This document shows, piece after piece, positions 1 through 64,000 of a stretch of DNA of 64,000 nucleotides. Within the stretch, counting starts at the first letter, position 1. Every line of letters starts with the position of its first letter. A program made the position numbers and the translations under genes. The DNA lies in the IMG/VR virus record IMGVR_UViG_3300020147_000009, positions 530 through 64,529 of that record, one strand, 5' to 3'. Source of the DNA: a virus. The notes under the pieces were generated by a model, which worked only from the letters and a program-made list of their open reading frames with translations, made no database searches and was not told the origin of the DNA.

Positions 1-200
1 CTCGTTCATCTAAGCGATGATAGTCATCGTTTACATCAGTATCCTCTTCAACAATAATTACATAACATGAATAGGGAATACCAGCTGGATTGATGTCAAC
101 AATGCGACCAGCAACATAATGTTCTTGACGACCTTCAATTGGTTCAAAGTCATATGCCTTGATTTTCTGACCGATTTGTAAACCTTCATACTTAAGCATT
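1..200 (-). CDS. hypothetical protein, N-terminal part only (gene continues past window edge)
   Basis: Minus-strand ATG at 198-200 preceded by GAGGAG SD; open frame runs to the window edge; translation MLKYEGLQIGQKIKAYDFEPIEG... Confidence 0.4.
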
Positions 201-374
201 ATATAATACTCCTCAATGTTTAACAACTTGAGTAATTATATAATATTTTCAAGATTAAGTACACGTTTTTATAAATGAATAATTATGAAGGGAATCCATA
301 CTCCGTTGTATTGTTCCCACTTCAGAATTTTCCATTTGGCTAAATCGATTGCCTTTTCAAAAGGTCTTCATCTG

Positions 375-1106
375 TCATTTATTTTTTCCCTGTTTTCTGA
401 AACTCCACTTCTTATCGAACCCATGAGATTCGATTTTGATGGAGTCAGACATCTTAGGCATTTCCATTCCACTGTTTGCAATAACACCAGAAACAAACAT
501 ATCTATTTCTTGATGCGCTGTAAATGGTTCTATTACCTTAAAGAACTGGAATTCCTTTAGACATGGATTAATAGAATAAATTGTTCCTTCAAATGGAGAG
601 TCACTAATATAAACAGATGCAGTAACTATTTTATTCTCAATTAATATGTCATTGAACTCATCTTGATTCTGTTTAAAGAATTCAGGAATGCTCGTATTTA
701 GATAAAAGAATCTTCTTTTTTCTTTTTTCTCAGGATTGTAAGGAACACCGGTTAATTTCTCAACTGTTTCTTTGTAAGATTCATATGAATATACAAAAAG
801 CTTTTCAGGTTTAAGCTGCCCAGGTTGGTAATGTGTATGATACATTCCATTGTATTTCTTACCACATACAAATATTGATATTGGATATAATGTTTCATGA
901 TAAATTCTACCACTATTCCTTATAGTAAATGTTTGCGGATGTGGTAAATTAACAATAGGATTAAGAACTTTATAGATATGATTATCTTGATAGCCTGATA
1001 ATTTAGAGTCAGTTGACTCCGTAGTTCTTATATATTTGACACCACCTTCGTCCCTGAATTTTTGGGCGGTGTCGTAGTAATCCTTAAACTTTGAGATGAT
1101 AATCAT
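375..1106 (-). CDS. hypothetical protein (243 aa)
   Basis: Long minus-strand ORF in same orientation as the whole gene array; no recognisable motif. Confidence 0.5.
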   Translation of the reverse strand: MIIISKFKDYYDTAQKFRDEGGVKYIRTTESTDSKLSGYQDNHIYKVLNPIVNLPHPQTFTIRNSGRIYHETLYPISIFVCGKKYNGMYHTHYQPGQLKPEKLFVYSYESYKETVEKLTGVPYNPEKKEKRRFFYLNTSIPEFFKQNQDEFNDILIENKIVTASVYISDSPFEGTIYSINPCLKEFQFFKVIEPFTAHQEIDMFVSGVIANSGMEMPKMSDSIKIESHGFDKKWSFRKQGKNK

Positions 1107-1474
1107 ATCTTTTTACCTAAATTAGCAGGGTCTATTCCAGGAGAAATATATTGAATCGCTCCTTTGTTATAAGCTGGTGCTACTCTACTTCCAACATCAT
1201 GGACTATTTGTTTGTCATCATCTGATAGTCTATGATAATCTTTCATGATACCAGATGGACTACAATCCCCAATACCATGAGAGATGGAATTAATCTTTCG
1301 ATTGCTGCTTCTATGGCTATAGTTAACATTAAGAGACTTATTGCTCTTAGACTTCTTAACGTTTGGGTTAACATCATACTTCTCAAGAATATGACTCCAG
1401 TTCGCCGAAAGTTCTCTTTGTTTGGCGTTAGGTTTTCTCTTTTTCCTTTTCGGAATCTTTTCGTGTATTATCAC
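1103..1474 (-). CDS. hypothetical protein (123 aa), basic N-terminus
   Basis: ORF, ATGA-type overlap with downstream gene. Confidence 0.45.
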   Translation of the reverse strand: MIIHEKIPKRKKRKPNAKQRELSANWSHILEKYDVNPNVKKSKSNKSLNVNYSHRSSNRKINSISHGIGDCSPSGIMKDYHRLSDDDKQIVHDVGSRVAPAYNKGAIQYISPGIDPANLGKKI

Positions 1475-1676
1475 TAAAATATCTCTCGTATATCTCTTTA
1501 GAACTATTAATTTGATTGATATCTATTTCATCTCGCCAAACTATATCCACTTTTCCTTCTGGAAATGCTTTAATTGATTCATCCCTAATTTGTTCTAAAT
1601 CATACTTAATCTCGTTAGATGAATATTCATCAAAATCTATAACATATATTGTAAATTTATGGATAGAGGCTTTCAT
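1428..1676 (-). CDS. hypothetical protein (82 aa)
   Basis: ORF on coding strand; real start probably internal to avoid overlap. Confidence 0.35.
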   Translation of the reverse strand: MKASIHKFTIYVIDFDEYSSNEIKYDLEQIRDESIKAFPEGKVDIVWRDEIDINQINSSKEIYERYFSDNTRKDSEKEKEKT

Positions 1677-2219
1677 TTATTTTTCAATTCCATATAATGG
1701 AACAGGTAAATGAACTACTCCGTCCTTATCTTTGACTCCACCACCCTCAACAATAGTTCCATCTTTGGAAGGAGCTCCATCGTTGAAGAATACAGTTTCA
1801 GCACTCCATAGAACTGTACCTTCTAGTTCAGCCATAAGCTCAGCATCAGTCTTATTCATGCCAGCTTCTGTTCTGAAGAAGTGAACCTTTTTTACGTTCT
1901 TGAAAGTAACCAAACTTGGAACTAGCCAAGCGTCAGGTTCTTCTTTCAGTTTGAATACAGGAGTCCATTCTACACCTGGTTCCTCTAGCATCCAATCATG
2001 CATGTCGAATTCAAAGTTTCCGTATGGGTCAACATAACCATACGCACCTTCAACTTCTTTATTTGGATTTGGTGCTATTACCTTATCTACACGTTTAGAT
2101 ATTTCTTGAATGTCATCGCTTGGTTCGTATGGGCCAGAGTGTAGTTCTTCATGAAGATACCTGTCCTTCTCATTGACTAATTCAAGAAGGTCTGCTATTA
2201 ATTGTTTCCATGGATGCAT
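1677..2219 (-). CDS. hypothetical protein (180 aa)
   Basis: ORF with ATG at 2217-2219. Confidence 0.55.
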   Translation of the reverse strand: MHPWKQLIADLLELVNEKDRYLHEELHSGPYEPSDDIQEISKRVDKVIAPNPNKEVEGAYGYVDPYGNFEFDMHDWMLEEPGVEWTPVFKLKEEPDAWLVPSLVTFKNVKKVHFFRTEAGMNKTDAELMAELEGTVLWSAETVFFNDGAPSKDGTIVEGGGVKDKDGVVHLPVPLYGIEK

Positions 2220-2220
2220 A

Positions 2221-2385
2221 TTATTTCCTTATACAGTAAGCATGTTTGACAGCTTTTGTCCTTGATTTGACAACTTTCGCTGCATGCTCACATTGTGTTT
2301 GACTACTGAATTCTTGTGTATGAATTTCGACATCATTTCCACTATTGACATGGGAAGACATTAATATAAACAGAATGTAAATCAT
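2221..2385 (-). CDS. small hypothetical protein (54 aa, hydrophobic N-terminus MIYILFILM), not in ORF track
   Basis: ATG at 2383-2385 overlaps stop of upstream gene (TAATG); stop at 2221-2223, one nt before next gene start. Confidence 0.3.
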   Translation of the reverse strand: MIYILFILMSSHVNSGNDVEIHTQEFSSQTQCEHAAKVVKSRTKAVKHAYCIRK

Positions 2386-2846
2386 TATGCTGCTCCTTTG
2401 CCTTGCATATATCCTAATGGATATTCGGTTTGTCGTTTATGTTCTTCAGCACATTCTGCGGCTGCAACAATCGTCTTCTTTGATGTCCTGCCATACCAAG
2501 TTCTGATTGCTGGTATGGTATTATACATCAATTTTTGCTCATTGTTATATCCAATTAGACTTTTCTTTTCAAACAACGAAGCAAAAGATTCACATGGTTT
2601 GACACCGTTGATTCTATCGACGTAAGCAGCGTGAGAATGGTGTTTAAGTAGAATATAGTCTTCATTTTCCCATAAAATCTTTGGCTTAGCCGGCACCCTA
2701 CATGAAGTTCCAACAAGCCACCTTCTTAGAATATAATCGGTTCCACTATAATCAGTTTGCATTTTCTGCTTCCTCATATCCATTTTGATAACCATCGTCG
2801 TATCCAGTTTCCTTGGCATTAGAAATACATTTTTGACAAGGTTCAA
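2385..2846 (-). CDS. hypothetical protein (153 aa; true start probably an internal Met)
   Basis: ORF; overlaps 2752..2979 frame so start likely downstream. Confidence 0.45.
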   Translation of the reverse strand: MNLVKNVFLMPRKLDTTMVIKMDMRKQKMQTDYSGTDYILRRWLVGTSCRVPAKPKILWENEDYILLKHHSHAAYVDRINGVKPCESFASLFEKKSLIGYNNEQKLMYNTIPAIRTWYGRTSKKTIVAAAECAEEHKRQTEYPLGYMQGKGAA

Positions 2847-2979
2847 CTACAACTTGTGGAACATTTCTATTGCGGCTATTTCTTGTTGTGCTTTGAAGAC
2901 ATAATCCCTCACCACAAGAACAATAAACCTCAAATTCTACTGAAACGGTTGTTGTAACTTCAGCATCGAATTCAGGCAT
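2752..2979 (-). CDS. small Cys-rich hypothetical protein (75 aa)
   Basis: ORF with CSCGEG...CQKC cysteine pairs. Confidence 0.35.
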   Translation of the reverse strand: MPEFDAEVTTTVSVEFEVYCSCGEGLCLQSTTRNSRNRNVPQVVVEPCQKCISNAKETGYDDGYQNGYEEAENAN

Positions 2980-2981
2980 GT

Positions 2982-3539
2982 TTATTCTCCAAGTTTCAGT
3001 CTACCAGTTTCTACACTAAGCTCATGCCAATCTCTGAATTCAATTCCTTTGAAAGCCATTCGTTCTTGCCCATCAAATACACATGTGGATGCTTTGTGGG
3101 CAATATAAGCTTGCATAGCTCCAGAAACATAGCAACCATAACCTTCAAGAAAATATAGGTCCGCGTGGTCATCCATGCTAGGATATTCAATATTGTTATA
3201 AAGACAATATAGATAAGACATTAATACACAATGAGAGCCACTACCTAAGTTGCATATAAAAGTCTTAGTCTTCTTATCATATAACCAACAATATGTATAT
3301 TCATCAGCATCAAATCGAGTTTTAACTTCGGATATGTCATGATATTCTGTATATCCACTAGAATATGGGTTCCATCGACTCTTTCGACCATTACGATATT
3401 CTTCTTCAACTTCGTCCAGGCGCTTTTTAAGTTTGTCACCTTTTTCAAGACCTATATCTAGATAACCGAGGTCGTGTTCAGTTAAAGGTCTACCGATAAC
3501 AGATTCGAGTCTTTTATGGAATTCTTCACGGAATATCAT
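2982..3539 (-). CDS. hypothetical protein (185 aa)
   Basis: ORF. Confidence 0.55.
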   Translation of the reverse strand: MIFREEFHKRLESVIGRPLTEHDLGYLDIGLEKGDKLKKRLDEVEEEYRNGRKSRWNPYSSGYTEYHDISEVKTRFDADEYTYCWLYDKKTKTFICNLGSGSHCVLMSYLYCLYNNIEYPSMDDHADLYFLEGYGCYVSGAMQAYIAHKASTCVFDGQERMAFKGIEFRDWHELSVETGRLKLGE

Positions 3540-3892
3540 TCTTTTGCCTTTGCTTTGAACAATACAATATGAGCATTCATGGCGTTAGTAGATGTTACTC
3601 CATCTGGGAGGTTTTCTTTCAGCCATTCATTGATATAATCATAGTGAACTACAGCACTAGTGGCTTCCCAAAATAGGATAACTAATCCACCAATTTTCTT
3701 CTTAAAAACAGAAATACAAATTGGATAAGTTTCTCCATCAATGGTTACTTGGTTGATTGTCGCAAGCTTGCCTTCGCCACCTCGTTCCCAATCATACTTC
3801 TTACTGTATTCCTGCCAAAGAGCAATAGTTTCATAACTGTTGGCTTCAATTACACCACCAACTTCAGCGAAATATTCTTTCCAAGTATTCAT
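3536..3892 (-). CDS. hypothetical protein (118 aa)
   Basis: ORF, ATGA overlap with neighbour. Confidence 0.5.
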   Translation of the reverse strand: MNTWKEYFAEVGGVIEANSYETIALWQEYSKKYDWERGGEGKLATINQVTIDGETYPICISVFKKKIGGLVILFWEATSAVVHYDYINEWLKENLPDGVTSTNAMNAHIVLFKAKAKE

Positions 3893-4248
3893 AATAACTC
3901 CTCCGGAATTTCTACTACATCACCCAACTTGCTGGCGACATAACAGCGCATGGCGGCGATTAGTTCTGTCTCACCCCATGCCATAGCTTGGCGTTCACAA
4001 GTACTATCCCCTTGTGAACGAATTTCTGCTAAAACATACTCTTCACCATTATTCAGGAAGTGAGTGAAGTCAATCTTTCCAAGAGAAACAATCGGCCCAC
4101 CTTGGGCCCAGTCGGTTGAGGGGCTGTACACTGTTCCGACTATGTCCCTGATATGCAATCCATCAAACGAAATAATCCTTGCCTTAATAATTGTAGCCAC
4201 AGCCCAATCAAGCGCTGCTTCTGTGAGTTCTGCTGTTTTGATTTTCAC
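3889..4248 (-). CDS. hypothetical protein (119 aa)
   Basis: ORF, 4-nt overlap with neighbours. Confidence 0.5.
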   Translation of the reverse strand: MKIKTAELTEAALDWAVATIIKARIISFDGLHIRDIVGTVYSPSTDWAQGGPIVSLGKIDFTHFLNNGEEYVLAEIRSQGDSTCERQAMAWGETELIAAMRCYVASKLGDVVEIPEELL

Positions 4249-4634
4249 TTTGTGTCACCAAACTTCTTTTGTAGACGTTCGTATTCTTTACGTTCGCGTT
4301 CTTCCTGTTCCTTCTCGGCCTTCTGGCGTCTAGCTTCTTTTTCTTGGCGTTCTCTTTCAGCCTCTGCGGCATAGAGGTCTTCCATTGCTTGTTGAAGTTC
4401 TTCCTTATCTTTGAAAATGAATTCTTTGGTGAAGGAAATTGTCATTGACTCTCTATCACCTCTCCACCAATAAAGTTCAATGGATAATTGTTTATCATCT
4501 CCAATGTAGAAGTTATCCAAATCCCAATTAGTATGATGGATATCATTGTATATCTTGATGATATCGCATGCTCTTTGGAGGAGCATATCATGATAATCAA
4601 TATATACATCCAACGCTGCTTCGTCAAATTTCAT
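4245..4634 (-). CDS. hypothetical protein with C-terminal charged K/E/R-rich coiled-coil tail (129 aa)
   Basis: ORF; C-terminus EAERERQEKEARRQKAEKEQEERERKEYERLQKK. Confidence 0.5.
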   Translation of the reverse strand: MKFDEAALDVYIDYHDMLLQRACDIIKIYNDIHHTNWDLDNFYIGDDKQLSIELYWWRGDRESMTISFTKEFIFKDKEELQQAMEDLYAAEAERERQEKEARRQKAEKEQEERERKEYERLQKKFGDTK

Positions 4635-4891
4635 TATATATTCCTTTCACGTAAAAACTCAAGAGCTTCTTCTTTAGACATATTGAACAATTCATCAATC
4701 TCTTCAACATACAATCTGGCGTTATAGGCATCACCATAGCATACTACAAAACCGTCACCATATTGCCAAACAACATGAGCTTGCTCGTCCTCTAGTACCT
4801 CAGAAATTTTATCACTTAGAGGCTGAATAGTAGATTCGATTTCGTTGAAAAGCTTGGCGGCTTTGTTGAGTAGTCTTGAATATTTGCTCAT
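4634..4891 (-). CDS. hypothetical protein (85 aa)
   Basis: ORF. Confidence 0.45.
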   Translation of the reverse strand: MSKYSRLLNKAAKLFNEIESTIQPLSDKISEVLEDEQAHVVWQYGDGFVVCYGDAYNARLYVEEIDELFNMSKEEALEFLRERNI

Positions 4892-4911
4892 AATATAATG
4901 TTCCTCAGTTG

Positions 4912-5244
4912 TTATTCAATATCAGGTTTTACAAAATCTGGAAATGATTCAATAAATTTAGCAGCTAATTCTTTAGCTTCGCTTAGAGTTGTTGCTCTTT
5001 TCTTGAGAAGCTTCCATTCAAACGCAGCCTCTTCCGGCTTTCTGTTATGGTTCCATTTTGCAACGTAAACCTTGAGCTCAGAATGTTCTCCAGTTTTTAC
5101 TTTTGATGGAATATATTTGTCTGAACAGGATATTCTTGCTGCAGGGGAACCATCAGAATATGTAGCATGTGGCCAACCTCTTTCTTGGAAATAGCGATAA
5201 GGACCATATGGAGCTGGGTCAACATTCCATTTCAATTTAGGCAT
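4912..5244 (-). CDS. hypothetical protein (110 aa)
   Basis: ORF. Confidence 0.5.
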   Translation of the reverse strand: MPKLKWNVDPAPYGPYRYFQERGWPHATYSDGSPAARISCSDKYIPSKVKTGEHSELKVYVAKWNHNRKPEEAAFEWKLLKKRATTLSEAKELAAKFIESFPDFVKPDIE

Positions 5245-5261
5245 AATATAATGTTCCTCAG

Positions 5262-5468
5262 TTATATCATTTTGCCTGGTATTTCATTTGTAGAAATACC
5301 ATGTTTTTCCAGCATTTTGGTGACTTCACCAGATGGCGAAGATTTCAAATACCAATGAGTATTTGGGTCATCAGCTTCATACATCAATGACATAGCTATC
5401 ACATGCCGTTCCTTCAGCATTATTAATGCTTTGGCAAGCTCAGCCTTTACTTCTTCAATTGTTTCCAT
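5262..5468 (-). CDS. hypothetical protein (68 aa)
   Basis: ORF directly downstream of early promoter plus 5' hairpin module. Confidence 0.45.
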   Translation of the reverse strand: METIEEVKAELAKALIMLKERHVIAMSLMYEADDPNTHWYLKSSPSGEVTKMLEKHGISTNEIPGKMI

Positions 5469-5501
5469 ATATAATCTTTCTCAAATTTAACAACTTGAGT
5501 A

Positions 5502-5530
5502 ATTATATAATAATTAACTGAAAAAGTAAA
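5502..5530 (-). promoter_or_regulatory. sigma70-like early promoter (TTTACT-17-TATAAT on minus strand), followed by 5' UTR hairpin at 5480..5499
   Basis: Minus-strand read TTTACTttttcagttaattattaTATAAT; the 27-bp core tttaacaacttgagtaattatataata is an exact repeat of 220..246. Confidence 0.5.
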
Positions 5531-5535
5531 TGATT

Positions 5536-5940
5536 TTATTCAACTTTGTAGCCATACATGGCTACATTAGTATGAGTCAATTTTGGGAAAACTGATTTTA
5601 GATTCTGCTGACGAATAGCAATAAGGATATCAGCATCCTCTTTTGCCATACCCTCAATCATTTGGAGAAATATTTCTTCTTTACGTTTTTGAGTGATATT
5701 CGTTTTTGCAGATGTTAGGACATACAGACGTCTAAGTTCAGCCATTAGAGAGATTGGTGCAATACCAATAACTGACTTTTCCTGTCTGTAAGGTGGGATT
5801 TTCTTAGGAAGGTCAAACTTAAGGTCAGGGTCAAACGCATATCCAAATATCATCTTAATTGATGTTGTATTTTTGTATGTTGAATTCAATAAATCCAAGT
5901 CATCGTTGATTTCTTGAAGCATTTCATGAATATATTTCAT
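5536..5940 (-). CDS. hypothetical protein (134 aa)
   Basis: ORF. Confidence 0.5.
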   Translation of the reverse strand: MKYIHEMLQEINDDLDLLNSTYKNTTSIKMIFGYAFDPDLKFDLPKKIPPYRQEKSVIGIAPISLMAELRRLYVLTSAKTNITQKRKEEIFLQMIEGMAKEDADILIAIRQQNLKSVFPKLTHTNVAMYGYKVE

Positions 5941-5973
5941 TTGAACCTTAACCTTAATTGTTGTATGTACTAT

Positions 5974-6408
5974 TTATTCAAGATAGCTGATTGGTTTATT
6001 AGTATAGATTGCATATTCAATCTCAGATTGGGTTGAGGAACCAATATACCCATCCTTGTTAATCACATAGACTTCATCAGCTAAATCGATTTTCCTCTTA
6101 TGTAGGTTATCCAATGCTTCCTTCTCAGATAAAGTAATAGTATCATTATCTGTATGCATGAAGAAACCAACTGACAAAACAATATATCCTTTAAGAGTGA
6201 ATTCTTTATTAGCCTTATAGAATTCATCCTTGAATTTTGTTGAACCACATAAACAAACAACTTTTACATCTTTTAGTCTCTTAGCTGTATCATGAACAGC
6301 TTTAAGAGAACCATCAAACTTATGTAGAAGCTGAGGAAAATCATCATCAACTATAGCTGTCTGTCTTACGTTTAAACCGTCTTCAATTGCATTTATAAAT
6401 TTCTTCAT
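5974..6408 (-). CDS. nucleoside 2-deoxyribosyltransferase-like (NDT/DNPH1-like Rossmann) protein
   Basis: N-terminal VVCLCGSTKF and C-terminal GSSTQSEIEYAIYTNKPISYL match the NDT-family pattern (DxGTxxExGyA...KPv). Confidence 0.5.
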   Translation of the reverse strand: MKKFINAIEDGLNVRQTAIVDDDFPQLLHKFDGSLKAVHDTAKRLKDVKVVCLCGSTKFKDEFYKANKEFTLKGYIVLSVGFFMHTDNDTITLSEKEALDNLHKRKIDLADEVYVINKDGYIGSSTQSEIEYAIYTNKPISYLE

Positions 6409-7292
6409 TAAAAATCCTCTACACTTGCTATTAGATTATTACAACGCTTACCAGCAAGATAAGTCCAAAGCTTCATTCTATCAAACTTAGTCTCTCTTGG
6501 CTTAGCATACTCCGTTAAGATTAGTTCCTCAATATCAGCAGGTATATAGTCAAAATTCATCAATGTTTGGTTTCTTGTGTAGTTCCTTCTTTCTTCATCA
6601 TTTACACAAGCCTCAATTCCCTTCTCGAGAAACTCATCCAATCTGTTTTGATAGATTGCTTTTGCTCTGCCGTTAGGCTTAGTAAACCAATCATCAGCCA
6701 TATAGATTGATGGAATACCATCCTTCTTCTGACCTTTCACCGTACATTCATTGAGATATTCTTTTACCTCTTTAATAGACTTCTTAATCATCTTCTTTGT
6801 ACTAGGACTATATTGCTCAACCTTATCATACTTCTGAAGTTGAGACATGTCGTTATCTGAAGAGATAATCATAACCGGTTCTGTAGTACCAAATACACCA
6901 ATACGAGCTTTCTTTGTAAGAATAGCAATGATGTCATCAGCCTCACAACCTTCCAGTTGTATAACCTTATATGGGGTAAATTTGATTAACTCTTGTCTGA
7001 TGATATCCATACATTGGAATATCATGTCCCAATCTAGGTCTGATTCTGCTCTACCAGCTCCTCTACTCCATTTATAGTATGGAAAATATTTCTTTCTCCA
7101 ATAGTTTCTACCATCACAAGCAATTACAACTTCACCGAACTTCGCTGAGTGTTTCTTCTTATGTGACAATATACTACTTAATACAATATGTCTTACAAGA
7201 CCAATAGCATCATCAATCTTCTTGCCTTTGATTTCCTTTTGGAGAACAAAGACACCAGCGATGACGATGCCACTGTAGTCAATAATTATCAT
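6408..7292 (-). CDS. rnh: RNase H / 5'-3' flap exonuclease (T4 rnh-like)
   Basis: FEN/5'-3' exonuclease motifs incl. GCEADDIIA; length 294 aa similar to T4 RNase H. Confidence 0.85.
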   Translation of the reverse strand: MIIIDYSGIVIAGVFVLQKEIKGKKIDDAIGLVRHIVLSSILSHKKKHSAKFGEVVIACDGRNYWRKKYFPYYKWSRGAGRAESDLDWDMIFQCMDIIRQELIKFTPYKVIQLEGCEADDIIAILTKKARIGVFGTTEPVMIISSDNDMSQLQKYDKVEQYSPSTKKMIKKSIKEVKEYLNECTVKGQKKDGIPSIYMADDWFTKPNGRAKAIYQNRLDEFLEKGIEACVNDEERRNYTRNQTLMNFDYIPADIEELILTEYAKPRETKFDRMKLWTYLAGKRCNNLIASVEDF

Positions 7293-8404
7293 TTAAACAC
7301 TTTCAATATAATACAATTTGAGTTAATTCTACCTGTTGGGATATATGTTGTGCCTTTGATATCACGTAATCCCATTTCCATTTTCTTTCGAGTCAGAGTT
7401 GCAAATTCCTTTAACATTTCTGGCTTACGAATAGTCTTCATTGAAGATTTCTCTGGTTCGAAGTTTACTAAAGTAGTTCCCTTGACAGATATGTTTTCAC
7501 CAACATATCTCGCCAGTTTCCTATACTTGATATCAAATACCCATACTTCATTTGAACCAATGATATCTGCTGGATTTTCAGACTTTATTCCAAGCTCAGA
7601 ATCTTCCATCTTATATTTTAGATTCTTGACCAATACACCGGCAGGTTTTACCTTTTTAGTCCTTGGTTTACGAACCTTTGTTGATATACCATAAATCTTT
7701 ACTGCTTCTCCAATAGACTCATACCAAGCCAGCAACTTCTTAATCTTAGACTTAGATACATGACTCCAAGCCTCGTTAAGTTGTTCATCCTTACCTTCCA
7801 ATAAGGTCTTCAGTTCAGAAATAATATGAGTGTAGAATTTAGGAATATGATTTGCAACTGGTCGACTTACGTTATTCGACTTTAGAATTCCGTCAACAGG
7901 AGGAAGTGGAATGTCTTTTGTGATAAACTCATCTACTGCATAGTCAAATTCACTTGAGAATTCATGAGCTTTTTCAAGGATTTTTTCTTGAATGTTTACA
8001 ACGTTCTTGCTTGGCTCTTTTTCTTCTTCTACTTCTTTGATTGAATTCTTGTATGCGATTTGCATCTTAACTAGATGTTCGATTTTTGTATCAACCCAAT
8101 TTAGGTCTTTCTTTGCCAAATCGATACCACGAGTCTTCATTCTGATTATAGCACCCAAAGTATGGAAGTGATAATCTGGCAGTTCTGATATTTCGTCAAG
8201 CTTGGTGGGATGATTCTTCTTAACGTAATCTAGAACCCACTTCTTCTTAACTTTATTATCTACCATCACATTGTAGTAATTGAGAGCATACATCAATTCA
8301 AGACGATAATTCTCTTTCTTGATTGTTGTTGGTTCAATAGAGCCTGAAACTTCTCTCTCGAACTTCTCTATAATTCTACGATTTTTTGCACTGGAAGAAG
8401 CCAT
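7289..8404 (-). CDS. hypothetical protein (371 aa)
   Basis: Long ORF with AGGGG SD and canonical early promoter upstream. Confidence 0.55.
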   Translation of the reverse strand: MASSSAKNRRIIEKFEREVSGSIEPTTIKKENYRLELMYALNYYNVMVDNKVKKKWVLDYVKKNHPTKLDEISELPDYHFHTLGAIIRMKTRGIDLAKKDLNWVDTKIEHLVKMQIAYKNSIKEVEEEKEPSKNVVNIQEKILEKAHEFSSEFDYAVDEFITKDIPLPPVDGILKSNNVSRPVANHIPKFYTHIISELKTLLEGKDEQLNEAWSHVSKSKIKKLLAWYESIGEAVKIYGISTKVRKPRTKKVKPAGVLVKNLKYKMEDSELGIKSENPADIIGSNEVWVFDIKYRKLARYVGENISVKGTTLVNFEPEKSSMKTIRKPEMLKEFATLTRKKMEMGLRDIKGTTYIPTGRINSNCIILKVFK

Positions 8405-8433
8405 GTAATTCCCCTAATTTAATAAGTAAGATA

Positions 8434-8463
8434 ATTATATATCATTTTTTGACTAAAGTAAAA
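8434..8463 (-). promoter_or_regulatory. early promoter (TTTTACTTTA-N16-TATAAT)
   Basis: Minus strand reads ttttactttagtcaaaaaatgataTATAAT about 30 nt upstream of ATG at 8404. Confidence 0.55.
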
Positions 8464-8529
8464 TTTTAAATTTCAATAATATTTAAATTATCAATATTTA
8501 TCATTTACTTATAGTCAAAAAACGTTAAA

Positions 8530-8880
8530 TTATGGAAGTTGGTCACCAATTTCTGGGTCGAATGGTAGGTCACAGCTTCTGAACTTTCCAGTTGAGTATA
8601 AGCTGGCAGGACCTGGAAAATCTTCCCAATAGATTGAGATGAAATTACTATCACCAATCCAACATCCTTTACCTGTTGTTCCGTCAGGTGCAGTCCAGTC
8701 GGCTCTATAGAAAGAACCATGAGTGGTTACAGGACACGCGAGCAAAGTAATCTTTACTTCACTTCCATCTGAGAATTTACGGCACATTTCCTTGTCATGA
8801 CCAGGCACAACAGCTGCGTTAGCAAAAGTAGTGCTTAATAATAATCCAATTGCTACAATATAAGTAATAAGTTTCTTCAT
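8530..8880 (-). CDS. secreted protein with signal peptide (MKKLITYIVAIGLLLSTTFANA)
   Basis: ORF 8530..8913; preferred start ATG 8878-8880 with AGGAAAA SD; cleavable signal peptide. Confidence 0.5.
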   Translation of the reverse strand: MKKLITYIVAIGLLLSTTFANAAVVPGHDKEMCRKFSDGSEVKITLLACPVTTHGSFYRADWTAPDGTTGKGCWIGDSNFISIYWEDFPGPASLYSTGKFRSCDLPFDPEIGDQLP

Positions 8881-8888
8881 TAATTTTC

Positions 8889-9314
8889 CTAATAACCCCA
8901 TTCGTCTCTCCAAGAATCACCTGAATCTCTGTACGCATAATCAACAAAGGTATAATAGTCTCTTAAGCAATCAGTCTCATCATATAACTCACTTGATAAG
9001 ATTAATAAAACACAGTCTGATGATATCTCAGATATTTCAATCCAATATAGTTTATCAATATCTAAACCAATATTGGGTTCGTTTAAGTAGAAAGATTCAA
9101 CCTTTGTTCCAGAATCAGTGTAAATCTTACATGAACCTGAAACAGCAATAAAAACCTGTCTACATTTCTTATGAGCCACAAACCCATGAGATTTTACTCC
9201 TCTTAGGTATTGAACTCTTTTTATATCAAATGGAAAGCTGATGTTAGGTTCCAACATTGTGAAGGAACCTAACTCATCAACAAACTCATCTAATTTTAAA
9301 ATATTCACACTCAT
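8889..9314 (-). CDS. cupin-fold sugar-nucleotide 3,4-ketoisomerase-like protein (FdtA/WxcM-like)
   Basis: FDIKRVQYLRGVKSHGFVAHKKCRQVFIAVSGS resembles the conserved core of the FdtA/WxcM cupin family. Confidence 0.45.
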   Translation of the reverse strand: MSVNILKLDEFVDELGSFTMLEPNISFPFDIKRVQYLRGVKSHGFVAHKKCRQVFIAVSGSCKIYTDSGTKVESFYLNEPNIGLDIDKLYWIEISEISSDCVLLILSSELYDETDCLRDYYTFVDYAYRDSGDSWRDEWGY

Positions 9315-10049
9315 TTAGAATTGTCTTGTTGATAGCTTCTTTTGGCTTGATACGTAATAATCTTCAATGAATTTGAAGTGTCTTTCATAGACATGAAGAG
9401 ACGAAGCTGACCAAATGATATCACCAACATCAACAAACAAATCTGCTGCTAACATCTTTAAAACATAACTTTGCCAAGCTCTGTCGTTCTTATATCCAAA
9501 TACTGCGTCGTTACTTCTCATCTTTACGTGGGCGTGAATCTTACCACCACGAATCAAATATGTTACAGAATCAGTGCAGATAAAGTCAGACATTCCGTCT
9601 TTATTATAATCTTTATGCATACTTGGACGAGTGTAAATCATATTTGCTCTACGAGAATATGGATTCTTCTTGAGTTCAGCCAAAACATTTTCGTATTGGT
9701 TTCCATTTTCTTCTGAGTAAATACACCAACCATAGTTAGAGTTAATCATCCCTGCTGAGCTTGCTACAGCCTTCCAGATTTCTGGAGCACCACCTGGGAT
9801 ATCAGCAACAAATCTTGATTTAGACTTATACCATTGAACTTCACGTTCAACATAGTCCCAATTAACTTCACCAAAAATGGATTCTTCAGAAGCTAAGAAA
9901 GTACAACCAACTAACTCAACCATCTTAACGCCGGATTTATCAATTACAAAATTACCAGCTCTATATCTTTTAGCTAAGGACTCCCTAATATATTCAATAT
10001 TATGGTATTCTTTAATAGTACCAAATTCATGATTATTTGCATTAATCAT
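9315..10049 (-). CDS. 42: dCMP hydroxymethylase (T4 gene 42 homolog)
   Basis: Strong collinear similarity to T4 gp42 (VDKSGVKMVEL, YKSKSRFV, EIWKAVASS, INSNYGW, NPYSRRANMIYTRPSM, DYNKDGMSDFICT, MRSNDAVFG); 244 aa vs 246. Confidence 0.9.
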   Translation of the reverse strand: MINANNHEFGTIKEYHNIEYIRESLAKRYRAGNFVIDKSGVKMVELVGCTFLASEESIFGEVNWDYVEREVQWYKSKSRFVADIPGGAPEIWKAVASSAGMINSNYGWCIYSEENGNQYENVLAELKKNPYSRRANMIYTRPSMHKDYNKDGMSDFICTDSVTYLIRGGKIHAHVKMRSNDAVFGYKNDRAWQSYVLKMLAADLFVDVGDIIWSASSLHVYERHFKFIEDYYVSSQKKLSTRQF

Positions 10050-10051
10050 AA

Positions 10052-10417
10052 TTACTCCTCAACATTCTTCTTTACTTGAACAGGTTTATTCAACCAATCT
10101 CTATCTGGTGTCTGACCGTCTACTTTTCCACGGCAATAAGCAACACCAAAACTACAATAGTTAATCAAATCAATCAAAGAATCTTCAATTGATTCAAAGT
10201 TTGGATTATATTCAGGGTCCATCTCCATAGCTTCCATGACTGACATAACACGAAGAAGTTTGCCATGAATTGAATCAACAATTGTTGCTAGGCCACGTGG
10301 ATAGTAATCAGCCTGTTTGATTCTTGATTTTGGGTTTTGATAGTCATTTGACTTTTTAAGTTGAAGCTCAGCAGCTTCTTGTAATACCTTAATAGATTCT
10401 TTATTTTCTTTAGCCAT
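10052..10417 (-). CDS. hypothetical protein (121 aa)
   Basis: ORF between gene 42 and MazG-like gene. Confidence 0.5.
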   Translation of the reverse strand: MAKENKESIKVLQEAAELQLKKSNDYQNPKSRIKQADYYPRGLATIVDSIHGKLLRVMSVMEAMEMDPEYNPNFESIEDSLIDLINYCSFGVAYCRGKVDGQTPDRDWLNKPVQVKKNVEE

Positions 10418-10418
10418 G

Positions 10419-10838
10419 TTATTCCTCGTAAAGTTTAGATAGAAGACCTACATTATCTGCGTGAGTTGGAGCTGTCCAACCGGTCGGTTTAATTAGGTCA
10501 GGAAGACCAAGTGGATTTGGTCGATTTGGATTAACGCCTGGGTTCTTAGCCATATTTGCAAAATGAACCCTATCCCAAGCCTCTTGAGCATCAACATCAA
10601 AAGCATTTAGGGTACCAATAGCGACAACACACAGGTCAATAAGAGCATCTACAACATCATCCGCATTTTTAGCGGTATTCATTTCATCAAGTTCTTCTTG
10701 AAGAAACTTGATTCTGAATTCAAGAAACTGTTTGAGCTTTTCTGGTGGAAGGTTTCTGATAACTTCGTTAACACCAAATTTTGTATGCATTGCAGCGATA
10801 TCTGCAATCCAGTCATTTTGAATAGCAATTCCGTACAT
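10419..10838 (-). CDS. MazG-like all-alpha NTP pyrophosphohydrolase (candidate dCTPase, gp56-like role)
   Basis: LKQFLEFRIKFLQEELDEM...DALIDLCVVAIG fits MazG/HisE-type EExxE/D motifs; adjacent to dCMP hydroxymethylase. Confidence 0.6.
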   Translation of the reverse strand: MYGIAIQNDWIADIAAMHTKFGVNEVIRNLPPEKLKQFLEFRIKFLQEELDEMNTAKNADDVVDALIDLCVVAIGTLNAFDVDAQEAWDRVHFANMAKNPGVNPNRPNPLGLPDLIKPTGWTAPTHADNVGLLSKLYEE

Positions 10839-10885
10839 ATAATCTCTTTTAATTTAAGAAGATTAATTGTAGTATTTTTGGCTAT

Positions 10886-11299
10886 TTAAAGTAAAATTTT
10901 GTTTTTAACGTGTTTCTTATGGATTTTGCAGGATACCCATGAATTGTAATATGAATCATCAAGTAAGACGTGACGATTGAATATTTCCCAGGTTTCTAGG
11001 TATGAGCACTCTGATTTTGATTTACAGAGGTGTAGAATTTCTCTGGAGAAGTTGTCTTCTCCGATAGTTTTAACTTCTTCTTTTAGTTCTTCACTTGAGC
11101 CGTAGTATTCTTGCCAGTCTGATTCTTTTACAACTTTCTTTTTTCTGGTAGAACCCTTCACGGCTTTTCGTGAAGTAAAATTAAAAAGCTTTTTACCGAC
11201 GTACTTTCTTCCGTCTTTTAAGTTGGTGATAAGATAGACAAAGCCAATGTAACCTTCTGGAATTTCTGTCAGTTCTTTCCCACTATATATCCAGTTCAA
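10886..11299 (-). mobile_element. free-standing GIY-YIG homing endonuclease (Seg-like); TTG start
   Basis: GYIGFVYLITNLKDGRKYVGKK GIY-YIG motif; sits in intergenic position with its own promoter-like upstream sequence. Confidence 0.6.
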
Positions 11300-11458
11300 T
11301 TAATCTTCGTCTTCTGTTATTTCTTCTTCTTCACTTGAAATATCTGCTCCACAAAATGGGCAATATACAAGGTCTGTTAATCCGGCGTACTCCGACTCTT
11401 TGATTGTGATTTTGCAGTTATTTCCACATGTCTCACAAGAAACGTTTTTTGATGCCAT
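11300..11458 (-). CDS. small zinc-ribbon protein (52 aa), not in ORF track
   Basis: Translated by hand: MASKNVSCETCGNNCKITIKESEYAGLTDLVYCPFCGADISSEEEEITEDED; two CxxC pairs; AGAGGGAA SD upstream. Confidence 0.4.
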   Translation of the reverse strand: MASKNVSCETCGNNCKITIKESEYAGLTDLVYCPFCGADISSEEEEITEDED

Positions 11459-11467
11459 TATTCCCTC

Positions 11468-11737
11468 TTAGAATAGTTTTGGTCTATTAGCTAGTCTTAT
11501 AAGTATCTCACCATGGCATCTATTTGGATAACAGTGGCAACCTAAAACTTTACCTCTGAGCTCTTCTATATCAGCCATTAATTCCGGATTATTTCTAATC
11601 CATACAGAATATTTATATATTACTTCAGCTCTAGTTCCATCTTCTCCTATTTTAAATGGGTTTCCCCACTTAGAAGGTCTTCCTATATAGACATCATACT
11701 TGTCCTTCTTACAATGGACTAGCAGTTGTTTCTCCAT
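11468..11737 (-). CDS. DUF4326-family protein
   Basis: YDVYIGRPSKWGNPF...LGCHCYPNRCHGEIL matches the conserved DUF4326 signature. Confidence 0.55.
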   Translation of the reverse strand: MEKQLLVHCKKDKYDVYIGRPSKWGNPFKIGEDGTRAEVIYKYSVWIRNNPELMADIEELRGKVLGCHCYPNRCHGEILIRLANRPKLF

Positions 11738-12236
11738 TTTTCTCTTTCCAAAATGGCTTCAATTCATCTCTTACTTCAGTCATGATTTGACCTAATAGAT
11801 TCAAACCTTTCCATTTTGTTGGGTCACCTACATCTGGATGGTCTTCACCCATTCCAATTCCCCAGATTCTATCAAACGGAGAAGCCTCAGCTAATCGAGT
11901 ATCCATACTAATAAGAATGAGATAGTTTAGAAGGTTCTCATTCTGTTTAAATCTTTCAAGAGTAATTCTTTTTACAATTGGATATCTATAGTCTTTCCAC
12001 TTATCTTCATCGAAGTTTCTAACTTCTCTACCCAAGTCCTTGTGTAGACTTGGGTTTGATGTTGACATTATCTTTGCGGCAGTTTCAAGGTCACCCATGA
12101 GCATTGCTTTATAATACATCATAGCTTGCTCACCACAACAAAACTTTACTCCGTCAATAATAAAGTCATTCATGTGCCAATTAGATATCTTTTCCTTCCA
12201 GAAGAAGGTGTAACCATTAATTCTTTTCATTGACAT
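11709..12236 (-). CDS. NADAR / YbiA-like (DUF1768) family protein
   Basis: FFWKEKISNWHMNDFIIDGVKFCCGEQAMMYYKA typical NADAR N-terminal motif; probable start at Met3 (ATGA overlap with nrdA). Confidence 0.65.
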   Translation of the reverse strand: MSMKRINGYTFFWKEKISNWHMNDFIIDGVKFCCGEQAMMYYKAMLMGDLETAAKIMSTSNPSLHKDLGREVRNFDEDKWKDYRYPIVKRITLERFKQNENLLNYLILISMDTRLAEASPFDRIWGIGMGEDHPDVGDPTKWKGLNLLGQIMTEVRDELKPFWKEKNGETTASPL

Positions 12237-13930
12237 GCCTCACATTCCTTGCTAGCTTGAACCCCAGCTTGTGTATAGATATAATAAAGGGCTAGAATAT
12301 TCTCGTCCAAGAAAGCCTCTTTGTGAACTTCACTAATCCATTCTTCATCTTCTTCAGCAGCAAAGAATAGGTTCAGTGATTGCCATTGGTCGATAAATTT
12401 TGCTCTTCCAGCAGCCAATCTAATTACTACCTTTTGGTTGATTTCAAACGCGGTTTTGAATACTGCTTTTTCTTCTGGTGTCAACCATTCAACATGTTGG
12501 ACCGAACCCATTTTATCCTTAATGTCTTTAACATTTCTTCTGTTATAGACACCCTTCTTTTTCATTATTTCAAGAAGTTTAGGGTTGATACGGTCTACTT
12601 CACCACCTGCAGTTGTTTGAGTGTACGACATAGCTGGGTCAAGATTGATACCTTCAGAAACTCCACCCATTAGAAGAGCAGTTGATTTTGTCGGAGCAAT
12701 AGCGATTCTATGTGTATTTCTTAATCCAAGACCCTTACACCATTCAGGTTCACCTAATTCACTAGCCATCCATTGAGATGCCTTAAGAGATTCATCCCAA
12801 ATATGTTTTGCAATTTCTGTGTTCTTCCACATAGCATCAAGAGATTCAAACGGAATCATATTTTCTTGAAGATAGGTATGGAAACCACATTGGCCAAGAC
12901 CAAGAGCCCTTCCCTTTTGAGTGAATCTAACAGCCTTCTCTAAACCAGGAATATCCTTACCCTTTTGGATGAACTCTTCAGCAACACAATCAAGAAATAT
13001 AGTTGCCCAAAATACAGCATCCGTATTTTTCCATTCGTCATACTTAGCGACATTCATAGAAGATAGAACACATGTATAAGTATGATCAGTATCAGAATGA
13101 AGAGTAATTTCTGAGCAAAGGTTAGAAGCCTTAACTGTTAAGTCATGTTTCTTGTATGATTCTGGTCTTTTACGATTAATTTTATCAACGAATAGGAAAT
13201 AACCCTTACCATGAACCATCTTTAGTTTCATGGCCTTTTGGTAACGTCGTATATAGTCTTCATTACCTTCGTTCAAACCTTTGGTGAATTCATCAGTGAC
13301 AATCCAACCAACGTTTGCATCATCTGGTTCTGAATTAACAAAGTCAGCTAATTCATCAAAGTCAGAATGAGTAAGTTCAAGGTAACCAGCCCAAGCTCCT
13401 CTTCGAGCAGTTCCTTGAGCAACGTCTCTCATGTCTTGAACAAAACCCTTAAAGACAGGAACTACACCAGAAGACTTTCCACCCTTACTAATCTTTGACC
13501 CTCTTGGTCTAACAGCTCCAAGGTAAGCAGAAGTACCAAAACCATGTTTAGTTAGGACTGCAGTTTCTCGTCTAGCTGTATAGAAACCATCAATCGAATC
13601 TTCTACATATCCACCTGAGCAAGAAACCGGCATACCTCTATCAGTACCCATGTTTGCAAGAACTGGAGTAGATGGGCTAACCCAACCTTTCCAAAATAAT
13701 TCAAAGAATTTTTCTCTTGCTAGGTCTTCCAATCCAATACCAGCAAGGTGTTTAGCTGCCGTCGCCGCAAGTCTTTCAAATTGACCCTTTACTGAATCAG
13801 TCCCGTATAGATACTTATCTAGAAATAATTGAAGACCTCCAGTTGAGTACCAATCCGGAACCAAACCTTCCACTTGCATTGTTTTTCTTTTTGAAGACAG
13901 TTCTTCATATAAATCTACATCTTTTACCAT
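12227..13930 (-). CDS. nrdA: class I ribonucleotide reductase large subunit (short form without ATP-cone)
   Basis: NLCSEI active-site motif, VLANMGT, C-terminal CEACQ redox pair; followed by R2 gene. Confidence 0.85.
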   Translation of the reverse strand: MVKDVDLYEELSSKRKTMQVEGLVPDWYSTGGLQLFLDKYLYGTDSVKGQFERLAATAAKHLAGIGLEDLAREKFFELFWKGWVSPSTPVLANMGTDRGMPVSCSGGYVEDSIDGFYTARRETAVLTKHGFGTSAYLGAVRPRGSKISKGGKSSGVVPVFKGFVQDMRDVAQGTARRGAWAGYLELTHSDFDELADFVNSEPDDANVGWIVTDEFTKGLNEGNEDYIRRYQKAMKLKMVHGKGYFLFVDKINRKRPESYKKHDLTVKASNLCSEITLHSDTDHTYTCVLSSMNVAKYDEWKNTDAVFWATIFLDCVAEEFIQKGKDIPGLEKAVRFTQKGRALGLGQCGFHTYLQENMIPFESLDAMWKNTEIAKHIWDESLKASQWMASELGEPEWCKGLGLRNTHRIAIAPTKSTALLMGGVSEGINLDPAMSYTQTTAGGEVDRINPKLLEIMKKKGVYNRRNVKDIKDKMGSVQHVEWLTPEEKAVFKTAFEINQKVVIRLAAGRAKFIDQWQSLNLFFAAEEDEEWISEVHKEAFLDENILALYYIYTQAGVQASKECEACQ

Positions 13931-14868
13931 ACGAATGATTTTTCATCCCAATCTCTGTTATATTGTGAGCCCATACCACTAAAGAAGTCGTTATATTGGT
14001 AACCATTGATACCATCATAAAACCATTCAGCGATAGGATTATAAGTTATTTTGAATAGGTTATTGAATCCCAATTCTTGTAGAACTTGGTTGATTCTTGA
14101 TTCTACGAAGTGTTTCATTTGAACGGCTGTAATTCCGTCGATTGGACCCTTCTCAAAAATCATCTCAATAATTCTACATTCATGATTATATAGTTCCGTC
14201 GCCATATTGAGAATTTCAATACGTAAATCCTCAAGTTCGTCCTCATTAAGTTTGAATTTTGGCAACTTCTTCTTGAATACATATGCACCAGCCATGGAAT
14301 GAAGGTTTTCATCCCTAACAGAGAAGTTGATGCCTCGTACTACGTTTAGAAGTTTGTTCTTTCCTTTTGATTGGAAATGTTTAAGGAAAGCAAAACTGGA
14401 ATAGAGAATAACACCTTCAACAAGAGAGAATCCTGCTAGAGACAATAACTCATTCTTTGAGGATACTATGGAATCAATGTATTCCATTCTTGATTTTAGA
14501 GTTGGGTCGTTTACATATGAATCATAAAAATCATCGGTGTTAACGTATAACAATTCATTTAAAGTGGCATAGAACGGTTTATGCACAGCCAATTCGAATG
14601 CCCCAAATACTGCTGCCATTCTGTGGGCTTCTGCAGACTTATTGGTTCGCATAAACTTACCTAACCAATAATCCGTTCCTGCTTTTAATTCATATAATGT
14701 GAATAGTTTTAATGTTGTGATGACACCATGTTTTTCTGCTGGTGTCATATTTACAAGAATGTCTTGAATATCCTTCTCTACTTTAATTTCTGTTGGGGAC
14801 CAGAAAATCTTCCATTGTTGTTCAGCAAACTCTACTAGCTGCTTATCTACCTCTATCGGTGAATACAT
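13924..14868 (-). CDS. nrdB: ribonucleotide reductase small subunit R2
   Basis: Ferritin-like di-iron R2 motifs (EGVILYSSFAFL, RDENLH). Confidence 0.85.
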   Translation of the reverse strand: MYSPIEVDKQLVEFAEQQWKIFWSPTEIKVEKDIQDILVNMTPAEKHGVITTLKLFTLYELKAGTDYWLGKFMRTNKSAEAHRMAAVFGAFELAVHKPFYATLNELLYVNTDDFYDSYVNDPTLKSRMEYIDSIVSSKNELLSLAGFSLVEGVILYSSFAFLKHFQSKGKNKLLNVVRGINFSVRDENLHSMAGAYVFKKKLPKFKLNEDELEDLRIEILNMATELYNHECRIIEMIFEKGPIDGITAVQMKHFVESRINQVLQELGFNNLFKITYNPIAEWFYDGINGYQYNDFFSGMGSQYNRDWDEKSFVW

Positions 14869-14877
14869 ACTACTCCA

Positions 14878-15120
14878 TTACTTAACTGCGTCTATTAATC
14901 TATCGTGCCTGGTAGCACATTCCGTGTATTGCTTCATTAACTCTATATCGTGTTTGTATAGGTCACCCAACGTATTACCTTCTAATCCTTCAATCTCTGG
15001 GCATTTTACAAGTAAATTACTTGGGATTGGAGCCTTAGGTGGAGTAGTTTCTAATTTAGGTTTATTACTTGCGCAACCTACTAATAATACCACTAAAAGA
15101 ATTGATATGATTTTTTTCAT
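14878..15120 (-). CDS. o-spanin-like outer-membrane lipoprotein
   Basis: Lipobox LLVGCAS, proline-rich TTPPKAPIPS segment; immediately downstream of i-spanin-like gene. Confidence 0.5.
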   Translation of the reverse strand: MKKIISILLVVLLVGCASNKPKLETTPPKAPIPSNLLVKCPEIEGLEGNTLGDLYKHDIELMKQYTECATRHDRLIDAVK

Positions 15121-15509
15121 TATTTTCTCGTGTCATTTAGTGTTTTAGCGGCATCATTGAGAGTTTTTACACCAGATTCTGGTACAAGGCATTGATTATA
15201 AACAGGTTTTTCAACCTCTTTAATAACCGTATTCTCAATGATTTTCTCTCTAGTCTTAAGGTTCTTAAGATTTTCTTCAAATTTATCAGAAGCACTAGCA
15301 TATTTATCTAATGTCTCCTTTAGATTCTTAGCGTTCTCATCCTTAAGTTTGATTATTTCTTGTTGGTGTGTTATTACTTCTTTCTGTAGTTTGACTTCAC
15401 CTTCATTCAAGCCAGAAGTTCTACCAGCAAAAAATACAGAAGCAACAATAGCTAAAGTTACAAGAACTATTGCTATGTGTTTACCATATTTAATTAGAAA
15501 TAAAGGCAT
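15120..15509 (-). CDS. i-spanin-like protein (N-terminal TM + coiled coil)
   Basis: Single N-terminal TM (IAIVLVTLAIVASVFFA) then K/E-rich coiled coil; paired with lipoprotein gene. Confidence 0.5.
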   Translation of the reverse strand: MPLFLIKYGKHIAIVLVTLAIVASVFFAGRTSGLNEGEVKLQKEVITHQQEIIKLKDENAKNLKETLDKYASASDKFEENLKNLKTREKIIENTVIKEVEKPVYNQCLVPESGVKTLNDAAKTLNDTRK

Positions 15510-16327
15510 TATCTCTTTTCCTTTAATTGTGATTCAACATCAACTCTATGTTGCTTCCAACCACGGAAGTTCTTGATGAACTTATTTGGTTTTACAGCCT
15601 TAGCAGGATGTTCAGTTGGAGAAGCGTGAATAGGAACCGAACCAACCAATCTGTTATACAACTCAATATCTTTATCAATTGAAGGAGTCTTACCATCATG
15701 AGTTAGATAAGAAACTCTAGCACAACGAGCTGTTGATAACATCATACATTTAGCCATCGGAAGAGTATTTCTTTCTTCTTTACTTACATATGGAAGATGG
15801 TAGTGAGATACCACTGGATTTGATGCATCTATTGCTTTCTTCATTTCAATAGCAAGTTCTCTGATTTCAGGTTGGGCATCCTTATGGTCTCGTAGAGAAT
15901 CCCAATTATCAGTTTCAGTTGCCGTCATAACAACAGAAATATATTGCCAAGGTTCCAATAATCTATTTAGAGTTTGTTTATGTGGTTTAGCAACTACATT
16001 AGCTAACCAAACAAAAGAACAAACTGCTTTACCTGTGAAAGACCAAATAAATTTAGTAAATTTAAGCTTAAATCCTGTCAATTCATGAGCTGCCTGCATT
16101 CCTGCTTGATTTGCACCCCAATGGATTGGACCTGCTGGGTCGTTCCAAACCTGTTTCAAAAACGTCTTAATAGGAATTGCTCTTGAACTTGAAGCATTAC
16201 GGGAAAACACTCTGTGAGTCATGAACTCAGCATGAATGCTCCTCCAATACTTAAGTTGATACGTTGTAAGACGAACTCCGTTGTAAGGGTTGATACTGTC
16301 TTCAATAATCTTTACTTCACAAGCCAT
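15509..16327 (-). CDS. thyX: flavin-dependent thymidylate synthase ThyX
   Basis: ThyX signature THRVFSRNASSSRAIP (RHRx7S-type). Confidence 0.85.
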   Translation of the reverse strand: MACEVKIIEDSINPYNGVRLTTYQLKYWRSIHAEFMTHRVFSRNASSSRAIPIKTFLKQVWNDPAGPIHWGANQAGMQAAHELTGFKLKFTKFIWSFTGKAVCSFVWLANVVAKPHKQTLNRLLEPWQYISVVMTATETDNWDSLRDHKDAQPEIRELAIEMKKAIDASNPVVSHYHLPYVSKEERNTLPMAKCMMLSTARCARVSYLTHDGKTPSIDKDIELYNRLVGSVPIHASPTEHPAKAVKPNKFIKNFRGWKQHRVDVESQLKEKR

Positions 16328-16534
16328 TTATTCTTCTTCCTCTTCTTCTGAAAATTTGTATTCTACTGGTATATTCAGCAACATAGCCATTGTTGATACT
16401 ACATCCTCAACTGCATTCATACCATCCCAGCCTATGCTATCATGAGTTATAGTAGCAATCTCGACGTCATTAAGAAATATTACCTTTTTCTCTTCATTAA
16501 CTAAATCTTCTACTATGGTTATTCTATCAGTCAT
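16328..16534 (-). CDS. hypothetical protein (68 aa, acidic EEEEEE tail)
   Basis: ORF. Confidence 0.4.
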   Translation of the reverse strand: MTDRITIVEDLVNEEKKVIFLNDVEIATITHDSIGWDGMNAVEDVVSTMAMLLNIPVEYKFSEEEEEE

Positions 16535-16763
16535 TTATTTTCTCATATTCATTTTTAAAAATTCTAAAAGTTCTTTTGTCTATAATATATTTCTGTTCAT
16601 GAGCTACATAGACTTTATTATCGTCAAAATACTTAATTACTTGTAACTCTTCTCCTTCCCAAGCAAGTACTCCTGGAGGAGCATAGTCATCACCGTTGTC
16701 GTAGATTGTTGTTTTCAGCCTAACTTTATAAAATGGAAGGTTATTACTCACAACAGTCTCCAC
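16527..16763 (-). CDS. hypothetical protein (78 aa)
   Basis: ORF. Confidence 0.4.
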   Translation of the reverse strand: METVVSNNLPFYKVRLKTTIYDNGDDYAPPGVLAWEGEELQVIKYFDDNKVYVAHEQKYIIDKRTFRIFKNEYEKIND

Positions 16764-16935
16764 TAAAGAAATATCTAAATTTAAATTCTCTCCATTCTAG
16801 TATCTTTTCGAACATCATGTATTTTTGGTCATCAGAAGTTATTTGGAATGTACAATTTTCATCAGTTTTGAGTAATTGTTCTACATCAACTCCTTCGACC
16901 TTACATATATACAATGTATTTGGTTTCAAATTCAC
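16744..16935 (-). CDS. hypothetical protein (63 aa)
   Basis: ORF. Confidence 0.35.
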   Translation of the reverse strand: MNLKPNTLYICKVEGVDVEQLLKTDENCTFQITSDDQKYMMFEKILEWREFKFRYFFSGDCCE

Positions 16936-17954
16936 TTAATTTTTCTCCATGCTTTATATTTTAATAATGCAGAAAGACCTTGATGGGTGTTTTCGGTAAT
17001 CATATTTAATACTTCAGTTTGATTGATACCGTTCATAACACACTCATTAATATCCTTAAATCGTATTTTATCAGGCCAAATAAACACCCTATATCCACTA
17101 TCGATTGTCTTCTGCATAGCGTTCATAATTTCTTTAGACCTTGGTTCATTGTCATAAATGATAATACACTTATTTTTATTCTTCTGAACAAAATCCAAAT
17201 TCATCGCCGAACCAGCAGCAGCAATACAATTAGGGAGGAATAGAGAATCAATTTGACCTTCTACGATGTAGATGTCCTTCTTACAATCGATTGATTCTAA
17301 CCCATATATTTTTTCCTTAGTTTCATCAAACTTAATGGTTAAATACTTGGGTTTTTCGTTACCAAAAGCTCTACCAGCTATAGCGAATGGGATATTACTT
17401 TCATCAAAGAAAGGAAATATCAATCTTGGATGTTCGTATTTTTCTGAACCTTCTGGATAAGTACCTGGTTTAACTGAATTTATCCATTTAATAAATCTAG
17501 CAGAAAAATAAATCCTATCCCATTTATCCTCTGGAATTTTTCTTTTGGTGATATATTTAATGGCAGGATGGTCTTTATTGAACTCCTTGACACATATAAT
17601 ATCATCCAAAATATTATTCGTTTGGATTGGTTTTACTATTTCTCTTTCAAGAGTTTCTTGAACAACGTTGCGAGAGGTAAAGCTTGAGAACTTCTTTTCA
17701 AGAATCCATTGACGATAAACCTTCTCATCGATGAACTTTAGAACCATCCCGAAAGAGTATGGTGCGTTACAGTTGTAGCACTTGAATGAGTAAGAGGAAT
17801 CTCCTTTATAGAACCATCCTCTGGCTATTCTTTGCTTTTTCTTTGAGTCACCACAGATTGGGCAGGAGAAATTGTAATCATCTCCGGCTTTTCTATTAAA
17901 GTTTCTTAACTTATGGGATATTAAAGAAATGTACTTTTGGTCAACGTAAATCAT
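16932..17954 (-). CDS. 61: DNA primase (T4 gp61-like, zinc finger + TOPRIM)
   Basis: CPICGDS...C..C zinc finger and YIVEGQIDSLF TOPRIM motif; 340 aa vs 342 in T4. Confidence 0.85.
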   Translation of the reverse strand: MIYVDQKYISLISHKLRNFNRKAGDDYNFSCPICGDSKKKQRIARGWFYKGDSSYSFKCYNCNAPYSFGMVLKFIDEKVYRQWILEKKFSSFTSRNVVQETLEREIVKPIQTNNILDDIICVKEFNKDHPAIKYITKRKIPEDKWDRIYFSARFIKWINSVKPGTYPEGSEKYEHPRLIFPFFDESNIPFAIAGRAFGNEKPKYLTIKFDETKEKIYGLESIDCKKDIYIVEGQIDSLFLPNCIAAAGSAMNLDFVQKNKNKCIIIYDNEPRSKEIMNAMQKTIDSGYRVFIWPDKIRFKDINECVMNGINQTEVLNMITENTHQGLSALLKYKAWRKIK

Positions 17955-17959
17955 AATAA

Positions 17960-17990
17960 ATTATAATCACGTGACGTATTTAAAGTAAAA
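17960..17990 (-). promoter_or_regulatory. early promoter motif (TTTTACTTTAAA-N13-TATAAT) abutting primase ATG
   Basis: Minus strand ttttactttaaatacgtcacgtgatTATAATttattATG; -10 lies only 5 nt from the ATG. Confidence 0.4.
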
Positions 17991-17991
17991 T

Positions 17992-18492
17992 CTATGTTGT
18001 TACAGGTTTCTTAAATCTCTTAAGAACTGTCTTTGGTTTCTTTTTACCAAGAATTTCGGCTGCATCTGCTGAGCCGTTTGTAGCAGCTATGTTTCCACCA
18101 CCAACGTTATTAGCGGCAACTTCTTCTGCTATTAGAGTTTCTTCAACGTTCACAACATTTTTAAGTCTGTCATGAATTTCGAAAAGTTTGGATTCGGAAA
18201 TATCGTCGCTGTTTTCGTAATTTTCCTTAACTAGAAAATATGCTGAAACGATATTCTTAAGTTTTGATTCTCCACCTGGAAGCTTATTGATTATTTTCTT
18301 AGTATTAAACACATACCTGTGGAGAAGTGTATATGCTTCTTTTTGTTCTGTTGTTGTAAAATTCTTTGTCGGAATTAGGTTATTACCATTCTCATCAATA
18401 ATTCCAAGCTTATAAGCTGCGGTTTCGGTAAATGGTTTTACCAACATTTCAATAATTCTAAATGTTATTAGGTTATCAACTACTCTTTGCAT
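17992..18492 (-). CDS. hypothetical protein (166 aa)
   Basis: ORF. Confidence 0.5.
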   Translation of the reverse strand: MQRVVDNLITFRIIEMLVKPFTETAAYKLGIIDENGNNLIPTKNFTTTEQKEAYTLLHRYVFNTKKIINKLPGGESKLKNIVSAYFLVKENYENSDDISESKLFEIHDRLKNVVNVEETLIAEEVAANNVGGGNIAATNGSADAAEILGKKKPKTVLKRFKKPVTT

Positions 18493-18866
18493 TATAATTC
18501 TCGCAGTCTTTTAACTACAGATTCATCTAGTGTTATGTCAGATGACTGTAAGTTATATTCAAGGATATATTCCGGAAGCCTATTAAGATATACAATAAAT
18601 GCTAATAAAGATGGCCACTGATGCTTTGGAATTTTATACAAAAGCATATTAGTGGCCATATCACCAAAAACATTGTAAAGGATAATGATATGGTTTAAAA
18701 TCAACCTATCATTTAAATCCTTATTGATGTAATATCTATTGAAAAGCTTCTTTAGATACTTAAACCTACTGAGGTCATTTTCAAATTCTTCAATTGAAAC
18801 CACTGACGCTTTATCGTAGTGATTCATTGCATGTAATAGGAAATTTTCCTCAGTAAGTTTTATCAT
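18492..18866 (-). CDS. hypothetical protein (124 aa)
   Basis: ORF. Confidence 0.5.
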   Translation of the reverse strand: MIKLTEENFLLHAMNHYDKASVVSIEEFENDLSRFKYLKKLFNRYYINKDLNDRLILNHIIILYNVFGDMATNMLLYKIPKHQWPSLLAFIVYLNRLPEYILEYNLQSSDITLDESVVKRLREL

Positions 18867-18874
18867 CCAATTAT

Positions 18875-19726
18875 TTATACTTCGGCTGGAGTTACCGTTA
18901 CTACAGCAACTTCAGAAGCTACTTCTGCAGCAGCTCCGTTTGTAGTTGAGCTTACGACCACTCTGTATTGGCCTGCAACAGTATCATCTTCAGCTGTGAT
19001 TGTAAGAACGTTTGTGTTAACACCATCATATATTTCACCATCATCAATAGTTTCCCAATTGTCTTCAACTTGGAATTCCCAAATATATGAAATACCAGTA
19101 TCTGGAGCTACTGTTACTGACAATTCAACCTCTCCGCCTTCTTCAACCTCAACATCTTCTGGTTGAGCGGTGAAGACGATATCAAAGTCATAAATTCCTT
19201 CAGCAGAATCATCTGAAGCGTCACCAGCGGAAATAGCAGTAACAGAAGAACTCATTGCTACTAAACATTCAGCTCTCCACTTGTCTCCACTATTTTCAGT
19301 ATTCCATCCGTCAAAATACCACCAACCAGGTGTGTTAACACCTTGTTTCTTATTTGTTTCTAATTGAGCTTCATCTCTATCAACGAAAACAATTTTTTTA
19401 TAATCGTATTGAATAGGAGCTAGAACAACCCCAACAGTAAGACCTGTGCCACCAGACATGGATACAGCTGGAAGAGAAACGTCCGCGTCTGTGTAATATC
19501 CTGCTCCTGGGTTTACAAGATTGATTGAACGAACGATACCACCTGATACAACAGCAGTAGCTGTTGCTTGAACTCCATCACCATCCGGAGCAGCAATAGT
19601 TACTGCAACTGCTGCGCCATTAGTATAACCTGTTCCACCGTTCGTAACGTTAATCTTTTTGATTTGGCCGACATCAAGAAATTTTGGTCTTGCTGCACCA
19701 GAATCTGTTTTTCCGAATAAACTCAT
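18875..19726 (-). CDS. putative virion/decoration protein with Gly/Ala/Thr-rich N-domain and acidic Ig-like C-domain (283 aa)
   Basis: ORF preceded by TATAAATA late-promoter motif (19751..19758) and AAGGA SD; composition typical of phage adhesin/Ig-like decoration domains. Confidence 0.5.
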   Translation of the reverse strand: MSLFGKTDSGAARPKFLDVGQIKKINVTNGGTGYTNGAAVAVTIAAPDGDGVQATATAVVSGGIVRSINLVNPGAGYYTDADVSLPAVSMSGGTGLTVGVVLAPIQYDYKKIVFVDRDEAQLETNKKQGVNTPGWWYFDGWNTENSGDKWRAECLVAMSSSVTAISAGDASDDSAEGIYDFDIVFTAQPEDVEVEEGGEVELSVTVAPDTGISYIWEFQVEDNWETIDDGEIYDGVNTNVLTITAEDDTVAGQYRVVVSSTTNGAAAEVASEVAVVTVTPAEV

Positions 19727-19750
19727 TTTTAAGTCCTTTACCTAATATAT

Positions 19751-19758
19751 TATTTATA
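19751..19758 (-). promoter_or_regulatory. T4-type late promoter box TATAAATA
   Basis: Plus-strand tatttata = minus TATAAATA, about 25 nt upstream of ATG at 19726. Confidence 0.45.
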
Positions 19759-19760
19759 AC

Positions 19761-20090
19761 TTATTTAACTTGAAGTCCGTTAGAACCAGACTTAGAGCCT
19801 ACTGGTCGACCTCTTCCTCTTTTTGGAGAATCATCAACAACGTCTGCCTTTTCACCACCTGTTGCTGGACCATGATTCTCCACTTTGGTACCATTAGGTG
19901 TATAGTGATAAGTCTTTTTCATTCCTTCTTTGTCAACCATAGTAATATGAGATTTAGATGGAGAATGTTTAGCGTCAAGAACATTAAAACCTGCATTTTT
20001 ATATGTTGACACCTTATCAAGGAAAGATACATACCCCATACTATCTTCTCTCAACAGGTCAATATCGTCTTTATTTAGTTTGTAGCTCAT
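19761..20090 (-). CDS. hypothetical protein with C-terminal AT-hook-like GRGRPVGSKSG motif (109 aa)
   Basis: ORF; RGRP core of AT-hook. Confidence 0.5.
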   Translation of the reverse strand: MSYKLNKDDIDLLREDSMGYVSFLDKVSTYKNAGFNVLDAKHSPSKSHITMVDKEGMKKTYHYTPNGTKVENHGPATGGEKADVVDDSPKRGRGRPVGSKSGSNGLQVK

Positions 20091-20099
20091 TATATTTCC

Positions 20100-23000
20100 T
20101 TATTTAAATACATGCATTGGGTGTGGTTTATCAACACCAATGTCGTTATCTTTGTGAACAATCTTACCATTTTCCAAATGAATCTTATTACGAATAGTAT
20201 GGGAACCTAAATCTTTTTGAGTTTGGTCGTGTTTAGCATAAATGATATCACCTACTTTTTCATTTGTATGACCTGAACCGACGAAGTATTTATGTTTCCC
20301 TTCTCTATCAGAAACAACATGAACAGTCATCTTATCGTTACCCCACGTATCATGGATATCTTTCAATGAAGACTTGTTTTTGTCATGTAGAATTCTTGAA
20401 GCTGGAAGAGTTGACCTATAATGAGCCTTAGCTTCTTCGTTGATGTCAATCGTATAGTCTTCAAATACAATTTCGATATCTTGATTTTCTTCAAGACTAT
20501 CCCATTCCTTGATGGCATCTGATGCTGACTCAAAATATACTGAAATTACTTCGTCACCAGATTTAAGGCAATATCCAGATTTTGTTTCGATAGTATCTTC
20601 AATGATTTCTGATGTCTTTTCATTTAAATATTCTGAGAATTTGAATGATTTCATTTCTTCTACTTTTTCATTTAATCCACCAATTACTGGGATATCATGT
20701 CCTAGTTTCTTGATGTGTGATTTGGCCTTACCGATGTTTGAATTGTGAACGACAACCTTACCATTCTTAATATCAGCATTAATGTCATTATTTGCTAGAG
20801 ATTGAAGGATATGGTCATGTTCCGTATTTTCATCTATAATCATATCATTTTCATAGTCTTCATGTACAATTTTTATTCCCTTTTTCTCATGGTCCGACAT
20901 ATTTCTCCATGTTGTCATAGCTGAATCAGCTGAATCATGTCTTTTAGAAACATATTTTCCATCTTTTTTCAGATAATGACCCTTACCAGAATATGAATGT
21001 CCTGCATTTGAAACAAGAGAATTATGAGCTGCATGATTTTCAGATGAAGGTGATTCTTCTAATGTTGTTTCTTCATTCATTCTTCTAATGTGATTAAATG
21101 ATGAAATGATTCTTCCATTAGATTCAACAGTTTTTATAGTGGAACTACTGCCATCTTTAAAATAGAATTCGTGATGTGTGCCTGTTTTTTGTTTAATCTT
21201 TGGTTCAATAGCATCCTTCTTAAGAATACCCAAAACATGGTTATGAGCAGCATATACACTCTTGTGCTTTGTCATATCCCATTTAATGTTTGTTTCCCCT
21301 TTACCATCTGAATCATGTAAAATCTTATTTCCGTCAACTTCATTCATTGATTCATTTATAGGTAAAGATTCTTCCTTAAGTTGTTCAATATGCTCAGCGC
21401 CATGAACTTTGTAACCATACTTCTTGTAGTGCTTCTTAGCTATTTCAACCGCAGCTTCCTTTGAAGAAGCTTTCACTTTAGCTCTTCTTTCTTTTTGTAC
21501 TTTTCTTTGTATAACAGAAGGATGGTCCGGTTCAGAAACTGTTACAATAACTCTATGATATTCTTCGTTCATATTTAACTCTATTGACTCGTTTAATTTT
21601 CTATCTTTAAACTCTTGAATTTTCTGTTTAATATTTCTTTGACCAGCCCTTGCGTGAATTCCTTTGTGTTTCCATACACCATCTTCTCCCTTATGGAAGT
21701 CACCTACCATATGAGTTGTCTTATTACCACCACTTCCAATACCCATATGTCTCCAAGCTAAAACAGCGTGGTTTCCATCAGCAGAAATATGAGAATGTTC
21801 AATTCCGCCAATATATCCAAATTTATTAGTCTTACGATAATCTCGATTTATTTCCTTGTGAATCTTTCCATGACTCTCAATATCTGTGTTATACCCATCC
21901 TTCTTGGCTTCGTCAAGAGATTCCTTAATAGGTCTATGGGTAAAGATTAATTTCTGATGTTTATCACCATGTTCATGTTCTAGGTGTACAGAAGTACCAT
22001 CCGGATGGTGCATTGAGTCTGAATGTGTTATCATTGATTCAGAACTATGTCTTATATATAGACTTTTCCTGTCTTGTCCCCAACCACGAGGGTGTTGGAA
22101 GCCATGCTTTGCAAGATGGTCATAAATCTTCTGGTGAGAAACATCTTTAGAAACATGGACAACCTTATGATTTGGAATAGCTTGTCCAGTCAAACGATTT
22201 ATGTATGGGTGAGCATCTGTACCCTTCAAATTCTTTTGAGTGTTTTTGATATGCTTATCCATACCAGATAAGGATTTACCTTCATCAAGCTCAGTTGACT
22301 CGCCATAGATACGTTTCTCTCTTTGCTTAGCAAGTTCTGCTGCTAAATTTTGTGTATCTTTTGATGCCTTAACAGAATGCTTATAGTGATTTTCTAAGTA
22401 ATCATCCAACCATTTCTTGCGTTCAGCTGGAGACAAATGACTTGGTGCTTCAGGAACAACACCTTCATGAAGTTCAGGTTTATATTCCCTTTTGAACTTA
22501 GAAAAATCTTTGGCAATGTATTCATGGTCATCTTCTCTACCTTTAAGATGCTTTCCACGATTAGAATCCAAATAATGTTTAATTGTTACATTAGGATTCT
22601 TTACGTCTTTAAGATGTCCTGCCTCACCAACTACTTTCTTTACTTTAGCATGAGTTTTGGAATAGTTTTCATCAGCGTTTTCTGAATGAGTCCCATGGTA
22701 ACCATATCCTTCATTACCAGTTTTAACAGCTTCATCCAACAATTCTTCATTTAGTTTTTTCCAACCTGGCATATATTCTGCGGATTTATTATGTCTTTTA
22801 ATTATAGCTTTATGTAAATCAGATATATTCTCAGATGACTTAACCTTACTCCATTTCACTGGAAGATGTATTCTTTGTTGATATCCTTGTCGAAGAGTAT
22901 GCACACCATCCTCATGTGTTATTCTATATGGACGGTCTTTACCGCTTTTATGGTGAATAACCGTATCTCCTCTATCTTTATAGATATTGTATTCTTTTTT

Positions 23001-23420
23001 TAGTTCATCCTCATGATTTACTTCTTCTATCAATGATTCTTCTTTTAATTTAGGAAGCTCGTCATGATAAATATAACCTTCACCTGCATTTTTATTCCAA
23101 GTTCCTATGGTTCCCTTTTTAGTATGGGTTGCATTATTACCAGAAACGTATCCACCAAGAGATTCTGCCTTTTTCTTCCACTCAGATTTGTCTTGGAACA
23201 ATTCTTTATATTTTGAACCCTCTTTAATAGGAATTTCATCCTTACGCTTTTGTTCTTCATGGTCATTTTCACCATTATGAACAACTATACCAGATTCTCT
23301 ATTAGCACCAACCTTAATCTCACCAGAAGCAATCTTCTTTTTAGTTTCTATCTGCTTTAGTTTAGTTGCCAGAATCTTATGACCGCGGGATTCTAGAATG
23401 TCAGTTAATTTCTTTGCCAT
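20100..23420 (-). CDS. giant hydrophilic His/Lys/Asp/Gly-rich protein (1106 aa), function unknown
   Basis: Uninterrupted 3.3-kb ORF; recurring H-x-DG / GxH / KH segments; translationally coupled to upstream 706-aa gene. Confidence 0.7.
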   Translation of the reverse strand: MAKKLTDILESRGHKILATKLKQIETKKKIASGEIKVGANRESGIVVHNGENDHEEQKRKDEIPIKEGSKYKELFQDKSEWKKKAESLGGYVSGNNATHTKKGTIGTWNKNAGEGYIYHDELPKLKEESLIEEVNHEDELKKEYNIYKDRGDTVIHHKSGKDRPYRITHEDGVHTLRQGYQQRIHLPVKWSKVKSSENISDLHKAIIKRHNKSAEYMPGWKKLNEELLDEAVKTGNEGYGYHGTHSENADENYSKTHAKVKKVVGEAGHLKDVKNPNVTIKHYLDSNRGKHLKGREDDHEYIAKDFSKFKREYKPELHEGVVPEAPSHLSPAERKKWLDDYLENHYKHSVKASKDTQNLAAELAKQREKRIYGESTELDEGKSLSGMDKHIKNTQKNLKGTDAHPYINRLTGQAIPNHKVVHVSKDVSHQKIYDHLAKHGFQHPRGWGQDRKSLYIRHSSESMITHSDSMHHPDGTSVHLEHEHGDKHQKLIFTHRPIKESLDEAKKDGYNTDIESHGKIHKEINRDYRKTNKFGYIGGIEHSHISADGNHAVLAWRHMGIGSGGNKTTHMVGDFHKGEDGVWKHKGIHARAGQRNIKQKIQEFKDRKLNESIELNMNEEYHRVIVTVSEPDHPSVIQRKVQKERRAKVKASSKEAAVEIAKKHYKKYGYKVHGAEHIEQLKEESLPINESMNEVDGNKILHDSDGKGETNIKWDMTKHKSVYAAHNHVLGILKKDAIEPKIKQKTGTHHEFYFKDGSSSTIKTVESNGRIISSFNHIRRMNEETTLEESPSSENHAAHNSLVSNAGHSYSGKGHYLKKDGKYVSKRHDSADSAMTTWRNMSDHEKKGIKIVHEDYENDMIIDENTEHDHILQSLANNDINADIKNGKVVVHNSNIGKAKSHIKKLGHDIPVIGGLNEKVEEMKSFKFSEYLNEKTSEIIEDTIETKSGYCLKSGDEVISVYFESASDAIKEWDSLEENQDIEIVFEDYTIDINEEAKAHYRSTLPASRILHDKNKSSLKDIHDTWGNDKMTVHVVSDREGKHKYFVGSGHTNEKVGDIIYAKHDQTQKDLGSHTIRNKIHLENGKIVHKDNDIGVDKPHPMHVFK

Positions 23421-23421
23421 A

Positions 23422-25542
23422 TTATTGCTCTTTCGTAAATGACTTATGATTCAGTCTGTCTTTTTCTAATTGTTTTACTCTTGGAATAAGCTTAACTGAT
23501 AGTCTATTAAGGATAGCCTTAGACTTAGATAGTCTTTGTTCCAAACGCTCTTTTTCCGCTACCGACAGTTTATCCAAAGGCTTCTTAGCCAATCTTCTCT
23601 TAAGAGCCTTAACAGCAAGTCTTCTAGCTCTCTTGTTGATTGTCTTATTGTCACCCTTACGCTTAAGAGCAAGCTCAAGTCTTCTTTCTCTCTTCGCTTT
23701 AGTTCTTGCGAATCTAATCTTTGCTCTAATTCTTTCTGGTCTTGTCAGAACTTCATTTAATTTCTGAACGGCTTCTTCACTAAGTTCTTCATCTTCTTGG
23801 CTGCAACAAGCAACTTCTTCACCAGTATCAGCATCAATAATTGACAATTCTTCATCGTCATAAGCGTCAAGATAATCTTCTTCAAAGTCTAAGTGAGTAT
23901 TAATAATGCTTTCTAAATCTTCATCAGAAAGAGTATCTTCCAGAGATTGTTCACCATCATCTATAGTGAAGTCATTTAGGCTGTCAGCTTCCTTAATGTA
24001 AACATGCTTTGTTGGCTTATCCTTTTTAGTAAGGTCAACAATTTGAACATGCTTACCTACCTTAACGTCATCCTTAGCTTCCCAATGACCATCATTAATT
24101 TTCTTCATAACATGTTCATGGCTATGTTCTTCAGCTTCATTAATTTTCTTATGATTTTTTAATTCACTGACATGTTTATCCGCATCTTCTTTTGCAGTTT
24201 CACCTTTGAAAGTCTTAACAGTCTTACCGTTAGACATTACTCTATATTCATTATGCCCGATATGTTGTGACCAATGTTCTTCAGATTCTTCCTCAACCAA
24301 GGATTGGTCATAATTAATACCAGCATCCTTAGCAATCTTCAACATATTGTGGAAAGCCTTCCTTGATTTGGAAGTAAGCTTGATTGTTTTTGCTCTCGTT
24401 AAAGCATCATTTACTAACTCTTCTGGGCTCATGCCTCTAACGGCTTCCCCAAAGGTGTTAGCGATAATTACTGCTATCTTTTGTTTGTCAGAAGAATTAG
24501 CGCTCATTTCTATTAGTTCCTTAATGTAGGAGTGATTCTCTATTTGGTTTATATTTTCCAATAAAGAATACGCCTTCTCAACACATTCTTTATTAAATGT
24601 TACGAAATACTTATTTATATTTATAAAAGATGAAACAAGGGCCAGTTTATCCTTGAATTCCCCATTGATGTATGATTCATTGGTCTTTCTGAAAGATTCT
24701 TGAACCTCAACTGGCAAAGATTCAATATTGAAATATTTAGGATGATATTCTGATTTGGAAATTTTAACCTTATCCGGCCATTTCTTACTAATGACTCCGT
24801 CTTCAGTAATTACAGTCAGATAATTTGAACCAATATCTAGGACTTCATATATACCTTTATCATCCTCTACGATATCATCAACCTTGTAAAGTTTTCCTTG
24901 ATAGAAAGCTTCTCTTTCTGGTGCTATTTCAAGTTTAATTTGTTCTTGTATTGATGTTATCCCAAGACCGTTCTGGACGTCACTGAAATATCTCTTAGCA
25001 TCGAATAATGAAAGACTTTTTGGGATGCATTTTTTAAATGATTCGAAGTCTGATTTCCTGGCAAACTCCCTCATCTTTGTTCCGGAAATACCAGAAATTG
25101 ATTCAGAATCTGGGTCTCTGTCTCCAACAGAAACTACCTTTATTGAATCATATTGGTATGATTTACCATTATATTTATTCAGTCTATCCTCATATTCAGC
25201 TACCCTATCAGAGCCGGCTACCATGATGATATTCTTATATTTTCTATTGAGTCTACCAACGAAATGCATGAACGATGGAAGTTCATCAGTCGCTGGAATG
25301 AAATTAGTGCCTTTGGAAATTTTCTTTGCCCAGTAGAGTCTTTTTTCTACTGATAGAGGATTCTTATCTGAATCTTGAGATTTACTAAGAACTATTACAT
25401 GGTCTGCTTCAAGAGAAGCAGCAATTGATTTGACTTTATTTGTTAATAAGTCATGACCGGAAGTATAAGGATTGAATCTACCGAATGCAAATACTACTGT
25501 TGACTTTGGTAGCTTACGCACCAAGGTTTTAAAAGTTTTCAT
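23422..25542 (-). CDS. multidomain protein: N-terminal cytidylyltransferase-like nucleotidyltransferase domain, acidic central region, highly basic C-terminal tail (706 aa)
   Basis: VVFAFGRFNPYTSGHDLL = (G/T)xFxPxTxGH HIGH-type nucleotidyltransferase motif (TagD/PPAT/NMNAT-like); DE-rich stretch ~residues 520-590; C-term RKRERRLELALKRKG...KRRLAKK. Confidence 0.65.
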   Translation of the reverse strand: MKTFKTLVRKLPKSTVVFAFGRFNPYTSGHDLLTNKVKSIAASLEADHVIVLSKSQDSDKNPLSVEKRLYWAKKISKGTNFIPATDELPSFMHFVGRLNRKYKNIIMVAGSDRVAEYEDRLNKYNGKSYQYDSIKVVSVGDRDPDSESISGISGTKMREFARKSDFESFKKCIPKSLSLFDAKRYFSDVQNGLGITSIQEQIKLEIAPEREAFYQGKLYKVDDIVEDDKGIYEVLDIGSNYLTVITEDGVISKKWPDKVKISKSEYHPKYFNIESLPVEVQESFRKTNESYINGEFKDKLALVSSFININKYFVTFNKECVEKAYSLLENINQIENHSYIKELIEMSANSSDKQKIAVIIANTFGEAVRGMSPEELVNDALTRAKTIKLTSKSRKAFHNMLKIAKDAGINYDQSLVEEESEEHWSQHIGHNEYRVMSNGKTVKTFKGETAKEDADKHVSELKNHKKINEAEEHSHEHVMKKINDGHWEAKDDVKVGKHVQIVDLTKKDKPTKHVYIKEADSLNDFTIDDGEQSLEDTLSDEDLESIINTHLDFEEDYLDAYDDEELSIIDADTGEEVACCSQEDEELSEEAVQKLNEVLTRPERIRAKIRFARTKAKRERRLELALKRKGDNKTINKRARRLAVKALKRRLAKKPLDKLSVAEKERLEQRLSKSKAILNRLSVKLIPRVKQLEKDRLNHKSFTKEQ

Positions 25543-25588
25543 TTATTCCATCTATAAAGGGTGATACTACTGATATATTTATTGAATA

Positions 25589-26710
25589 TCAGTCGTTCTT
25601 TTTGAAGTTTTGGTGTGAAAATTCAGTTCTATCAACTAATTTTACACTAGTTTCATAGAATGATGCTACGTAACCTTCGTGAGCACCATCGACACCAAGT
25701 ACAGAATTTTTATTGAGGTCATTGATGATACTTATTTTAAGATAATTAAGGTTATTTATTATCGTCAAAAAGTTCTCGACATGTTCCTGTGGCATTGCTT
25801 CAATTAATTTTTCTTTTTCAGCTTGATATCTGCGTTTTGTTGATTTCATCTTTCTGTTTCTTTTGATGTCATCATAATACTCATGGACAAATCTTATAAA
25901 ATCAACGTAATTACCAGATGGATAATAGCCTTTCCTTATACAATTGTTATAATATCTCTTAAATAAGAGTTTGGCTTTTTCTGTATTATCAACAGCTTCT
26001 ATGAATATGTAAGACTCTTCCAGAAGCTTGAATATATTAACGTGAATATTTCTAAATACATCATTATCTAAAGTTGACGTAACTTCGTCAAAATTATATG
26101 TTGCATCAATACACCACAGGTCACCAAAGTTTTTGAATTGTTCAGAAATTGGTGCACCAAACTCAGCTTTAAGTTTCTTCAAACTAGGTCCTGAATATTT
26201 GGTATGAAAAACTATTCCACATTGAGCATTAACGATATCATTACCTAGTTCACTATTAATAGGAACGAAATACTCAAGAGTATTAGTTTTAAAATAGTAT
26301 GAATCTAATCCTGTGATGATATCATCTTTTGTAAACATCAAGTCGCCTTGATAAATACCTTCTTTAATACCTAGCTGAGAACAAGTATTAAAGATAATCA
26401 TCATCTTATTAGCCAATTCAATATTGTCAATCATCTCATAAATACCATCAATTGACTTGTAAACCTCTGGTTCCTTATTGAATATAGACTTCTTGGCAAC
26501 AAAAAACGCACCATCTTCAGGGTCAATACCGATGAATACAGAAGGGGAGCCGTCATATTTGGTAGACATCTTAAGAACTTTGATGTTATTACCAGCCATC
26601 TTAGATAAGATTAAACTAATAATAGTCAGGGCTGTTACAGCTCCACTAACTCCTTCAAGAGCTAGTTCTTCTATATGTGGTAGGTGATTATTTATCATTT
26701 GACTATACAT
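25589..26710 (-). CDS. rnlA: RNA ligase 1 (T4 RnlA-like)
   Basis: Motif I KYDGS, C-terminal EGYVASFYE...VKLVD resembles T4 Rnl1 EGYVAVMKDGSHFKIK; 373 aa vs 374. Confidence 0.7.
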   Translation of the reverse strand: MYSQMINNHLPHIEELALEGVSGAVTALTIISLILSKMAGNNIKVLKMSTKYDGSPSVFIGIDPEDGAFFVAKKSIFNKEPEVYKSIDGIYEMIDNIELANKMMIIFNTCSQLGIKEGIYQGDLMFTKDDIITGLDSYYFKTNTLEYFVPINSELGNDIVNAQCGIVFHTKYSGPSLKKLKAEFGAPISEQFKNFGDLWCIDATYNFDEVTSTLDNDVFRNIHVNIFKLLEESYIFIEAVDNTEKAKLLFKRYYNNCIRKGYYPSGNYVDFIRFVHEYYDDIKRNRKMKSTKRRYQAEKEKLIEAMPQEHVENFLTIINNLNYLKISIINDLNKNSVLGVDGAHEGYVASFYETSVKLVDRTEFSHQNFKKND

Positions 26711-27765
26711 GTTCCATTAATAACGGTAGGCCATACTTTCGATCTTGCATTTCTAAAAGATAAAATTAATTTTAAGCCTTTTGTTTCAATTAATACATCA
26801 ACATTCTTGGCTTGACCTTTTGGATAATAAATCTTAACACTTTCTATTTCACATAATGACTTTACAGTTTCATTGTCTCTAAAATCAATAAATTTATGAG
26901 TTTTTTCATCAATTGAATTTATGTAGAAATAACCAAAACCAAAACCTGAACAAATAAAATTGAAAACTTTTTCTAGGTCAATCCTATCAGTGACGTCATC
27001 AAACTCTTTGTTTCTATCAGCTGGTCGACCCTTTTTATAATTTTTAAATACAGACGTAAATTCAGATTCGCCAATACCAAATAAATCAAGAATTTGTTTT
27101 CCATATAGGTTTTCAATGACACCAGTAACCATTTCAGTTTCTTTCAAGTACTGAGTAATTCCAGCATTGAAAGCTCTGGTATCCTTACCATATTTTAAAC
27201 TTAGGAAGAAAGTATCACCATCGGCTTCAATTGTAATATCAGCTATGGATTCTCCTTGATTGATGTCTTTACCCATAAGATAAATTCCACCATCGTCAGA
27301 AAATACCATTGGTCTTCTGCTGTTCTTTTCTGCTGTTGAATACACATCTATATTTTTCTTACCTTTCAGTATTTTTTCATAGACATATAAGACAACATCT
27401 CTATGTTTGTAATTATAATCTAAATGTAGAATTTTGGAAAATAATTGTAAGTCAGCGAGGACTTCAATTTCATAAATTTTTCCTCGATTGTTAGCTCCTC
27501 TTCCTGTTCTTCCTCCATCACCAAACTCTGGTGTATGTCGGAGGAAGAACGTCTTCTTCATATCTTTTCTATCAATAATTTCATTTATATCCGCAATTGC
27601 CCATGTAATTTTTGATTTATTTTTCTCTACATTTATAGAGATAGGAGTAGGATGCCAGTTAGACAAATAATTGAACATCTCAACGTAACCCTGAATATAC
27701 ATTTTCTCAATATTAGAATCTAAGATATCCTGAACACACGTAGGCACCAAGGAGAAACCAGCCAT
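26695..27765 (-). CDS. hypothetical protein (356 aa), possible PD-(D/E)xK-like nuclease
   Basis: ORF; weak ADITIEADGDTFFLSLKYGKD nuclease-like pattern only. Confidence 0.5.
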   Translation of the reverse strand: MAGFSLVPTCVQDILDSNIEKMYIQGYVEMFNYLSNWHPTPISINVEKNKSKITWAIADINEIIDRKDMKKTFFLRHTPEFGDGGRTGRGANNRGKIYEIEVLADLQLFSKILHLDYNYKHRDVVLYVYEKILKGKKNIDVYSTAEKNSRRPMVFSDDGGIYLMGKDINQGESIADITIEADGDTFFLSLKYGKDTRAFNAGITQYLKETEMVTGVIENLYGKQILDLFGIGESEFTSVFKNYKKGRPADRNKEFDDVTDRIDLEKVFNFICSGFGFGYFYINSIDEKTHKFIDFRDNETVKSLCEIESVKIYYPKGQAKNVDVLIETKGLKLILSFRNARSKVWPTVINGTCIVK

Positions 27766-27787
27766 AATTTATTTCCTTAAAGAAGTA

Positions 27788-29179
27788 CTACTGAAAGTTG
27801 AAGCCGTTGAAATTCGGCTGTCTATTTATAGATTTATCAAACAAAGGAGTGTCGTCATCTTCTTTTTTACCAGCATCAGAGATGTCCGATTGAGCGGATT
27901 CTTCCACATCGAATAACTTCATTCGCTTGAAGTCTACACCAACAACAAATCGCTTATAATAATTTGGGTCATTATATCGATTCTTTAATTGCTTAATCAT
28001 TATCTGATTAAGACTATCTAACTCTTCTGTTCTAATCAATGCCAAGTACAAATCCAGAGTCTGTGGAAGACCGATAGATTCTGATGTATTTGTCATATCA
28101 ATGTCAGAAGAATCAATACCTTCTCTATTGGCTTGAGTAGCCGTTAGAATTGGAATGTCAAACTCAACACAGAGAGAACGAATTTCTTCTGCAATAAATT
28201 TAACATAAGTATATGAATTGATTGAACTACCCATCTTGATTCTTTGTGAAGCACAGATGTTCAAGTAGTCAACAACCATAATATCTGGTACGAAGTCTTT
28301 CTTAAGTTTCAATTCACGGAGAAGAGCTCGGAAGTGACCAGCATGAGCAGAACCAGTTGGGTATTCCTTGATAATCAACTTACCCTTGGTTTTGTTCGAA
28401 AGTTTTACTACTCTGTTGTTGAAGTTATCGTAATCAAGATGTTTTAAGTCCTTGATATTAACATTCAACAAATTAGCATCAATTCTCTCTGCGATTCTTT
28501 CTTCAGCCATTTCCATGGTAACATACAGAACATTTTTACCTTGAAGAAGTGCTGCAGCTGCTGTATGACACATGAATAATGTCTTACCACCACCAGTTCC
28601 AGAAATAACACATGTTAGACTCTTCTTTGGAAGACCACCTTCTGTAATCTTATTCAGAAGGTCGATATCAAACGGAAGTCTTTCATCTACCCTGTTATAA
28701 AACTCAAAACGATTATCAGAATCAAGAACGTAATCGTGTCCAACTGCTGTGTCAAATGATACTGCCAAAGCATCAGATAGAATCTTTGGAATTGAATCCG
28801 GAGCTTTGTTAGCATCTTTTCCATCGATAATATGTATTGATTCATATATAGCATTAAACAGTGCTTTCTTTTTGCAAAAACTTTCAGTCTCTTCAACTAA
28901 CCATTCTTGATTAACACTACTAATGGAAGATATTTCTTTGATTAGGTCAATTGATTCTTTTAATTGGGTTTCAGATACGTCATCTCTATTAGAGATTTGG
29001 ATTGTTAAAATATCTGAATTTGGCTTGGAATTGTATTTTGTGTAGAAATTTGATATTTCTTGAAGGACTGTTGCTTCGTTTCCTTCGGTGAAGTATTCCT
29101 CTTTTAGGAATGGTAGAACTTTTCTTGCGTATTCTTCTGAATTTAATAAATTACTAAGTATCTCTAACTCTATCCTCAT
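27788..29179 (-). CDS. 41: replicative DNA helicase (T4 gp41, DnaB family)
   Basis: Walker A VISGTGGGKT and DnaB-like motifs. Confidence 0.9.
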   Translation of the reverse strand: MRIELEILSNLLNSEEYARKVLPFLKEEYFTEGNEATVLQEISNFYTKYNSKPNSDILTIQISNRDDVSETQLKESIDLIKEISSISSVNQEWLVEETESFCKKKALFNAIYESIHIIDGKDANKAPDSIPKILSDALAVSFDTAVGHDYVLDSDNRFEFYNRVDERLPFDIDLLNKITEGGLPKKSLTCVISGTGGGKTLFMCHTAAAALLQGKNVLYVTMEMAEERIAERIDANLLNVNIKDLKHLDYDNFNNRVVKLSNKTKGKLIIKEYPTGSAHAGHFRALLRELKLKKDFVPDIMVVDYLNICASQRIKMGSSINSYTYVKFIAEEIRSLCVEFDIPILTATQANREGIDSSDIDMTNTSESIGLPQTLDLYLALIRTEELDSLNQIMIKQLKNRYNDPNYYKRFVVGVDFKRMKLFDVEESAQSDISDAGKKEDDDTPLFDKSINRQPNFNGFNFQ

Positions 29180-29462
29180 CTAACCCTCCATAGTACACAA
29201 GCTCTTTTTGTTTAAGTTGTTCCTCAAGGTGAGAGATAATAGCATCACCAAGAGCTTGTTCATATTCTTCTTTATCTTCTGGTTTCAATTCACCTTTAAT
29301 AACATCATAGTTAAATTGTAGGTGAGCTGTACCGTTTTCTGGATTTTCCTTGAAATTGATTTGTCCAATCTTAATGATAATGTTATCCCAGCCTTTTAAT
29401 GAGACTGGGATAACCTGGACTAGACCATCATTTTCATCGACTAAGTCCGGATGTTGAATCAT
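29154..29462 (-). CDS. hypothetical protein (102 aa)
   Basis: ORF between helicase and uvsX. Confidence 0.45.
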   Translation of the reverse strand: MIQHPDLVDENDGLVQVIPVSLKGWDNIIIKIGQINFKENPENGTAHLQFNYDVIKGELKPEDKEEYEQALGDAIISHLEEQLKQKELVYYGGLDEDRVRDT

Positions 29463-30520
29463 TCAATTTCGTCCTCGGAATAAACATCTTCACTCACATC
29501 TGATGGATTTGAAATACCACCAAGAAGATATTTATTTTTCACATACTCAACGAATGATGGAGATTGAAGAACTTTACCTAAAAAGTCTTCAGTTTGAGTC
29601 GCATCAAATCGAACGTTTCCACTAACTTCTCCAGTATCTTTGTCAACCATTGCATACCAACCGTTCTTCGGCTTAATGACATGGCCTGATTCTAATGCAA
29701 TGTCAAGAAGTCCAGACCATTTGTTGATACCAGAATCATATAGAACAGTTAAAGGAATCTTTGATTTTTCCTTGACAAAACGAGATTTCTCGATGTTCAA
29801 AATGAAGTTGAATCCTGTTACAACGGTTCCTTCCTTCTCTTGCTGTCTACCAAAGATGATAATAATGTCAGCAGAATAGTAAATACCTGTACCACCGGAA
29901 ACAACCGCCTTACTGAACATTTCCATAGTTTGATAAGTGTGTGCAACAAATATCGCTGGAATATTACGTAGCTTGATTTGTGGAGTAACGATACGGAAGA
30001 AACTCTTCATTTCACGAGCTCTTGTCATATCAACTGTTGACTTACCTTCTAGTACGTCCGTAGCTTCTTTCTTAGAAGCCAAATTGCCAATAGAATCAAC
30101 AAATATAATTACCTTATCTTTATCTGAAATATCATTCAGCTTTTGGGGCATATCTTGTTTCATTTCTTCAATGTTTTGAATAGGGACATGAAGAACTCTT
30201 GAAACATCAATACCAAAATTCGACCAATATGTTGGAGGTGAACCAAACTCTGAATCATAAAACAAACAAATGCCGTCTTTGTGCTTTCTTAGGAATGCTG
30301 CAACCATAAGAATACCAGTATTAGACTTAAAGTGTTTTGATGGACCTGCTAAAACGATAACACCAGAACCTAGGCCTGAATCGAATTCTCCACCCAGTGC
30401 TACGTTAAGAATAGGAATTTCTGTGTCTATCAAATCTCGCTTATGATAAACCTTAGAATCCGCTAATTGTTCAGACTTAAGACCAATTTTCGAAAGTCTT
30501 TCTAAAAGATTATTGCTCAT
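29459..30520 (-). CDS. uvsX: UvsX recombinase (RecA family)
   Basis: Collinear with T4 UvsX: VLAGPSKHFKSN, CLFYDSEFG, IFVDSIGNLASKKE, VKPKNGWYA. Confidence 0.9.
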   Translation of the reverse strand: MSNNLLERLSKIGLKSEQLADSKVYHKRDLIDTEIPILNVALGGEFDSGLGSGVIVLAGPSKHFKSNTGILMVAAFLRKHKDGICLFYDSEFGSPPTYWSNFGIDVSRVLHVPIQNIEEMKQDMPQKLNDISDKDKVIIFVDSIGNLASKKEATDVLEGKSTVDMTRAREMKSFFRIVTPQIKLRNIPAIFVAHTYQTMEMFSKAVVSGGTGIYYSADIIIIFGRQQEKEGTVVTGFNFILNIEKSRFVKEKSKIPLTVLYDSGINKWSGLLDIALESGHVIKPKNGWYAMVDKDTGEVSGNVRFDATQTEDFLGKVLQSPSFVEYVKNKYLLGGISNPSDVSEDVYSEDEIE

Positions 30521-30547
30521 ATTTCCTCTTATTTTTAAGATAGTTAA

Positions 30548-30578
30548 TTTTATAAATTGTGAATATTTAAAGTAAAAT
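30548..30578 (-). promoter_or_regulatory. early promoter (ATTTTACTTTAAA-N-TATAAA)
   Basis: Minus strand attttactttaaatattcacaatttaTAAAAT, then AGGAA SD and ATG at 30520. Confidence 0.5.
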
Positions 30579-30579
30579 A

Positions 30580-30930
30580 TTAATGGACAGATTTTCCTTC
30601 AGCCATATTTTCATTTCTTAGGTCAATCACTTCTTTTGTTTCCATGTTATCGTCGGTAAATACAACTACTTTTGGGGATATATCAGGAAATAGAGTTGAA
30701 GCATAGATGAAGGTTATCTTAGCACATTGCTTAGGGTCTTCATGGGACAGGTCGGTGACCAATGTGACGTTATAATCTGAATTATCAAATGAAGGTAAAA
30801 ATATGAAGAGGAGAGCTCGGTAATAAGAACCTCCATCTTCGGTTTCCATATGTTCTAGGTGAATCTGTACTTGCTCTGGTTCAAAAACTCCCCAATTAGG
30901 GATAAAATCTACTTTCTTTATATCAGTCAT
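30580..30930 (-). CDS. hypothetical protein (116 aa)
   Basis: ORF. Confidence 0.5.
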   Translation of the reverse strand: MTDIKKVDFIPNWGVFEPEQVQIHLEHMETEDGGSYYRALLFIFLPSFDNSDYNVTLVTDLSHEDPKQCAKITFIYASTLFPDISPKVVVFTDDNMETKEVIDLRNENMAEGKSVH

Positions 30931-31414
30931 TAATATCTACTACATCCCAGTTCAAAATAACGGATTGGACTTCATTAAAGAATCCATCCAAATTATCAAT
31001 TACTTCGATTTCTGGTCTAATAATAGATAGCTGTTTAATTACATCAAACTTTCTCTTATATCCAGGATGAACACCGACCACCATTGGCTTATCTGACATG
31101 GCAATCTTACCAAGTTCAAATAAAGTAATAGGACATAGAGTTTCTTCCGGAAACCAGAATGAAACGATGTCAGCAATCTCCAGATTGCAATGTTCCCATT
31201 CAATTTGAATATCACTTTGTTTTGGGTCCATGACATCAAAATCATATCTTCTTGGATTGATGAAAATAGCATCCAGATGGGAGCATCTTTCAATCATTAA
31301 TTCCTGCCAGTCAGGGCAGTTTGAAATTCCTCCAGCCATGAACAAAGAAGGCCTTGTTCTGGATAGTGTTAAAGGAAAATCATTTGGTGCTCGTACAACA
31401 ATTAAATTTGACAT
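30923..31414 (-). CDS. nucleoside 2-deoxyribosyltransferase-like protein (second copy)
   Basis: SLFMAGGI and ITLFELGKIAMSDKPMVV match the NDT pattern (G-T-x-F-E-x-G...KPvv). Confidence 0.55.
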   Translation of the reverse strand: MSNLIVVRAPNDFPLTLSRTRPSLFMAGGISNCPDWQELMIERCSHLDAIFINPRRYDFDVMDPKQSDIQIEWEHCNLEIADIVSFWFPEETLCPITLFELGKIAMSDKPMVVGVHPGYKRKFDVIKQLSIIRPEIEVIDNLDGFFNEVQSVILNWDVVDIND

Positions 31415-33924
31415 TAGAAAAACGCCTTTAGTGATGACTCTTCATGAAGAGACCAACCCATAGAGTCAGTCATTGATTTGACTACATTCACAAAAACTTT
31501 ATCAAACATTGTTTCATAATCAATATACTTATGAAGACCAAATTCAACTGGTAAATCTGTTAAGAATCCAATTACATCTTCTCTAATGGTATTTGGTACC
31601 TTAAGATGGATGAATTTAATCTTATCTCCGTTTGATATTTTCTGTCTTGAAGAATGTAGTTTATATTTATCAACAAGCATATTATATAGAATTGCTGCCC
31701 TCGAGTTAATCGGTGTACCTTTGGTATAACCTGATTTCCCGTTCATATACTTATTGACCTCATTTACACCTCTCGGAAACGCGATATCTTCCGGAGGCAA
31801 TTGATTGAATTCATCTCTATACTTCTTAATGAATCTTCTCAATTCTATATTTGTTCCACTTAGAATAATAGGAACAACTTCTCTTAATTTATCTCTAACC
31901 ACCTTTGGTGTAGATGATTTGATGATATCCAATCCAACAATCTTGATTTTCGGTGTAGCATATTGAACACCTTCAGAGTTATGGACATTGAGAATATATC
32001 TTTTCTTAGCAACGAACAAAGCTGAATCACATAAAGATTCTCTCTTCATGCTCATCTTCTGCTCTCTTGCATTCATGTATGTTGCAAGCTCTTTATAAGA
32101 CTTATCAATGAATGGCTTAAGAACCTTTTCACAGAATTTATCCATGAACTGGATTTTCTCTTCTGTTGTTGGTTCATGAGAAAGAGTTTTAGCCCAATTT
32201 TCAACAACTGTATTAAGGTTCAAATAGTTAGAGTCTGTGTCGATATAGATAACATAATCAACATCAGTCGTGTTATTCATTTTATTCAAATATTCATTGA
32301 ATTTATTAGCAATCCAACGAATAGACAATTGACTAGAAAGTGTAATTCCTTCAGCCATTCTAATATCAAAGTATCTGAATCCTTTGTTACCCAACGCACC
32401 ATAAGCTGAGTTAAGAGCGATTTTCAGAGCTAATTGAAGATTATTTAGACTAGCAATCTTCTTCTCTAATTCTGGGTTTTTTGTCTTTTCGTATTCTTGC
32501 TCGAGCTTGAGCATTTCCTGTTTGTACTTCTTTCTGTCTTTGTACATGCTGTCCATAAGTTCAGCAAGAAAACCCCTAACATCTTTCTTATAGCATATAC
32601 CATTTGCAGTTACCGTTAAGTCCTTATATATTGCCTCTGAAGTATCAATCTTCTTTTCAAGAAAATCATCAACAGAAGCAACGTCTCTATAGTTAAATCC
32701 TTCGAACAAAGTCTCTGGACTGATATTATATTGCATGATAATATGAGGGTACAGACTGTCCAAGTCGAAGCTTGCTACATTCTTGTGCTTACCGACAATT
32801 GGAGGTTTGACGTATGCACCCTCAAAACCCATATCTTGGCGAGAGTGTCTTGCAATCTCACCATAGATGTTCTTCTTTTTCAAATAGTTATAGATAATGG
32901 TTTCCCATACCTTAACTTGACCGAAAATATCCTCATAATTAACCTTTGCCATATAAGCAATAGTCAATTGAAGTTCAATTAATTTCAACTTATCTTCAAG
33001 TTCACTAACAAGAGTTACATCTCGAACGTTATACTCACAAAAAAGTTGCCAATCTTTTTCATAAAACTCTCTAAAGGTTGGATATGGGTTTTCTAACTTA
33101 GTAGAACCCAACTCATATTGAGCAATAGTTGCTAGCTTATAGTTTTCTTGAGGAATCTTGACATACTTCATGTACAAGTCCTGGTAATCCAGAACTGAAA
33201 TACCCATGATTTCAAACGTAGTTTTATCAATCCCGTTGATAGTAACACTACGCAGGTTTATTTTATTCCATGGTGATAGTCTATTAGCATAGTCCGGGTC
33301 ACCAAACACCCAAGTGATTCTGTTAATCAGGTAAGGCAAATCGAAAAATTTAACGTACCAACCTGTAATTACGTCAGGTGCTGACTTGTTCCAGAATTCG
33401 ATGAATTGATTAAGAAGGTCTCGTTCATCAGCACACTGAACAACTCGAATAGACTTATCTTTTGGGATGAATTGTTTTGAAGTGAAAGTAACAATCTTCT
33501 TAGTTATCTTATCCTGAACAGTGATAAGTAAAACCTCATCGGATGGATTGTTTACATCCGGAAAACCTTTGTTAGCTGTAGTTTCAATATCCAGAGTATG
33601 AATCCGAATATGACTAATATCCCAAGGAACTTCTTTTGTATATTTCTCAGAAAGATACTGGTACGACCAAGCATTGTTACCATAAATTTTAAATCCTTCA
33701 ACACCATCATATCTATCAACAAAAGCTTTTGCTTCGTTAATAGTTTCAAATGTCATTGGTTCGATATTTCTACCGTTCAATGACTTATATCCTGTATTTT
33801 TATTCGAATTAATAAAAAGAGTTGGGGAAAACGGAACTTGTCTTCTGAATTGAACTCCGTCTTTATAACCTCTTACAAGGATTTTATTTCCCCATTTTAT
33901 AGAATGGGTGTAAAACTCTGACAT
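31414..33924 (-). CDS. 43: family B DNA polymerase (T4 gp43-like)
   Basis: Exonuclease (DIETT) and polymerase motifs incl. YIDTDS, KxxxNSxYG; 836 aa. Confidence 0.9.
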   Translation of the reverse strand: MSEFYTHSIKWGNKILVRGYKDGVQFRRQVPFSPTLFINSNKNTGYKSLNGRNIEPMTFETINEAKAFVDRYDGVEGFKIYGNNAWSYQYLSEKYTKEVPWDISHIRIHTLDIETTANKGFPDVNNPSDEVLLITVQDKITKKIVTFTSKQFIPKDKSIRVVQCADERDLLNQFIEFWNKSAPDVITGWYVKFFDLPYLINRITWVFGDPDYANRLSPWNKINLRSVTINGIDKTTFEIMGISVLDYQDLYMKYVKIPQENYKLATIAQYELGSTKLENPYPTFREFYEKDWQLFCEYNVRDVTLVSELEDKLKLIELQLTIAYMAKVNYEDIFGQVKVWETIIYNYLKKKNIYGEIARHSRQDMGFEGAYVKPPIVGKHKNVASFDLDSLYPHIIMQYNISPETLFEGFNYRDVASVDDFLEKKIDTSEAIYKDLTVTANGICYKKDVRGFLAELMDSMYKDRKKYKQEMLKLEQEYEKTKNPELEKKIASLNNLQLALKIALNSAYGALGNKGFRYFDIRMAEGITLSSQLSIRWIANKFNEYLNKMNNTTDVDYVIYIDTDSNYLNLNTVVENWAKTLSHEPTTEEKIQFMDKFCEKVLKPFIDKSYKELATYMNAREQKMSMKRESLCDSALFVAKKRYILNVHNSEGVQYATPKIKIVGLDIIKSSTPKVVRDKLREVVPIILSGTNIELRRFIKKYRDEFNQLPPEDIAFPRGVNEVNKYMNGKSGYTKGTPINSRAAILYNMLVDKYKLHSSRQKISNGDKIKFIHLKVPNTIREDVIGFLTDLPVEFGLHKYIDYETMFDKVFVNVVKSMTDSMGWSLHEESSLKAFF

Positions 33925-33950
33925 AGAAACTCCAACATTGATTAATATAA

Positions 33951-33982
33951 ATTATAAGCAATGTTGGAATTTAATGTAAAAT
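33951..33982 (-). promoter_or_regulatory. early promoter upstream of DNA polymerase
   Basis: Minus strand ATTTTACATTAAA...TTATAAT then GGAG and ATG at 33924. Confidence 0.5.
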
Positions 33983-34360
33983 TTAGATTTGTACTTCTGG
34001 AATAGATGGGTCGTAGTATTCGCTTCGACCTGGATATTGAGGAGTAAAGGATTCTTTATTAAAAAGAAGAATTTCTTGTGGGGTAAAGAAAACACGGAAA
34101 ACAGTTTCATTTTCCTTATCAGGATGAGGAATTACAGTCCAACAAACCTCCATCTGTATTCCCTGAGCTGTAAACTCCGGTGTCTTTACATAACCTCTAT
34201 ATGGGTGATGTTGAGACACTGAACCTTCAATTCTACATGGTTCAGTAGTAAGGGCAACGAATGATTTATTATCATCGTCAATTGGCATATAAATTTCTTG
34301 GGGTTTTGCGTTAGCTGAAAGACTGAAAATTAGTCCTAACGCTAATAGAAACTTCTTCAT
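33983..34360 (-). CDS. secreted protein (signal peptide MKKFLLALGLIFSLSANA)
   Basis: ORF with signal peptide, AAGGA SD, late-promoter box upstream. Confidence 0.55.
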   Translation of the reverse strand: MKKFLLALGLIFSLSANAKPQEIYMPIDDDNKSFVALTTEPCRIEGSVSQHHPYRGYVKTPEFTAQGIQMEVCWTVIPHPDKENETVFRVFFTPQEILLFNKESFTPQYPGRSEYYDPSIPEVQI

Positions 34361-34395
34361 AATTATCCTTAAAAGTCGGCACAGTTACCTATTTC

Positions 34396-34403
34396 TATTT
34401 ATA
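34396..34403 (-). promoter_or_regulatory. late promoter box TATAAATA
   Basis: Minus-strand TATAAATA about 35 nt upstream of ATG 34360. Confidence 0.5.
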
Positions 34404-34421
34404 CCGATTTCAAGGATAATT

Positions 34422-35186
34422 TTATATTTCTACAATCAAGTCTGGATTAAATTCTTTAAGGTTTTCTCGACCATATCCCTTTGGATTGCAGATAACACGA
34501 GTATCTCCAACCATGTAGTCAAAATTACAATGAGTATGTCCATGAATCCAAAGACCTTCCCAACCCATATATTGAGACATCTCAGTACTGAAGTAAGGAG
34601 TGATTAGATTATTCTTGAATTTTTCATGGACAGACCTAATACCCGGACAGAAATGAGTAACAACAACTCTCTTTTGACCTTCAGTCTCTTTTAATGCCCA
34701 TTTAAGAAACTGTTCAAATTCCCTGAATAACTTCTTCGTGTCTTCGATAGTAAAAGCTTCTTCTTGAAATTCATAATAACCAGTAAACTTACCATCCCAT
34801 TTTCTTATACCATGACGTATGTTATAGTCAGTAATTCCACGTTCGCATAATGTATCAATAAGAACTTGTGGCTGTGTAGCTGAAAACAAACTGAAGTCTG
34901 TCCACATGGTGCCACAGATAAAATGCACGTCGTCGATGACCTTTATGTCATTATCAATGTAACCTATATCCTGTAGGTTCTTTCGATGAACCATGAAGTT
35001 TTGTTTATAGTACTCATGATTTCCTGGTACAGTTATAACCGGAACTTCGATGTTGCTAACGAATTGTTCATATAATGAAGGTCTAGATGAGATGTCACCA
35101 GCAAGAACTACAACATCCTCGCCTTTATTATCATAATAGTGGAACTGCCCCTCCAGATGGAGGTCTGACATTATTCTAAGTTTCAT
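34422..35186 (-). CDS. calcineurin-like metallophosphoesterase
   Basis: DLH / GD / GNHE metallophosphatase motifs. Confidence 0.7.
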   Translation of the reverse strand: MKLRIMSDLHLEGQFHYYDNKGEDVVVLAGDISSRPSLYEQFVSNIEVPVITVPGNHEYYKQNFMVHRKNLQDIGYIDNDIKVIDDVHFICGTMWTDFSLFSATQPQVLIDTLCERGITDYNIRHGIRKWDGKFTGYYEFQEEAFTIEDTKKLFREFEQFLKWALKETEGQKRVVVTHFCPGIRSVHEKFKNNLITPYFSTEMSQYMGWEGLWIHGHTHCNFDYMVGDTRVICNPKGYGRENLKEFNPDLIVEI

Positions 35187-35583
35187 TCAATTGTTCCATT
35201 AATAATCGTTTAACTAAAATATTTGGTTGTCTATATCTGTCAGTTTCCATAAATCCAATAGAAATACCAGCCTCAACTACAGCTCCAGACCTGCACATAC
35301 CAGCATGGCAATGAACTATAACATTTGAATGATTATCCAAAGCTGATTTAAGGATATGGACAATCTCTTTTGCTTGTTCTCTGGTGAAGTTTCCTTCATA
35401 ACCTTCTTCATCCTGGTCCCAAAACTTGAATTGATGTATTTCCTTGAATTTGTACTTAGGAAAAGGGAATCCTGACATATTTGGGTCAGTGATTTGAATT
35501 AGAACTGAGTTTGGGCCTGGGTCGTAATGAAACGCTCTTTTGATATTATCATACGAAACGTTTTCAATAAATGGTCTCATCAT
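35176..35583 (-). CDS. Cys-based protein-tyrosine/dual-specificity phosphatase-like protein
   Basis: VHCHAGMCRSG = HCx5R(S) P-loop; ORF track start TTG at 35595, ATG at 35581-35583 preferred. Confidence 0.65.
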   Translation of the reverse strand: MMRPFIENVSYDNIKRAFHYDPGPNSVLIQITDPNMSGFPFPKYKFKEIHQFKFWDQDEEGYEGNFTREQAKEIVHILKSALDNHSNVIVHCHAGMCRSGAVVEAGISIGFMETDRYRQPNILVKRLLMEQLNET

Positions 35584-35711
35584 ATTATTCTTCAACTTCT
35601 TCAGCTATAATATCTTCATCATAGCTATAGTCAAATAATCCTTCTTTCATTTCAACCAATATCTTATCAAAACACTCATCACATTGACAAGTGTCTGAGC
35701 CATCACAAAAC

Positions 35712-35909
35712 TCAGATTGGTCCGTATTGGATGAAATTTGCTCTATTGTCATCATATATTTTTACACATACAACACATTTCAGCCAAACCCTCAAAGATT
35801 TAGCATTGTTGTATGCTATTGTTCCTACCCTTTCAGCTTCGTTAAAATCATCGGTTTCCAATAGCAAAATTGGTTCTTTTCCTGCTGCTTCATAGAAAAC
35901 TTTAATCAT
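35712..35909 (-). CDS. hypothetical protein (65 aa)
   Basis: ORF. Confidence 0.35.
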   Translation of the reverse strand: MIKVFYEAAGKEPILLLETDDFNEAERVGTIAYNNAKSLRVWLKCVVCVKIYDDNRANFIQYGPI

Positions 35910-35945
35910 GATTTATTATAACAAATTTCATAATAAAGATATACA

Positions 35946-36101
35946 TTATTTTTCAGTTTGTTCTTCTGTTGTACCTTTATTTTCAACTTCTGTATCATTT
36001 TTGTCTTTTTTACCGAATATCGCGTCGAAATTATCTGTATAGGCTTTGCTCGGTACTCTTGAGATGATTGAATCTCCGGTTATATCATTCTTTGTTGCCA
36101 T
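35946..36101 (-). CDS. small acidic hypothetical protein (51 aa; ORF track 35946..36134)
   Basis: Internal ATG at 36099-36101 preceded by GGAGAAA SD; longer N-terminus would overlap the terminator hairpin. Confidence 0.35.
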   Translation of the reverse strand: MATKNDITGDSIISRVPSKAYTDNFDAIFGKKDKNDTEVENKGTTEEQTEK

Positions 36102-36110
36102 ATTTTCTCC

Positions 36111-36142
36111 AAAATAAAATGCAACCGGAATCATCCGGTTGC
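36111..36142 (-). terminator. rho-independent terminator (9-bp GC-rich stem GCAACCGGA/TCCGGTTGC, then AUUUUAUUUU on the minus strand)
   Basis: Perfect inverted repeat 36121..36142 with 4-nt loop; plus-strand A-rich run 36111..36120 = U-tract for leftward transcription; downstream of SPFH gene stop. Confidence 0.55.
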
Positions 36143-36172
36143 ATTGTTGTCAGACTTAAATGTAACTACTTT

Positions 36173-36180
36173 TATTTATA
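36173..36180 (-). promoter_or_regulatory. late promoter box TATAAATA located upstream of the terminator hairpin
   Basis: Plus tatttata at 36173..36180. Confidence 0.35.
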
Positions 36181-36182
36181 GG

Positions 36183-37571
36183 TTATTCCTTTGAGGAAGC
36201 CTTCTTAATAGCTTTAGTAGTTTCCTTCTCTGTTTCTTGAGCTACTACACCAAGCTTGTTAAGAAGGGCAGCTCCCTGTTCGGTATTTGAAAGACCTTCA
36301 AGCATCGAACCAAGTGCTACACCACCTTTGCTGGTCAGAACTTCAGACAAACTTTGAACACCGCCAGTTACCTCACCGGAGTTAACGATAATCTTGAGGT
36401 CAGCAGCTTCCAATGCCTTAGCATTTTCGATACCAATCTTCTCGTTAGCTTCAACTTGACGGACAGTAACCAGGTAGTTTTGGTAACCAACATTTTCGCC
36501 GATTTCTTTAGCCAATGTAATCTGAGTTTCAACAGGAGCCATAAGGATAGCAGTTTCTGCAGCACCTTTTGCTTCACCTTCAACTCGAATACCTTCAGCT
36601 GCTCGACGTTGAGCTTCCAAGTTACCTTCAGCAATAATAACTGTCTGTTCCTTGGTACCTTCAGCTTTAATAACTTGGGTACGCTTTTGTTCTTCAGCTT
36701 GAACGATTTTAACTTCTTTTTCGATGTCGGCCTTCTTAACTTCTTGAACCTTAACAACTTCCATCGACTTTTCAGTAGTTACCTTTTCTTGGGACTTGAT
36801 TTCTTGAAGGGCTTGTTCCTTCGCGATACCAACTTCCTTTTCTTTCTCGGCTGTTCGAATACCAACGGCTTGTTGAGCTTCTTGAGCACGAATATCAACA
36901 GCTTGTTTTGCTGCAAGTTCTGCAGTTTGGGCTTGCTTAGTGTTTTCAGCTACTTCAATACGTGATTGCATCTCAATCAAGGACTTCTTCTTTTCCATGA
37001 TGTTTTGAATCACCTTAGAGTCTTTGCTGTCGCGAATATCCATAAGTTCGATATTCTTAACTGTAGTAACACCCCAATGAGTAAGTTGTTCAGCCACTTC
37101 CTTGGTAAAAGCTTCACCAAACTCAGCACGACCTTGCATGATTTCTTCAATGTCTTTCGAAGCTAGAATAGTACGAGCAGCACCTTGTAGAATAGAGCGA
37201 AGCTGGTTATTTAGCTCTTGAACATTCGAAACTCTCTGAGCAGCAATGTTAGAGTCTGCAATACGGAAGAAAGCTTCCATATCAAGAACGAACGGCAATC
37301 TACCCTTGTCATAAGCATCATAACCTTCAAGACGCAGACTGAAGTTAGAAACTGGCAACTTAATAACTTGAATACCAATTACTGGAATCCAGCTTGGCCA
37401 TTCATAATATGTGTTACCATCAGAGAGGTCCTTACCATACGATGTAGTCTTCTTTCGAGACTGCACAATATGAACCTCATTTGTGTTCACTACACGGCGC
37501 AGTGACACTACCCAGACAGCGAAGCAAACTGCAATCGCCGCCAGTACAAGACTTCCAATAAGCATAATCAT
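36183..37571 (-). CDS. SPFH/band-7 (flotillin-like) membrane protein with long EA-rich coiled-coil
   Basis: N-terminal TM (LIGSLVLAAIAVCFAVWVV), SPFH-like core, extended A/E/K/Q repeats typical of flotillins. Confidence 0.7.
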   Translation of the reverse strand: MIMLIGSLVLAAIAVCFAVWVVSLRRVVNTNEVHIVQSRKKTTSYGKDLSDGNTYYEWPSWIPVIGIQVIKLPVSNFSLRLEGYDAYDKGRLPFVLDMEAFFRIADSNIAAQRVSNVQELNNQLRSILQGAARTILASKDIEEIMQGRAEFGEAFTKEVAEQLTHWGVTTVKNIELMDIRDSKDSKVIQNIMEKKKSLIEMQSRIEVAENTKQAQTAELAAKQAVDIRAQEAQQAVGIRTAEKEKEVGIAKEQALQEIKSQEKVTTEKSMEVVKVQEVKKADIEKEVKIVQAEEQKRTQVIKAEGTKEQTVIIAEGNLEAQRRAAEGIRVEGEAKGAAETAILMAPVETQITLAKEIGENVGYQNYLVTVRQVEANEKIGIENAKALEAADLKIIVNSGEVTGGVQSLSEVLTSKGGVALGSMLEGLSNTEQGAALLNKLGVVAQETEKETTKAIKKASSKE

Positions 37572-37603
37572 TGTGTTTTATTTCTCCATAAAATTAAAAT
37601 TAA

Positions 37604-37903
37604 CTACTTTTCTTCTACTACATATTTTCCGGTTTCAATATCAAATCTTTCAACTTTTCCAGTTTCAATATTGAATCGGTCAAATCTTATCCCTAGCATA
37701 TAGGTAACTTTTGCTGGTATTGGACCAGCAAAGATACCGTTAAATTCAGGAATAAAATCCTTTTGACACTTATCACACCACAAGTGTCCTTTGAATTCAG
37801 ACCATTCACATTCATCGTTACCACAACTGCATGGACTGACTTCAAATTCTTTTGGTTTCTGTATATAGAACCAAGTTCTCTTTTCCAACTCAGGCATATT
37901 CAT
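37604..37903 (-). CDS. small zinc-binding protein with tandem 10-aa C-terminal repeat
   Basis: CSCGNDEC...CDKC; RFNIETGKVE / RFDIETGKYV encoded by ~30-bp tandem DNA repeat at 37620..37690. Confidence 0.5.
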   Translation of the reverse strand: MNMPELEKRTWFYIQKPKEFEVSPCSCGNDECEWSEFKGHLWCDKCQKDFIPEFNGIFAGPIPAKVTYMLGIRFDRFNIETGKVERFDIETGKYVVEEK

Positions 37904-39050
37904 CTGCTGCAGTTGTATGGTTGAATTCAGAGTAAACAGTTCTTAATGTATATTCACTCAAATAATTCTTTTCCCAGAAACCTTTATAATCTGGCTCCTT
38001 ACCATCGTAAAGTTTCATTGCAAGCCCAAAGAAAGAATAGCTTCTATATTTCTCAGCTGCATCCTTTCTTGTTGGTTCAGCTTTAATCAGTTCAAACATT
38101 TCTTCTGTTGCAGAAACTATTCCCTTCATTTCTTCAATGTATCGATTTTCAATAGCTTCAACTAAAGAAAGGTCATAATTTGATTCAACAATAGTTGACT
38201 TGATATCATCTAAGGTCTCATCAACGCACATGCGAGCTACGTCTCGTTCACGTAAGTCTGTATTGATATGGTGGCGAAGGTTGTACCAATTACACTTTGT
38301 CTTTACTCGAGTTCCATCCTCGAACGCGATGACGAAACCTTCCATACCACACATATTCTCAATTTGAGCTTCTATGTCTTCATAATTAGTCATTCCATCA
38401 AACTTCTTAACAACAGAAACGTTTGGGTTATCAATAGATAATAGAGAAGATGGCCATAGATTTTTATGTTCAACATATAAACCATTATACGAGTCTCTAA
38501 CGGCAATTAAAGTCCATGTTGGTTTTTGACCATAATCGACAACAATTTTCCAGTCAGGATGGGTGAATTCCCAAATTGGGGATAATCCAACATCAAGAGC
38601 AATTTTGGTAAGAGCTCTTACACATTCTGGAGCCATCTCATTTGCTAGCTTAGCTACATCAGAATAGAAAGATTTCTTAGTCTTGAAATATACTTCTCCA
38701 CCTATACAAACCGCAGTAATCATCGAGCCGTCTCGTTTTTCCAGAACTTCGAATGGTTGGTCCCAGTTCAAGTTGTGTACTTGAGTAGATTCTTTTTCAT
38801 TGATGTTGAAAAACTTAGGAAAAGCCATAGAGATTAGCTGACCAGTGTCCTTACGGAATACATGGCCGCGGCATTCCAAACCCATTGGTTTAGCCCAAAG
38901 TTCTGGAGATGCAATCATATAACATGGAATAACAACATCAATTCCACCAACAGTTTCTTCCTTGAATTGAACTGTCTTGTCGTCTCGTAAATGGTCAAAA
39001 TCACTTAGATGCATAATATTTTTCCTATTCCATCCTATATCAAGTGTCAT
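37890..39050 (-). CDS. RNA ligase-like nucleotidyltransferase (second KxDG ligase)
   Basis: Motif I LEKRDGSM, motif IV/V EGFVIAFEDGTRVKTK; 386 aa. Confidence 0.6.
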   Translation of the reverse strand: MTLDIGWNRKNIMHLSDFDHLRDDKTVQFKEETVGGIDVVIPCYMIASPELWAKPMGLECRGHVFRKDTGQLISMAFPKFFNINEKESTQVHNLNWDQPFEVLEKRDGSMITAVCIGGEVYFKTKKSFYSDVAKLANEMAPECVRALTKIALDVGLSPIWEFTHPDWKIVVDYGQKPTWTLIAVRDSYNGLYVEHKNLWPSSLLSIDNPNVSVVKKFDGMTNYEDIEAQIENMCGMEGFVIAFEDGTRVKTKCNWYNLRHHINTDLRERDVARMCVDETLDDIKSTIVESNYDLSLVEAIENRYIEEMKGIVSATEEMFELIKAEPTRKDAAEKYRSYSFFGLAMKLYDGKEPDYKGFWEKNYLSEYTLRTVYSEFNHTTAADEYA

Positions 39051-39107
39051 GATAATCCTTTGATAAGATTATCTCTAAAAGATTCTACTTCCATATAAAC
39101 CAAAATG

Positions 39108-39467
39108 TCATATTACCATTCTGCATATATCGTCATCTGAAAGAATTTCATATTTTACAGGAGTATTGATTTGAGCCTTATCTTTAGCAGAAGATGTCCA
39201 GCAATTTGGTCTATTATGTTCAGATATACCTTTCTCCTGAAAGAAAGTATGGTCTTTAATATCGCCATCAAATAAAATCTTGATGACAACTGATTTACCA
39301 TGGCGAACATGTCTTGCAGCACCTTTAGATTTCTTAGACATTATACGAGTTGCCCACATATAAGCCGTTTTAAAATCTACCGCAGTAGTACCAGGAATAT
39401 AACCTGGCTTGAGGTCTGAAGCTAAAACACCTTTGTATAAAGTAATCATAGAAGAATTATATAACAA
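39108..39467 (-). CDS. hypothetical protein (119 aa)
   Basis: ORF. Confidence 0.45.
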   Translation of the reverse strand: MLYNSSMITLYKGVLASDLKPGYIPGTTAVDFKTAYMWATRIMSKKSKGAARHVRHGKSVVIKILFDGDIKDHTFFQEKGISEHNRPNCWTSSAKDKAQINTPVKYEILSDDDICRMVI

Positions 39468-39573
39468 TTTCGATATTTTGTATAATTATTTTTGTCAAAA
39501 ATAATTTGTACTTTAATTCTAAAAACTGTTATAATAAAACTCTGTTGGTAGCACGGAGTAGATATAGAGACTT

Positions 39574-39741
39574 CTACTTTACCATGTTACTGAGTTCAAT
39601 TGACATTATTTCATCAAGTAATTCAGACTTAGATTTATTACTTGGCTTGATGTTGTAATCAAGTTTAGCAATACCAAGTAATTCAGTCTTATTCAAAGTT
39701 GACAAATAACAAGCTAATTCATTAAGATAAGTAACAATCAT
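39574..39741 (-). CDS. small HeH/Rho_N-like protein (55 aa), not in ORF track
   Basis: Hand translation MIVTYLNELACYLSTLNKTELLGIAKLDYNIKPSNKSKSELLDEIMSIELSNMVK; strong AGGGGTGGGA SD; LxxLxKxELxxIAK...SKxELLxEI resembles Rho-N/SAP-type HeH motif. Confidence 0.35.
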   Translation of the reverse strand: MIVTYLNELACYLSTLNKTELLGIAKLDYNIKPSNKSKSELLDEIMSIELSNMVK

Positions 39742-39763
39742 GATATCCCACCCCTATTTTAGA

Positions 39764-40429
39764 TTATATTTTTACTACATTTTTCCAGTGACAAACGATT
39801 TCAGATTCACCACGACCAGTTAGATAACCAATAACATTAGATTTCTTCACTTTACCGGTTGTAACTACAGCGTTTCCACTAAATCTGTTTGCAAACCATG
39901 CTGCTTTACTCTTATCTGTAGTCCAACTAAAACCTTGCCAGTTGTTGTCACGAGTTCCACGATAAATAATGATTTCTTCCGGTAATTTGTTGAATTCTTC
40001 CAGTTCATGGTCGTTCATAAAGTTTTCATTGTCTGGCCGACTACAAAACAAAAGCTTTTCCCAGATATCATAATTCTGATATAGGTTTTCTGTATCAATA
40101 TAAACTTGAGATAAAACTCTCCAGTATTCTTTATCGGTAGGGATTAGACCTTGAGCCACAACTTCATAGAATCCATTTACACGATAAGCTCGTTCATAGA
40201 TGAATGGTATCAATTCATAATTTTCGGTTTTATAAGCCTCTTCAAGACGTTTCTTGGCTTGTTCATACCGATAATTACACATAGCGTTCAGATATTCTGA
40301 ATGTGGGACGCTATAAACAAGAGGATGTTGAATGACTTTCCAGGTTCCCATTGGAAACAAATATTCTTGTAAGTCTGGATGTAAGTCTTCGACTTTATTA
40401 AAAATTTCATCAGGATTGAAATTCATCAT
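39764..40429 (-). CDS. hypothetical protein (221 aa)
   Basis: ORF. Confidence 0.5.
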   Translation of the reverse strand: MMNFNPDEIFNKVEDLHPDLQEYLFPMGTWKVIQHPLVYSVPHSEYLNAMCNYRYEQAKKRLEEAYKTENYELIPFIYERAYRVNGFYEVVAQGLIPTDKEYWRVLSQVYIDTENLYQNYDIWEKLLFCSRPDNENFMNDHELEEFNKLPEEIIIYRGTRDNNWQGFSWTTDKSKAAWFANRFSGNAVVTTGKVKKSNVIGYLTGRGESEIVCHWKNVVKI

Positions 40430-40776
40430 TGTTTTGTCCTATACTTTCCAAAGGTGTCCCAATAAGGAAGGTTTCGGTCTACATCTTCCCATTTATCATC
40501 CGGATGACGGAACCTGTTATAAACTTGGATGGTTGCATTACCAATTAGCCATTTCATAATGAGTATAGCATGCTTTTGTGGTAACTCAATAAGAACAACA
40601 TCTTTGCTCTCGATGCTATATTCCAACGGGTCAAGTTCGTCTAACATTCCAATGACGTCCTCAAAACCATTATCATCTACGTTCTTCACCTCAAGAAAAA
40701 AGTCCTGTAACTTAAATTCTAGCACCGAAGTGCGAGACTTTAAAAGCCACAGGACTTTATGGAGATTCTTACTCAT
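40426..40776 (-). CDS. hypothetical protein (116 aa)
   Basis: ORF. Confidence 0.5.
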   Translation of the reverse strand: MSKNLHKVLWLLKSRTSVLEFKLQDFFLEVKNVDDNGFEDVIGMLDELDPLEYSIESKDVVLIELPQKHAILIMKWLIGNATIQVYNRFRHPDDKWEDVDRNLPYWDTFGKYRTKQ

Positions 40777-40808
40777 TATATAAATACCTCATCAATTACG
40801 ATAAGGTC

Positions 40809-40838
40809 ATTATATCAAAGAATTGAATTTATGTAAAC
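40809..40838 (-). promoter_or_regulatory. early promoter with exact T4-type GTTTAC -35 and TATAAT -10 (18-nt spacer)
   Basis: Minus strand GTTTACataaattcaattctttgaTATAAT upstream of ATG 40776. Confidence 0.55.
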
Positions 40839-40885
40839 ATATGCTTACTACTCTTCCTCAACAATATAGATTTTTGATTTATCCA

Positions 40886-42082
40886 TTAATCTTCACCACC
40901 TTTCAACAGGAACTTGTTAGAGATTGCCTTGAATGTAAAGTTGCTGTCATGCGACTTAAACACTAGACCTTCTCTTACTTCGTTGTTGATACTTGCTCCA
41001 TCAGCGAAAGATAGCATTTCTTCAATGTTGTTGATACTAATGTCACTAAGATTAGTTTCAAAGTAAACAACAGGAACCCAATAGATATCAACACCAAAAT
41101 CCACTCTTAATCTATTAATGATGTTATGTCTCTCATCGGGAGTCATATATTTTTGTTTTTCGATATCCCAAATATCGAAGACATAGAACTTATGTTCACT
41201 GAAACCTTCACGGTTGCCTTGGATTCCAGGTCCCATGAGTTCTCCTTGGATAGCCATAGGGTACCCATAATCATATAGAGCTTGAATCAAACCAGAATTC
41301 TTGGCAACATCTACATAAGTATTGCCTTCCTGGTCTAACTTAAGGTTCATGTTTCTTGAGCATACACCTACCTCAGTCTTACAATCGCTGTGGTCAAAAC
41401 CAAATTCATGGTTGTAGTATACAGTCATAGAAGAACCATCAAGCTTAAGGGTTACTTCATACTTTTCATCCTTATGCTTTTCGAAGATGTCTCGTACCAA
41501 GTTTTGGCAACGTTCTTGGTCAGTTTTACGGATAAAACTAGGGAAAGAACCCCTAACCTGACCTGCTAATTGACCAGGAACAGGCTTCTCATATTTCTGG
41601 ATACCTAAAGCTTCAGTTACATCTTGTCCTTCAGAAACATTTTGAATATTTCCATCAATATGGTCAATATAATATCCACCATTTTCTGAATATTTAACTG
41701 GCATAATCAAACCTTGTGAAACTTGACCACGTAGCTTGATTGTTCTGAGTCTGGCACCAGGAACTCCATTGTATTCCTTTGGAATTCCACCCTTAGACAA
41801 AAACGGCGCAACTGAGTCAGGTACCCAAGAATCAATTTCAAAGTAGACTACAAGGTCTCCAACATTGAAACCGTTGTCGATTGCCGTTACAACCCACCAT
41901 CCACCAATTCGAGCCTTTACAATCTTGTCAGCTCCTTCAATTGGTTGGATTTCTTCAATTACACGAATTGTTGCAAGCTTACGAAACTTTGGCTCAGGAC
42001 TAGGCAATCCATCGTCATATGGAATACCAAAATATTCACCTTCTACCGTACCACGTTCTTCATCTACTTTAATTTCCATCAT
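40886..42082 (-). CDS. RNA ligase-like nucleotidyltransferase fused to N-terminal tRNA-binding OB-fold (Trbp111/EMAPII-like) domain
   Basis: N-term IEGADKIVKARIGGWWVVTAIDNGFNVGDLVVYFEIDS resembles the Trbp111/EMAPII tRNA-binding OB-fold; motif I VTLKLDGSS; motif IV EGLVFK. Confidence 0.55.
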   Translation of the reverse strand: MMEIKVDEERGTVEGEYFGIPYDDGLPSPEPKFRKLATIRVIEEIQPIEGADKIVKARIGGWWVVTAIDNGFNVGDLVVYFEIDSWVPDSVAPFLSKGGIPKEYNGVPGARLRTIKLRGQVSQGLIMPVKYSENGGYYIDHIDGNIQNVSEGQDVTEALGIQKYEKPVPGQLAGQVRGSFPSFIRKTDQERCQNLVRDIFEKHKDEKYEVTLKLDGSSMTVYYNHEFGFDHSDCKTEVGVCSRNMNLKLDQEGNTYVDVAKNSGLIQALYDYGYPMAIQGELMGPGIQGNREGFSEHKFYVFDIWDIEKQKYMTPDERHNIINRLRVDFGVDIYWVPVVYFETNLSDISINNIEEMLSFADGASINNEVREGLVFKSHDSNFTFKAISNKFLLKGGED

Positions 42083-42471
42083 TTTCCTCCATTATTTAAA
42101 TATAATTCACACTGTCTAATAATATCAACTTCAAACTTCTTGTCGTTCAATAATCTGTTTCTTGGGGAAGGATGTGGAAGTTTGAAATGGTCTATATTCA
42201 ACTTATTCAAAACTTCAGAAACAGTATTCCCAAGAGCTAAAACTTTATTATAATCCTTTATTGAATAAATTGATACAACATTTATATCATTTTTATTTGG
42301 GGTTTTTGAGACATATTCAATTATATTCATGAAAGAATAATACTGAATACCAAGTATATCCATCCACTTATTAAGTCTATCAAGTGTCGAATTCCGGGCA
42401 ACCCTAATCCTAGCGGATGGATTAAGACCTACCACTATGACTTTAGGATTGCTTGAAGGGGAATAATTCAA
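42079..42471 (-). CDS. uracil-DNA-glycosylase-superfamily-like small protein
   Basis: VIVVGLNPS near N-term and KLPHPSPRNR near C-term resemble UDG family 4/5 motifs; only 130 aa. Confidence 0.35.
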   Translation of the reverse strand: MNYSPSSNPKVIVVGLNPSARIRVARNSTLDRLNKWMDILGIQYYSFMNIIEYVSKTPNKNDINVVSIYSIKDYNKVLALGNTVSEVLNKLNIDHFKLPHPSPRNRLLNDKKFEVDIIRQCELYLNNGGK

Positions 42472-42724
42472 GGATTTTCTTACCGGATGGGAGCTTCAAT
42501 TCGTACTTCAATAGGTTTTCTCTAACCCATTCAATACCAATCAATTCTCCATCTGGATAGAACTTATCGAGGAAATTTGTTAATTCATCAAACTGTTCAT
42601 CTGATAGGACATCAAACAAAAAGTCTTCAACATCATCGTAGAACGGTGAATATTGAGAATTAATTATTAGACCAATTGTTATGCCAGTAATTAGGGATAT
42701 TACTGATGAGATGATAGTAAACAT
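42443..42724 (-). CDS. small membrane protein (N-terminal TM)
   Basis: MFTIISSVISLITGITIGLII hydrophobic segment. Confidence 0.45.
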   Translation of the reverse strand: MFTIISSVISLITGITIGLIINSQYSPFYDDVEDFLFDVLSDEQFDELTNFLDKFYPDGELIGIEWVRENLLKYELKLPSGKKILELFPFKQS

Positions 42725-43027
42725 TTATTTCTTAAAAATGTGTCTAATTGCTTGTAGAATTATTTCATCTGCTTTAACTATATCTATTACTTCAACATAA
42801 CCGTCTTCATCAAGTTTACCAGAAACGAATTTTCCATCAATCAAGGCTTTGTATACGTCAAACTCCCAGCAAGAATTACCAAATGGCCTCTTACCGGAAA
42901 ACATATCCTTCTCATCCCAGAGAGTTTCCAATAGTAATAGCAGATAATTCCTAATTGTATCAAATCCGTTATCAGAATTGAACTTGAACTCAAGAATTTC
43001 TTCGATTTTTTCCGGTGTTAAATTCAT
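42725..43027 (-). CDS. hypothetical protein (100 aa)
   Basis: ORF. Confidence 0.5.
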   Translation of the reverse strand: MNLTPEKIEEILEFKFNSDNGFDTIRNYLLLLLETLWDEKDMFSGKRPFGNSCWEFDVYKALIDGKFVSGKLDEDGYVEVIDIVKADEIILQAIRHIFKK

Positions 43028-43039
43028 AATATTACCTTT

Positions 43040-43357
43040 TTAATCCATCCTAGCATTTGCTGAACATGCAATTCCATGTTTTTGGAGAACTAATGCATAC
43101 TCTAATGCACCAGAATATTTGACGTCCATGTTCTGAGTAGAATGGTTAGAAGGATTCCAAACCATATAACCCTTACCCATAATATTCTTTTCACAAACTT
43201 TCCTGACTTCCTTACCAAGAGGACTGCGACCATCTACATGGATAATAACCCAAGCGAAACCGCATGGATAAAATTGTTCACCATACTTTTCGATGTATTG
43301 TTCAGAACCCTTCTTAGCTGCTTCTTTTGCTTCGTTGTGGATTTCAAGAAAATTCAT
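43040..43357 (-). CDS. hypothetical protein (105 aa)
   Basis: ORF. Confidence 0.5.
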   Translation of the reverse strand: MNFLEIHNEAKEAAKKGSEQYIEKYGEQFYPCGFAWVIIHVDGRSPLGKEVRKVCEKNIMGKGYMVWNPSNHSTQNMDVKYSGALEYALVLQKHGIACSANARMD

Positions 43358-43423
43358 GATTTAATATTCCTCAATAAATTATAACGTAGGATAATTATAA
43401 TTTATCTCAGAATTTTTGTATAC

Positions 43424-43894
43424 TTATTTTTGATATTTTTCTTCTGTAATTATAATTAATTCTTCAATATTACAAACCAATTCGCCACTAAAAGTCATAT
43501 CATCTTCTACTTCTTTTCCATCTTGGTCCATATGTGACAGAGTACTTGGCTTCCCACCACCTACTCCATACAAAGCAAAAATCTTACTCATTTCAGCATG
43601 TGGTTCTATGTCATGGTCAAGTGACGCAACCATAGCCATATCATAAATCTTATTGAAGAATTCTCTACCAGACTCTCGGTGATAATGAAATTTCATTCTG
43701 TTAGAATCATCATCCCACCATTTGGAGAACATCTCGTCTCTAGACTTCTTACGATTCTTAAGATGTTTTGTTAGTTGAGTAACTTCAGGCCATTTAGATA
43801 TCTTACCAAATTCTCCATTAGTAAGAATTTGATATTCTTCATCAAATTTGGCAATCATTTCTTCGATAGATTCAATAAAGGTAGTTTTTGGCAT
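43424..43894 (-). CDS. hypothetical protein (156 aa)
   Basis: ORF. Confidence 0.5.
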   Translation of the reverse strand: MPKTTFIESIEEMIAKFDEEYQILTNGEFGKISKWPEVTQLTKHLKNRKKSRDEMFSKWWDDDSNRMKFHYHRESGREFFNKIYDMAMVASLDHDIEPHAEMSKIFALYGVGGGKPSTLSHMDQDGKEVEDDMTFSGELVCNIEELIIITEEKYQK

Positions 43895-43895
43895 A

Positions 43896-44948
43896 TTAGA
43901 AATACTTACTTAAGTTGGAAACAGTATCACATGAAGTGTCATCTACTTGTCTAGCAATCTTGCGTTTTGATATTAAATGTGGGTTTTCTTTCAACCAACA
44001 GTAAACACCGAATTGACACAAACCGACTTCTAAACCATACACTTTTAAGTTGTTTTGCTCATCTTTGAACACTTTTTTGTTGTTTATTTCATAGTTATGG
44101 AAGAACTGGTGGATAGTGATATGATTCAACAACGTGGACTGGTTATCTCTCAACCAGACTACCATTTCTCCATACTTTCTTTTACCGGTATAACTGTCAA
44201 AGATGTAGTCAAGAGATGATCTTGCTCCAGGACCAGGTGCACAGAATTCCTCATCATGTTGGAACGGAAGATACGGATTGACTGAATTAGACGTGGCGCA
44301 GTGATAACCATAATATTCACCAATGCCTGGTTTTGAAGTCAAAATACCATACATATCCTTTAGAGTAATAGCGTCGTTTTTTATCCTTTCGAACGTTCCA
44401 TCTGATTTCCAAGATGCAATCCATTCGATGATATCCGATAAGGAAGCTTCTCTATCTGGTTCTCCATACTTATTTCTACAGAAATTTCTTGCAGCTGTTT
44501 GCAAAGATGTATGGAGCTCGGTAGTACCATAAAATTTCTTCTTTGCTTTCTTTGAGATATCAATCTGAGTCTTGATGTTATTCAAATACTCAATATCACC
44601 AGCATCTATTCGTTCAAAATCGACATGAGCCTTCTTGTAGTCCTTAATGCCAGTGACAATTTCATGAATACCTCTAGCGCCATAGAAGTGGGATATAATT
44701 GTGTTACCAATCTTATTATCCATAGATAGAGAATCAACTGTTACGATGTTCTCAATGATGTATCTCATACGGTCATCTTGGAGAATATTGAAACCAAAGT
44801 ATTCAACATCTTCATCAAGAGCTGGGTCATCTACAGGAGGGTCGTATCTGTCACGTAGATTGAATTGATATTCAGTTCGTTCATTAACTTTTATTAGGAA
44901 TTGTTCAAACTCTTCAAGTCTTTTCTTATTCAAATTGTTCGATAGCAT
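43896..44948 (-). CDS. hypothetical protein (350 aa), first gene of the putative sugar/cyclitol cluster
   Basis: Long ORF; no motif recognised; HCATSNSVNPYLPFQHDEEFCAPGPGARS conserved-looking core. Confidence 0.55.
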   Translation of the reverse strand: MLSNNLNKKRLEEFEQFLIKVNERTEYQFNLRDRYDPPVDDPALDEDVEYFGFNILQDDRMRYIIENIVTVDSLSMDNKIGNTIISHFYGARGIHEIVTGIKDYKKAHVDFERIDAGDIEYLNNIKTQIDISKKAKKKFYGTTELHTSLQTAARNFCRNKYGEPDREASLSDIIEWIASWKSDGTFERIKNDAITLKDMYGILTSKPGIGEYYGYHCATSNSVNPYLPFQHDEEFCAPGPGARSSLDYIFDSYTGKRKYGEMVVWLRDNQSTLLNHITIHQFFHNYEINNKKVFKDEQNNLKVYGLEVGLCQFGVYCWLKENPHLISKRKIARQVDDTSCDTVSNLSKYF

Positions 44949-45318
44949 GCCTTACGTTTTCTTTTTCAATAAACGGTGTGTGAATTCTAACTACTTTTAG
45001 CCAAGGACATAGGTTCTCGATGATACTAGCTTGTACGTCGTCATCCTCAAAGTGGATTCCAATTTCCATGCCATGTCTTTTGAGGTAATTAAGAGTATTG
45101 GCCTTATGTTCACCAGAAGATTCTCGAGTTTTATTCTCCCATTCAAGAGGATTGTAAAACACAAGATTATCAATATCTTTACTATGAAGCATAGCTTCAG
45201 TTTCTGGTTTCTCCTCATAGGACCTACCAGTTACAATGATGTCGTTCTTATCTGGTTTAAGGCCGTTTAGATATTTTCCCAGATAGATTACACCATCAAT
45301 GTCATATGAATTAATCAT
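44926..45318 (-). CDS. small HAD-superfamily phosphatase-like protein
   Basis: YDIDGVIY = HAD motif I (DxDGV). Confidence 0.5.
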   Translation of the reverse strand: MINSYDIDGVIYLGKYLNGLKPDKNDIIVTGRSYEEKPETEAMLHSKDIDNLVFYNPLEWENKTRESSGEHKANTLNYLKRHGMEIGIHFEDDDVQASIIENLCPWLKVVRIHTPFIEKENVRHAIEQFE

Positions 45319-46026
45319 TTAATTCCTTGAGAAATGTCCTAGAATTAGGCATGGTTTTTGAAAAACTTCACATACTTTTTCGAAGTGGATAACTGGAAAT
45401 TGTTTCTTAAGTTGTTCGGCAAGAACCCACATCATTTCATTCTGTTCCTTACGGAAACCGTGAAGTTCTACAGCAATTTCCTTAACATAGTCGGGAAATG
45501 TGTAGTCCATCAAGATACCATATTCTCCACCTTCAATATCCATTTTAACTAAATTTGGTTTAATCTTATCAAGTTCAGTATAGAAATTAAAAGCAACAAC
45601 ATCAATTTTTAATTTTCTAGTGGATGGATTAGTTGAACCAGAACAAGCAGATTTCTTACTCTTACCCATATAAAAAGAAATTCCAGGTTCATTTGTTGCA
45701 ATAAGAGCAACTTGATGAGCTAAAACTATTTTATTACTATCGACTTGATCGAGATTTTTCAATAAAACTGAAAAATTGAATTCTTCAGGTTCGTATGCAA
45801 TAACTTCCCTTGCACCACCTTGAACTGCTCGTGCTGTGAATGAACCAATATTCGCTCCACAATCCATAACGACTTTGTTTTCAAACGTCAGAGTTGGATA
45901 ATCACCAGTACCTTCCTTAATCATATCGAAGTCGGAAGTATTTGGTCGATAGAAAAGGTTGAACTTCTTACTAAATTGAAGTTCAACCTCTTGAACGTTT
46001 AAATCCTTATCATAATATTTGTACAT
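45319..46026 (-). CDS. FkbM-family SAM-dependent methyltransferase
   Basis: VMDCGANIGSFT (motif I) and VKMDIEGGEYGIL (FkbM signature). Confidence 0.7.
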   Translation of the reverse strand: MYKYYDKDLNVQEVELQFSKKFNLFYRPNTSDFDMIKEGTGDYPTLTFENKVVMDCGANIGSFTARAVQGGAREVIAYEPEEFNFSVLLKNLDQVDSNKIVLAHQVALIATNEPGISFYMGKSKKSACSGSTNPSTRKLKIDVVAFNFYTELDKIKPNLVKMDIEGGEYGILMDYTFPDYVKEIAVELHGFRKEQNEMMWVLAEQLKKQFPVIHFEKVCEVFQKPCLILGHFSRN

Positions 46027-46093
46027 TTCACTTTATCCATAATTAAAAAGACAATTCTATTATAATGCAAATTAGATTTAAAGTACATATTTC

Positions 46094-47251
46094 TTATACA
46101 GAATTATGTTTTCTTGTGATTTCAGTCCATTCACGGTTTGCCAATGCTTTACATTCTTCATAAGCATCTTGAATCATCATCTGAGTTGGTGGAGTCTTTT
46201 GTGTAGATGCAGAAGGTCCACGAAGAGAACCGACCATACCCATTTCACGAGCTACTTGAACGTATCTAATAGCATCGATAACTACACCAGCAGAATTTGG
46301 AGAATCTTGAACAGATAAACGTGCATCAAAAATTACTGGCGCGCCGCCAAAACCTTCTGCCTCAATACGGAAATGAGCAACCTTATTATCTCCGTGATAG
46401 GCAATATAAGAAGAAGGACCAGCATAGATACCGTTCTTTGGAACTGGAATTCCACGAATATCATTCTGTGAACGAATCACGTTTTCCTTGGAGATTTTCT
46501 TTGAGGCCAAACGACTCTGGTCCATCATGTTCAAGAAGTCAGTGTTACCACCGTGGTTGGTTTGTTCATGGAACTTTACCTTCATACCACGATTAAAGAA
46601 CAATTCTTGAAGGGCTTGAGACATTACAGAAGCACCAAGTTGGCTACGCATGTCGTCCCCGATTGCTGGAATTCCGGCTTCTTTCAAACGGCCTTCCCAA
46701 TATGGGTCAGATACAATAAAGACAGGAATACAATTTACGAAAGGAACCTTTGCTTCCAAACAACCTTCGATATAGAATCTTGTTGCCGTTTCAGAACCAA
46801 CTGGCAGATAGTTAAGAACTACATCAACATCGTTATCAATTAAATCCTGAACAAACTTTTCCTTTGTAAGTTCTGGGTCCTTTGTTGGACGGAATGATTC
46901 ATCTTCATCCCATGTCAGCATATGAGGTGCAACACCATCAAACAAAGCACCACGCTTTACTTTAACACCTTCCAACATGTGATTGTAATAATTCTGAATA
47001 TCGGAAGTTGTCAATAAATCAATTGCACAATTTGGTTTCGCTTGAAGGGCTTCAGATAATGGACGACCAACCTTGCGTTTATCAATATCATAAGCCAGAA
47101 CGAAACTAATATTTCCTGCTGTATAACCACCAATGTCCGCAAAAGCAAGACCATCCGTACGACCAGTTGCTGAATATAATGCAACACCTTCAACTAGAGA
47201 CTTTGCGCAGTTACCTACACCAATGATTGCTACTTTAATTACATCTTTCAT
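46094..47251 (-). CDS. myo-inositol-1-phosphate synthase family protein (bacterial Ino1-like, NAD-dependent)
   Basis: IKVAIIGVGNCAKSLVEGV, DVVLNYLPVGSE, GDDMRSQLGASV...LQELF resemble the Rossmann and active-site segments conserved in bacterial Ino1-type enzymes; 385 aa. Confidence 0.7.
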   Translation of the reverse strand: MKDVIKVAIIGVGNCAKSLVEGVALYSATGRTDGLAFADIGGYTAGNISFVLAYDIDKRKVGRPLSEALQAKPNCAIDLLTTSDIQNYYNHMLEGVKVKRGALFDGVAPHMLTWDEDESFRPTKDPELTKEKFVQDLIDNDVDVVLNYLPVGSETATRFYIEGCLEAKVPFVNCIPVFIVSDPYWEGRLKEAGIPAIGDDMRSQLGASVMSQALQELFFNRGMKVKFHEQTNHGGNTDFLNMMDQSRLASKKISKENVIRSQNDIRGIPVPKNGIYAGPSSYIAYHGDNKVAHFRIEAEGFGGAPVIFDARLSVQDSPNSAGVVIDAIRYVQVAREMGMVGSLRGPSASTQKTPPTQMMIQDAYEECKALANREWTEITRKHNSV

Positions 47252-47351
47252 TACTTTTTACCTTTATTTCAGTTGTTTCGTGATTTTCTTGAGACCACAG
47301 GCAGAATTTTGTTTCGTTTTAGAAAGTAGCTGCCCTAAAAACTCATAGAAG

Positions 47352-47359
47352 TATTTATA
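47352..47359 (-). promoter_or_regulatory. late promoter box TATAAATA upstream of MIPS-like gene
   Basis: Plus gtatttataa; about 100 nt upstream of ATG 47251. Confidence 0.4.
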
Positions 47360-47378
47360 ATCACAGAAGAGAACTATA

Positions 47379-48419
47379 TTAAAAATTTTTCAAACTAATT
47401 GTGGTGGGTGTGACAGAATTTGGTTTATTATCCCAATAATTCCATTTATGATGGATTGGGGCTAGATGAACACTCTTTGGTCTTTCCATATAGTCTTTCA
47501 TATAGGACAAAGGTGATATTGTATACCATTCTGTAGGCCACTTAATAGTTTCCCACTTATTACTACTGCACATTTCAGACAGATAATAGGAAAATACACG
47601 AACTACTTCCTGTCTTTCTTTTGTTGACCCAAAGAATGGAGTTCCTTCAAAGTAACCAGTTTTTGGTAACCTACGAGACTCATCCTCAATTGGCAACGGA
47701 AATACTATTTTAATCTTTTTTCCTAATTCTTGTAAACTTTTTTCATAGGATTTTACGAGCATTTCGACATATTCAACAACATTAAAATTTCTCATTATAT
47801 GATGTCGAATATCTATGTTTCCGTAGTATGAAATGATAGTGTCTATTGAATCAAGGTCAAAACCATGGTCCAGTATTTCCTTTTTAATGGACTTCTTCAA
47901 TACACCATTGAGTGTTCTTCCATCTTTACGAAGAACCATTGACTTTCCGTCATAAACGGAAAAAGCATGAGAATCACCAACAATCAGTGAATTGAGTTTC
48001 AAATCTGCTTGGGTGAAATGAGGAATTGTTTTACATTTTTCGGTGACGGCATCCCAATTAACGTTTCTCCAATAATCCTCACAGGACTTAAGTCTGCCTT
48101 TGCACAGTGTTCCATAATCTGGCATTGGAATATCCAACGAGATGAGTTCAACATTTGGATTTACTGTAATGATTCTCTCATAGAATTTCGCTGATTCTTC
48201 TGATGCACCACCGAAGAGATTCAGAGTACCTTGAAACTCCATTGAGTGGTATAGATATACCCTATCAAAGTGGTTCCAGGATTGATTCTCTGTGATGACA
48301 GTTACGTCGAAGCCAAACTTATTCTTTAATTGACAGGCCCAAAGATGGGCCCAACCGGCCTTATGTGAATATCTTGATGATGAGAGATTTCCGCCTACGA
48401 GAGTTATTGCTACTTTCAT
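47379..48419 (-). CDS. T4 beta-glucosyltransferase (Bgt)-like DNA glycosyltransferase
   Basis: N-terminal MKVAITLVGGNLSS...FDRVYLYHSMEFQGTLNLFGG parallels T4 Bgt MKIAIINMGNNVIN...YDRLIVVNSSINFFGG; 346 aa vs 351; C-terminal half not obviously similar. Confidence 0.45.
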   Translation of the reverse strand: MKVAITLVGGNLSSSRYSHKAGWAHLWACQLKNKFGFDVTVITENQSWNHFDRVYLYHSMEFQGTLNLFGGASEESAKFYERIITVNPNVELISLDIPMPDYGTLCKGRLKSCEDYWRNVNWDAVTEKCKTIPHFTQADLKLNSLIVGDSHAFSVYDGKSMVLRKDGRTLNGVLKKSIKKEILDHGFDLDSIDTIISYYGNIDIRHHIMRNFNVVEYVEMLVKSYEKSLQELGKKIKIVFPLPIEDESRRLPKTGYFEGTPFFGSTKERQEVVRVFSYYLSEMCSSNKWETIKWPTEWYTISPLSYMKDYMERPKSVHLAPIHHKWNYWDNKPNSVTPTTISLKNF

Positions 48420-48706
48420 TAATTACAGTACTTCCTCGGATTATGTTGAACTTCATCCTTCGCGAAGTTCATGATTGATGCTATGTATGAATTTTTCATT
48501 TCTACTATAAAGGTATTCTCGTTTATATCACCATTATAGAAGCGTTGCATGATTTTTTCCCAATCAGAAAACATATCAGCTTTATGAGACTCTACGTTCT
48601 CGTCCCATGGTTTTCCTTTTAGAATTTGAGTAGTTAGCCTATTTACAGCTTGGGCCATTTCTTGTACGGTTGGCTCTTTCTCATCTGGCGGGTCAAATCT
48701 TCCCAT
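48419..48706 (-). CDS. hypothetical protein (95 aa)
   Basis: ORF, coupled to Bgt-like gene. Confidence 0.45.
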   Translation of the reverse strand: MGRFDPPDEKEPTVQEMAQAVNRLTTQILKGKPWDENVESHKADMFSDWEKIMQRFYNGDINENTFIVEMKNSYIASIMNFAKDEVQHNPRKYCN

Positions 48707-48742
48707 GATAAACTCCTTCTCAAAATGACATTATATACTAAG

Positions 48743-48958
48743 TTACAACCACAGTCTTACATGTGTTCCAAAAACTTCATCTGTAGACACTATTAGAGTT
48801 TCAACGGTTGTTTCATATGGATATCCGTTAAGATGAGCCCAAGCTTCTGATTTATCTTTTGGTGGGTCACCCATTAGACTATGAGTACAGGTAACTTCAA
48901 TGTCACCTTCCTTCTCTTGAATTTTCTGAAGCTCTTCAATTAAATCTGATATCTTCAT
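48743..48958 (-). CDS. hypothetical protein (71 aa)
   Basis: ORF. Confidence 0.4.
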   Translation of the reverse strand: MKISDLIEELQKIQEKEGDIEVTCTHSLMGDPPKDKSEAWAHLNGYPYETTVETLIVSTDEVFGTHVRLWL

Positions 48959-49175
48959 TTTCAGTAATATCCTCTACTTTAGCGTCCCGAAAGAAATTGA
49001 TTGTTTTGAACCTATCTGAATGACTCATCAAATGAGGATTTCCAGCGAGACTTTCATAATGCCGCTTAACTTGAACTTGAAGGACAACTAATTCTCTCCT
49101 GAAAATACCAGCTCGTTTTGTTCTAAATCGAGTTTTTCCTGTTAGTTCTTCTTTAACTAACTTATAATTTAGCAT
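48936..49175 (-). CDS. hypothetical protein (79 aa)
   Basis: ORF. Confidence 0.4.
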   Translation of the reverse strand: MLNYKLVKEELTGKTRFRTKRAGIFRRELVVLQVQVKRHYESLAGNPHLMSHSDRFKTINFFRDAKVEDITENEDIRFN

Positions 49176-49395
49176 TAGTTATACTTTCAATAGTATATGA
49201 GTTTGGGACGAACACAACTGTTTTAATTGGAAGTACTTCTGAATAATTCATTTCCAAATTAAAAGCAACTGCAGTCTCTGTAGTTTTTAAATGATTTGAC
49301 ATTATGTAATAATATTCACCAATCATAAATAATGTTCTAGGAGTAATTTCGTCTATTGACTTATTTACACCATCAAAGCTAGATGCGATTTTCAT
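49162..49395 (-). CDS. hypothetical protein (77 aa)
   Basis: ORF. Confidence 0.4.
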   Translation of the reverse strand: MKIASSFDGVNKSIDEITPRTLFMIGEYYYIMSNHLKTTETAVAFNLEMNYSEVLPIKTVVFVPNSYTIESITNAKL

Positions 49396-49622
49396 TATTT
49401 ACTCCTATTTGTCTTAAAGATTTGTTGAAGTTTATTGAAAATCCATTCGTCTGGGTCTCCAGTCCTTGCCTTAGCAACACCGTATGGCATGTCATTAAGA
49501 AAGTAATTGTATAATCTATCTAAAAGCCTGTCTTCCAGCTTTTTCTTTCCTCTGGCATATTGGGCTATACGTAGAAAATCAATCGTACCAAACTCTCTTG
49601 ACATGTCAACTAGAACTGGCAT
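49395..49622 (-). CDS. hypothetical protein (75 aa)
   Basis: ORF. Confidence 0.4.
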   Translation of the reverse strand: MPVLVDMSREFGTIDFLRIAQYARGKKKLEDRLLDRLYNYFLNDMPYGVAKARTGDPDEWIFNKLQQIFKTNRSK

Positions 49623-49624
49623 AG

Positions 49625-50056
49625 TTATCCGTTAATTATTGAGTTAATATCAACCAGTTTAACAACGTCTACAAACTTTTGTTTAATAGTATCATATACT
49701 TCTTTTGATATGCTAGTCAAAGTTTCATCTGCACTTAAATCTTCCCAGAATACCCATCCAGCGCTGGAAGAATTCATATCAATGCTATTCGTATTGTAAC
49801 GAGCATCATCGATAATTCTAATACAATCGTATTGAAGTTCTCCATCCACTATGGTTTTAAACTTATAAAAATCCCACATTTTGCGGTCAGGAAAAGATTG
49901 ATGGATGGCAATATATGAGTTTTCATACTTTTTAAGACTGTTTAAAGCCTCATCTTTATTAAGCTTTTCCAACTCAATTTTTAATTGATAAATACGATTT
50001 GAATGTTCACTAATTTCATTATTAATTTGTTCAATCGTTTTCATGTTATTCTCCAT
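49625..50056 (-). CDS. hypothetical coiled-coil protein (143 aa)
   Basis: ORF. Confidence 0.5.
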   Translation of the reverse strand: MENNMKTIEQINNEISEHSNRIYQLKIELEKLNKDEALNSLKKYENSYIAIHQSFPDRKMWDFYKFKTIVDGELQYDCIRIIDDARYNTNSIDMNSSSAGWVFWEDLSADETLTSISKEVYDTIKQKFVDVVKLVDINSIING

Positions 50057-50094
50057 AATGTAGTAATTATATAAAAATTTCTAATTAAAGTACA

Positions 50095-50622
50095 TCATTT
50101 CTTTGTATTCTTGTCTGCCCAATCGAGGTCCAAGTCTTCCTTATATTCTCGTTCGAGGTATAGATGGAACTTAGGAATTTCAATATCCTCAATAGACATA
50201 TCACCAATGTCGTATGACAAAGTAACATGTGGTTTATATTCAGGATAATCAAATGTTGCACCATGTTCCTTCATTAAGTACTTATGTCTCTTTATCAAAC
50301 CATCACAATCAAGTTTGAGAACTAGACAGTTCTTTCCTCCCTGAGAAGGCCAAATTTCCAAACTTTCAACTTGAGCCGAATATGGGTTCTTATAGTAACC
50401 TTCAGGTCTGAAATTAGGTAGAAACTTCCTAGAATACAGGATAGTCACATGGAACTTATTCATCGGAATTACGTTAGGAACATCAATATCTTCAGCAAAC
50501 TTTGCCAGTCGTTCTTGGCTATTTTTACCAAATCTTGCTCCACAATAAGTTCCTGTTTTATCGGTGGATTCATTTACTTTATTAATTGTGAATCCAATAT
50601 ATTCTAGAAAAGTTTTCAACAT
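50095..50622 (-). CDS. 2H phosphoesterase (LigT/CPDase-like; Acb1-like candidate)
   Basis: Two H-x-T-x motifs: FHVTILY and PHVTLSY. Confidence 0.65.
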   Translation of the reverse strand: MLKTFLEYIGFTINKVNESTDKTGTYCGARFGKNSQERLAKFAEDIDVPNVIPMNKFHVTILYSRKFLPNFRPEGYYKNPYSAQVESLEIWPSQGGKNCLVLKLDCDGLIKRHKYLMKEHGATFDYPEYKPHVTLSYDIGDMSIEDIEIPKFHLYLEREYKEDLDLDWADKNTKK

Positions 50623-50629
50623 CTTGTTC

Positions 50630-50983
50630 CTATTTAAAAATGATTAGTGCTGCTAATGTTAATTGAGAAACGAATCCAACAAAGTGAATCAACACGCTCA
50701 CTAAGTCCTTCATTATGATTGACCTAAGAGTCATTATCGATAAAGATAGAAGGACAAATAAGTAGATATCCACATTTGGCAGGTGTTCAGTGACACCTGA
50801 GATATAGGCATACATCGTAGGGATGAACGCTGCATGTAAAATTGCTATTGACATTAGAGACAGAGTTCGTTCTGACAGACTTGTCAGAGCTGTCCATAAA
50901 TTATGACCAAACAACTGCAGGCGTTTTTCCAAAACTTCAATTGGTATAGTCTTCATAATAAATCTCCTAGTTAGAAACTTCAA
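50630..50983 (-). CDS. multi-pass membrane protein (holin-like candidate)
   Basis: Three hydrophobic segments; adjacent to endolysin. Confidence 0.45.
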   Translation of the reverse strand: MKFLTRRFIMKTIPIEVLEKRLQLFGHNLWTALTSLSERTLSLMSIAILHAAFIPTMYAYISGVTEHLPNVDIYLFVLLSLSIMTLRSIIMKDLVSVLIHFVGFVSQLTLAALIIFK

Positions 50984-51341
50984 TCACGTTATAAATTTGG
51001 TCATTAGATATTACTTGTTGAATTTTATGATATTTATTATATCCGCTTTTACGTACAAATTGTCCAATAGACATAATAATAAATTCTTCACCGTAACAGG
51101 ATAACGGTCTATAGGATGGTTGTGCACAAGTAACGGTTGAAAAATTACTTGGTGGTGCAATTGGTCCTACGGGCGACGGACTCTTGGAATTTGCTGAACC
51201 TGCTGCATATCCAATTGCTCCACCAACAACACCACCAACAACGCCACCAACCAATGCCCCAGTTCCTACTCCTACTCCTCGTTTTGCTTCAGCAGTAAAA
51301 GGCATCATAATTAAAGCTAATACAAATAAAATCTTAACCAT
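50967..51341 (-). CDS. secreted/membrane glycine-zipper protein
   Basis: Signal peptide then GVGVGTGALVGGVVGGVVGGAIGYAAG glycine zipper. Confidence 0.45.
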   Translation of the reverse strand: MVKILFVLALIMMPFTAEAKRGVGVGTGALVGGVVGGVVGGAIGYAAGSANSKSPSPVGPIAPPSNFSTVTCAQPSYRPLSCYGEEFIIMSIGQFVRKSGYNKYHKIQQVISNDQIYNVIEVSN

Positions 51342-51350
51342 TATATTCTC

Positions 51351-51866
51351 CTAAGGATGTTCATAAAAAATATGTTTACCAATCTTTGCTAACTTCTTGT
51401 ATTTCCAACCAGGATTTACGTAGTCAGCGTGATAAAACTCAGCATTCTCAAGTGAAGATAGTCTTTCTCCTTCAAGTAAAACTGCCTTTGCAACTTCTCT
51501 TGCTTCATTATAAGCTACTTCATTTCGCTTCTTTAAAGCCTTTGGTTTATCACAATACCAAGAGAACTGACAAACTACACCATTCTTTTGATATACTACT
51601 TTACAAATGTCATTTGGAAAATTACTTGAATTCGCTCTGTTTATAGTAACTTGCGCGATTGCAATCTTTCCTTCTGCGTTTTCTCCAGTTGCCTCATAGT
51701 AAATATTCTCTGTTAGGCAATCTAGTTGTCTATATCTTTCCTTAAGAGTAATATAGTTTTGATTAGTTTCATCAGCCTTGATTCGGTTGTATTGGATTGT
51801 TGTTATCTTATCTATTGCAAATACAACAACGAGTACTGCGATTAATGAAATGATAACATTCTTCAT
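51351..51866 (-). CDS. SleB-like cell-wall hydrolase (endolysin) with N-terminal signal-anchor
   Basis: NIYYEATGENAEGKIAIAQVTINRANSSNFPNDICKVVYQ...QFSWYCD matches the SleB/Hydrolase_2 core; N-terminal TM MKNVIISLIAVLVVVFAI. Confidence 0.7.
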   Translation of the reverse strand: MKNVIISLIAVLVVVFAIDKITTIQYNRIKADETNQNYITLKERYRQLDCLTENIYYEATGENAEGKIAIAQVTINRANSSNFPNDICKVVYQKNGVVCQFSWYCDKPKALKKRNEVAYNEAREVAKAVLLEGERLSSLENAEFYHADYVNPGWKYKKLAKIGKHIFYEHP

Positions 51867-51881
51867 TCCGTCTCCTCATGG

Positions 51882-52067
51882 TTATTTTACTTCTAGACAC
51901 TCAAACTTAACCGTCTTGCTTGTTGCGTTGGTTAATTTAAGAGTCTTATTTCCTTCCTTTTGGCATTGTGCCAATGTTGAAAAGCCTGTTATTGTAACGG
52001 CAGATACAGCTTCATAGTCTGCCATAATACCAGTGTGAAAGAAAATCAATAAGACAAAAGTGCTCAT
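51882..52067 (-). CDS. small membrane protein (61 aa)
   Basis: ORF with N-terminal hydrophobic segment. Confidence 0.35.
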   Translation of the reverse strand: MSTFVLLIFFHTGIMADYEAVSAVTITGFSTLAQCQKEGNKTLKLTNATSKTVKFECLEVK

Positions 52068-52486
52068 ACAACGTTCTCCATCTTACCGGTTTCTTTGTTG
52101 AGTACTTTGAGCACTTTATTCAGCATATGCTCAGTAATATATGGTTGCCGAACGAAAATTATTCCGGCCCGGTCAATCACTTCTCCGTTACCTATCTGAG
52201 AAAGTTGAGTCTTATTTGTGGCTGGTCTGACAATTCTACATGTAGCAGAATCTTCTTTAACATGAATGACTTCCCGCAATCCGCCTTGAGAAGCTCCTTG
52301 CATCTTAACGATGTCACCAACCTTTAGGTTATCTTTAGCCCAGTCTTCTCGCCTATCCTCAAGTTCAGCTTGGACTTTTCGTTTTTCAGCCAATTTAATT
52401 CTGGCTGCTTGTTCAGCAGGGGGAAGCTTCTTAAACCATTCCTCTGTCTGGAAATTTCTTTCCCACCAATCAAAAAATAGTTTCAT
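52064..52486 (-). CDS. hypothetical protein (140 aa)
   Basis: ORF. Confidence 0.5.
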   Translation of the reverse strand: MKLFFDWWERNFQTEEWFKKLPPAEQAARIKLAEKRKVQAELEDRREDWAKDNLKVGDIVKMQGASQGGLREVIHVKEDSATCRIVRPATNKTQLSQIGNGEVIDRAGIIFVRQPYITEHMLNKVLKVLNKETGKMENVV

Positions 52487-52492
52487 ATTAAT

Positions 52493-52891
52493 TCAACCAT
52501 ATATGAGTTTTGCAATTGTTTCGCCGTTATATGTAAAGTACTTTGAACCTTGCATTACAATGACGTCAAGTTTGCGAGGAGTCATACCAACAATTACAGA
52601 TTCTTTACCGAGAATGTTAATAGTTTTGCCAAAGTCAGATTCTTTCAGACCAATCAGACTATGGTTTCGAATAAAATCACGTTTCCACTTTGGGTTACCA
52701 ATAATTTCTTGGCCGTCTTCAGTTACAGACTTTGTTGCGGCGTTGATTTTGGATGTAAACGTTGAGTTTGTGTAGGAGATATCTCCTAGTTTGATATTGA
52801 TATCATACTTTGCTCCAATCTCATCCAGAGCCTTCTGGATGTCGGAACGAATATCAGTGAAATGTTTTGGTTCAAATTTGGTAATCTTCAT
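52493..52891 (-). CDS. hypothetical protein (132 aa)
   Basis: ORF; its SD lies inside the hairpin at 52897..52949. Confidence 0.5.
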   Translation of the reverse strand: MKITKFEPKHFTDIRSDIQKALDEIGAKYDINIKLGDISYTNSTFTSKINAATKSVTEDGQEIIGNPKWKRDFIRNHSLIGLKESDFGKTINILGKESVIVGMTPRKLDVIVMQGSKYFTYNGETIAKLIYG

Positions 52892-52896
52892 GATGT

Positions 52897-52949
52897 AAAA
52901 CTCCTCAATGTTTATAAAGTAAGAACATTATAAACAAATGAGGAGTTTT
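52897..52949 (-). promoter_or_regulatory. long imperfect hairpin (11 + 9 bp stem, 10-nt loop) sequestering the GAGGAG SD of gene 52493..52891; possible terminator/translational operator
   Basis: aaaactcctca (52897..52907) pairs with tgaggagtttt (52939..52949); inner tgtttataa/ttataaaca arms. Confidence 0.45.
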
Positions 52950-52981
52950 TGTATACAAAAATTTTAAAAATAATTAAATTT

Positions 52982-53215
52982 TTATGTAATTTTTGCCATC
53001 TTTTTTCCTTCTTTTTCCATTATTTCTAATGTACCATACATCTTAATGGAACCTTTAGTGTGTGAATTATCCGGTGTTTCTTTAGTGGTAAAACCAACAC
53101 TAGACTCAAAATGATTAATATAGTGAGTTTCTCCCTTGTATTTGATAATCCAAGGAGGAATGCTTTGGTCTATATTGTGAGCCTTATTATAAGTGAAAAT
53201 AATAGGACTGCTCAT
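52982..53215 (-). CDS. hypothetical protein (77 aa from ATG 53213-53215; ORF track starts GTG at 53227)
   Basis: ATG overlaps TAA of upstream PTH2-like frame (TAATG). Confidence 0.45.
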   Translation of the reverse strand: MSSPIIFTYNKAHNIDQSIPPWIIKYKGETHYINHFESSVGFTTKETPDNSHTKGSIKMYGTLEIMEKEGKKMAKIT

Positions 53216-53520
53216 TATGGCCTCCACAACTTGAAGTTACTCATCAACTTCTTTTGATTCTCATCAAGTGGTTCCGTCGTTATGGACGAGTAACCCATAT
53301 CATTATCAGGTTCGAAGAACTTATGATAACGTATGTTGTGAGTATCTAAGTAGTTGCCAATAGACTCTAAGTGAGAAGGTCCTTTAGCTTCCAATAAAAT
53401 TAAATATGGAACCTACGTTGGTTCAAGAAATTCTGCTCCCGCTTGCATAGCAGAATGGCAGGCTTGAACCATTTGATGTTGAATAGGTAAATCTTTTCTA
53501 ATAAAAGTATATGTTCTCAT
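53215..53520 (-). pseudogene. PTH2-like peptidyl-tRNA hydrolase gene interrupted by in-frame amber codon (TAG at 53413..53415)
   Basis: ATG 53518-53520 with AAGGA SD; 35 codons, TAG, then 65 more in-frame codons ending TAA at 53215-53217; first segment RKDLPIQHQMVQACHSAMQAGAEF resembles PTH2 (RxDLxMxxGKxxAQxxHAA); frame ends with TAATG coupling. Confidence 0.5.
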
Positions 53521-53580
53521 TTTGTATCCTTTGAAATTAATTGAAAAATGTTTATAGACAATTAATCTTAAGGAGGTTCA

Positions 53581-54069
53581 TTAATCTAGCGCGTCATGAT
53601 TTTTCCTTTCTTGAATTGGTCGACGGAAAGAAACTTTTGAAACATTGTTCAATATAATTAAGTTAGACTCAGTCACACTTTTTACTAATTTTCTTAGAGT
53701 GTAGTAATAAATCTCGTTTGGTCTAAACAAACGTCTATCTGCACCAGTTAAATATGGAACATATGGGAAGTCTTTTCTTAACGCATCCAAACTCTTATAT
53801 TTCTTTGATAGGTTATTGTTGTAGCAATTGTATTTAGTATGGCAGTTACTAATTTCTACAGTATTATTATCGTAATAATATTTAAAATCACAATTAACAA
53901 TAAGAGTTCCGGAAAACTTTAAATTGTTATAATCATCATTCTCATACTTGTCCCAATAATCATGAAAGTTTTTACAATTAGGATACACGTTAACAATATT
54001 TCCAGACTTGCAAATTTCAACTGCACATCCAGCTGATTTCAATACATCAATTTTTGGTATATGTTCCAT
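53581..54069 (-). CDS. Cys-rich hypothetical protein (162 aa)
   Basis: ORF. Confidence 0.5.
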   Translation of the reverse strand: MEHIPKIDVLKSAGCAVEICKSGNIVNVYPNCKNFHDYWDKYENDDYNNLKFSGTLIVNCDFKYYYDNNTVEISNCHTKYNCYNNNLSKKYKSLDALRKDFPYVPYLTGADRRLFRPNEIYYYTLRKLVKSVTESNLIILNNVSKVSFRRPIQERKNHDALD

Positions 54070-54081
54070 ATTATTAACTTT

Positions 54082-54561
54082 CTAAAGTTCAAACGTCTTG
54101 TTTAATTCAAAATCATCCTGAGGGCCCGACTTATTTATAATTTCAATAACTGATTCTATTAAATCTTCAGGCACAACAAGGTCATTCTCAATAATTTGTG
54201 CTAATTGCCCAAATGTCATGCCATTGTCATTCAGAATTGTTATACCAACAGAAGAACCTTTGTAAATTCCCGATTCAATTTTAACTATAAGATTTTGAAA
54301 CCTATTGCCAGTGGTTTCAAATCCTAGATGTTTAGCTATTGCAATTGGTAATGTTCCACCTTGGCCGTCATAAGAAACCATGTCGGAATTTTCATTTTCA
54401 ACTTTTATTACATCACACTTAGGATAGAATAAGTCACAGGCTACACCAAGACAACAAAACTCTTCGGAATCATCCGGCAACTTTGTGTGAAGGGTTCCAG
54501 TGCCTTGTTTATATTTTCCTGAGCGAAGTGCTTCTACCCATTCTTTCCTAGCTTTATTCAT
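54082..54561 (-). CDS. hypothetical protein (159 aa)
   Basis: ORF. Confidence 0.5.
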   Translation of the reverse strand: MNKARKEWVEALRSGKYKQGTGTLHTKLPDDSEEFCCLGVACDLFYPKCDVIKVENENSDMVSYDGQGGTLPIAIAKHLGFETTGNRFQNLIVKIESGIYKGSSVGITILNDNGMTFGQLAQIIENDLVVPEDLIESVIEIINKSGPQDDFELNKTFEL

Positions 54562-55898
54562 AATGTATCTGCCTCAGTCTTATCGAAACGAACTTCAACG
54601 AATACCGGTAAGAACAGGCTAGTGCTACCATCAGAAGCCTTAATGATTTCATTATACTTGATAGCGGCAATCTTACCGATTGGCTTATTTTCCCAGTATT
54701 CTTTACGTTGTGCGTCAGAAATACCAGTTCCTACGTTAACTTTGACTTTACCGTCTGCTGATTCACAACAGAAGGCACCAACCATACCTTCATATTTACC
54801 TCTACCTTCTTCGACTCCAGTAATCAGAAGGTCACATTCCAATTCAGCTTTAAATTTAATCAAAGACTTAGAACGCTTATCTTCCCAAGGAGCATTGATA
54901 TCCTTCAAAATGATACCTTCGTATCCTTCAGATAAGTATCTACGGAACTCAACCTGAGCTTCTTCAAGGTTCTGGACTTCTTTAGTCTCTATTACTTGAA
55001 TTGTTATATTGTCAGTTGTTGCCAATTTCAACTCAGAAAATCTCATTCCATATGGAAGTTGGAAATATCCAGATTGGAATTTGTTATATGGAATCCAATC
55101 CCAAATTACAAAGTAGACTCGTTTAGCTTCTTCTGGAGAAATTGTTCCACGGTTCGCCTTTGTTAGAATACCATTACCTTCCTTACGAGTCATTGGCTTA
55201 GTGAAGTCTTCATTCCAAACCATTAGTTCTCCATCGATGACAATACCATTACCATCATCATGAGCAAAACTTAAAGTATCGTTTGAACCGATAAGAGTAT
55301 ATAAAGCGTGGTCCAATTTACCTAAAATATCCAGTGGTTTTCCGCTTCGAGCAAAAAAATCAACTTGTCCGTTGTTGATGACTGCGTTACAGCGCATCCC
55401 ATCAGATTTCAGTTGAGCATAGGCTGGCCACTTCAGCTTGTTAATAAGCTTCTCATGATACCCTGAAGCAAGCATGCACGGCCATTCAGGAATCAAATCA
55501 GGCCAAATCTTATTAACTGTAGAGATTGATACTCCACAATCTAAATCCTTAGCAATGATGAGTTTAATAACTTCAGCATCAGCTGAATGTACTGATGATA
55601 AAATTTTACGCAGATGTTCGACACCTGCGTTTCCTGTTAATTCACGCCTTGACAGTCTTTCAAGCTCATTGATTGCCAGCTCTAATGATAGCGGCTTTTC
55701 AGGTGAGACAAATCCTGGAATATTATGGGCGTATTCAGGAATTTTCCGAATATAATATTGTTTGAGAGGATTCAGTGCAGCCTTGAAGACTTTCTGTAGA
55801 AGGTCATCGCTTGCAAAATCCTTTTCCCTCTTAAGAACACCCTCTTTAAAGAGACGAGAATTATCCGTACGAAGTTCTTGAATAATATTGTATATCAT
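54558..55898 (-). CDS. 30: ATP-dependent DNA ligase (T4 gp30-like)
   Basis: Motif I QLKSDGMR, motif IV EGIILKD, OB-domain motifs; 446 aa. Confidence 0.85.
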   Translation of the reverse strand: MIYNIIQELRTDNSRLFKEGVLKREKDFASDDLLQKVFKAALNPLKQYYIRKIPEYAHNIPGFVSPEKPLSLELAINELERLSRRELTGNAGVEHLRKILSSVHSADAEVIKLIIAKDLDCGVSISTVNKIWPDLIPEWPCMLASGYHEKLINKLKWPAYAQLKSDGMRCNAVINNGQVDFFARSGKPLDILGKLDHALYTLIGSNDTLSFAHDDGNGIVIDGELMVWNEDFTKPMTRKEGNGILTKANRGTISPEEAKRVYFVIWDWIPYNKFQSGYFQLPYGMRFSELKLATTDNITIQVIETKEVQNLEEAQVEFRRYLSEGYEGIILKDINAPWEDKRSKSLIKFKAELECDLLITGVEEGRGKYEGMVGAFCCESADGKVKVNVGTGISDAQRKEYWENKPIGKIAAIKYNEIIKASDGSTSLFLPVFVEVRFDKTEADTL

Positions 55899-56266
55899 TT
55901 AACTTCTCCAGTAAAAAAGGGGATTAAGAATATTGTTTTTCCTGTCAAATGGTTGACGTCACCATTAGCCCCGTCCCAAGATACTACACCCTTCTGATTG
56001 AGCCTATACAAAATAATATCACCAAAATGTTTTGCTTCAAATAAGCTCAAATCAGGAATGTTATTTCGACAAACTTTCATGAATGCTACAAGTTCTCCCT
56101 TGAGAATATGAGCCTTAGCTTCATCCATCCAAGTATCTCCATTAACAATCATGTTCATAGAGATGAAAATTTCTGGATGAGACTTAGCAAGCTGTACGGC
56201 TATCGCATTACCATTAAAATCACCTGAAGAAAGAATGTCAATTACTTTGTTTGTGACCATGTTCAT
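55895..56266 (-). CDS. hypothetical protein (123 aa)
   Basis: ORF. Confidence 0.5.
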   Translation of the reverse strand: MNMVTNKVIDILSSGDFNGNAIAVQLAKSHPEIFISMNMIVNGDTWMDEAKAHILKGELVAFMKVCRNNIPDLSLFEAKHFGDIILYRLNQKGVVSWDGANGDVNHLTGKTIFLIPFFTGEVK

Positions 56267-56274
56267 AATATATC

Positions 56275-56547
56275 CTAATAGTTGGTTAGGAGAGCATACA
56301 GAAAGAATAACAATGCTATGATTGTTATTACATAGAGAACCCAGTTGTTTTTTACTTCTTCTTTAAAGAAACTTTTCTTTATTTCTGGTTTTAGTTGATT
56401 TTTAAATCTCTGTCGAGCAACTTTACCTGCCATCTTAAGACCAAAATTTGAATGAACAGTAGCAAATGAAATTACACCAATAAGACCATCTAAAAGATAT
56501 AACCAATAGAAAGCCCAACGAAAAAACCAAAGTTTGATGTGTTTCAT
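56275..56547 (-). CDS. small membrane protein (2 TM)
   Basis: ORF with two hydrophobic helices; early promoter motif upstream (56594..56618 region). Confidence 0.45.
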   Translation of the reverse strand: MKHIKLWFFRWAFYWLYLLDGLIGVISFATVHSNFGLKMAGKVARQRFKNQLKPEIKKSFFKEEVKNNWVLYVITIIALLFFLYALLTNY

Positions 56548-56606
56548 AATAAATTCCTACTCAATTAATGTAAGATAATTATAACAAATTCATGAATTAA
56601 AGTACA

Positions 56607-56783
56607 TCAAAATAAAATAAATTTGATTGCTGCTATTAGCAATATTAAGAAGAAAAAGAATTTTAACCAAAAATATATGAGCAATGCTCTATAAGTATTG
56701 AGGATATTACACTCCTCAGGTGTTCTTTCTTCTGCTGGCTTAGCCTTAATAATTTTTATGATTACTTCTTGGAGAGTTGACAT
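56607..56783 (-). CDS. small tail-anchored membrane protein (58 aa), not in ORF track
   Basis: ATG 56781-56783 one nt after upstream stop; C-terminal ALLIYFWLKFFFFLILLIAAIKFILF. Confidence 0.3.
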   Translation of the reverse strand: MSTLQEVIIKIIKAKPAEERTPEECNILNTYRALLIYFWLKFFFFLILLIAAIKFILF

Positions 56784-56784
56784 G

Positions 56785-57120
56785 TTACTTCCACCTTGTG
56801 CTGTCTTGGATTTCTTGCTCAGTAAATGCGCCGCCCGACTTATCTGGGTTAAGTTCCCAATTTGTGTCAGTTACCTTTTGTTCAACGCTTTGGATTTTAC
56901 GTTTATTATACTCAAAGAAACCATTTAGGATATCTTCAATAGGCCAGCGACATTTAATAATTTGTCCTCTAGAATCAATAACTACAACAGCACATTGTGT
57001 GAGTTTTAAGTCTCCCATGGACTCGTTGTCTTTGAATCGGTCATAATCATCTAGATGATTATAATGTTCTTCTTCAATATAGAAGTTTTTATTGTTTCGT
57101 GTGATTTTCTTTATAGACAT
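56785..57120 (-). CDS. hypothetical protein (111 aa)
   Basis: ORF. Confidence 0.5.
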   Translation of the reverse strand: MSIKKITRNNKNFYIEEEHYNHLDDYDRFKDNESMGDLKLTQCAVVVIDSRGQIIKCRWPIEDILNGFFEYNKRKIQSVEQKVTDTNWELNPDKSGGAFTEQEIQDSTRWK

Positions 57121-57413
57121 TATAATCCAATTCTTTCTACTTTCAGATTTTGTTTCATTACTTCTGCTCGGGCCCGACGTTTCTCATGAGCAATTTTCCA
57201 AGCATCTTCACTAAGAACACACCAATTAGTGAAATTATAAGATATGTCAGAATGCGCGATTCTTCCAAATTTGATAAAACCAGATTCATTCCACCGTCTG
57301 GCAATATCAAAATCTTCTTGATTCATTCTGCGCCCGTCGATTTTACCACCATAATCTACTTCAACAGTTTCAAGATATAAAAGAAGACTAATTTCAGCTC
57401 TTGTCATTTCCAT
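57120..57413 (-). CDS. hypothetical protein (97 aa)
   Basis: ORF. Confidence 0.45.
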   Translation of the reverse strand: MEMTRAEISLLLYLETVEVDYGGKIDGRRMNQEDFDIARRWNESGFIKFGRIAHSDISYNFTNWCVLSEDAWKIAHEKRRARAEVMKQNLKVERIGL

Positions 57414-57649
57414 TATTTCTTCTCCTCAAATCGGCTTGTTCTTAATGTTAAACTTTCAAGTATTCCTAAGGAAGAAACTTTCATATTCCTAGCAGCGAAC
57501 CCAAACCCAGCATCCCAGTTATTCGGATGCCTCCACCTGAGCAAGTTCCAAGGTTTCATCTTTATACTGACTATCTGACAGTCACTAGTTACTATGACGG
57601 AAGGTCCGAGGAGTTTGTCAACTCGCTTTAACATTTCATCACCCCTCAT
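57413..57649 (-). CDS. hypothetical protein (78 aa from internal ATG; ATGA overlap with upstream gene)
   Basis: ORF track 57413..57703; start at 57647-57649 avoids 58-nt overlap. Confidence 0.4.
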   Translation of the reverse strand: MRGDEMLKRVDKLLGPSVIVTSDCQIVSIKMKPWNLLRWRHPNNWDAGFGFAARNMKVSSLGILESLTLRTSRFEEKK

Positions 57650-58377
57650 GACTTCTTCCCATTCAGTGTGTGGGAGACGATGGCTCTTAAGTCTGCCTCC
57701 CAATGCTCTATCCGTCTAGACATTGGTGTTTCAGCACGGTAGTTATATCCTTTAAGAACACACCCAAAGACAATCTCTTCCAGCTCATCCCGCGTCATCG
57801 TCACCATATCGGTGGAGGCTTTGTTGGCTTTTTCCGCCCTGTAACGTAAGATGATAGAGTGAAGTATGTCTATATCTTCTGCTAGATAAGGTGGCTCTTC
57901 CCCATTTGAGTTATCCCATTGCTGGACGAGGGCGTTTGCTGCTTCTATAAGATGCTTATATTCATCCTGTGGTATCGTTACTGTATCGGTGGGACGCTTG
58001 AGAACTTCTAGTTTCCTGAGATAAGGCTCAGGTATTTTCCCTTTCAATGCTTCGATTGTTGCATCTATCCCTTGATTAAAGCTGGCGTCATCGCTGATGG
58101 GTTGGGTGAAAAGAATGCGCTTGCTATCCAAACTACTGCCATACTCGATTTTGCTAACATCCTTCCATTTCCCGGTAGGCATCCAAGTGTTAGAATCACG
58201 CACCCATACTTGATACACCGGCACACCCTGCTGCTGTGGGGCGGCTGCTAGCATGGCTTTGTAGTGGTCTCTTGATGAGAAAATATCATCCCAATTTTCT
58301 TTGAAGTATTTCTTACCTGCCTCAATCATTTCTTCCGTCGGCTCTACTGGCACTAACTGATTAGTTTGCAATGTCAT
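57646..58377 (-). CDS. hypothetical protein (243 aa) in GC-rich island
   Basis: ORF; local GC visibly higher (~45-50%) than flanking ~33%. Confidence 0.55.
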   Translation of the reverse strand: MTLQTNQLVPVEPTEEMIEAGKKYFKENWDDIFSSRDHYKAMLAAAPQQQGVPVYQVWVRDSNTWMPTGKWKDVSKIEYGSSLDSKRILFTQPISDDASFNQGIDATIEALKGKIPEPYLRKLEVLKRPTDTVTIPQDEYKHLIEAANALVQQWDNSNGEEPPYLAEDIDILHSIILRYRAEKANKASTDMVTMTRDELEEIVFGCVLKGYNYRAETPMSRRIEHWEADLRAIVSHTLNGKKS

Positions 58378-58391
58378 GATTTACTGAATCC

Positions 58392-58739
58392 TTATTTATA
58401 TACGATATGGAATTCTTTGTAGCTACCAATACCAGGTTCGCTGTAGAAAGCTGAATCATCAACTGGTTCCTTAATGAAACGAGAAGTTCCATCGTTCATT
58501 ATCCAAAGGTAACCAAATGGAGCAGTTTTCTTTTTAGCTTCCTGCCAAGCCCACCAAGCGACATTTAGACTGTCTTCTACATATGAACCATCATCTTTCC
58601 TAGCCATCCATTCGTCTTTCGGTTTTGCGGCGCAGTCAGCAAATTGTTTGCTTGGATTAAATGATATAGAAGACATGAAGTACTTCATGTAAGCAGCTTC
58701 TTCAAACTCTTTTCTCATTTCAATATTTTCAGAACTCAT
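58392..58739 (-). CDS. hypothetical protein (115 aa)
   Basis: ORF. Confidence 0.5.
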   Translation of the reverse strand: MSSENIEMRKEFEEAAYMKYFMSSISFNPSKQFADCAAKPKDEWMARKDDGSYVEDSLNVAWWAWQEAKKKTAPFGYLWIMNDGTSRFIKEPVDDSAFYSEPGIGSYKEFHIVYK

Positions 58740-59089
58740 ATTATTTCAACCTTGAAGAAATTTTTCAAATTATTTAAAAATATTAAAATCTTGCTAGGCT
58801 TTGGAGGCCAGTAATCTATGCGAACAGTAATGGAACCATCATCGTTAAGATACACCTTCTTTACTGGGGCATCTGTTGTTCCAGTAATTCCGTTCTCAAT
58901 ACAATAGAATTCAGCGTTTATAACAGGAATACTCTTTTGTTGTTCTTCTTCTGTATTGACGATTTCTATTGCTGTATATAGAAGATTTTTCATCTCTTTT
59001 GGGATTTGTATTCCGTCATCAATTGCTTTGTTATGATGCCAAGCGAGAGAATCAATGACAGACTTCATAGATGGTAAATTACGTGACAT
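58736..59089 (-). CDS. hypothetical protein (117 aa)
   Basis: ORF. Confidence 0.5.
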   Translation of the reverse strand: MSRNLPSMKSVIDSLAWHHNKAIDDGIQIPKEMKNLLYTAIEIVNTEEEQQKSIPVINAEFYCIENGITGTTDAPVKKVYLNDDGSITVRIDYWPPKPSKILIFLNNLKNFFKVEII

Positions 59090-59118
59090 TTTCTTCTTCC
59101 TTATTAAGTGACTTCATT

Positions 59119-59379
59119 TCAGAACTTTTTCCTGTTACGTGAGACAGAATCGACCGATGTTTGTTCAAGAAGCCTTTCTTTTTGAGCCGTTTCAAATACA
59201 TGGCCACACTTACTACATTGAATAAAACAATGAACATCACGTCTATCAATGTACAATTCTTTACCAGCCATTTTTGGTTGAATTTCTGGTGTAACCTTTG
59301 ATGCATGCCACCGACTGACAAAAAGAGTTTTATGTTTACAGAATAACTTAAGCATAGCTTGCATCCTTCTTTCGAGCAT
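59119..59379 (-). CDS. small zinc-ribbon protein (86 aa); alternative overlapping frame 59079..59321 less likely
   Basis: CFIQCSKCGH cysteine cluster; two overlapping ORFs in track, this one more protein-like. Confidence 0.35.
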   Translation of the reverse strand: MLERRMQAMLKLFCKHKTLFVSRWHASKVTPEIQPKMAGKELYIDRRDVHCFIQCSKCGHVFETAQKERLLEQTSVDSVSRNRKKF

Positions 59380-59617
59380 CTATCCCAGCTTTGTAATAAG
59401 CATAGGAAAGAGTATTTTTCATTGTAGAATCGAATTTGAACATGCCTTGATTTTTACCATCATAGCCTGCCCAGAAGAAAGTAGCGAATGTACTGCCAAG
59501 GTCCGGAGATTGACGTCGCTCTCCGTTTATGAAAAGATTCTGATGCTTAGTATCAAATGCAAACATACTTGCATTATACTCAGCTCGAAGTATTGAATTC
59601 TTGAATCGATTTGCCAT
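59348..59617 (-). CDS. hypothetical protein (89 aa)
   Basis: ORF. Confidence 0.45.
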   Translation of the reverse strand: MANRFKNSILRAEYNASMFAFDTKHQNLFINGERRQSPDLGSTFATFFWAGYDGKNQGMFKFDSTMKNTLSYAYYKAGIDARKKDASYA

Positions 59618-59678
59618 AATATAATTCCTTCTTCACAATATGATTAATTATAAATTAAATAGATTTAAAAGTAAACCA

Positions 59679-60230
59679 TTAAATTCCATATTTCATCATA
59701 AATGCGTCGTAGGCTACATCATGGCAAGGGTCATGTTTGACAACGATATTCTTATCAAAATTTGGAATATCGCAGTAAGAATAGTTGGAGGTGTCCTTCA
59801 TCAGATCAATGAAGGTTCTAACATCACGGTACATGTACCATGGAGCCCACTTATCAACCTTAGCCGCTTCAGCTAAAGAATCTATTGCTAGGTTATCCAA
59901 GGCACCACGAATCCAGATGGTGTGGTTCTTCTTATAGTTAGAACGAAGGAGTTCTAATCCATATTCAACAGAAACATCGGAAATTCTTGGAATAAAACTT
60001 TTTGCTTTTACTTCAGAAGACTGTTGCATCCACCATTCTACGGTAGACTTTGTCTTAGTTCTACCAAGTTTTTGAATTTGTTCCATCACATCAAACTTAA
60101 CAAATACTGTCTTTTCAAGAAGTTCTTCGTAAGTGAAGTCCTTATCGAAGTCAACCTCAAGGAGAGATGCTGATAAAACTACCGTATTGGATTCAATTCC
60201 AAGAGTCTCAATATCAAATAGAAAACTCAT
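59679..60230 (-). CDS. dexA: DEDD-family 3'-5' exonuclease (T4 DexA-like)
   Basis: Exo I motif FDIETLG, Exo III HDPCHDVAYD. Confidence 0.7.
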   Translation of the reverse strand: MSFLFDIETLGIESNTVVLSASLLEVDFDKDFTYEELLEKTVFVKFDVMEQIQKLGRTKTKSTVEWWMQQSSEVKAKSFIPRISDVSVEYGLELLRSNYKKNHTIWIRGALDNLAIDSLAEAAKVDKWAPWYMYRDVRTFIDLMKDTSNYSYCDIPNFDKNIVVKHDPCHDVAYDAFMMKYGI

Positions 60231-60424
60231 TTACGAACAGTCTTAGTATCAGTCATCGTGAAGTAGGCAACAGGCTCATTAACCCATCTTGATATAGATT
60301 CAATAATCAAAGTATGTTGACCTTTAGTGCCAATAACTTTTCCTCTGATTAAACCCTTCAAGTATGGTGGGTTGAATGCTACTTCATCACCTATTTTAAT
60401 ATCTTTTCCGAAAATATCTTTCAT
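60227..60424 (-). CDS. hypothetical protein (65 aa)
   Basis: ORF. Confidence 0.4.
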   Translation of the reverse strand: MKDIFGKDIKIGDEVAFNPPYLKGLIRGKVIGTKGQHTLIIESISRWVNEPVAYFTMTDTKTVRK

Positions 60425-60849
60425 TTTGCTAAACTATACCTATCTATAATTTGTTTCAACTCTTGTCTATGCCAATATTCAGGATTTTTAACTTCATTTC
60501 CTGTTTCATCTTCTACGAAGTTATACACATTATATGGTAGAATGATTCCACAGCACGTTACTGCACCATTCAGTGAAATTGAGTCCTCACGGAAGATAGC
60601 CCTAGGATATCTATTTTCAATATCAATAGAAACCAATTCATTGTATATGTTTTCAACAGACTCTGAATTTCCACCATTAAGGACTATTATTGTCTTATGG
60701 TCTCTTGCCCATTTTTCCAGAGTGAATCGTAAATCATAAATTGAGCGTTGGGCCTTGGTGTTCAAGTACATTTCAGCCAAGACATGAGCAGACTGAATTC
60801 CTTGCTGAATTGAGCTCAAGTAATAATTACAAAAGAAGTATGCTCTCAT
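60421..60849 (-). CDS. hypothetical protein (142 aa)
   Basis: ORF. Confidence 0.5.
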   Translation of the reverse strand: MRAYFFCNYYLSSIQQGIQSAHVLAEMYLNTKAQRSIYDLRFTLEKWARDHKTIIVLNGGNSESVENIYNELVSIDIENRYPRAIFREDSISLNGAVTCCGIILPYNVYNFVEDETGNEVKNPEYWHRQELKQIIDRYSLAK

Positions 60850-61130
60850 CGTTCGTCCGATGTATAATATTTTCCGGATGAATGGGAACCAGTTTCAGAA
60901 ATACCAATTCCGCTAATTCCAATATATTCGATACCTGTTTTTGTGTCAGTAATCAAATAAATTCCTCTTCTTCCTCCATAGGCTAGATTGTCTCTAACAG
61001 AATTAATTCTTTCAACAATAATTCTATTATTCGATAATCCAACTGTTTGTTCAGTTTTCATGTCATCGGCCACTTTGACTCCGCAACCAAACAGAAACAA
61101 ACTGGTAATTAAAACTAACAACTTCTTCAT
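60846..61130 (-). CDS. lipoprotein (lipobox LFLFGCG)
   Basis: Signal peptide + Cys lipobox. Confidence 0.5.
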   Translation of the reverse strand: MKKLLVLITSLFLFGCGVKVADDMKTEQTVGLSNNRIIVERINSVRDNLAYGGRRGIYLITDTKTGIEYIGISGIGISETGSHSSGKYYTSDER

Positions 61131-61555
61131 GACAAAAGTCCTTTCTTTTCTTCAGGGTAAATAATGATAATTGGCTTCTTTTTCTTACGAGCGTATCTTA
61201 CGGTAGCCCAAGTTCCACTTCTGATAACTTCTTCCATTTCCTTTGGTGTAGCTATAAGAACATCACAAGCATCTACGATATCTCTATTTCTTGATAGATA
61301 TGGTTTCCTTGGCAATTCTTCATGGTTACCATAAATTTTAGCTTCAGCTACAGTGTTTATAGGAGGATGGATGATTATCTTACAATCTTTCCGAAAAGCA
61401 GAAATAATTCCATGAGCCTCAGCATCAGCACCAATACATTTCCCATGATGGAATTGATGCATCTCAATATCTTTAATTAATCGAATGAATTCCTTTGCTT
61501 GTTTAGGATTCATTCCATTCTTGGTTCCAGTAAAACCAACTGAATATGACTTCAT
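61127..61555 (-). CDS. SLOG/LOG/DprA-like Rossmann-fold protein
   Basis: GFTGTKNG...IGADAEAHG...EEVIRSGTWATVRYARKKKKPIIII resembles the DprA/LOG-type Rossmann signature. Confidence 0.45.
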   Translation of the reverse strand: MKSYSVGFTGTKNGMNPKQAKEFIRLIKDIEMHQFHHGKCIGADAEAHGIISAFRKDCKIIIHPPINTVAEAKIYGNHEELPRKPYLSRNRDIVDACDVLIATPKEMEEVIRSGTWATVRYARKKKKPIIIIYPEEKKGLLS

Positions 61556-61707
61556 TAATAAACTTCTTCATATGTTACATCATCAAATCCAAGATATTTG
61601 AATAACTCAACCATCTCAGATTTATTATCTTCATGATGATATCTAAATCTCTTATCATCAACTACTATAGATAAACAGTCACATTCTTCTTGAACAATTA
61701 TTTTCAT
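61555..61707 (-). CDS. small acidic protein (50 aa), not in ORF track
   Basis: ATG 61705-61707 overlaps upstream stop (TAATG) and its own stop overlaps downstream ATG (TAATG); MKIIVQEECDCLSIVVDDKRFRYHHEDNKSEMVELFKYLGFDDVTYEEVY. Confidence 0.35.
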   Translation of the reverse strand: MKIIVQEECDCLSIVVDDKRFRYHHEDNKSEMVELFKYLGFDDVTYEEVY

Positions 61708-61979
61708 TAGTAGAGATTCTCTGAAAACAAACCTTCTCCATCAGGACCGTCTGCTCCAACTCTTCGAAAGATTTGATTGTTCTTCTCAGCTACAAACCAA
61801 GCTTCCATACGGGTAAGGAAATTTCCTTGGTCATCAACGAAACCTTGAACTACATTAGCCCCGGAAAATTTAATTCCTCTTTCATCAAGAAGTTCCATTT
61901 GAGTTCGCATCATTGGGTCATAGTGTCTCTTACCAAGAACTACGATGTTACCACATTTACAAGCTGCACAGACTATCAT
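61707..61979 (-). CDS. hypothetical protein (90 aa)
   Basis: ORF. Confidence 0.45.
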   Translation of the reverse strand: MIVCAACKCGNIVVLGKRHYDPMMRTQMELLDERGIKFSGANVVQGFVDDQGNFLTRMEAWFVAEKNNQIFRRVGADGPDGEGLFSENLY

Positions 61980-62260
61980 GCTAGTTTATAGATTCTCTTA
62001 AGGAAAAGATTTGATTTTACAATAGTATCAATATACTTACCTTCTCCAAGGGAACTGTTCCATTTCCAAACTTGGGCAGGCCATTCAATCTTCACTGACT
62101 CAACTTCACCCTTTTCGTTGTAATTGGCTCCAAGATATGTTGCTTCTCTTGTACTGACGTAATGACCATATCCAGAAGCGATAGCCATTACTTTATCACC
62201 AACGTTAATTGTTTGATTGAACTTATTAACGAAAGATACAGCTTTAAAAGTGCTAGACAT
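61976..62260 (-). CDS. hypothetical protein (94 aa)
   Basis: ORF. Confidence 0.45.
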   Translation of the reverse strand: MSSTFKAVSFVNKFNQTINVGDKVMAIASGYGHYVSTREATYLGANYNEKGEVESVKIEWPAQVWKWNSSLGEGKYIDTIVKSNLFLKRIYKLA

Positions 62261-62519
62261 TATTCATCCTTTTTGCTATTTGCTTCAAAATAAGGTATCC
62301 AAGAAGGTCGTTCTCAACATCCTCGTCTTCATCAGCTTGTTGATTTCTAATTCTTGAAAGTTTGTCGTCGATTCTGACGTTGATTTGAGCGAGAGCGTCC
62401 TGCTTCGCGAAGATTTGAATCGGAGCGATTGCTGAATTGCCATACTTACGATTCTTGCTTTTCAGCAAGTCTCCGATTTCAGTTAGTATTGTGTTAAGGT
62501 GGGTTTCAAATTCTGACAT
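62253..62519 (-). CDS. hypothetical protein (88 aa)
   Basis: ORF. Confidence 0.45.
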   Translation of the reverse strand: MSEFETHLNTILTEIGDLLKSKNRKYGNSAIAPIQIFAKQDALAQINVRIDDKLSRIRNQQADEDEDVENDLLGYLILKQIAKRMNNV

Positions 62520-62680
62520 TAATACTCTGTTCTTTTGTGTTTGATTAAATTACATGTGTAGCATGTTCGGTACTGGACCACATATTTTCCAATAGTCTTG
62601 TGTCCATCTCTTATATCTCCAGCGCCATGCAGATGCCATGGACCCCAATTGTGGAAAATATGTGGAAATTTTAATTTCAT
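62519..62680 (-). CDS. small His/Trp-rich protein (53 aa), not in ORF track
   Basis: ATG 62678-62680 overlaps upstream TGA (ATGA); stop overlaps downstream ATG (TAATG); MKLKFPHIFHNWGPWHLHGAGDIRDGHKTIGKYVVQYRTCYTCNLIKHKRTEY. Confidence 0.3.
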   Translation of the reverse strand: MKLKFPHIFHNWGPWHLHGAGDIRDGHKTIGKYVVQYRTCYTCNLIKHKRTEY

Positions 62681-62925
62681 GCTATCAATTCTTCTACATT
62701 GTTAACATGAAATTCTTTTTCAGACGGGACTTCAAGTTGCTTTGCACCAATTAGATGCCGAGCAAGCTTATCCCTCATCATTGTTGGAATGTCTTCATAT
62801 GGGGCTTCAAGAATGAATGGACAACCAGGAGAACCCCATTCTTGTGATTCAAAGAATCTCCTTGCGAGAAACTTATGAACAGGGTTGGCAGGATTGAATT
62901 CGTTCTTTTGTTTTCCTACAAGCAT
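62677..62925 (-). CDS. hypothetical protein (82 aa)
   Basis: ORF. Confidence 0.45.
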   Translation of the reverse strand: MLVGKQKNEFNPANPVHKFLARRFFESQEWGSPGCPFILEAPYEDIPTMMRDKLARHLIGAKQLEVPSEKEFHVNNVEELIA

Positions 62926-62989
62926 AATATAACTCCAATAATATAAGGAAATAATATTGTAAATTTATTTCAATAAAAAGTAAACTATT

Positions 62990-63340
62990 TTAACAAATAA
63001 TATCTGGTCTTTTGTAATTAGGAGGAATAGACCATTTACCAGGATGGTCAGGATTCGAATTATCCCAAGGTTCGAATGGACGAGTAATCGGGTCTCCAGT
63101 TCTTCCAGAATCCCTAATAATTCTGATTAATTCTTCAAGGTATGATGGAACCTCAGGTACTGGATTATCAACAAATGGACCATTATCTTTTGGATGTGTT
63201 ATAGGTGATTCAATAAAAACTAAATCAAGATGTCTCTTAATCATTTCTAATGTTTCTTGTGTTGCACCTTCTCTATGGTCAATTGTTTGGTTAAGTTCAA
63301 ACCAACCTTGTAACCAATAGCAAAAATTTTCTGGCGTCAT
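62990..63340 (-). CDS. hypothetical protein (116 aa)
   Basis: ORF. Confidence 0.5.
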   Translation of the reverse strand: MTPENFCYWLQGWFELNQTIDHREGATQETLEMIKRHLDLVFIESPITHPKDNGPFVDNPVPEVPSYLEELIRIIRDSGRTGDPITRPFEPWDNSNPDHPGKWSIPPNYKRPDIIC

Positions 63341-63780
63341 GCTACTATCTTTTCCTTTCTATATTCAATTAATAATGGCTGATTCAAGGCGTCGTCATCA
63401 TCAGACATTAAAATCAACCATGGGATATTGCTAATGTATTCTCTCTTATTTGCAAGAATTTCTCTTAAGGATTTGAATACAACTTCTTCATCAGTAGCTG
63501 AATAAATTGCAGATTCATCACTACTAAGAGTTAGAAATACATAAACTTTAAAATCTGGTCCTTGCATGGAACAGAAGTGTTTCCATTGCCAAAATTCAGT
63601 TTTCATTCCAGCTTCTTCTCGGAATTCACGAATCATAGCATCAATAGGTATTTCATTTTCTTCTATCTTACCACCAACTCCATTGATAAGACCTTTTTGC
63701 CATTCAGGTTTGTTCTTACGAATAAGAGCATATCTATTTGTGTTCTGGTCGTAAGCAAATCCTAATACATATTCTTTCAT
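63337..63780 (-). CDS. Nudix hydrolase
   Basis: Nudix box GGKIEENEIPIDAMIREFREEAGM. Confidence 0.7.
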   Translation of the reverse strand: MKEYVLGFAYDQNTNRYALIRKNKPEWQKGLINGVGGKIEENEIPIDAMIREFREEAGMKTEFWQWKHFCSMQGPDFKVYVFLTLSSDESAIYSATDEEVVFKSLREILANKREYISNIPWLILMSDDDDALNQPLLIEYRKEKIVA

Positions 63781-63992
63781 TCTTCAATTATCCATTCATT
63801 TAATTCTTCACACCAAACAGCCTCTTTCCTAGCAATCATATAGCTTAGTTTCTCATTAGACATAGGAATGACGTTATCATTCTCATCTATTCCATGAGAA
63901 ACTAAAACGTCGGTGCGACCAGTATGTTCGTCTGTTTCTTTGACAGTTACTATGACAATCAAGACCAGGACCTTGACTTCTCTTGAACCCAC
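63777..63992 (-). CDS. hypothetical protein (71 aa)
   Basis: ORF. Confidence 0.4.
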   Translation of the reverse strand: MGSREVKVLVLIVIVTVKETDEHTGRTDVLVSHGIDENDNVIPMSNEKLSYMIARKEAVWCEELNEWIIEE

Positions 63993-64000
63993 TCTGTATG

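Follow-up and report, generated by a model that had tools for sequence, protein, structure and literature searches.

The fold class considered here comprises enzymes that cleave off or exchange the base of a nucleotide, and non-catalytic proteins that bind signals made of nucleotides. Both activities are central in the conflicts of phages with their hosts over modified DNA, the depletion of NAD+ and immunity based on cyclic nucleotides. The TIR-DrHyd-SLOG class is established, including its presence in phages (PMC9503650). In that work, Iyer et al. 2022 described viral SLOG domains as mainly YpsA-like, occurring in 31% of jumbo phages and predicted to process ADPr-derived signals, and viral DrHyd domains as being of the ARC type only, with DrHyd under-represented. 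A phage member of the NDT family, DmtZ, was characterised in 2026 as a dAMP N-glycosidase/phosphodeoxyribosyltransferase (PMC12884076).

We analysed a stretch of 64,000 nucleotides of viral DNA (the window), which is a portion of a 124-kb metagenomic contig and for which the original prediction had described multiple Rossmann proteins of the NDT/LOG superfamily. The three ORFs concerned are present, and the Rossmann-like fold class assigned to each of them is correct. Their classification, which we consider solid, is as follows.

5974..6408, minus strand: protein A, 144 aa, putative nucleotide N-glycosidase/transferase with the NDT/DNPH1/MilB fold (DrHyd-type).
30923..31414, minus strand: protein B, 163 aa, member of PF15891 (Nuc_deoxyri_tr2).
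61127..61555, minus strand: protein C, 142 aa, single-domain SLOG protein, YpsA/DprA-like.

The three families are large, mostly viral and experimentally uncharacterised. Our preferred reading, which we hold with moderate confidence, is that A, B and C are independent members of the TIR-DrHyd(NDT)-SLOG class, neither paralogues of one another nor parts of one system, each belonging to a different functional module with a role, a substrate and an activity that are predicted.

For the comparative analysis, ORFs were called (simple calling) in 240 IMG/VR loci fetched for the families of A, B and C, the family member was located with HMMs, and dereplication at 90% identity reduced the loci to 50 for A, 58 for B and 63 for C. 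Neighbours within 6 kb were clustered and Pfam was run on one representative per cluster, on which the gene labels depend. As controls for enrichment we considered the loci of the other two families (121 for A, 113 for B), which were unmatched for genome size or lineage. Conservation was evaluated on alignments of 120 sequences per family.

Homologues at E<=1e-3 numbered 3752 for A, 530 for B (PF15891 being found in all 120 listed) and 838 for C, and the related loci in IMG/VR were at least 523, 235 and at least 554, respectively; the best non-self matches of the three proteins had 55-63% identity. The start codon of each gene overlaps the stop codon of the gene upstream in a TAATG: for A this is a T4-type RNase H (6408..7292), for B the gp43 DNA polymerase (31414..33924) and for C a 50-aa ORF. 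Small size, and nothing else, speaks for regarding the three as chance ORFs or functionless relics, and the probability of this is negligible. In fact, conservation refutes it: the homologues run to hundreds or thousands, have 45-65% identity and keep invariant motifs. The confident AF2 models of A and C and the TAATG coupling to the upstream genes also oppose it.

The description of A, B and C as multiple members of one superfamily held at the level of fold and failed at the level of sequence. Precisely, hhalign gave probabilities of 0.3% for A-B, 0.2% for B-C and 40% for A-C, where the match covered a single C-terminal motif (45 columns), hence no relation between families, and we rejected the three as paralogues. 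We likewise rejected a single linked system on the basis of the co-localisation scan, in which two of the families were within 10 kb of each other in only one of the loci retrieved (L220, in the C set). In the window, A and B are 25 kb apart and B and C 30 kb apart, in different neighbourhoods. A and B are both found in Caulobacter jumbo phages (CcrColossus) and in a 735-kb phage, very large genomes in which they lie tens of kb apart.

The source of the window is supported as a T4-like phage of the hydroxymethylcytosine type. Its DNA polymerase, of gp43 type, has 49% identity to the gp43 of T4-like cyanophages (cyanomyoviruses), and two segments of the window had no counterpart in a near-identity DNA search of 50,697 phage records; the phage is novel. 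The following genes of the window, beyond A, B and C, were used in the analysis.

9315..10049, minus strand: dCMP hydroxymethylase, homologue of T4 gp42 (PDB 1b49, E 1e-79), 2.9 kb from A.
11468..11737, minus strand: DUF4326 gene in the context of A, paired with the NADAR gene.
11709..12236, minus strand: NADAR domain protein; the pair with DUF4326 spans 11468..12236.
63337..63780, minus strand: NUDIX hydrolase (PF00293, 2.5e-8), 1.8 kb from C.

The Asp179 position of dCMP hydroxymethylase determines cytosine specificity, and it is kept in the ORF at 9315..10049 (KND, vs RND in T4). The phage also carries a 5-hmdU DNA kinase domain. We considered the hmU or hypermodified-T phage that this domain raises and rejected it, because the TS-family gene is a gp42-type dCMP hydroxymethylase with Asp179; the premise of an hmC phage, as originally proposed, therefore stands. 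HMMs for NAMPT, PRS and NMNAT found no gene inside the window; a PRS-like and a NAMPT gene sit just outside it. Precisely, past the window end, on the strand of C, there are an AAA_28 protein, a metallophosphatase, a PNKP and an overlapping pair of PRPP-synthetase-like and NAMPT genes; the PRS-like protein has 279 aa (1e-26) and the NAMPT 527 aa (2e-144), both against HMMs derived from neighbours. A PF01467-domain protein of 706 aa (23422..25542) was tried as an NMNAT-like gene and rejected, as it does not resemble the NMNAT-like cluster that neighbours B homologues; it had no relative in the PDB.

For protein A, the following elements were located.

5974..6264, minus strand: core domain, approximately residues 49-144, common to bacterial and viral homologues of about 100 aa.
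6022..6024, minus strand: codon of E129, the putative nucleophile Glu.
6241..6249, minus strand: CGS loop after strand 1.
6265..6408, minus strand: N-terminal two-helix extension, residues 1-48, with the (I/V)VDDDFP motif.
6334..6351, minus strand: codons of the conserved (I/V)VDDDFP motif.

A had been called a clear NDT/DNPH1-like protein, which proved right for the fold and not for the sequence, since this is below the Pfam cut-offs and is without the beta1 Tyr. The best Pfam score was that of PF14359 (DUF4406), 16.9 bits vs a cut-off of 22, the Pfam HMM search gave no match to PF05014, and among the relatives of A there were weak DUF4406 matches only, in 60/120. A search of PDB sequences with A and a profile search with its family returned nothing relevant and no NDT, and NCBIfam had no match for A, B or C. 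The AlphaFold model of A is confident (pLDDT 93.9), and the top Foldseek matches of this model were nearly all NDTs, MilB, DNPH1, YtoQ and 4mcj. The NDT-type Rossmann-like fold is found in this model of A, and membership of the NDT/DNPH1 family is, judging from the model, recognisable by structure only.

In the alignment of 120 sequences the invariant residues were C54, G55 and S56, T71, G74, K96, L99 and D100, H103, Y121, G123, S125 and T126, and E129. The motif GSSTQSEIEYAIY, quoted for A in the original prediction, was found at residues 123-135. The N-terminal extension was present in 29/120 relatives, the short forms being without it. The nucleophile Glu of NDT and DNPH1 lies in the helix after strand 4. 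In the model of A, E129 lies in the helix 124-135, after the strand 112-116, and from this position of the motif, there being no significant alignment, it would be the counterpart of the nucleophile Glu98/Glu104 of NDT/DNPH1. The strand 1 Tyr of the NDT/DNPH1 triad (Tyr7 in LlNDT, Tyr24 in human DNPH1) is absent, its column being occupied by Cys52 in A and by Thr in the short forms. The comparison with human DNPH1 is not significant, agrees only at CGS and places Y24 opposite C52. D100 and H103 of A, invariant in the helix that precedes strand 4, are candidates for the position of the general-acid Asp (Asp72/Asp80, before strand 4), and a basic HKRK helix is also present.

Within the window, A has near it, besides the RNase H, an FdtA-like isomerase, a MazG-like pyrophosphohydrolase, both ribonucleotide reductase subunits, a weak ThyX-like protein and the NADAR/DUF4326 pair. 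Across viruses, its neighbours within 6 kb included a dUTPase (8/50 loci), TS-family genes (6/50), a PAPS-reductase-like gene (5/50), the anaerobic ribonucleotide reductase NrdD (5/50, this label being read from the sequence and not Pfam-scanned) and its activase NrdG (5/50). At least one gene for dUTPase, TS, ThyX or dCMP deaminase was within 6 kb of A in 15/50 loci vs 7/121 of the B and C controls (odds ratio 7, p 5.6e-5), and the long-form relatives that were inspected one by one adjoin PolA, TS and dCMP deaminase (L007), PolA and ThyX (L010) or ThyX (L258). Hence A travels with thymidylate/dUTP genes, as a statistical link.

A is probably an N-glycosidase or a sugar-phosphate transferase that works with this thymidylate/dUTP module. 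It would cleave a phosphorylated pyrimidine (deoxy)nucleotide, or transfer its sugar-phosphate, an activity that we infer from the invariant Glu129, its Ser/Thr neighbours, the DNPH1-like CGS loop and the HKRK helix; the last three of these features suggest that the substrate bears a 5'-phosphate. In this way A may clean up or edit the pool of dUMP, dTMP and (hm)dCMP beside the genes for replication and dNTP synthesis. In human cells, the handling of hm-dUMP is the reaction of DNPH1. Formed by deamination of hm-dCMP, hm-dUMP could be a sensible target of A in an hmC phage. The core family of A is also a housekeeping-looking chromosomal gene in Clostridia, which argues for a role that is not specific to phages.

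A narrower version of these ideas, in line with the original prediction, is that pool editing by A and/or B is specific to hmC: they would hydrolyse canonical dCMP/dUMP or hm-dUMP, so that the modified nucleotide alone enters DNA. The phage does have the gp42 homologue with Asp179 and the MazG-like pyrophosphohydrolase, gp42 is only 2.9 kb away from A, A is associated with pyrimidine dNMP enzymes across viruses, and DmtZ is a case in which a phage making a modified base uses an NDT-family protein to remove a canonical dNMP (PMC12884076). However, TS-family genes, hydroxymethylases included, were near just 6/50 A and 4/58 B loci, Clostridia carry the A core on the chromosome, and the context of B is that of NAD+ salvage and not of pyrimidine metabolism. 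The destruction of dCMP would also be counter-productive, since gp42 uses it as substrate in the T4-type route to hmC. For the purging of canonical dCMP/dUMP the comparative context thus gives limited support, and to A alone, through the pyrimidine dNMP module. As A and B are widespread in phages without a hydroxymethylase in the sampled neighbourhoods, and the A core is found in bacterial chromosomes, the role is not hmC-specific, and we consider the narrower version improbable.

Protein B was presented as a clear NDT-like protein and its sequence bears this out, with a match to PF15891 of 68 bits vs a cut-off of 30 (E 1e-18, model positions 2-105 of 105) and a match to PDB 4mcj (E 1e-6, residues 22-147). 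To our knowledge, PF15891 has no experimentally characterised member and no assigned function. The conserved residues of B are F25, G28 and G29, N53-P54-R55-R56, W73 and E74, E91, and the segment CPITLFELG with E100, in which C94, I96 and L98 are invariant and E100 is conserved in at least 90% of the sequences; the signature PITLxExG is shared with 4mcj, aligned there as spitllemg. The quoted motif ITLFELGKIAM was found at residues 96-106. The presumed catalytic residue maps as follows.

31115..31117, minus strand: codon of E100, the putative nucleophile Glu of B.

On its sequence, B is a genuine member of PF15891 that retains the acidic residues E74, E91 and E100, and its enzymatic activity is predicted.

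In this phage, B is placed between the DNA polymerase and UvsX, away from NAD+ genes; downstream of it there are a 116-aa ORF, then UvsX and then the gp41 helicase, and the order gp43-B-x-UvsX-gp41 is repeated on the contig of the closest relative of B (L257, 63% identity). In other viruses the neighbours were of another kind. NAMPT was within 6 kb in 8/58 loci, a PRPP-synthetase-like gene in 6/58 and an NMNAT-type nucleotidyltransferase in 6/58; any of the three (the last as NMNAT-like) was within this distance in 16/58 B loci vs 2/113 of the A and C controls (odds ratio 21, p 5e-7). NUDIX (10/58), NADAR (5/58) and HD (7/58) genes were also neighbours, the HD label being read from the sequence and not Pfam-scanned. 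The NAD+ genes are co-directional with the B homologues, 1-4 genes off, in several distinct arrangements (NUDIX-NAMPT-x-PRS-B; NUDIX-NMNAT-x-x-B; NADAR-x-x-B-x-HD-PRS; B-x-NAMPT), and the proximity was also seen in independent look-ups. The DUF4326 and NADAR pair of the window recurs adjoining B homologues in other viruses (L120, L143, L171). As a statistical link, B hence travels across viruses with genes for NAD+ salvage and reconstitution, 72% of the B loci being without an NAD+ gene within 6 kb. The phage analysed here itself encodes the PRS-like and NAMPT pair, NUDIX and NADAR.

This context favours NAD+ salvage over hmC chemistry, on which B is unlikely to act; an action in the NAD+/ADP-ribose/ribose-phosphate economy is most likely. 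B would act there on an N-ribosidic bond. It might, for example, free the ribose-5-phosphate of a nucleotide for use in PRPP synthesis, or exchange the nicotinamide base, and in this lineage it may have been relocated beside the replisome genes. A bolder proposal, which we put forward tentatively, is that B-like PF15891 proteins are accessory enzymes of NAD+ reconstitution and that family A is a widespread DNPH1-like sanitiser of pyrimidine dNMPs in phages. In this case, B would supply ribose-5-phosphate to PRS/NAMPT by cleaving NMPs or ADPR-derived nucleotides, or, by analogy with the base exchange of DmtZ, it would put nicotinamide on a ribosyl-phosphate donor, and it would help phages to outrun NAD+-depleting defences. 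Our literature search found nothing that links PF15891 to phage NAD+ reconstitution, no functional study of the DUF4406 or PF15891 families and no NARP paper with a deoxyribosyltransferase.

Protein C had been called LOG/SLOG-like; the SLOG fold was found, and the catalytic Glu of LOG was not. In C, RSGTWATV (within RSGTWATVRYA) holds Thr118, conserved in at least 90% of the sequences, in place of the Glu of the LOG motif PGGxGTxxE, and in the hhalign register the E129 of A is opposite this Thr118. LOG-type hydrolysis by C is therefore unlikely. The conserved Glu that the original prediction called for, a putative nucleophile, is present in A (E129, invariant in 120 sequences) and in B (E100, at least 90%, in the PITLFELG segment shared with 4mcj), and is missing from C considered as a LOG-type hydrolase.

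The AF2 model of C is confident, its fold is SLOG and the nearest solved structure is YpsA (16% identity). G7, T9, G10 and G14 of a Gly-rich loop and G42-A43-D44 are invariant or nearly so; a Gly-rich loop following strand 1 and a G-x-D/E motif following strand 2 reportedly define the YpsA-like SLOG clade. C also has motifs of its own, HHGDC, IHPP and RSGTW. The Pfam SLOG models were below their cut-offs (cpYpsA 17.1 vs 26.2; LDcluster4 13.3 vs 26.3), and YAcAr gave weak matches only, in 15/120 relatives. We know of no established catalytic activity for YpsA/DprA-like forms. No conserved partner of C was found, the top neighbour cluster being present in at most 5/63 loci; the clusters were receiver-like, metallophosphatase, SNF2-like and ParB-methylase-like, the last two labels coming from the sequence and not from a Pfam scan. 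NAD+ genes were near C in 2/63 loci, a weak association; in this phage the strand of C carries the NUDIX gene at 1.8 kb and the PRS-NAMPT pair at about 7 kb from it.

C is most likely a binder of a nucleotide-derived ligand. It would bind a ligand of the ADP-ribose type, and possibly process it by a different chemistry. Against this speak the generally weak association of C with NAD+ genes and the presence of DprA, which binds ssDNA, among its nearest solved relatives. The main rival to this reading is that C is a minimal DprA-like protein that binds ssDNA or mediates recombination, helps to load UvsX/RecA and has no nucleotide ligand. Weak PF02481 matches in 32/120 relatives, the GenBank name 'DprA-like DNA processing chain A' of the relatives in mycobacteriophages and the neighbours found elsewhere (RNase H, helicase, SNF2-like and ParB-methylase-like, the last two read from the sequence) are consistent with it. 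However, every DprA HMM match was under the cut-off (12.4 bits vs 29.6 for DprA/Smf PF02481), the PDB searches with the sequence and with the profile of C gave sub-threshold DprA/ShosA matches only, and the best match was YpsA and not DprA. C is also one domain of 142 aa, without the other domains of full-length DprA, and its strictly conserved Gly-rich and SGTW loops appear to resemble a pocket for phosphate or a small ligand. We thus consider the DprA-like role of C unlikely.

In a counter-defence role, also raised originally, NAD+-derived immune signals, such as the 2'/3' cADPR isomers or His-ADPR, would be sequestered (by a sponge) or cleaved by B and/or C. It is what Iyer et al. 2022 predicted for viral YpsA-like SLOG domains (PMC9503650), and the phage is rich in counter-defence genes, with Acb1 (E 8e-41), NADAR, NUDIX and, beyond the window, the PRS-NAMPT pair; B homologues, moreover, are found among NADAR, NUDIX and NAMPT genes. 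Yet C is nearer to YpsA, ShosA and DprA than to ThsA, it is without the Glu required for glycosidic cleavage of the LOG type, and its neighbourhoods elsewhere consist of replication and early genes with no conserved partner. We consider counter-defence by B and/or C rather unlikely.

The three proteins are new members of known superfamilies and no new kind of system. The families of A and B, in at least 523 and in 235 IMG/VR contigs, nonetheless qualify the statement that viral DrHyd domains are of the ARC type only (PMC9503650), and those of A and C are unrecognised by any Pfam model, yet each is present in more than 500 IMG/VR contigs. A Rossmann-like fold of five strands, the conserved Glu in the helix after strand 4 and the small or hydroxyl residues before it are common to A, B and the NDT/DrHyd enzymes (LlNDT, DNPH1/Rcl, MilB/BlsM, DmtZ); the C-G-S loop after strand 1 of A resembles the FCGS of DNPH1, in an alignment that is not significant. 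A differs from them in being below the Pfam cut-offs, in the Cys/Thr in place of the catalytic Tyr, in the HKRK helix and, in the phage forms, in the N-terminal helical extension with VDDDFP; B differs in belonging to the separate family PF15891 and in its NPRR and W-E motifs. The B homologue PDB 4mcj (BDI_0649 of Parabacteroides distasonis) has PITL(F/L)E(L/M)G in common with B, but it is a bacterial, uncharacterised structural-genomics entry, whereas B is viral.

As for C, it has 16% identity to YpsA, with the YpsA-type Pfam models under cut-off and its own HHGDC, IHPP and RSGTW; compared with the LOG and PpnN phosphoribohydrolases, it has Thr118 at the catalytic Glu of PGGxGTxxE; and compared with DprA/Smf and the antitoxin ShosA it is a bare 142-aa domain, all HMM scores being under cut-off.

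The phage NAD+ reconstitution pathways NARP1 (Adps+Namat) and NARP2 (Nampt+Nmnat) are the systems closest to the context of B, whose homologues are 1-4 genes from genes of the NAMPT/NAPRTase family and from PRPP-synthetase-like, NMNAT-like, NUDIX and NADAR genes. A PRS-like and NAMPT pair is present in this phage, where B however adjoins the DNA polymerase. The NARP1/2/3 pathways, as outlined in published abstracts, have no NDT-like component, and the association of B with NAD+ genes is the leading novel lead of this analysis. The links of B with NAMPT/PRS/NMNAT and of A with dUTPase/thymidylate synthase are concrete hypotheses that are cheap to address biochemically. DmtZ is the precedent for phage use of the fold of A and B on dNMPs (PMC12884076), and confirmation of these links would extend this one experimental precedent for enzymes of the NDT fold in phage nucleotide metabolism.

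The phage encodes gp42, a homologue of the T4-type dCMP hydroxymethylase, and carries candidate modification genes at 43896..48419 and 8889..10049, both on the minus strand, as follows.

43896..44948, minus strand: protein with a 5-hmdU DNA kinase helical domain (PF18723, 1.4e-14)
45319..46026, minus strand: FkbM methyltransferase
46094..47251, minus strand: inositol-3-phosphate synthase-like enzyme (TIGR03450, 2e-89, below the cut-off)
in the 43896..48419 region, minus strand: uncharacterised 346-aa protein
in 8889..10049, minus strand, immediately adjoining gp42: FdtA-like sugar isomerase

Taken together with gp42, these genes suggest an undescribed post-replicative hypermodification in the phage, in which the hypermodified base is possibly hmC and not hmU. 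Two proteins are odd companions, being unexpected in an hmC genome.

42079..42471, minus strand: UDG-superfamily-like protein of 130 aa (borderline, 24.4 bits against a cut-off of 24.3)
15509..16327, minus strand: 272-aa protein whose sole match is a weak C-terminal one to ThyX

The following features concern the putative nucleotide N-glycosidase/transferase (protein A), the PF15891 member encoded before UvsX (protein B) and the YpsA/DprA-like SLOG protein (protein C).

6265..6408, minus strand: N-terminal helical hairpin of protein A (residues 1-48), containing the conserved motif (I/V)VDDDFP
30580..30930, minus strand: 116-aa ORF that shares 8 nt with the end of B
60421..61130, minus strand: two ORFs, of 94 and 142 aa, directly downstream of C

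The hairpin and its motif were found in 29 of 120 relatives of A and are missing from the core forms of about 100 aa; the hairpin might serve as a lid, in oligomerisation or in the binding of a partner. For the 116-aa ORF no match was obtained in Pfam or PHROG, and a relative (L257) has an ORF of about 120 aa in the corresponding position between B and UvsX. Downstream of C, the 94-aa ORF has an N-terminus that resembles a lipoprotein signal with a lipobox (MKKLLVLITSLFLFGCG, judged by eye), and the 142-aa ORF corresponds to phrog_3668 'hydrolase', with a weak PTH2-like match.

Further genes of interest were the following.

34422..42082, minus strand: RNA-repair-like gene set
20100..25542, minus strand: ORFs of 1106 and 706 aa
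50095..50622, minus strand: clear homologue of Acb1, the anti-CBASS cyclic-nucleotide phosphodiesterase (PF23474, E 8e-41)
11468..12236, minus strand: DUF4326 (89 aa) and NADAR domain pair

The RNA-repair-like set comprises a metallophosphatase, a dual-specificity phosphatase, an SPFH/band-7 protein and two RNA ligases, one of Rnl1 type and the other with a PHA02142 OB domain; a PNKP gene is present just beyond the window. The 1106-aa ORF had no Pfam match, and the 706-aa ORF, with an HxGH nucleotidyltransferase at its N-terminus (PF01467, 2e-6), had no relative in the PDB and did not resemble the NMNAT-like proteins encoded near B homologues.

Other viral contigs (L120, L143, L171) carry the same DUF4326 and NADAR pair, there within a few genes of PF15891 homologues. 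About 3.7-7 kb past the window's right end, a PRPP-synthetase-like gene (279 aa) and a NAMPT/NAPRTase-family gene (527 aa) that overlap each other were found (locus L256, 2874..5286, contig ena:ERZ27257321:k141_670337), followed by PNKP, a metallophosphatase and an AAA_28 protein and continuing into the window's NUDIX gene (63337..63780); this arrangement looks like a NARP-type NAD+ reconstitution island.

What the first reader, a model, noticed from the sequence alone, without database searches (positions are those of the whole stretch)
8889..10838. FdtA/WxcM-like cupin (sugar-nucleotide ketoisomerase fold) immediately downstream of dCMP hydroxymethylase and MazG-type dCTPase
In T4 the gene 42 neighbourhood carries beta-gt. 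Here the adjacent gene encodes a small cupin whose conserved core resembles dTDP-4-keto-6-deoxyhexose 3,4-isomerases. A nucleotide-sugar isomerase next to the hmC-producing enzyme supports the idea that the sugar donor for DNA modification is remodelled rather than plain UDP-glucose.
Basis: partly seen in the sequence, partly recalled or inferred. Interest (0 to 1): 0.6.

Follow-up and report, generated by a model that had tools for sequence, protein, structure and literature searches.

The report
Divergent FdtA-type cupin beside hydroxymethylase
A T4-like phage from a metagenome carries, where T4 has its DNA glucosyltransferase, a small protein with the fold of a sugar-nucleotide isomerase that has lost the key catalytic histidine; related phages carry full dTDP-sugar pathways at this spot, but this copy is probably not a working isomerase.

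Summary
Window 8889-10838 (- strand) is a tight four-gene operon: MazG-like pyrophosphohydrolase, DUF1599-like protein, a T4-type dCMP hydroxymethylase (PDB 1b49, E=1e-79) and a 141-aa FdtA/WxcM cupin (Pfam E=3.5e-31; AF2 model on FdtA at TM 0.88).

The cupin sits where beta-glucosyltransferase sits in T4. In related phages this slot holds hmC-decoration cassettes:
- The closest relative (gp42 82% identical) has RmlA and RmlB there.
- Another T4-like contig has RmlA, FdtA, an acetyltransferase, an aminotransferase and a beta-gt homologue.

So donor remodelling beside gene 42 is well supported as a theme.

This copy is not canonical. The catalytic base His49 is Val46, the RGxHAH arginine is His43, the stereochemistry-setting pair is Leu15/Ile92, and Tyr116 is Cys. 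It deviates at 3 of 13 near-invariant columns; only 1 of 100 relatives does the same. No relative exceeds 45% identity. No RmlA/B, aminotransferase, acetyltransferase or glycosyltransferase was found in the 84 kb of the contig I could see.

Best reading: a neofunctionalised, probably non-isomerising derivative of a dTDP-sugar cassette. A separate module at 43.9-48.4 kb is the stronger candidate for this phage's own hmC chemistry.

The parts
10419..10838 (-). MazG-like (PRA-PH family) nucleoside triphosphate pyrophosphohydrolase, 139 aa. First gene of the operon. The dCTPase role is inferred only.
   Evidence: PF01503 33.7 bits (cut-off 21.3) and phrog_671 E=2.5e-20. Conserved MazG-DUF1599-gp42 trio in IMG/VR T4-like contigs L019-L023, L025, L027, L031, L037, L041 and in L066. 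Not a T4 gp56 orthologue.
10052..10417 (-). DUF1599-like small helical protein, 121 aa ('nucleotide modification associated domain 1').
   Evidence: PF07659 E=0.0019, below cut-off. phrog_1485 E=3e-13. phrog_18404 covers this protein and MazG in one profile, so the two are fused in some phages. 52-79% identical homologues lie beside gp42 in many loci.
9315..10049 (-). dCMP hydroxymethylase (T4 gene 42 orthologue), 244 aa.
   Evidence: PDB 1b49 E=1e-79 (271 bits). Catalytic Cys and specificity Asp aligned. Only 58 bits to PDB entries 9iqu/9iqc, deposited as thymidylate synthases; I infer, without having verified it, that these are RB69-type 5-hydroxy-dCMP synthases (PMC13326640).
8889..9314 (-). 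FdtA/WxcM-family cupin, 141 aa, with a non-canonical pocket: Leu15, His43, Val46, His48, Ile92, Cys116.
   Evidence: Pfam PF05523 E=3.5e-31. PDB FdtA and QdtA. AF2 pLDDT 92.8 and Foldseek TM 0.88 to 2pa7. Position statistics on 100 relatives. No relative above 45% identity in 1.84 billion representatives.
8530..8880 (-). 116-aa Cys-rich protein with an N-terminal signal-peptide-like segment. Last gene of the same tightly spaced run. No assigned role.
   Evidence: Gene call in L001/L042. Sequence and AGGAAA ribosome-binding site. No Pfam or PHROG match.
10866..10895 (-). Sigma-70-like promoter match upstream of MazG (TTTACT-18-TACAAT). Weak evidence only.
   Evidence: The region has fewer promoter-like sites than shuffled controls, so this is a lead, not a finding. 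No terminator-like site on the - strand between 10838 and 8530.

Best explanation
The 141-aa protein is a true member of the FdtA/WxcM cupin family, the fold of dTDP-4-keto-6-deoxyhexose 3,4-ketoisomerases. It is co-transcribed and translationally coupled with MazG, DUF1599 and dCMP hydroxymethylase.

It occupies the slot immediately 3' of gene 42. That slot holds beta-glucosyltransferase in T4 and swappable hmC-decoration cassettes in related T4-like phages, including dTDP-sugar genes.

It most likely descends from such a dTDP-sugar cassette and has since been neofunctionalised. It keeps the fold-determining residues and probably still binds a dTDP-linked ligand. It has lost the catalytic base and the polar residues that hold the hexose, and it has no partner enzymes. 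It therefore probably does not carry out the canonical 3,4-keto isomerisation.

What is shown: family, fold, residue substitutions, operon layout, slot variability, and dTDP-sugar genes in relatives.

What is inferred: retained dTDP binding, loss of isomerase activity, descent from a cassette, and any link to the DNA modification of this particular phage.
For: Family and fold.

Pocket changes:
- The PDB mutant sequences 2pae (H49N) and 2pak (H51N) fix the register. His49 aligns with Val46 and His51 with His48.
- QdtA Y17 and R97 align with Leu15 and Ile92 (4zu7 is the Y17R/R97H mutant).
- In 100 nearest single-domain relatives: Arg 97/100 at position 43, His 98/100 at 46, Tyr 95/100 at 116.
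- The query deviates at 3 of 13 columns conserved at >=90%, all three polar or functional. It keeps G16, F29, R33, G44, A47, H48, G60, L77, W91 and Y120. Only 1 of 100 relatives deviates as much.
- His49 is the proposed base and His51 the proton shuttle, according to a review of the FdtA structure (PMC2943079). The QdtA mutant of the equivalent His was crystallised as a complex (4o9g; the entry title is cut off before it names the ligand).
- Strand 43-48 in the model puts His43 on the opposite face from Val46 and His48 (inference).

Signs the gene is maintained:
- The ORF is intact and its GC3 of 0.27 matches its neighbours.
- Its Pfam score is 108 bits, against 158 bits for the canonical phage FdtA of L004.

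Slot:
- In T4, b-gt lies 3' of gene 42.
- L066 is 72% identical at nucleotide level over 2.4 kb. Collinearity ends about 40 nt before the gp42 stop, and RmlA and RmlB follow.
- L004 has the full pathway plus a beta-gt homologue.
- Other occupants of the slot were seen.
Against: No biochemical data exist. A single remaining His (His48) or another residue could still support slow or altered catalysis.

About 40 kb of the 124-kb contig could not be read and might encode partners or a glycosyltransferase.

The gene is a singleton. No relative above 45% identity was found, so purifying selection cannot be measured and a decaying relic is not excluded.

The slot is also a general insertion hot spot: HNH and SegE endonucleases sit nearby. 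Position alone is therefore weak evidence of function.
Confidence: 0.45

Rival explanations
1. First reader's view. The cupin is an active dTDP-4-keto-6-deoxyhexose 3,4-ketoisomerase. It takes the RmlA/RmlB product from the host and remodels the sugar donor used to glycosylate hmC in this phage.
For: Strong family and fold match. Operon with gp42. The sister phage makes the FdtA substrate from the same slot. L004 shows the full logic with a beta-gt homologue. His48, the equivalent of FdtA His51, is retained. Rare single-domain relatives also lack the first His (P0055 Leu, P0148 Asn).
Against: The catalytic base is replaced by Val, where 98 of 100 relatives have His. The Arg of RGxHAH, the stereochemistry pair and Tyr116 are also changed. 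A 3-keto sugar needs a downstream aminotransferase or reductase, and none was found. No beta-gt or other glycosyltransferase turned up in 84 kb. Canonical FdtA genes are almost always followed by the aminotransferase.
Confidence: 0.2
2. Decaying relic. The gene is the inactive remnant of a lost dTDP-sugar cassette and has no present function.
For: Loss of the catalytic base and of conserved polar residues. No partners. Singleton with no close relatives. The sister phage has different content in the slot.
Against: The ORF is an intact 141 aa with no frameshift. All glycine, aromatic and aliphatic fold-determining columns are kept despite about 60% overall divergence. The model is confident (pLDDT 92.8). 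The start codon abuts the gp42 stop. Composition matches the phage. Phage genomes purge dead genes quickly (general knowledge).
Confidence: 0.15
3. Nucleotide-metabolism role unrelated to sugars. The dTDP-binding cupin was recruited to bind a pyrimidine nucleotide (dTDP, dTMP or hm-dCMP) as a regulator or accessory of the gp42/MazG dNTP-synthesis machinery.
For: It is coupled to three nucleotide-metabolism genes. The hexose pocket has turned hydrophobic (Leu15, Val46, Ile92). In the unrelated Streptomyces phage Zuko, another lone FdtA-like cupin (gp50, motif RGAHAT) lies one tiny ORF away from ThyX.
Against: There is only one extra example. No FdtA-family member is known to act on free nucleotides. 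The slot in relatives carries sugar or decoration genes.
Confidence: 0.12
4. Auxiliary gene for host surface glycans. It perturbs or diverts the host's dTDP-sugar pool for O-antigen, S-layer or capsule sugars.
For: This is the usual biological role of the family (PMC2943079). The next gene encodes a secreted small protein.
Against: It sits in an early nucleotide-metabolism operon of a lytic T4-like phage. It has no aminotransferase, acetyltransferase or glycosyltransferase partner. The catalytic base is lost.
Confidence: 0.05

Closest known systems
FdtA (Aneurinibacillus thermoaerophilus) and QdtA (Thermoanaerobacterium thermosaccharolyticum), dTDP-4-keto-6-deoxy-D-glucose 3,4-ketoisomerases (PDB 2pa7, 4o9e)
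   Same: Same Pfam family (PF05523) and same size, about 140 aa. Same cupin fold (TM 0.88, rmsd 1.0-1.2 A). 36-40% identity. The second histidine and most structural residues are conserved.
   Different: The catalytic base His49 (His51 in QdtA) is Val46. The Arg of RGxHAH is His43. The pair that sets product stereochemistry (R15/H95 in FdtA, Y17/R97 in QdtA) is Leu15/Ile92. Tyr of DYIR is Cys116. There is no adjacent aminotransferase or acetyltransferase. It is encoded by a phage next to dCMP hydroxymethylase.
T4 gene 42 and beta-glucosyltransferase module (hmC synthesis followed by glucosylation from UDP-glucose)
   Same: An orthologous dCMP hydroxymethylase. The cupin lies in exactly the position (immediately 3' of gene 42, same strand) that b-gt has in T4.
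   Different: No beta-gt or alpha-gt homologue was found in the 84 kb seen. The occupant of the slot is a sugar-nucleotide-type cupin, not a transferase.
NDP-sugar biosynthesis clusters for DNA glycosylation in Straboviridae (RB69 and DLP3 arabinosylation; RL38J1 with UDP-galactopyranose mutase) - Lee et al., NAR 2026, PMC13326640
   Same: The concept is the same: a phage-encoded thymidylate-synthase homologue clustered with enzymes that make a non-glucose nucleotide-sugar donor.
   Different: Those phages use a 5-hydroxy-dCMP synthase and (proposed) UDP-arabinose or UDP-galactofuranose, with identified glycosyltransferases. Here the TS homologue is T4-type (hmC), the sugar-enzyme homologue is of the dTDP-6-deoxyhexose type, and no transferase was found. 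dTDP pathways, cupins and ketoisomerases are not mentioned in that paper or in bioRxiv 10.1101/2023.12.21.572611.
Metagenomic T4-like contigs L004/L003 (IMGVR_UViG_3300013111_000136 and 3300013118_000102) and L066 (Logan ERR3697024)
   Same: A gp42-linked FdtA-family gene (L004) and gp42-linked RmlA and RmlB (L066). MazG is present. L066 shares 72% nucleotide identity and the same upstream synteny.
   Different: The FdtA of L004 is canonical (RGFHGHK, 158 bits) and has all partners plus a beta-gt homologue. It is only 34% identical to the window cupin and is closer to bacterial FdtAs (45-57%), so the two were acquired independently.

Membership tests
FdtA/WxcM sugar 3,4-ketoisomerase (PF05523) | Sequence matches the family profile above the curated threshold | tested here: met
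   108.2 bits against a cut-off of 23, E=3.5e-31, covering profile positions 2-129 of 131.
FdtA/WxcM sugar 3,4-ketoisomerase (PF05523) | Small single-domain cupin beta-barrel that superposes on solved ketoisomerases | tested here: met
   AF2 pLDDT 92.8. Foldseek gives 2pa7 TM 0.88 with rmsd 1.2 A. The top 42 PDB hits are all 3,4-ketoisomerases.
FdtA/WxcM sugar 3,4-ketoisomerase (PF05523) | Catalytic base histidine (FdtA His49, QdtA His51) | tested here: not met
   Val46 (codon GTG) aligns with His49. The register is fixed by the H49N and H51N mutant sequences in the PDB. His is present in 98 of 100 nearest single-domain relatives.
FdtA/WxcM sugar 3,4-ketoisomerase (PF05523) | Second active-site histidine (FdtA His51) | tested here: met
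   His48 is conserved. His is present in 95 of 100 relatives.
FdtA/WxcM sugar 3,4-ketoisomerase (PF05523) | Polar pair that positions the hexose and sets C-4' stereochemistry (R15/H95 inverting, Y17/R97 retaining) | tested here: not met
   Leu15 and Ile92. Relatives have Arg at position 15 in 69 of 100, and Arg or His at position 92 in 65 of 100. Roles are taken from PMC2943079 and from the title of PDB entry 4zu7.
FdtA/WxcM sugar 3,4-ketoisomerase (PF05523) | Conserved Arg of the RGxHAH motif and Tyr of the DYIR motif | tested here: not met
   His43 (Arg in 97 of 100 relatives) and Cys116 (Tyr in 95 of 100).
FdtA/WxcM sugar 3,4-ketoisomerase (PF05523) | Genomic partnership with a sugar aminotransferase (FdtB/QdtB), with or without an N-acetyltransferase | tested here: not met
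   No homologue in the window or the readable flanks (tblastn at E<=10 gave only noise; Pfam scans). In 18 metagenome loci the aminotransferase almost always follows FdtA.
FdtA/WxcM sugar 3,4-ketoisomerase (PF05523) | Isomerase activity on dTDP-4-keto-6-deoxy-D-glucose | not testable with these tools
   Requires an enzyme assay.
T4-type dCMP hydroxymethylase (gene 42) | Close similarity to T4 dCH, with the catalytic Cys and the cytosine-specifying Asp; distinct from 5-hydroxy-dCMP synthases | tested here: met
   PDB 1b49 at 271 bits. FICTD and KNDRAW are aligned to the T4 Cys148 and Asp179 regions. Only 58 bits to 9iqu/9iqc and 33 bits to MilA. Context from PMC13326640. The product (hmC versus 5hoC) was not tested directly.
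MazG / all-alpha NTP pyrophosphohydrolase acting as dCTPase | Family membership; dCTP specificity | tested here: inconclusive
   Family membership is met (PF01503 above cut-off). Specificity cannot be tested. The protein is not orthologous to T4 gp56. Conserved linkage to gp42 supports a role in the modified-dCTP pathway.
T4-type hmC glycosylation system (hydroxymethylase plus DNA glycosyltransferase) | A DNA glycosyltransferase encoded by the phage | tested here: not met
   No T4-Gluco-transf, AGT or Glycos_transf Pfam hit in the window or flanks. No tblastn hit with the L004 beta-gt homologue. hhalign of unknown ORFs against the beta-gt family was negative. About 40 kb of the contig was not seen.

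The most novel reading that the evidence does not exclude
The cupin is a working enzyme with a non-canonical active site: a single His in a hydrophobic hexose pocket. It would act on a dTDP-6-deoxyhexose made by host RmlA/RmlB. This phage, together with relatives such as L066 and L004, would belong to an undescribed group of T4-like phages that decorate hydroxymethylcytosine with dTDP-activated deoxy or amino sugars instead of UDP-glucose. The position 3' of gene 42 would serve as a swap-in cassette site for donor pathways.
Probability: 0.2. Interest if true: 0.75.

Novelty: new variant of a known kind. Interest (0 to 1): 0.5.

Why it matters
Phage DNA sugars decide which restriction, CRISPR and glycosylase defences a phage escapes. 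Only glucose, arabinose and a few other donors are known so far.

The comparative data gathered here point to dTDP-activated 6-deoxy and amino sugars as a further donor class for hmC in T4-like phages. They also point to the gene-42 3' slot as the place where such pathways are exchanged. I found no paper describing this in the searched library.

The window's own cupin matters mainly as a natural active-site variant of a well-studied enzyme family. If it is functional, it shows how a sugar-nucleotide enzyme is re-tooled in a phage. If it is not, it marks the decay of a donor cassette after a switch to another hmC chemistry.

Tried and rejected
1. Close relatives of the cupin:
   - The word-indexed search of 5.8 billion proteins returned only the protein itself.
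   - The exhaustive HMMER search of 1.84 billion representatives found nothing above 45% identity.
   - IMG/VR and JGI metagenome scans found nothing close.
   - dN/dS and synteny of orthologues were therefore impossible.
2. A megablast of window 8000-12000 (4 kb) against 50,697 phage records gave no match.
3. P0134 looked like a second 'VAHK' variant in the HMMER alignment, but that was a mis-registration. Its real motif is RGRHAHK.
4. The four 'Bacteriophage sp.' faecal contigs with FdtA hits are ordinary RmlA-FdtA-aminotransferase polysaccharide clusters with no gp42. They were rejected as phage context.
5. The 80 IMG/VR loci found with the RmlA of L066 contained no further example of gp42 linked to RmlA.
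6. BFVD viral structures contain no FdtA-type match, only RmlC-like cupins.
7. I tested whether orf346 (47379-48419) is the missing glycosyltransferase. Its C-terminal domain is an SGNH/GDSL fold, not GT-B. Only its N-terminal ~100 aa resemble beta-gt.
8. The 706-aa cytidylyltransferase-like protein was considered as a sugar-activating enzyme. A NAMPT and a NUDIX gene lie in the window and its flank, so NAD salvage is an equally good reading. This is unresolved.
9. The primary FdtA, QdtA and FdtD papers are not held in the library. Residue roles were taken from a review and from PDB entry titles.
Full report
**What is there**

The window is part of a 124-kb ENA metagenome contig (ERZ27257321, k141_670337). 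It comes from a T4-like phage:
- All genes lie on the - strand.
- It encodes T4-type RNase H, UvsX, a gp41-like helicase, B-family DNA polymerase, RNR, DNA ligase, Rnl1 and others.
- A megablast of window 8000-12000 found no match in 50,697 phage records.

Coordinates 8889-10838 hold four back-to-back ORFs:
- A MazG/PRA-PH pyrophosphohydrolase, 139 aa.
- A dCMP hydroxymethylase, 244 aa.
- A cupin, 141 aa.

The gaps between them are 1, 2 and 0 nt. The gp42 stop and the cupin start form TAAATG. A fifth gene follows after 8 nt. It encodes a 116-aa Cys-rich protein with a signal-peptide-like N-terminus.

No terminator-like site lies inside the run. One weak promoter-like site lies upstream of MazG.

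**The neighbours**

The hydroxymethylase matches T4 dCH (PDB 1b49) at E=1e-79, with the catalytic Cys and the cytosine-specifying Asp aligned. A 2026 paper showed that the thymidylate-synthase homologues of RB69 and DLP3 make 5-hydroxy-dCMP rather than hm-dCMP (PMC13326640). The window protein scores 271 bits to T4 dCH. It scores only 58 bits to PDB 9iqu/9iqc, which I take to be the RB69-type synthases although the entries are named only 'thymidylate synthase'. It scores 33 bits to MilA. hmC is therefore the likely product, but this is inferred.

The MazG protein is not a gp56 orthologue. However, the MazG-DUF1599-gp42 trio is conserved in many IMG/VR T4-like contigs. That supports a shared role in the modified-dCTP pathway. 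dCTPase activity itself is inferred.

**The cupin: family and fold**

- Pfam PF05523 (FdtA): E=3.5e-31.
- phmmer against the PDB: FdtA E=2.3e-28, QdtA E=1e-25, and HCAN_0198, WlaRA/B and FdtD further down.
- An AlphaFold2 model built on a 24-sequence alignment has pLDDT 92.8.
- Its 42 best Foldseek PDB matches are all characterised sugar 3,4-ketoisomerases (TM 0.83-0.89). RmlC-type epimerases follow only at E~1e-7.

**The cupin: active site**

The PDB holds FdtA H49N and H51N mutant sequences. In the alignment these fix the register: His49 aligns with Val46 and His51 with His48. According to a review of the FdtA structure, His49 is the proposed base that moves the proton from C-3' to C-4'. His51 shuttles protons between the oxygens. 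His95 (inverting enzymes) or Arg (retaining enzymes) sits near the C-4' oxygen (PMC2943079).

QdtA Y17 and R97 were mutated to the FdtA residues in PDB 4zu7. They align with Leu15 and Ile92.

In a MAFFT alignment of the query with its 100 nearest single-domain relatives, the query differs at these positions:

| Query position | Relatives | Query |
|---|---|---|
| 43 | Arg 97/100 | His |
| 46 | His 98/100 | Val |
| 116 | Tyr 95/100 | Cys |
| 35 | Tyr or Phe 99/100 | Gln |

Position 48 is His in 95 of 100 relatives, and the query keeps it.

Of 13 columns conserved at >=90%, the query deviates at three, all polar. It keeps every glycine, aromatic and aliphatic column. Only 1 of 100 relatives deviates at three or more.

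His43 lies on the same beta-strand as Val46 and His48, but on the other face. It is therefore unlikely to replace the base; this is an inference.

Only two single-domain relatives also lack the first His: P0055 (Leu) and P0148 (Asn).

The Val codon is GTG, which is at least two substitutions away from a His codon. The same protein occurs on two contigs read by the look-up. An assembly error is therefore unlikely.

**How isolated the gene is**

Nothing above 45% identity turned up in:
- 1.84 billion cluster representatives.
- IMG/VR.
- JGI metagenomes.

Only six phage records hold any FdtA-like gene:
- Four are unverified faecal contigs that are ordinary RmlA-FdtA-aminotransferase clusters.
- Two are the two records of Streptomyces phage Zuko. 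Its lone FdtA-like gp50 (motif RGAHAT) lies beside ThyX.

BFVD has no FdtA-type structure.

**The slot**

In T4 the order is imm, 42, b-gt, segA. The cupin therefore stands exactly where beta-glucosyltransferase stands. Related contigs show that this position is variable and is used for hmC-decoration genes.

1. L066 (Logan ERR3697024) has gp42 82% identical.
   - It is 72% identical at nucleotide level over 2.4 kb and shares the upstream synteny DUF4326, SegE, MazG, DUF1599, gp42.
   - Collinearity ends about 40 nt before the gp42 stop.
   - Downstream come a 117-aa ORF, RmlA (TIGR01207, 437 bits, above cut-off) and RmlB (TIGR01181, cut by the contig end).
   - These two enzymes make dTDP-4-keto-6-deoxyglucose, which is the FdtA substrate.
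2. L004/L003 (IMG/VR) carry the following genes in order:
   - gp42;
   - a cupin_2 domain fused to RmlA;
   - a canonical FdtA (RGFHGHK, 158 bits);
   - a hexapeptide acetyltransferase;
   - a DegT aminotransferase;
   - a T4 beta-gt homologue (PDB 1bgt, E=7e-38);
   - a C5-methylase-like protein;
   - MazG.

   This is a complete predicted route to a dTDP-3-acetamido-3,6-dideoxyhexose plus a DNA transferase.
3. Other loci place further genes near gp42:
   - beta-gt homologues with NTP-transferase-like genes;
   - alpha-gt-like genes;
   - an SDR;
   - UDP-galactopyranose mutase;
   - the orf346 module.

The L004 FdtA is 34% identical to the window cupin, but 45-57% identical to bacterial FdtAs. 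The two phage lineages therefore acquired the gene independently.

**What is missing in this phage**

I could see 84 kb of the contig (window plus L042 and L043). In that stretch there is no RmlA, RmlB, DegT aminotransferase, hexapeptide acetyltransferase, beta-gt or alpha-gt, and no Pfam glycosyltransferase. hhalign of three unknown ORFs against the beta-gt family was negative. Canonical FdtA genes in 18 metagenome loci are almost always followed by the aminotransferase. About 40 kb of the contig remains unread.

**Interpretation**

The gene keeps its fold after about 60% sequence divergence. Its composition matches its neighbours (GC3 0.27), and it is translationally coupled to gp42. This argues for a maintained protein rather than a dead relic.

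The selective replacement of the catalytic base and hexose-contacting polar residues by aliphatic ones, together with the absence of partners, argues against a canonical 3,4-ketoisomerase.

My best reading (about 0.45) is a neofunctionalised derivative of a dTDP-sugar cassette. It would still bind a dTDP-linked ligand but would not isomerise it in the canonical way.

The rivals are:
- An active isomerase that remodels the donor: about 0.2.
- A relic: about 0.15.
- A nucleotide-binding accessory of the gp42 machinery: about 0.12.
- A host-glycan auxiliary gene: about 0.05.

**Comparison with the literature**

Donor remodelling for phage DNA sugars is now known for arabinose (RB69, DLP3) and for galactofuranose-type donors (RL38J1) (PMC13326640; PMC6024577). 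Neither that work nor the TET/glycosyltransferase preprint mentions dTDP-6-deoxyhexose pathways, cupins or ketoisomerases. Full-text searches combining phage hmC or hypermodification with dTDP, aminotransferase, thymidylyltransferase or WxcM found nothing relevant.

The dTDP-sugar theme beside gene 42 therefore appears to be undescribed, but it rests on relatives and not on this window. For the window gene itself the rating is 'new variant of a known kind'.

**Side finding**

Window 43896-48419 holds:
- an HMUDK-helical-domain protein;
- a 130-aa ORF;
- an FkbM methyltransferase;
- an inositol-3-phosphate-synthase-like protein;
- orf346.

The module, without the methyltransferase, recurs directly 3' of gp42 in L067 and beside ThyX in L064. 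It is a better candidate than the cupin for the chemistry this phage applies to its hydroxymethyl pyrimidines.

Noticed in passing
[not shown]
   Followed up: partly
L004 5684-12649 (IMGVR_UViG_3300013111_000136; also L003): A T4-like contig with gp42, cupin_2+RmlA, a canonical FdtA, a hexapeptide acetyltransferase, a DegT aminotransferase, a T4 beta-glucosyltransferase homologue, a C5-methylase-like protein and MazG. This is a full predicted dTDP-3-acetamido-3,6-dideoxyhexose donor pathway next to a DNA glycosyltransferase. I found no description of it in the searched literature.
   Followed up: partly
L066 1725-4336 (Logan ERR3697024 contig, 4.3 kb): The closest relative of the window phage (gp42 82% aa, 72% nt over 2.4 kb) has RmlA and RmlB (cut by the contig end) downstream of gp42, where the window has the cupin. 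Collinearity breaks about 40 nt before the gp42 stop (window 9358).
   Followed up: yes
L068 10001-14854; L028/L030/L035 about 13500-18000: Other gp42 neighbourhoods carry UDP-galactopyranose mutase plus a C5-methylase-like gene (L068), or a beta-gt homologue followed by a 630-aa protein and an NTP-transferase-like protein. Donor-pathway diversity around gene 42 is wide.
   Followed up: no
L063 5974-7318 (Streptomyces phage Zuko, MN204493 genes 48-50): A lone FdtA-like cupin (gp50, motif RGAHAT: second His replaced) lies one 29-aa ORF away from a ThyX-like thymidylate synthase in an unrelated phage.
   Followed up: partly
window 20100-23420 and 23422-25542 (- strand): A 1106-aa ORF has no Pfam or PHROG match. 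It is followed by a 706-aa protein with an N-terminal cytidylyltransferase-like domain (phrog_3041). NAMPT lies in the flank (L043) and a NUDIX gene at window 63337-63780, so NAD salvage and activation of a sugar or inositol phosphate are both possible readings.
   Followed up: no
window 10886-11299 and 11468-12236 (- strand): A SegE-type GIY-YIG homing endonuclease lies immediately upstream of the MazG operon; it is also present in L066. Next to it are DUF4326 and NADAR-domain genes.
   Followed up: no
window 50095-50622; 30923-31414; 5974-6408; 15509-16327 (- strand): An anti-CBASS Acb1 homologue (E=8e-41). One nucleoside 2-deoxyribosyltransferase-like protein (PF15891, 30923-31414) and one weak DUF4406 match, below cut-off (5974-6408). 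A ThyX-related 272-aa protein (phrog_85, E=3e-74), present alongside the gp42 hydroxymethylase.
   Followed up: no
window 8530-8880 (- strand): A 116-aa Cys-rich protein with a signal-peptide-like N-terminus lies directly after the cupin. T4 has the superinfection-immunity gene imm beside gene 42, so a periplasmic exclusion role is conceivable. This was not tested.
   Followed up: no

Follow-up and report, generated by a model that had tools for sequence, protein, structure and literature searches.

What do two giant open reading frames (ORFs), lying end to end among replication genes (gp41, gp43, UvsX, RNR) and not head genes, encode, and do they belong together? In the 64,000-nt stretch of viral DNA analysed here (the window), both are on the minus strand: a 706-aa ORF (23422..25542) and, downstream of it, an 1106-aa ORF (20100..23420). 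As the earlier note had stated, the stop of the first and the start of the second are separated by one nucleotide (TAA-T-ATG, 23418..23424, minus strand; ...GAG CAA TAA T ATG GCA...). A Shine-Dalgarno-like box, AAAGAG, sits 8 nt 5' of the 1106-aa ATG. Translational coupling is plausible because of this 1-nt spacing. A third ORF, of 109 aa (19761..20090, minus strand), starts 9 nt past the 1106-aa stop. Together with a 356-aa gene and a DUF6267 gene directly upstream of the 706-aa ORF (25589..26710, minus strand; Pfam E 8.9e-69, phrog_455 and synteny), these ORFs form a co-directional block in the order 356-aa, DUF6267, 706-aa, 1106-aa, 109-aa. A weakly supported T4-type late-promoter-like box, TATAAATA (27823..27830, minus strand), lies 58 nt 5' of the first gene of the block; over the whole window, such boxes were not significantly enriched (12 versus 7.6 expected).

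The N-terminus of the 706-aa protein had been recognised as a HIGH-type nucleotidyltransferase (NTase), and profile matches bore this out. The NTase domain (residues ~13-200; 24943..25506, minus strand) carries an HxGH motif, FGRFNPYTSGH, and an ISxTxxR motif, ISGTKMRE. Pfam CTP_transf_like (PF01467) matches residues 19-159 at 28.5 bits (cutoff 21), and the PHROG 'cytidyltransferase' profiles (3041/395) match with an E of 1.6e-54. An alignment to PPAT, like NMNAT a HIGH-signature nucleotidyltransferase, spans the full domain and takes in both motifs, with an E of only ~0.01. No NCBIfam equivalog was found for this NTase, and no Nampt partner was present among ten large window ORFs scanned. Ahead of the domain stands the leader MKTFKTLVRKLPKS; it resembles a capsid-targeting sequence (CTS) and has no Glu.

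What the earlier note missed is that the 706-aa protein is, judged by homology, orthologous to a conserved and well-known gene of cyanomyoviruses. The cyanomyovirus 'cytidyltransferase' or NMNAT-like proteins (T4-GC 190; S-CREM2 gp154, S-SCSM1 NMNAT, P-SSM4 155, HTVC008M gp130) share its NTase and the following beta domain at 29-38% identity (E 3e-24, for S-CREM2 gp154, to 4e-55); Melnitz gp18 is a further ortholog. They also share the position downstream of gp41 and DUF6267 and a CTS-like leader. The DUF6267 gene is a conserved syntenic partner of the NTase gene, and the phrog_455 profile spans both, i.e., they are fused there. The cyanophage NTases are ~290-380 aa long, whereas the window version has extra modules and an acidic/basic tail and, unlike them, is followed by the 1106-aa module array. 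By these matches, the gene at the start of the array is the 'cytidyltransferase'/NMNAT-like one that cyanomyoviruses and pelagimyoviruses conserve.

Next in the 706-aa protein come a beta-rich domain, SH3-like as judged by eye, and a helical region (residues ~201-418; 24289..24942, minus strand). The beta domain is conserved together with the NTase among orthologs: PHROG profiles run on to residues 324/380, ortholog BLAST covers residues 1-270, and residues 334-434 match P0097, P0045 and P0146. Small modules that vary among relatives lie between this part and the C-terminal tail. In the window there are two, both His/Lys-rich (residues ~419-518; 23989..24288, minus strand), bounded by LVE417, INE469 and IKE518 and matched by P0018, P0030, P0125 and P0080 over residues 463-526 and 438-514. 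The DE-rich segment and Arg/Lys-rich C-terminus that had been described are real and form a conserved C-terminal module. The acidic block (residues 519-597; 23752..23988, minus strand) has 31 D/E, 1 K/R and a pI of 4.1, with 15-16 D/E and 0-1 K/R per 40 residues over residues 521-600, and closes with a conserved L-N-E597|V site. The helical tail (residues 598-706; 23425..23751, minus strand) has 39 K/R and a pI of 11.8, with 14-18 K/R per 40 residues over residues 600-706. This tail is C-terminal in proteins carrying both halves, and an L/I-X-E at the acid-to-base transition is kept in 5/5 such relatives. Homology links it to the C-terminal ends of P0045 (E 9e-41), P0146, P0145 and P0097, and in P0010 to the N-terminal end.

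The 1106-aa protein (7.9% His, 12.9% Lys) is the most His-rich ORF of the window, where median His is 2.1%. The suggestion that it might be a repeat scaffold did not hold up: no internal repeats were found at BLAST level, and the sole repeat is a ~45-aa domain present twice, at residues 814-860 and 949-993 (Smith-Waterman z = 8.2; 0/2000 shuffles reached the score). The protein is instead a chain of at least seven autonomous, unrelated modules, each of which also occurs on its own or in a different arrangement elsewhere. A leader, MAKKLTDILE|S, and M1 (SRGHKIL...) occupy residues 1-62 (23235..23420, minus strand, as are all that follow). M2 (residues ~135-225; 22746..23018) also makes up stand-alone proteins of 93-107 aa (P0129, P0138, P0153). 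M3 (residues ~226-325; 22446..22745) is the family hallmark, found in ~87 of 154 retrieved proteins, with invariant residues in GNxGxGYHG...HYLDSxHGRHL. M4 (residues ~360-504; 21909..22343) is His-rich, with 17 His. M5 (residues ~612-690; 21351..21587) is a small beta-alpha-beta domain with the motif HRVxVTVSEPDHP...GYKVHGAEH. The M6 region (residues ~795-930; 20631..21038) comprises two sub-domains, of which the first is the duplicated one, its copy lying at window positions 20442-20576. M7 (residues ~985-1106; 20103..20468) is compact, mostly beta and C-terminal in 7/7 proteins. AF2 models of M5 and M7 reached pLDDT 83-84, and no informative fold relatives were found for the modelled modules.

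The 109-aa ORF consists of one module and an AT-hook-like tail, KRGRGRPVGSKSG. Its homologs include P0025 (E 6e-23), P0095 (E 4e-17), P0119 and P0083, which it matches in their interior or at their C-terminus, and more than 10 further ones that end in KRGRGRPxGSKSGA, a motif with 29 occurrences across family proteins. On this homology the 109-aa ORF is the family's usual AT-hook C-terminus. The array ends in DNA-binding-type tails: this AT-hook and the Arg/Lys-rich helical tail, masked by the adjacent acidic block.

Single modules of the 1106-aa protein occur in 466 metagenomic proteins, in varying orders, and some module relatives are stand-alone proteins of 78-160 aa. Other proteins fuse the NTase to modules (P0004, P0035, P0065, P0089, P0097, P0110, P0061); P0097 combines the architecture of the 706-aa protein with inserted modules of the 1106-aa type. 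In all relatives examined, the array occupies one hypervariable slot of T4-like phages, between DUF6267 and DUF7207. Its domains, at least 12, are small, autonomous, mostly basic, His/Lys-rich, Cys-free and shuffled between phages. We read the 706-, 1106- and 109-aa ORFs as one system, which the earlier note had overlooked.

The modules are separated by candidate protease sites. The T4 prohead protease gp21 has the specificity L/I-X-E, mapped first at a Glu-Ala bond (PMC9026906). The 1106-aa protein contains 23 [LI]xE versus 12.9 expected (p = 0.002), and a stricter junction motif, defined post hoc after inspection of the data, occurs 11 times versus 1.9 expected, at module borders. In an independent homolog set, we counted 257 [LI]xE versus 111 expected. 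Across six unrelated module types, [LI]xE lies no more than 14 aa upstream of 69-100% of cores, over a background of ~13%. It precedes M1 in 6/7 occurrences, five of them with Ser after the Glu. M3 of the 1106-aa protein follows LLDE230|A, and L/I-X-E lies upstream of the M3 core in 50 of 67 occurrences, with Ala next in 41 of those 50. M4 is bounded by LDE380|G and IKE500|S / LDE504|A, and 9/9 M4 anchors have an upstream [LI]xE then Ser. Genuine substrates in related phages carry the same sites: scaffolds have 15-19, about three times expected, a capsid propeptide ends in L-T-E|A, and VELDE|S occurs in a core protein. Predicted cut products are 6-15 kDa, mostly with a pI of 8-9.7; T4 internal proteins (IPs) are basic and 8-20 kDa (PMC9026906). 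L/I-X-E followed by acidic residues could also be a mere helix-capping or flexible-linker habit of hydrophilic proteins.

Leaders of the T4 type are specific to the family. A regular expression fixed from the T4 CTS, MKTYQEFIAE (PMC8442874), fitted 23/153 family N-termini versus 0/108 window ORFs, 3/1831 internal Met positions and 3/223 ORFs in related loci, all 3 in the same locus as an array. Only 15-21% of family N-termini fit the pattern; many of the family's sequences are probably incomplete or have a wrongly called start. NTase orthologs begin MKNFSSFLTE|A, MKKFSAFLKE|A and MKKFSEIIE|A. The 706-aa leader, MKTFKTLVRK, has no Glu site, and the 1106-aa leader fits only a loose version of the T4 pattern, with an I-L-E site at residue 10.

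Two observations connect the family to the head. P0029, a genuine gp21 prohead protease encoded in the order portal, core genes, P0029, scaffold, Gp23, carries M7 at its C-terminus (46% identity), a fusion seen in this one cluster representative. The NTase orthologs S-CREM2 gp154 and S-SCSM1 'NMNAT' were found in virions by mass spectrometry, with the authors' caution that abundant cytoplasmic proteins may contaminate CsCl preparations (PMC10665884, PMC9602691).

We therefore put somewhat better than even chances on the three ORFs being head-packaged, protease-processed and injected internal-protein polyproteins of a marine myovirus that is T4-like and related to Kyanoviridae. The polyproteins would enter the prohead core via CTS-like leaders and/or scaffold affinity, and a gp21-type protease would cut them at L/I-X-E into ~6-15 kDa products. 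These would remain with the packaged DNA and be injected along with it; in the host, the enzyme and modules may serve early take-over or counter-defence. The earlier note had likened the 706-aa C-terminus to packaged internal proteins, and leaders, sites, the gp21 fusion and ortholog proteomics make this the best-supported reading, on evidence that is indirect.

The strongest competitor, which we consider unlikely, is that these are cytoplasmic, non-packaged multidomain proteins for host take-over or phage-DNA organisation, with basic tails and AT-hook binding DNA in the cell, an NMNAT-like auxiliary metabolic NTase, and acidic junction motifs that are only flexible linkers. In its favour, the genes follow gp43, UvsX and gp41, with RNR and ligases nearby, in a block for replication and nucleotide metabolism, and the 706-aa leader lacks the cleavage Glu; the AT-hook and the Arg/Lys tails would suit DNA binding of any kind. 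The IP and alt genes of T4 also lie outside the head cluster. The virion detection of the NTase could be the contamination its authors caution against, and in the S-CREM2 region gp154 alone was flagged as a virion protein (gp155-160 were not). However, the NTase was detected in virions in several independent cyanophage proteomes, and a cytoplasmic role leaves the family-specific leaders, the L/I-X-E ahead of six unrelated modules and the M7-protease fusion unexplained.

A further reading has them as accessory prohead core or scaffold proteins with a role only in assembly, chopped by gp21, like gp22, gp67 and gp68, and expelled before DNA packaging, with nothing functional injected. Multi-site cleavage is the hallmark of removed core proteins in T4 (PMC9026906), the site density is comparable to that of real scaffolds, the composition is very hydrophilic and Cys-free, and a core protease carries one of the modules. 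We nevertheless consider this improbable: the modules fold compactly and keep polar residues invariant, stand-alone CTS-plus-domain proteins exist, as in the retained T4 IPs, and the NTase has been found in mature virions. Extreme shuffling and variability are unexpected of an assembly scaffold, and enzymes and toxin-type domains (the NTase, and the HicA RNase and RMF domains of relatives' arrays) make poor sense as scaffolding.

A His-rich metal-binding or repeat scaffold, the earlier note's suggestion, here with Ni, Zn or Fe as the metal and possibly tied to the ferritin-family genes that adjoin the slot in three related contigs, is very improbable even given the His content (family median 4.9%), the invariant His in M3, M5 and M7 and weak EF-hand and dockerin-like Ca-loop matches in relatives, since apart from the one duplicated domain nothing repeats, the His occupy conserved positions in different folds and not tracts, the arrays contain no Cys and match no known metal-binding family, and leaders, sites and fusion go unexplained. 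Metal binding by individual modules could accompany any of the other readings.

As head-packaged polyproteins, the array is best read as a lineage-specific variant of both T4 internal proteins and polyvalent proteins. It shares with T4 IPI, IPII, IPIII and Alt small, mostly basic mature products (here predicted), MKTYQEFIAE-type leaders of ~10 residues (carried by many family members and by NTase orthologs), sites of the form L/I-X-E|A/S, a position beyond the head gene cluster in a hypervariable locus, and an enzyme in the cargo (Alt; the NTase). The statement that neither protein resembles a classical T4 early protein stands insofar as we found no homologous sequence among T4 IPs and Alt, and fails for the leaders and gp21-type sites of the family. 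T4 IPs are single domains with one cut, whereas the array strings up to ~12 domains together into giant polyproteins, every domain preceded by a site; in addition, both window leaders are degenerate, and packaging of the array is predicted.

Jumbo-phage inner-body or ejection proteins (phiKZ, 201phi2-1, SPN3US) are cut at several short X-X-E sites by a gp21-related prohead protease and have redundant propeptide sites (PMC5694885, PMC9026906). They are unrelated to the array, and their motif is A/S-X-E instead of L/I-X-E; their processing is proteomically verified, whereas that of the array is predicted.

Of the polyvalent-protein signature domains (MuF, ART, DarB-type methylase-helicase, zincin peptidase, ArdC-N and others), Pfam detected none in the array, and a term search of Iyer et al. 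2017 (PMC5512222) found no mention of cyanophages, HicA or the array family. Polyvalent proteins embed a zincin, whereas we propose a prohead serine protease acting at L/I-X-E. Both are large polypeptides of many disparate small domains, rampantly shuffled; for both, delivery alongside the DNA and cleavage by a protease are predicted, and both include nucleotide-metabolism, RNase-type and DNA-binding domains (PMC5512222).

The earlier note described two giant ORFs set one nucleotide apart, and both are real: the 706-aa ORF (23422..25542) and the 1106-aa ORF (20100..23420) lie on the minus strand and meet at the junction TAA-T-ATG. GC content is about 35% throughout the window, nearly every gene is on the minus strand, and the rest of the window carries T4-type replication and nucleotide genes, among which this locus sits. 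Megablast against 50,697 phage records returned no close DNA relatives of the locus, and tblastn with the 1106-aa protein gave a single 65-aa patch and nothing else. The first ~270 residues of the 706-aa protein match 564 phage records, nearly all of them Kyanoviridae (T4-like cyanophages); the others include Pelagibacter phage HTVC008M, Methylophilales phage Melnitz and some jumbo enterobacterial phages. The conserved gene order is PolB, UvsX, gp41 helicase, a protein of ~356 aa, DUF6267, cytidyltransferase, a set of variable genes, an Ig/S-layer protein and DUF7207.

By profile and motif, the N-terminal domain of the 706-aa protein is a member of the HIGH-signature nucleotidyltransferase (NTase) superfamily, as had been proposed from the sequence. 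Pfam CTP_transf_like (PF01467) gave 28.5 bits (cutoff 21) over residues 19-159 (profile positions 2-132 of 133), and the PHROG scan returned 'cytidyltransferase' profiles. Phosphopantetheine adenylyltransferases (PPATs) align with the domain end-to-end and keep both signature motifs. The (H/T)xGH-type motif after the first beta strand, FGRFNPYTSGH, pairs with GTFDPITKGH of PPAT, and the C-terminal ISxTxxR-type motif, ISGTKMRE, pairs with ISSTLVRE. At the level of NMNAT, NCBIfam yielded no equivalog, only the generic TIGR00125 domain scoring below cutoff. The nearest solved sequences are PPATs, with a weak match at E 0.01, and the 'NMNAT' label is an annotation carried by the ortholog in S-SCSM1. 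A NAD-salvage pair (Nampt plus NMNAT) was considered and rejected, since there was no Nampt among the ten large window ORFs scanned.

Enzyme orthologs have only the NTase and the next beta domain in common, and their C-terminal extensions vary between phages. The acidic core and poly-basic tail that the earlier note reported in the 706-aa protein were located at residues 521-600 and 600-706, respectively. They form a conserved two-part module that is C-terminal wherever a protein has both halves. In the related metagenomic protein P0010, the basic half comes first and is followed by modules of the 1106-aa type.

The 1106-aa protein is indeed rich in His (7.9%) and Lys (12.9%). The suggestion that it is a repeat scaffold did not survive: self-BLAST at E = 10 gave no off-diagonal match, and the only duplication was one domain of ~45 aa (residues 814-860 and 949-993), found by Smith-Waterman alignment with shuffling and missed by BLASTP. 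Scans of Pfam, PHROG and NCBIfam with this protein gave nothing significant. A word-indexed search returned the protein itself and 9 relatives, with ~9% of its length common to each; an exhaustive HMMER search returned 466 proteins, and we mapped module borders from these matches along the sequence. M1 (residues 1-60) comes after the leader. M2 (135-225) has a stand-alone form too, M3 (221-325) is the most frequent module and M5 (600-695) the second in frequency, M4 (360-515) is His-rich, M6 (795-930) has two sub-domains, and M7 (985-1106) is C-terminal in every case. No relatives were detected for the inter-module stretches. Every module occurs elsewhere, either alone as a protein of 78-160 aa or in other orders and combinations. 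At the sequence level, it is established that autonomous modules, strung in a row, make up the 1106-aa protein.

On the contigs examined, the relatives all lie in the variable slot between the DUF6267 and DUF7207 genes of T4-like phages, which were recovered from metagenomes of marine and fresh waters. The family has a median of 4.9% His and 13.6% Lys and is virtually without Cys. Sequence profiles of the modules matched no solved structure. A PDB profile search with the collinear concatenated alignment also gave nothing significant, the best hit being T7 internal virion protein gp15 (E 0.08), which we took as noise. Two modules were modelled and both are predicted to fold confidently; M7 had no detectable fold relative.

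Several lines of evidence join the neighbouring ORFs into one array. The NTase is fused to 1106-aa-type modules in the related proteins P0004, P0035, P0065, P0089, P0097, P0110 and P0061, and P0097 has the NTase and acidic/basic tail layout of the 706-aa protein with 1106-aa-type modules inserted between. A 109-aa ORF, also on the minus strand, begins 9 nt past the 1106-aa stop and shares homology with the C-terminal regions of numerous family proteins; these C-termini end in the AT-hook-like KRGRGRPxGSKSGA. The fusions and this homology indicate that the same array is split into ORFs at differing points in each phage. The modular, shuffled, split-or-fused architecture of the three ORFs is established, whether or not the products are packaged. 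We count the NTase plus at least four modules in the 706-aa protein and at least seven modules in the 1106-aa protein, and the same arrays in relatives also hold HicA toxin, RMF and DUF5824 domains.

The T4 capsid-targeting sequence (CTS) is MKTYQEFIAE (PMC8442874). A strict regular expression fixed from that sequence matched 23 of 153 family N-termini, such as MKTYKELMES, MKSFTEFME|SRGHK and MSIKSFKQFIAE, compared with none of the 108 other ORFs in the window and 3 of 1831 Met residues at internal positions. Among 223 ORFs in related loci it matched three, every one of them within the array locus. NTase orthologs begin MKNFSSFLTE|A (S-CREM2), MKKFSAFLKE|A (P-SSM4) and MKKFSEIIE|A (Melnitz). 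In the two large window proteins, by comparison, the leaders are degenerate. That of the 1106-aa protein, MAKKLTDILE|SRGHK, matches a loose pattern only and has an I-L-E10|S site at residue 10; that of the 706-aa protein, MKTFKTLVRK, is without the acidic positions and without the Glu site seen in orthologs.

The loose pattern occurs in one other ORF of the window. This 118-aa ORF (3536..3892, minus strand; phrog_18096) opens with MNTWKEYFAE|VGG, which nearly copies the T4 sequence, and is a candidate for a classic single-domain internal protein. Its leader suggests that a CTS system operates in this phage. In Melnitz, the 130-aa gp17 (L003, 8612-9004), encoded just upstream of the cytidyltransferase, has a strict CTS-like leader (MKKFSELTSE...), and neighbour genes of the slot may thus encode head cargo too.

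The T4 prohead protease, gp21, cuts after L/I-X-E, and the earliest mapped site is a Glu-Ala bond (PMC9026906). The 1106-aa protein has 23 L/I-X-E sites where 12.9 are expected (p = 0.002). A junction motif, defined post hoc after the data had been seen, occurs 11 times in this protein (1.9 expected) and coincides with the HMMER-defined borders; it is 2.3-fold enriched in independent homologs. For six unrelated module types, 69-100% of occurrences have an L/I-X-E no more than 14 residues ahead of the conserved core (background ~13%), and the acid-to-base transition of the 706-aa tail bears a conserved L/I-X-E|V.

This placement could also reflect a linker or helix-cap habit in which L/I-X-E accompanies an acidic run. 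The residue after the upstream site is Ala in 41 of 50 cases for M3 and Ser in all 9 for M4. Genuine substrates in this phage group carry sites of the same type: the scaffolds have 15-19 of them, L-T-E|A (residue 56) closes the capsid propeptides, and a small core protein contains VELDE|S. Cleavage of the array at these sites would give products of 6-15 kDa, for the most part with pI 8-9.7, the exceptions being acidic spacers and enzyme parts of 23-25 kDa. Such products would resemble the T4 internal proteins, which are basic and 8-20 kDa (PMC9026906).

P0029 ties the family physically to the prohead: it is a genuine gp21 with Peptidase_S77, and its gene has the portal and small core genes to one side of it and the genes for the T4 scaffold and Gp23 to the opposite side. 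An M7 module (46% identical) forms its C-terminus, behind a linker rich in L/I-X-E; this fusion was seen in one cluster only. Mass spectrometry has found S-CREM2 gp154 and the S-SCSM1 'NMNAT' in virions, and S-CBWM1 and a further estuarine phage are cited in the same papers; contamination is possible according to their authors (PMC10665884, PMC9602691). These two proteins match the 706-aa protein at E 3e-24 and E 8e-36, respectively. The S-CREM2 genes that follow gp154 (gp155-160) were not flagged as encoding virion proteins in the proteome. T4-type late-promoter-like boxes (TATAAATA) stand in suitable positions but show no enrichment across the window, and the box at 27823-27830, upstream of the first gene of the co-directional block containing the array, is likewise well placed without statistical support. 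No gp21 homolog was found in the window, which places the head genes elsewhere on the contig. We infer, on good grounds and with slightly better than even confidence, that the array is head cargo.

The fuller account that we propose is tentative, and we would sooner expect some part of it to fail than the whole to stand. It holds that the locus is a combinatorial effector cassette, not recognised before, in T4-like phages of marine and fresh waters, among them the abundant cyanophage and pelagiphage lineage. This hypervariable locus would encode polyproteins made from dozens of novel mini-domains. T4-type capsid-targeting leaders would load them into the head, the prohead protease would dice them at L/I-X-E, and the products would enter the host together with the DNA. 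The founding cargo enzyme would be the one encoded by the conserved 'cytidyltransferase' core gene; it might, for example, remake NAD or another nucleotide cofactor at the onset of infection and so counter depletion-type immunity. The acidic tail block might be a removable mask over a DNA-binding domain.

Three known systems are functionally the closest to the array. By sequence, the array is not a member of the T4 internal proteins and Alt, the polyvalent proteins or the jumbo-phage inner-body proteins. T4 internal proteins and Alt, which depend on the CTS and gp21, are functionally close, and small basic mature products are also predicted for the array; Pfam, PHROG and NCBIfam profile scans gave no internal-protein family match (IPI, IPII, IPIII or Alt). 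Polyvalent proteins combine 2-15 functionally disparate domains per polypeptide (Iyer et al. 2017; PMC5512222), as the array does. In contrast, Pfam found none of their signature domains (MuF, ART, DarB-type, ArdC-N, zincin peptidase and others) in the window proteins and 70 relatives. As to genomic linkage with head or packaging genes, the array lies in the replication region, and one module is fused to the prohead protease in another phage's head operon. A term search of the polyvalent-protein paper found no mention of the array family (PMC5512222). The multiply cleaved inner-body and ejection proteins of jumbo phages are functionally close to the array.

In the searchable literature, we found no papers tying capsid-targeting sequences to cyanophages; the sole match was a T4 review whose reference list cites cyanophages a single time. 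Nearly every T4-like cyanophage has the conserved 'cytidyltransferase', which recurs in virion proteomes, and a place at the head of a CTS-tagged, protease-processed cargo array would give it a concrete context. If the proposed account is true, the T4 internal-protein paradigm reaches the ocean's dominant myoviruses, and a large reservoir of small domains, likely shaped by phage-host conflict, is exposed. It would also supply natural rules, for leaders and for sites, by which foreign proteins could be loaded into the capsids of marine phages.

Genes around the array have features of their own. The 283-aa protein adjoining it in the replication region (18875..19726, minus strand) has an Ig-like domain, matches head, baseplate and fibre PHROGs, and is likely a virion decoration protein; a TATAAATA box lies 25 nt upstream of its gene (19751..19758). 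On the other side, the DUF6267 protein (25589..26710, minus strand) carries KYDG close to the N-terminal end and EGYV...VKLVDR close to the C-terminal end, which recall ligase/capping-enzyme motifs I, IV and V, and PHROG 455 is a DUF6267-NTase fusion. We rejected DUF6267 as the phage's missing DNA ligase because it has no PDB sequence relative and the window already has three minus-strand ORFs (37890..39050, 40886..42082 and 54558..55898) for two RNA ligases (a T4 Rnl1-type and an RNA_ligase with a PHA02142 OB domain) and an ATP-dependent DNA ligase. A ferritin-family gene (PF00210) adjoins the module-array gene on three related contigs (L004, 7555-8001; L006, 4541-4987; L008, 4050-4535), and none was seen beside the array in the window. 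DUF6321 occurs near the array in L006 and L008, and DUF5824 in L004.

Elsewhere on the minus strand of the window, a 462-aa protein of the replication region (36183..37571) has an SPFH/Band 7 domain (E 1.4e-18). A 350-aa ORF (43896..44948) matches HMUDK_hel, the helical domain of 5-hmdU DNA kinase (E 1.4e-14), a hint of thymidine hypermodification in the phage's DNA. A 385-aa ORF (46094..47251) encodes a domain of myo-inositol-1-phosphate synthase (E 1.9e-25); as an auxiliary metabolic gene of a phage, this is unusual.
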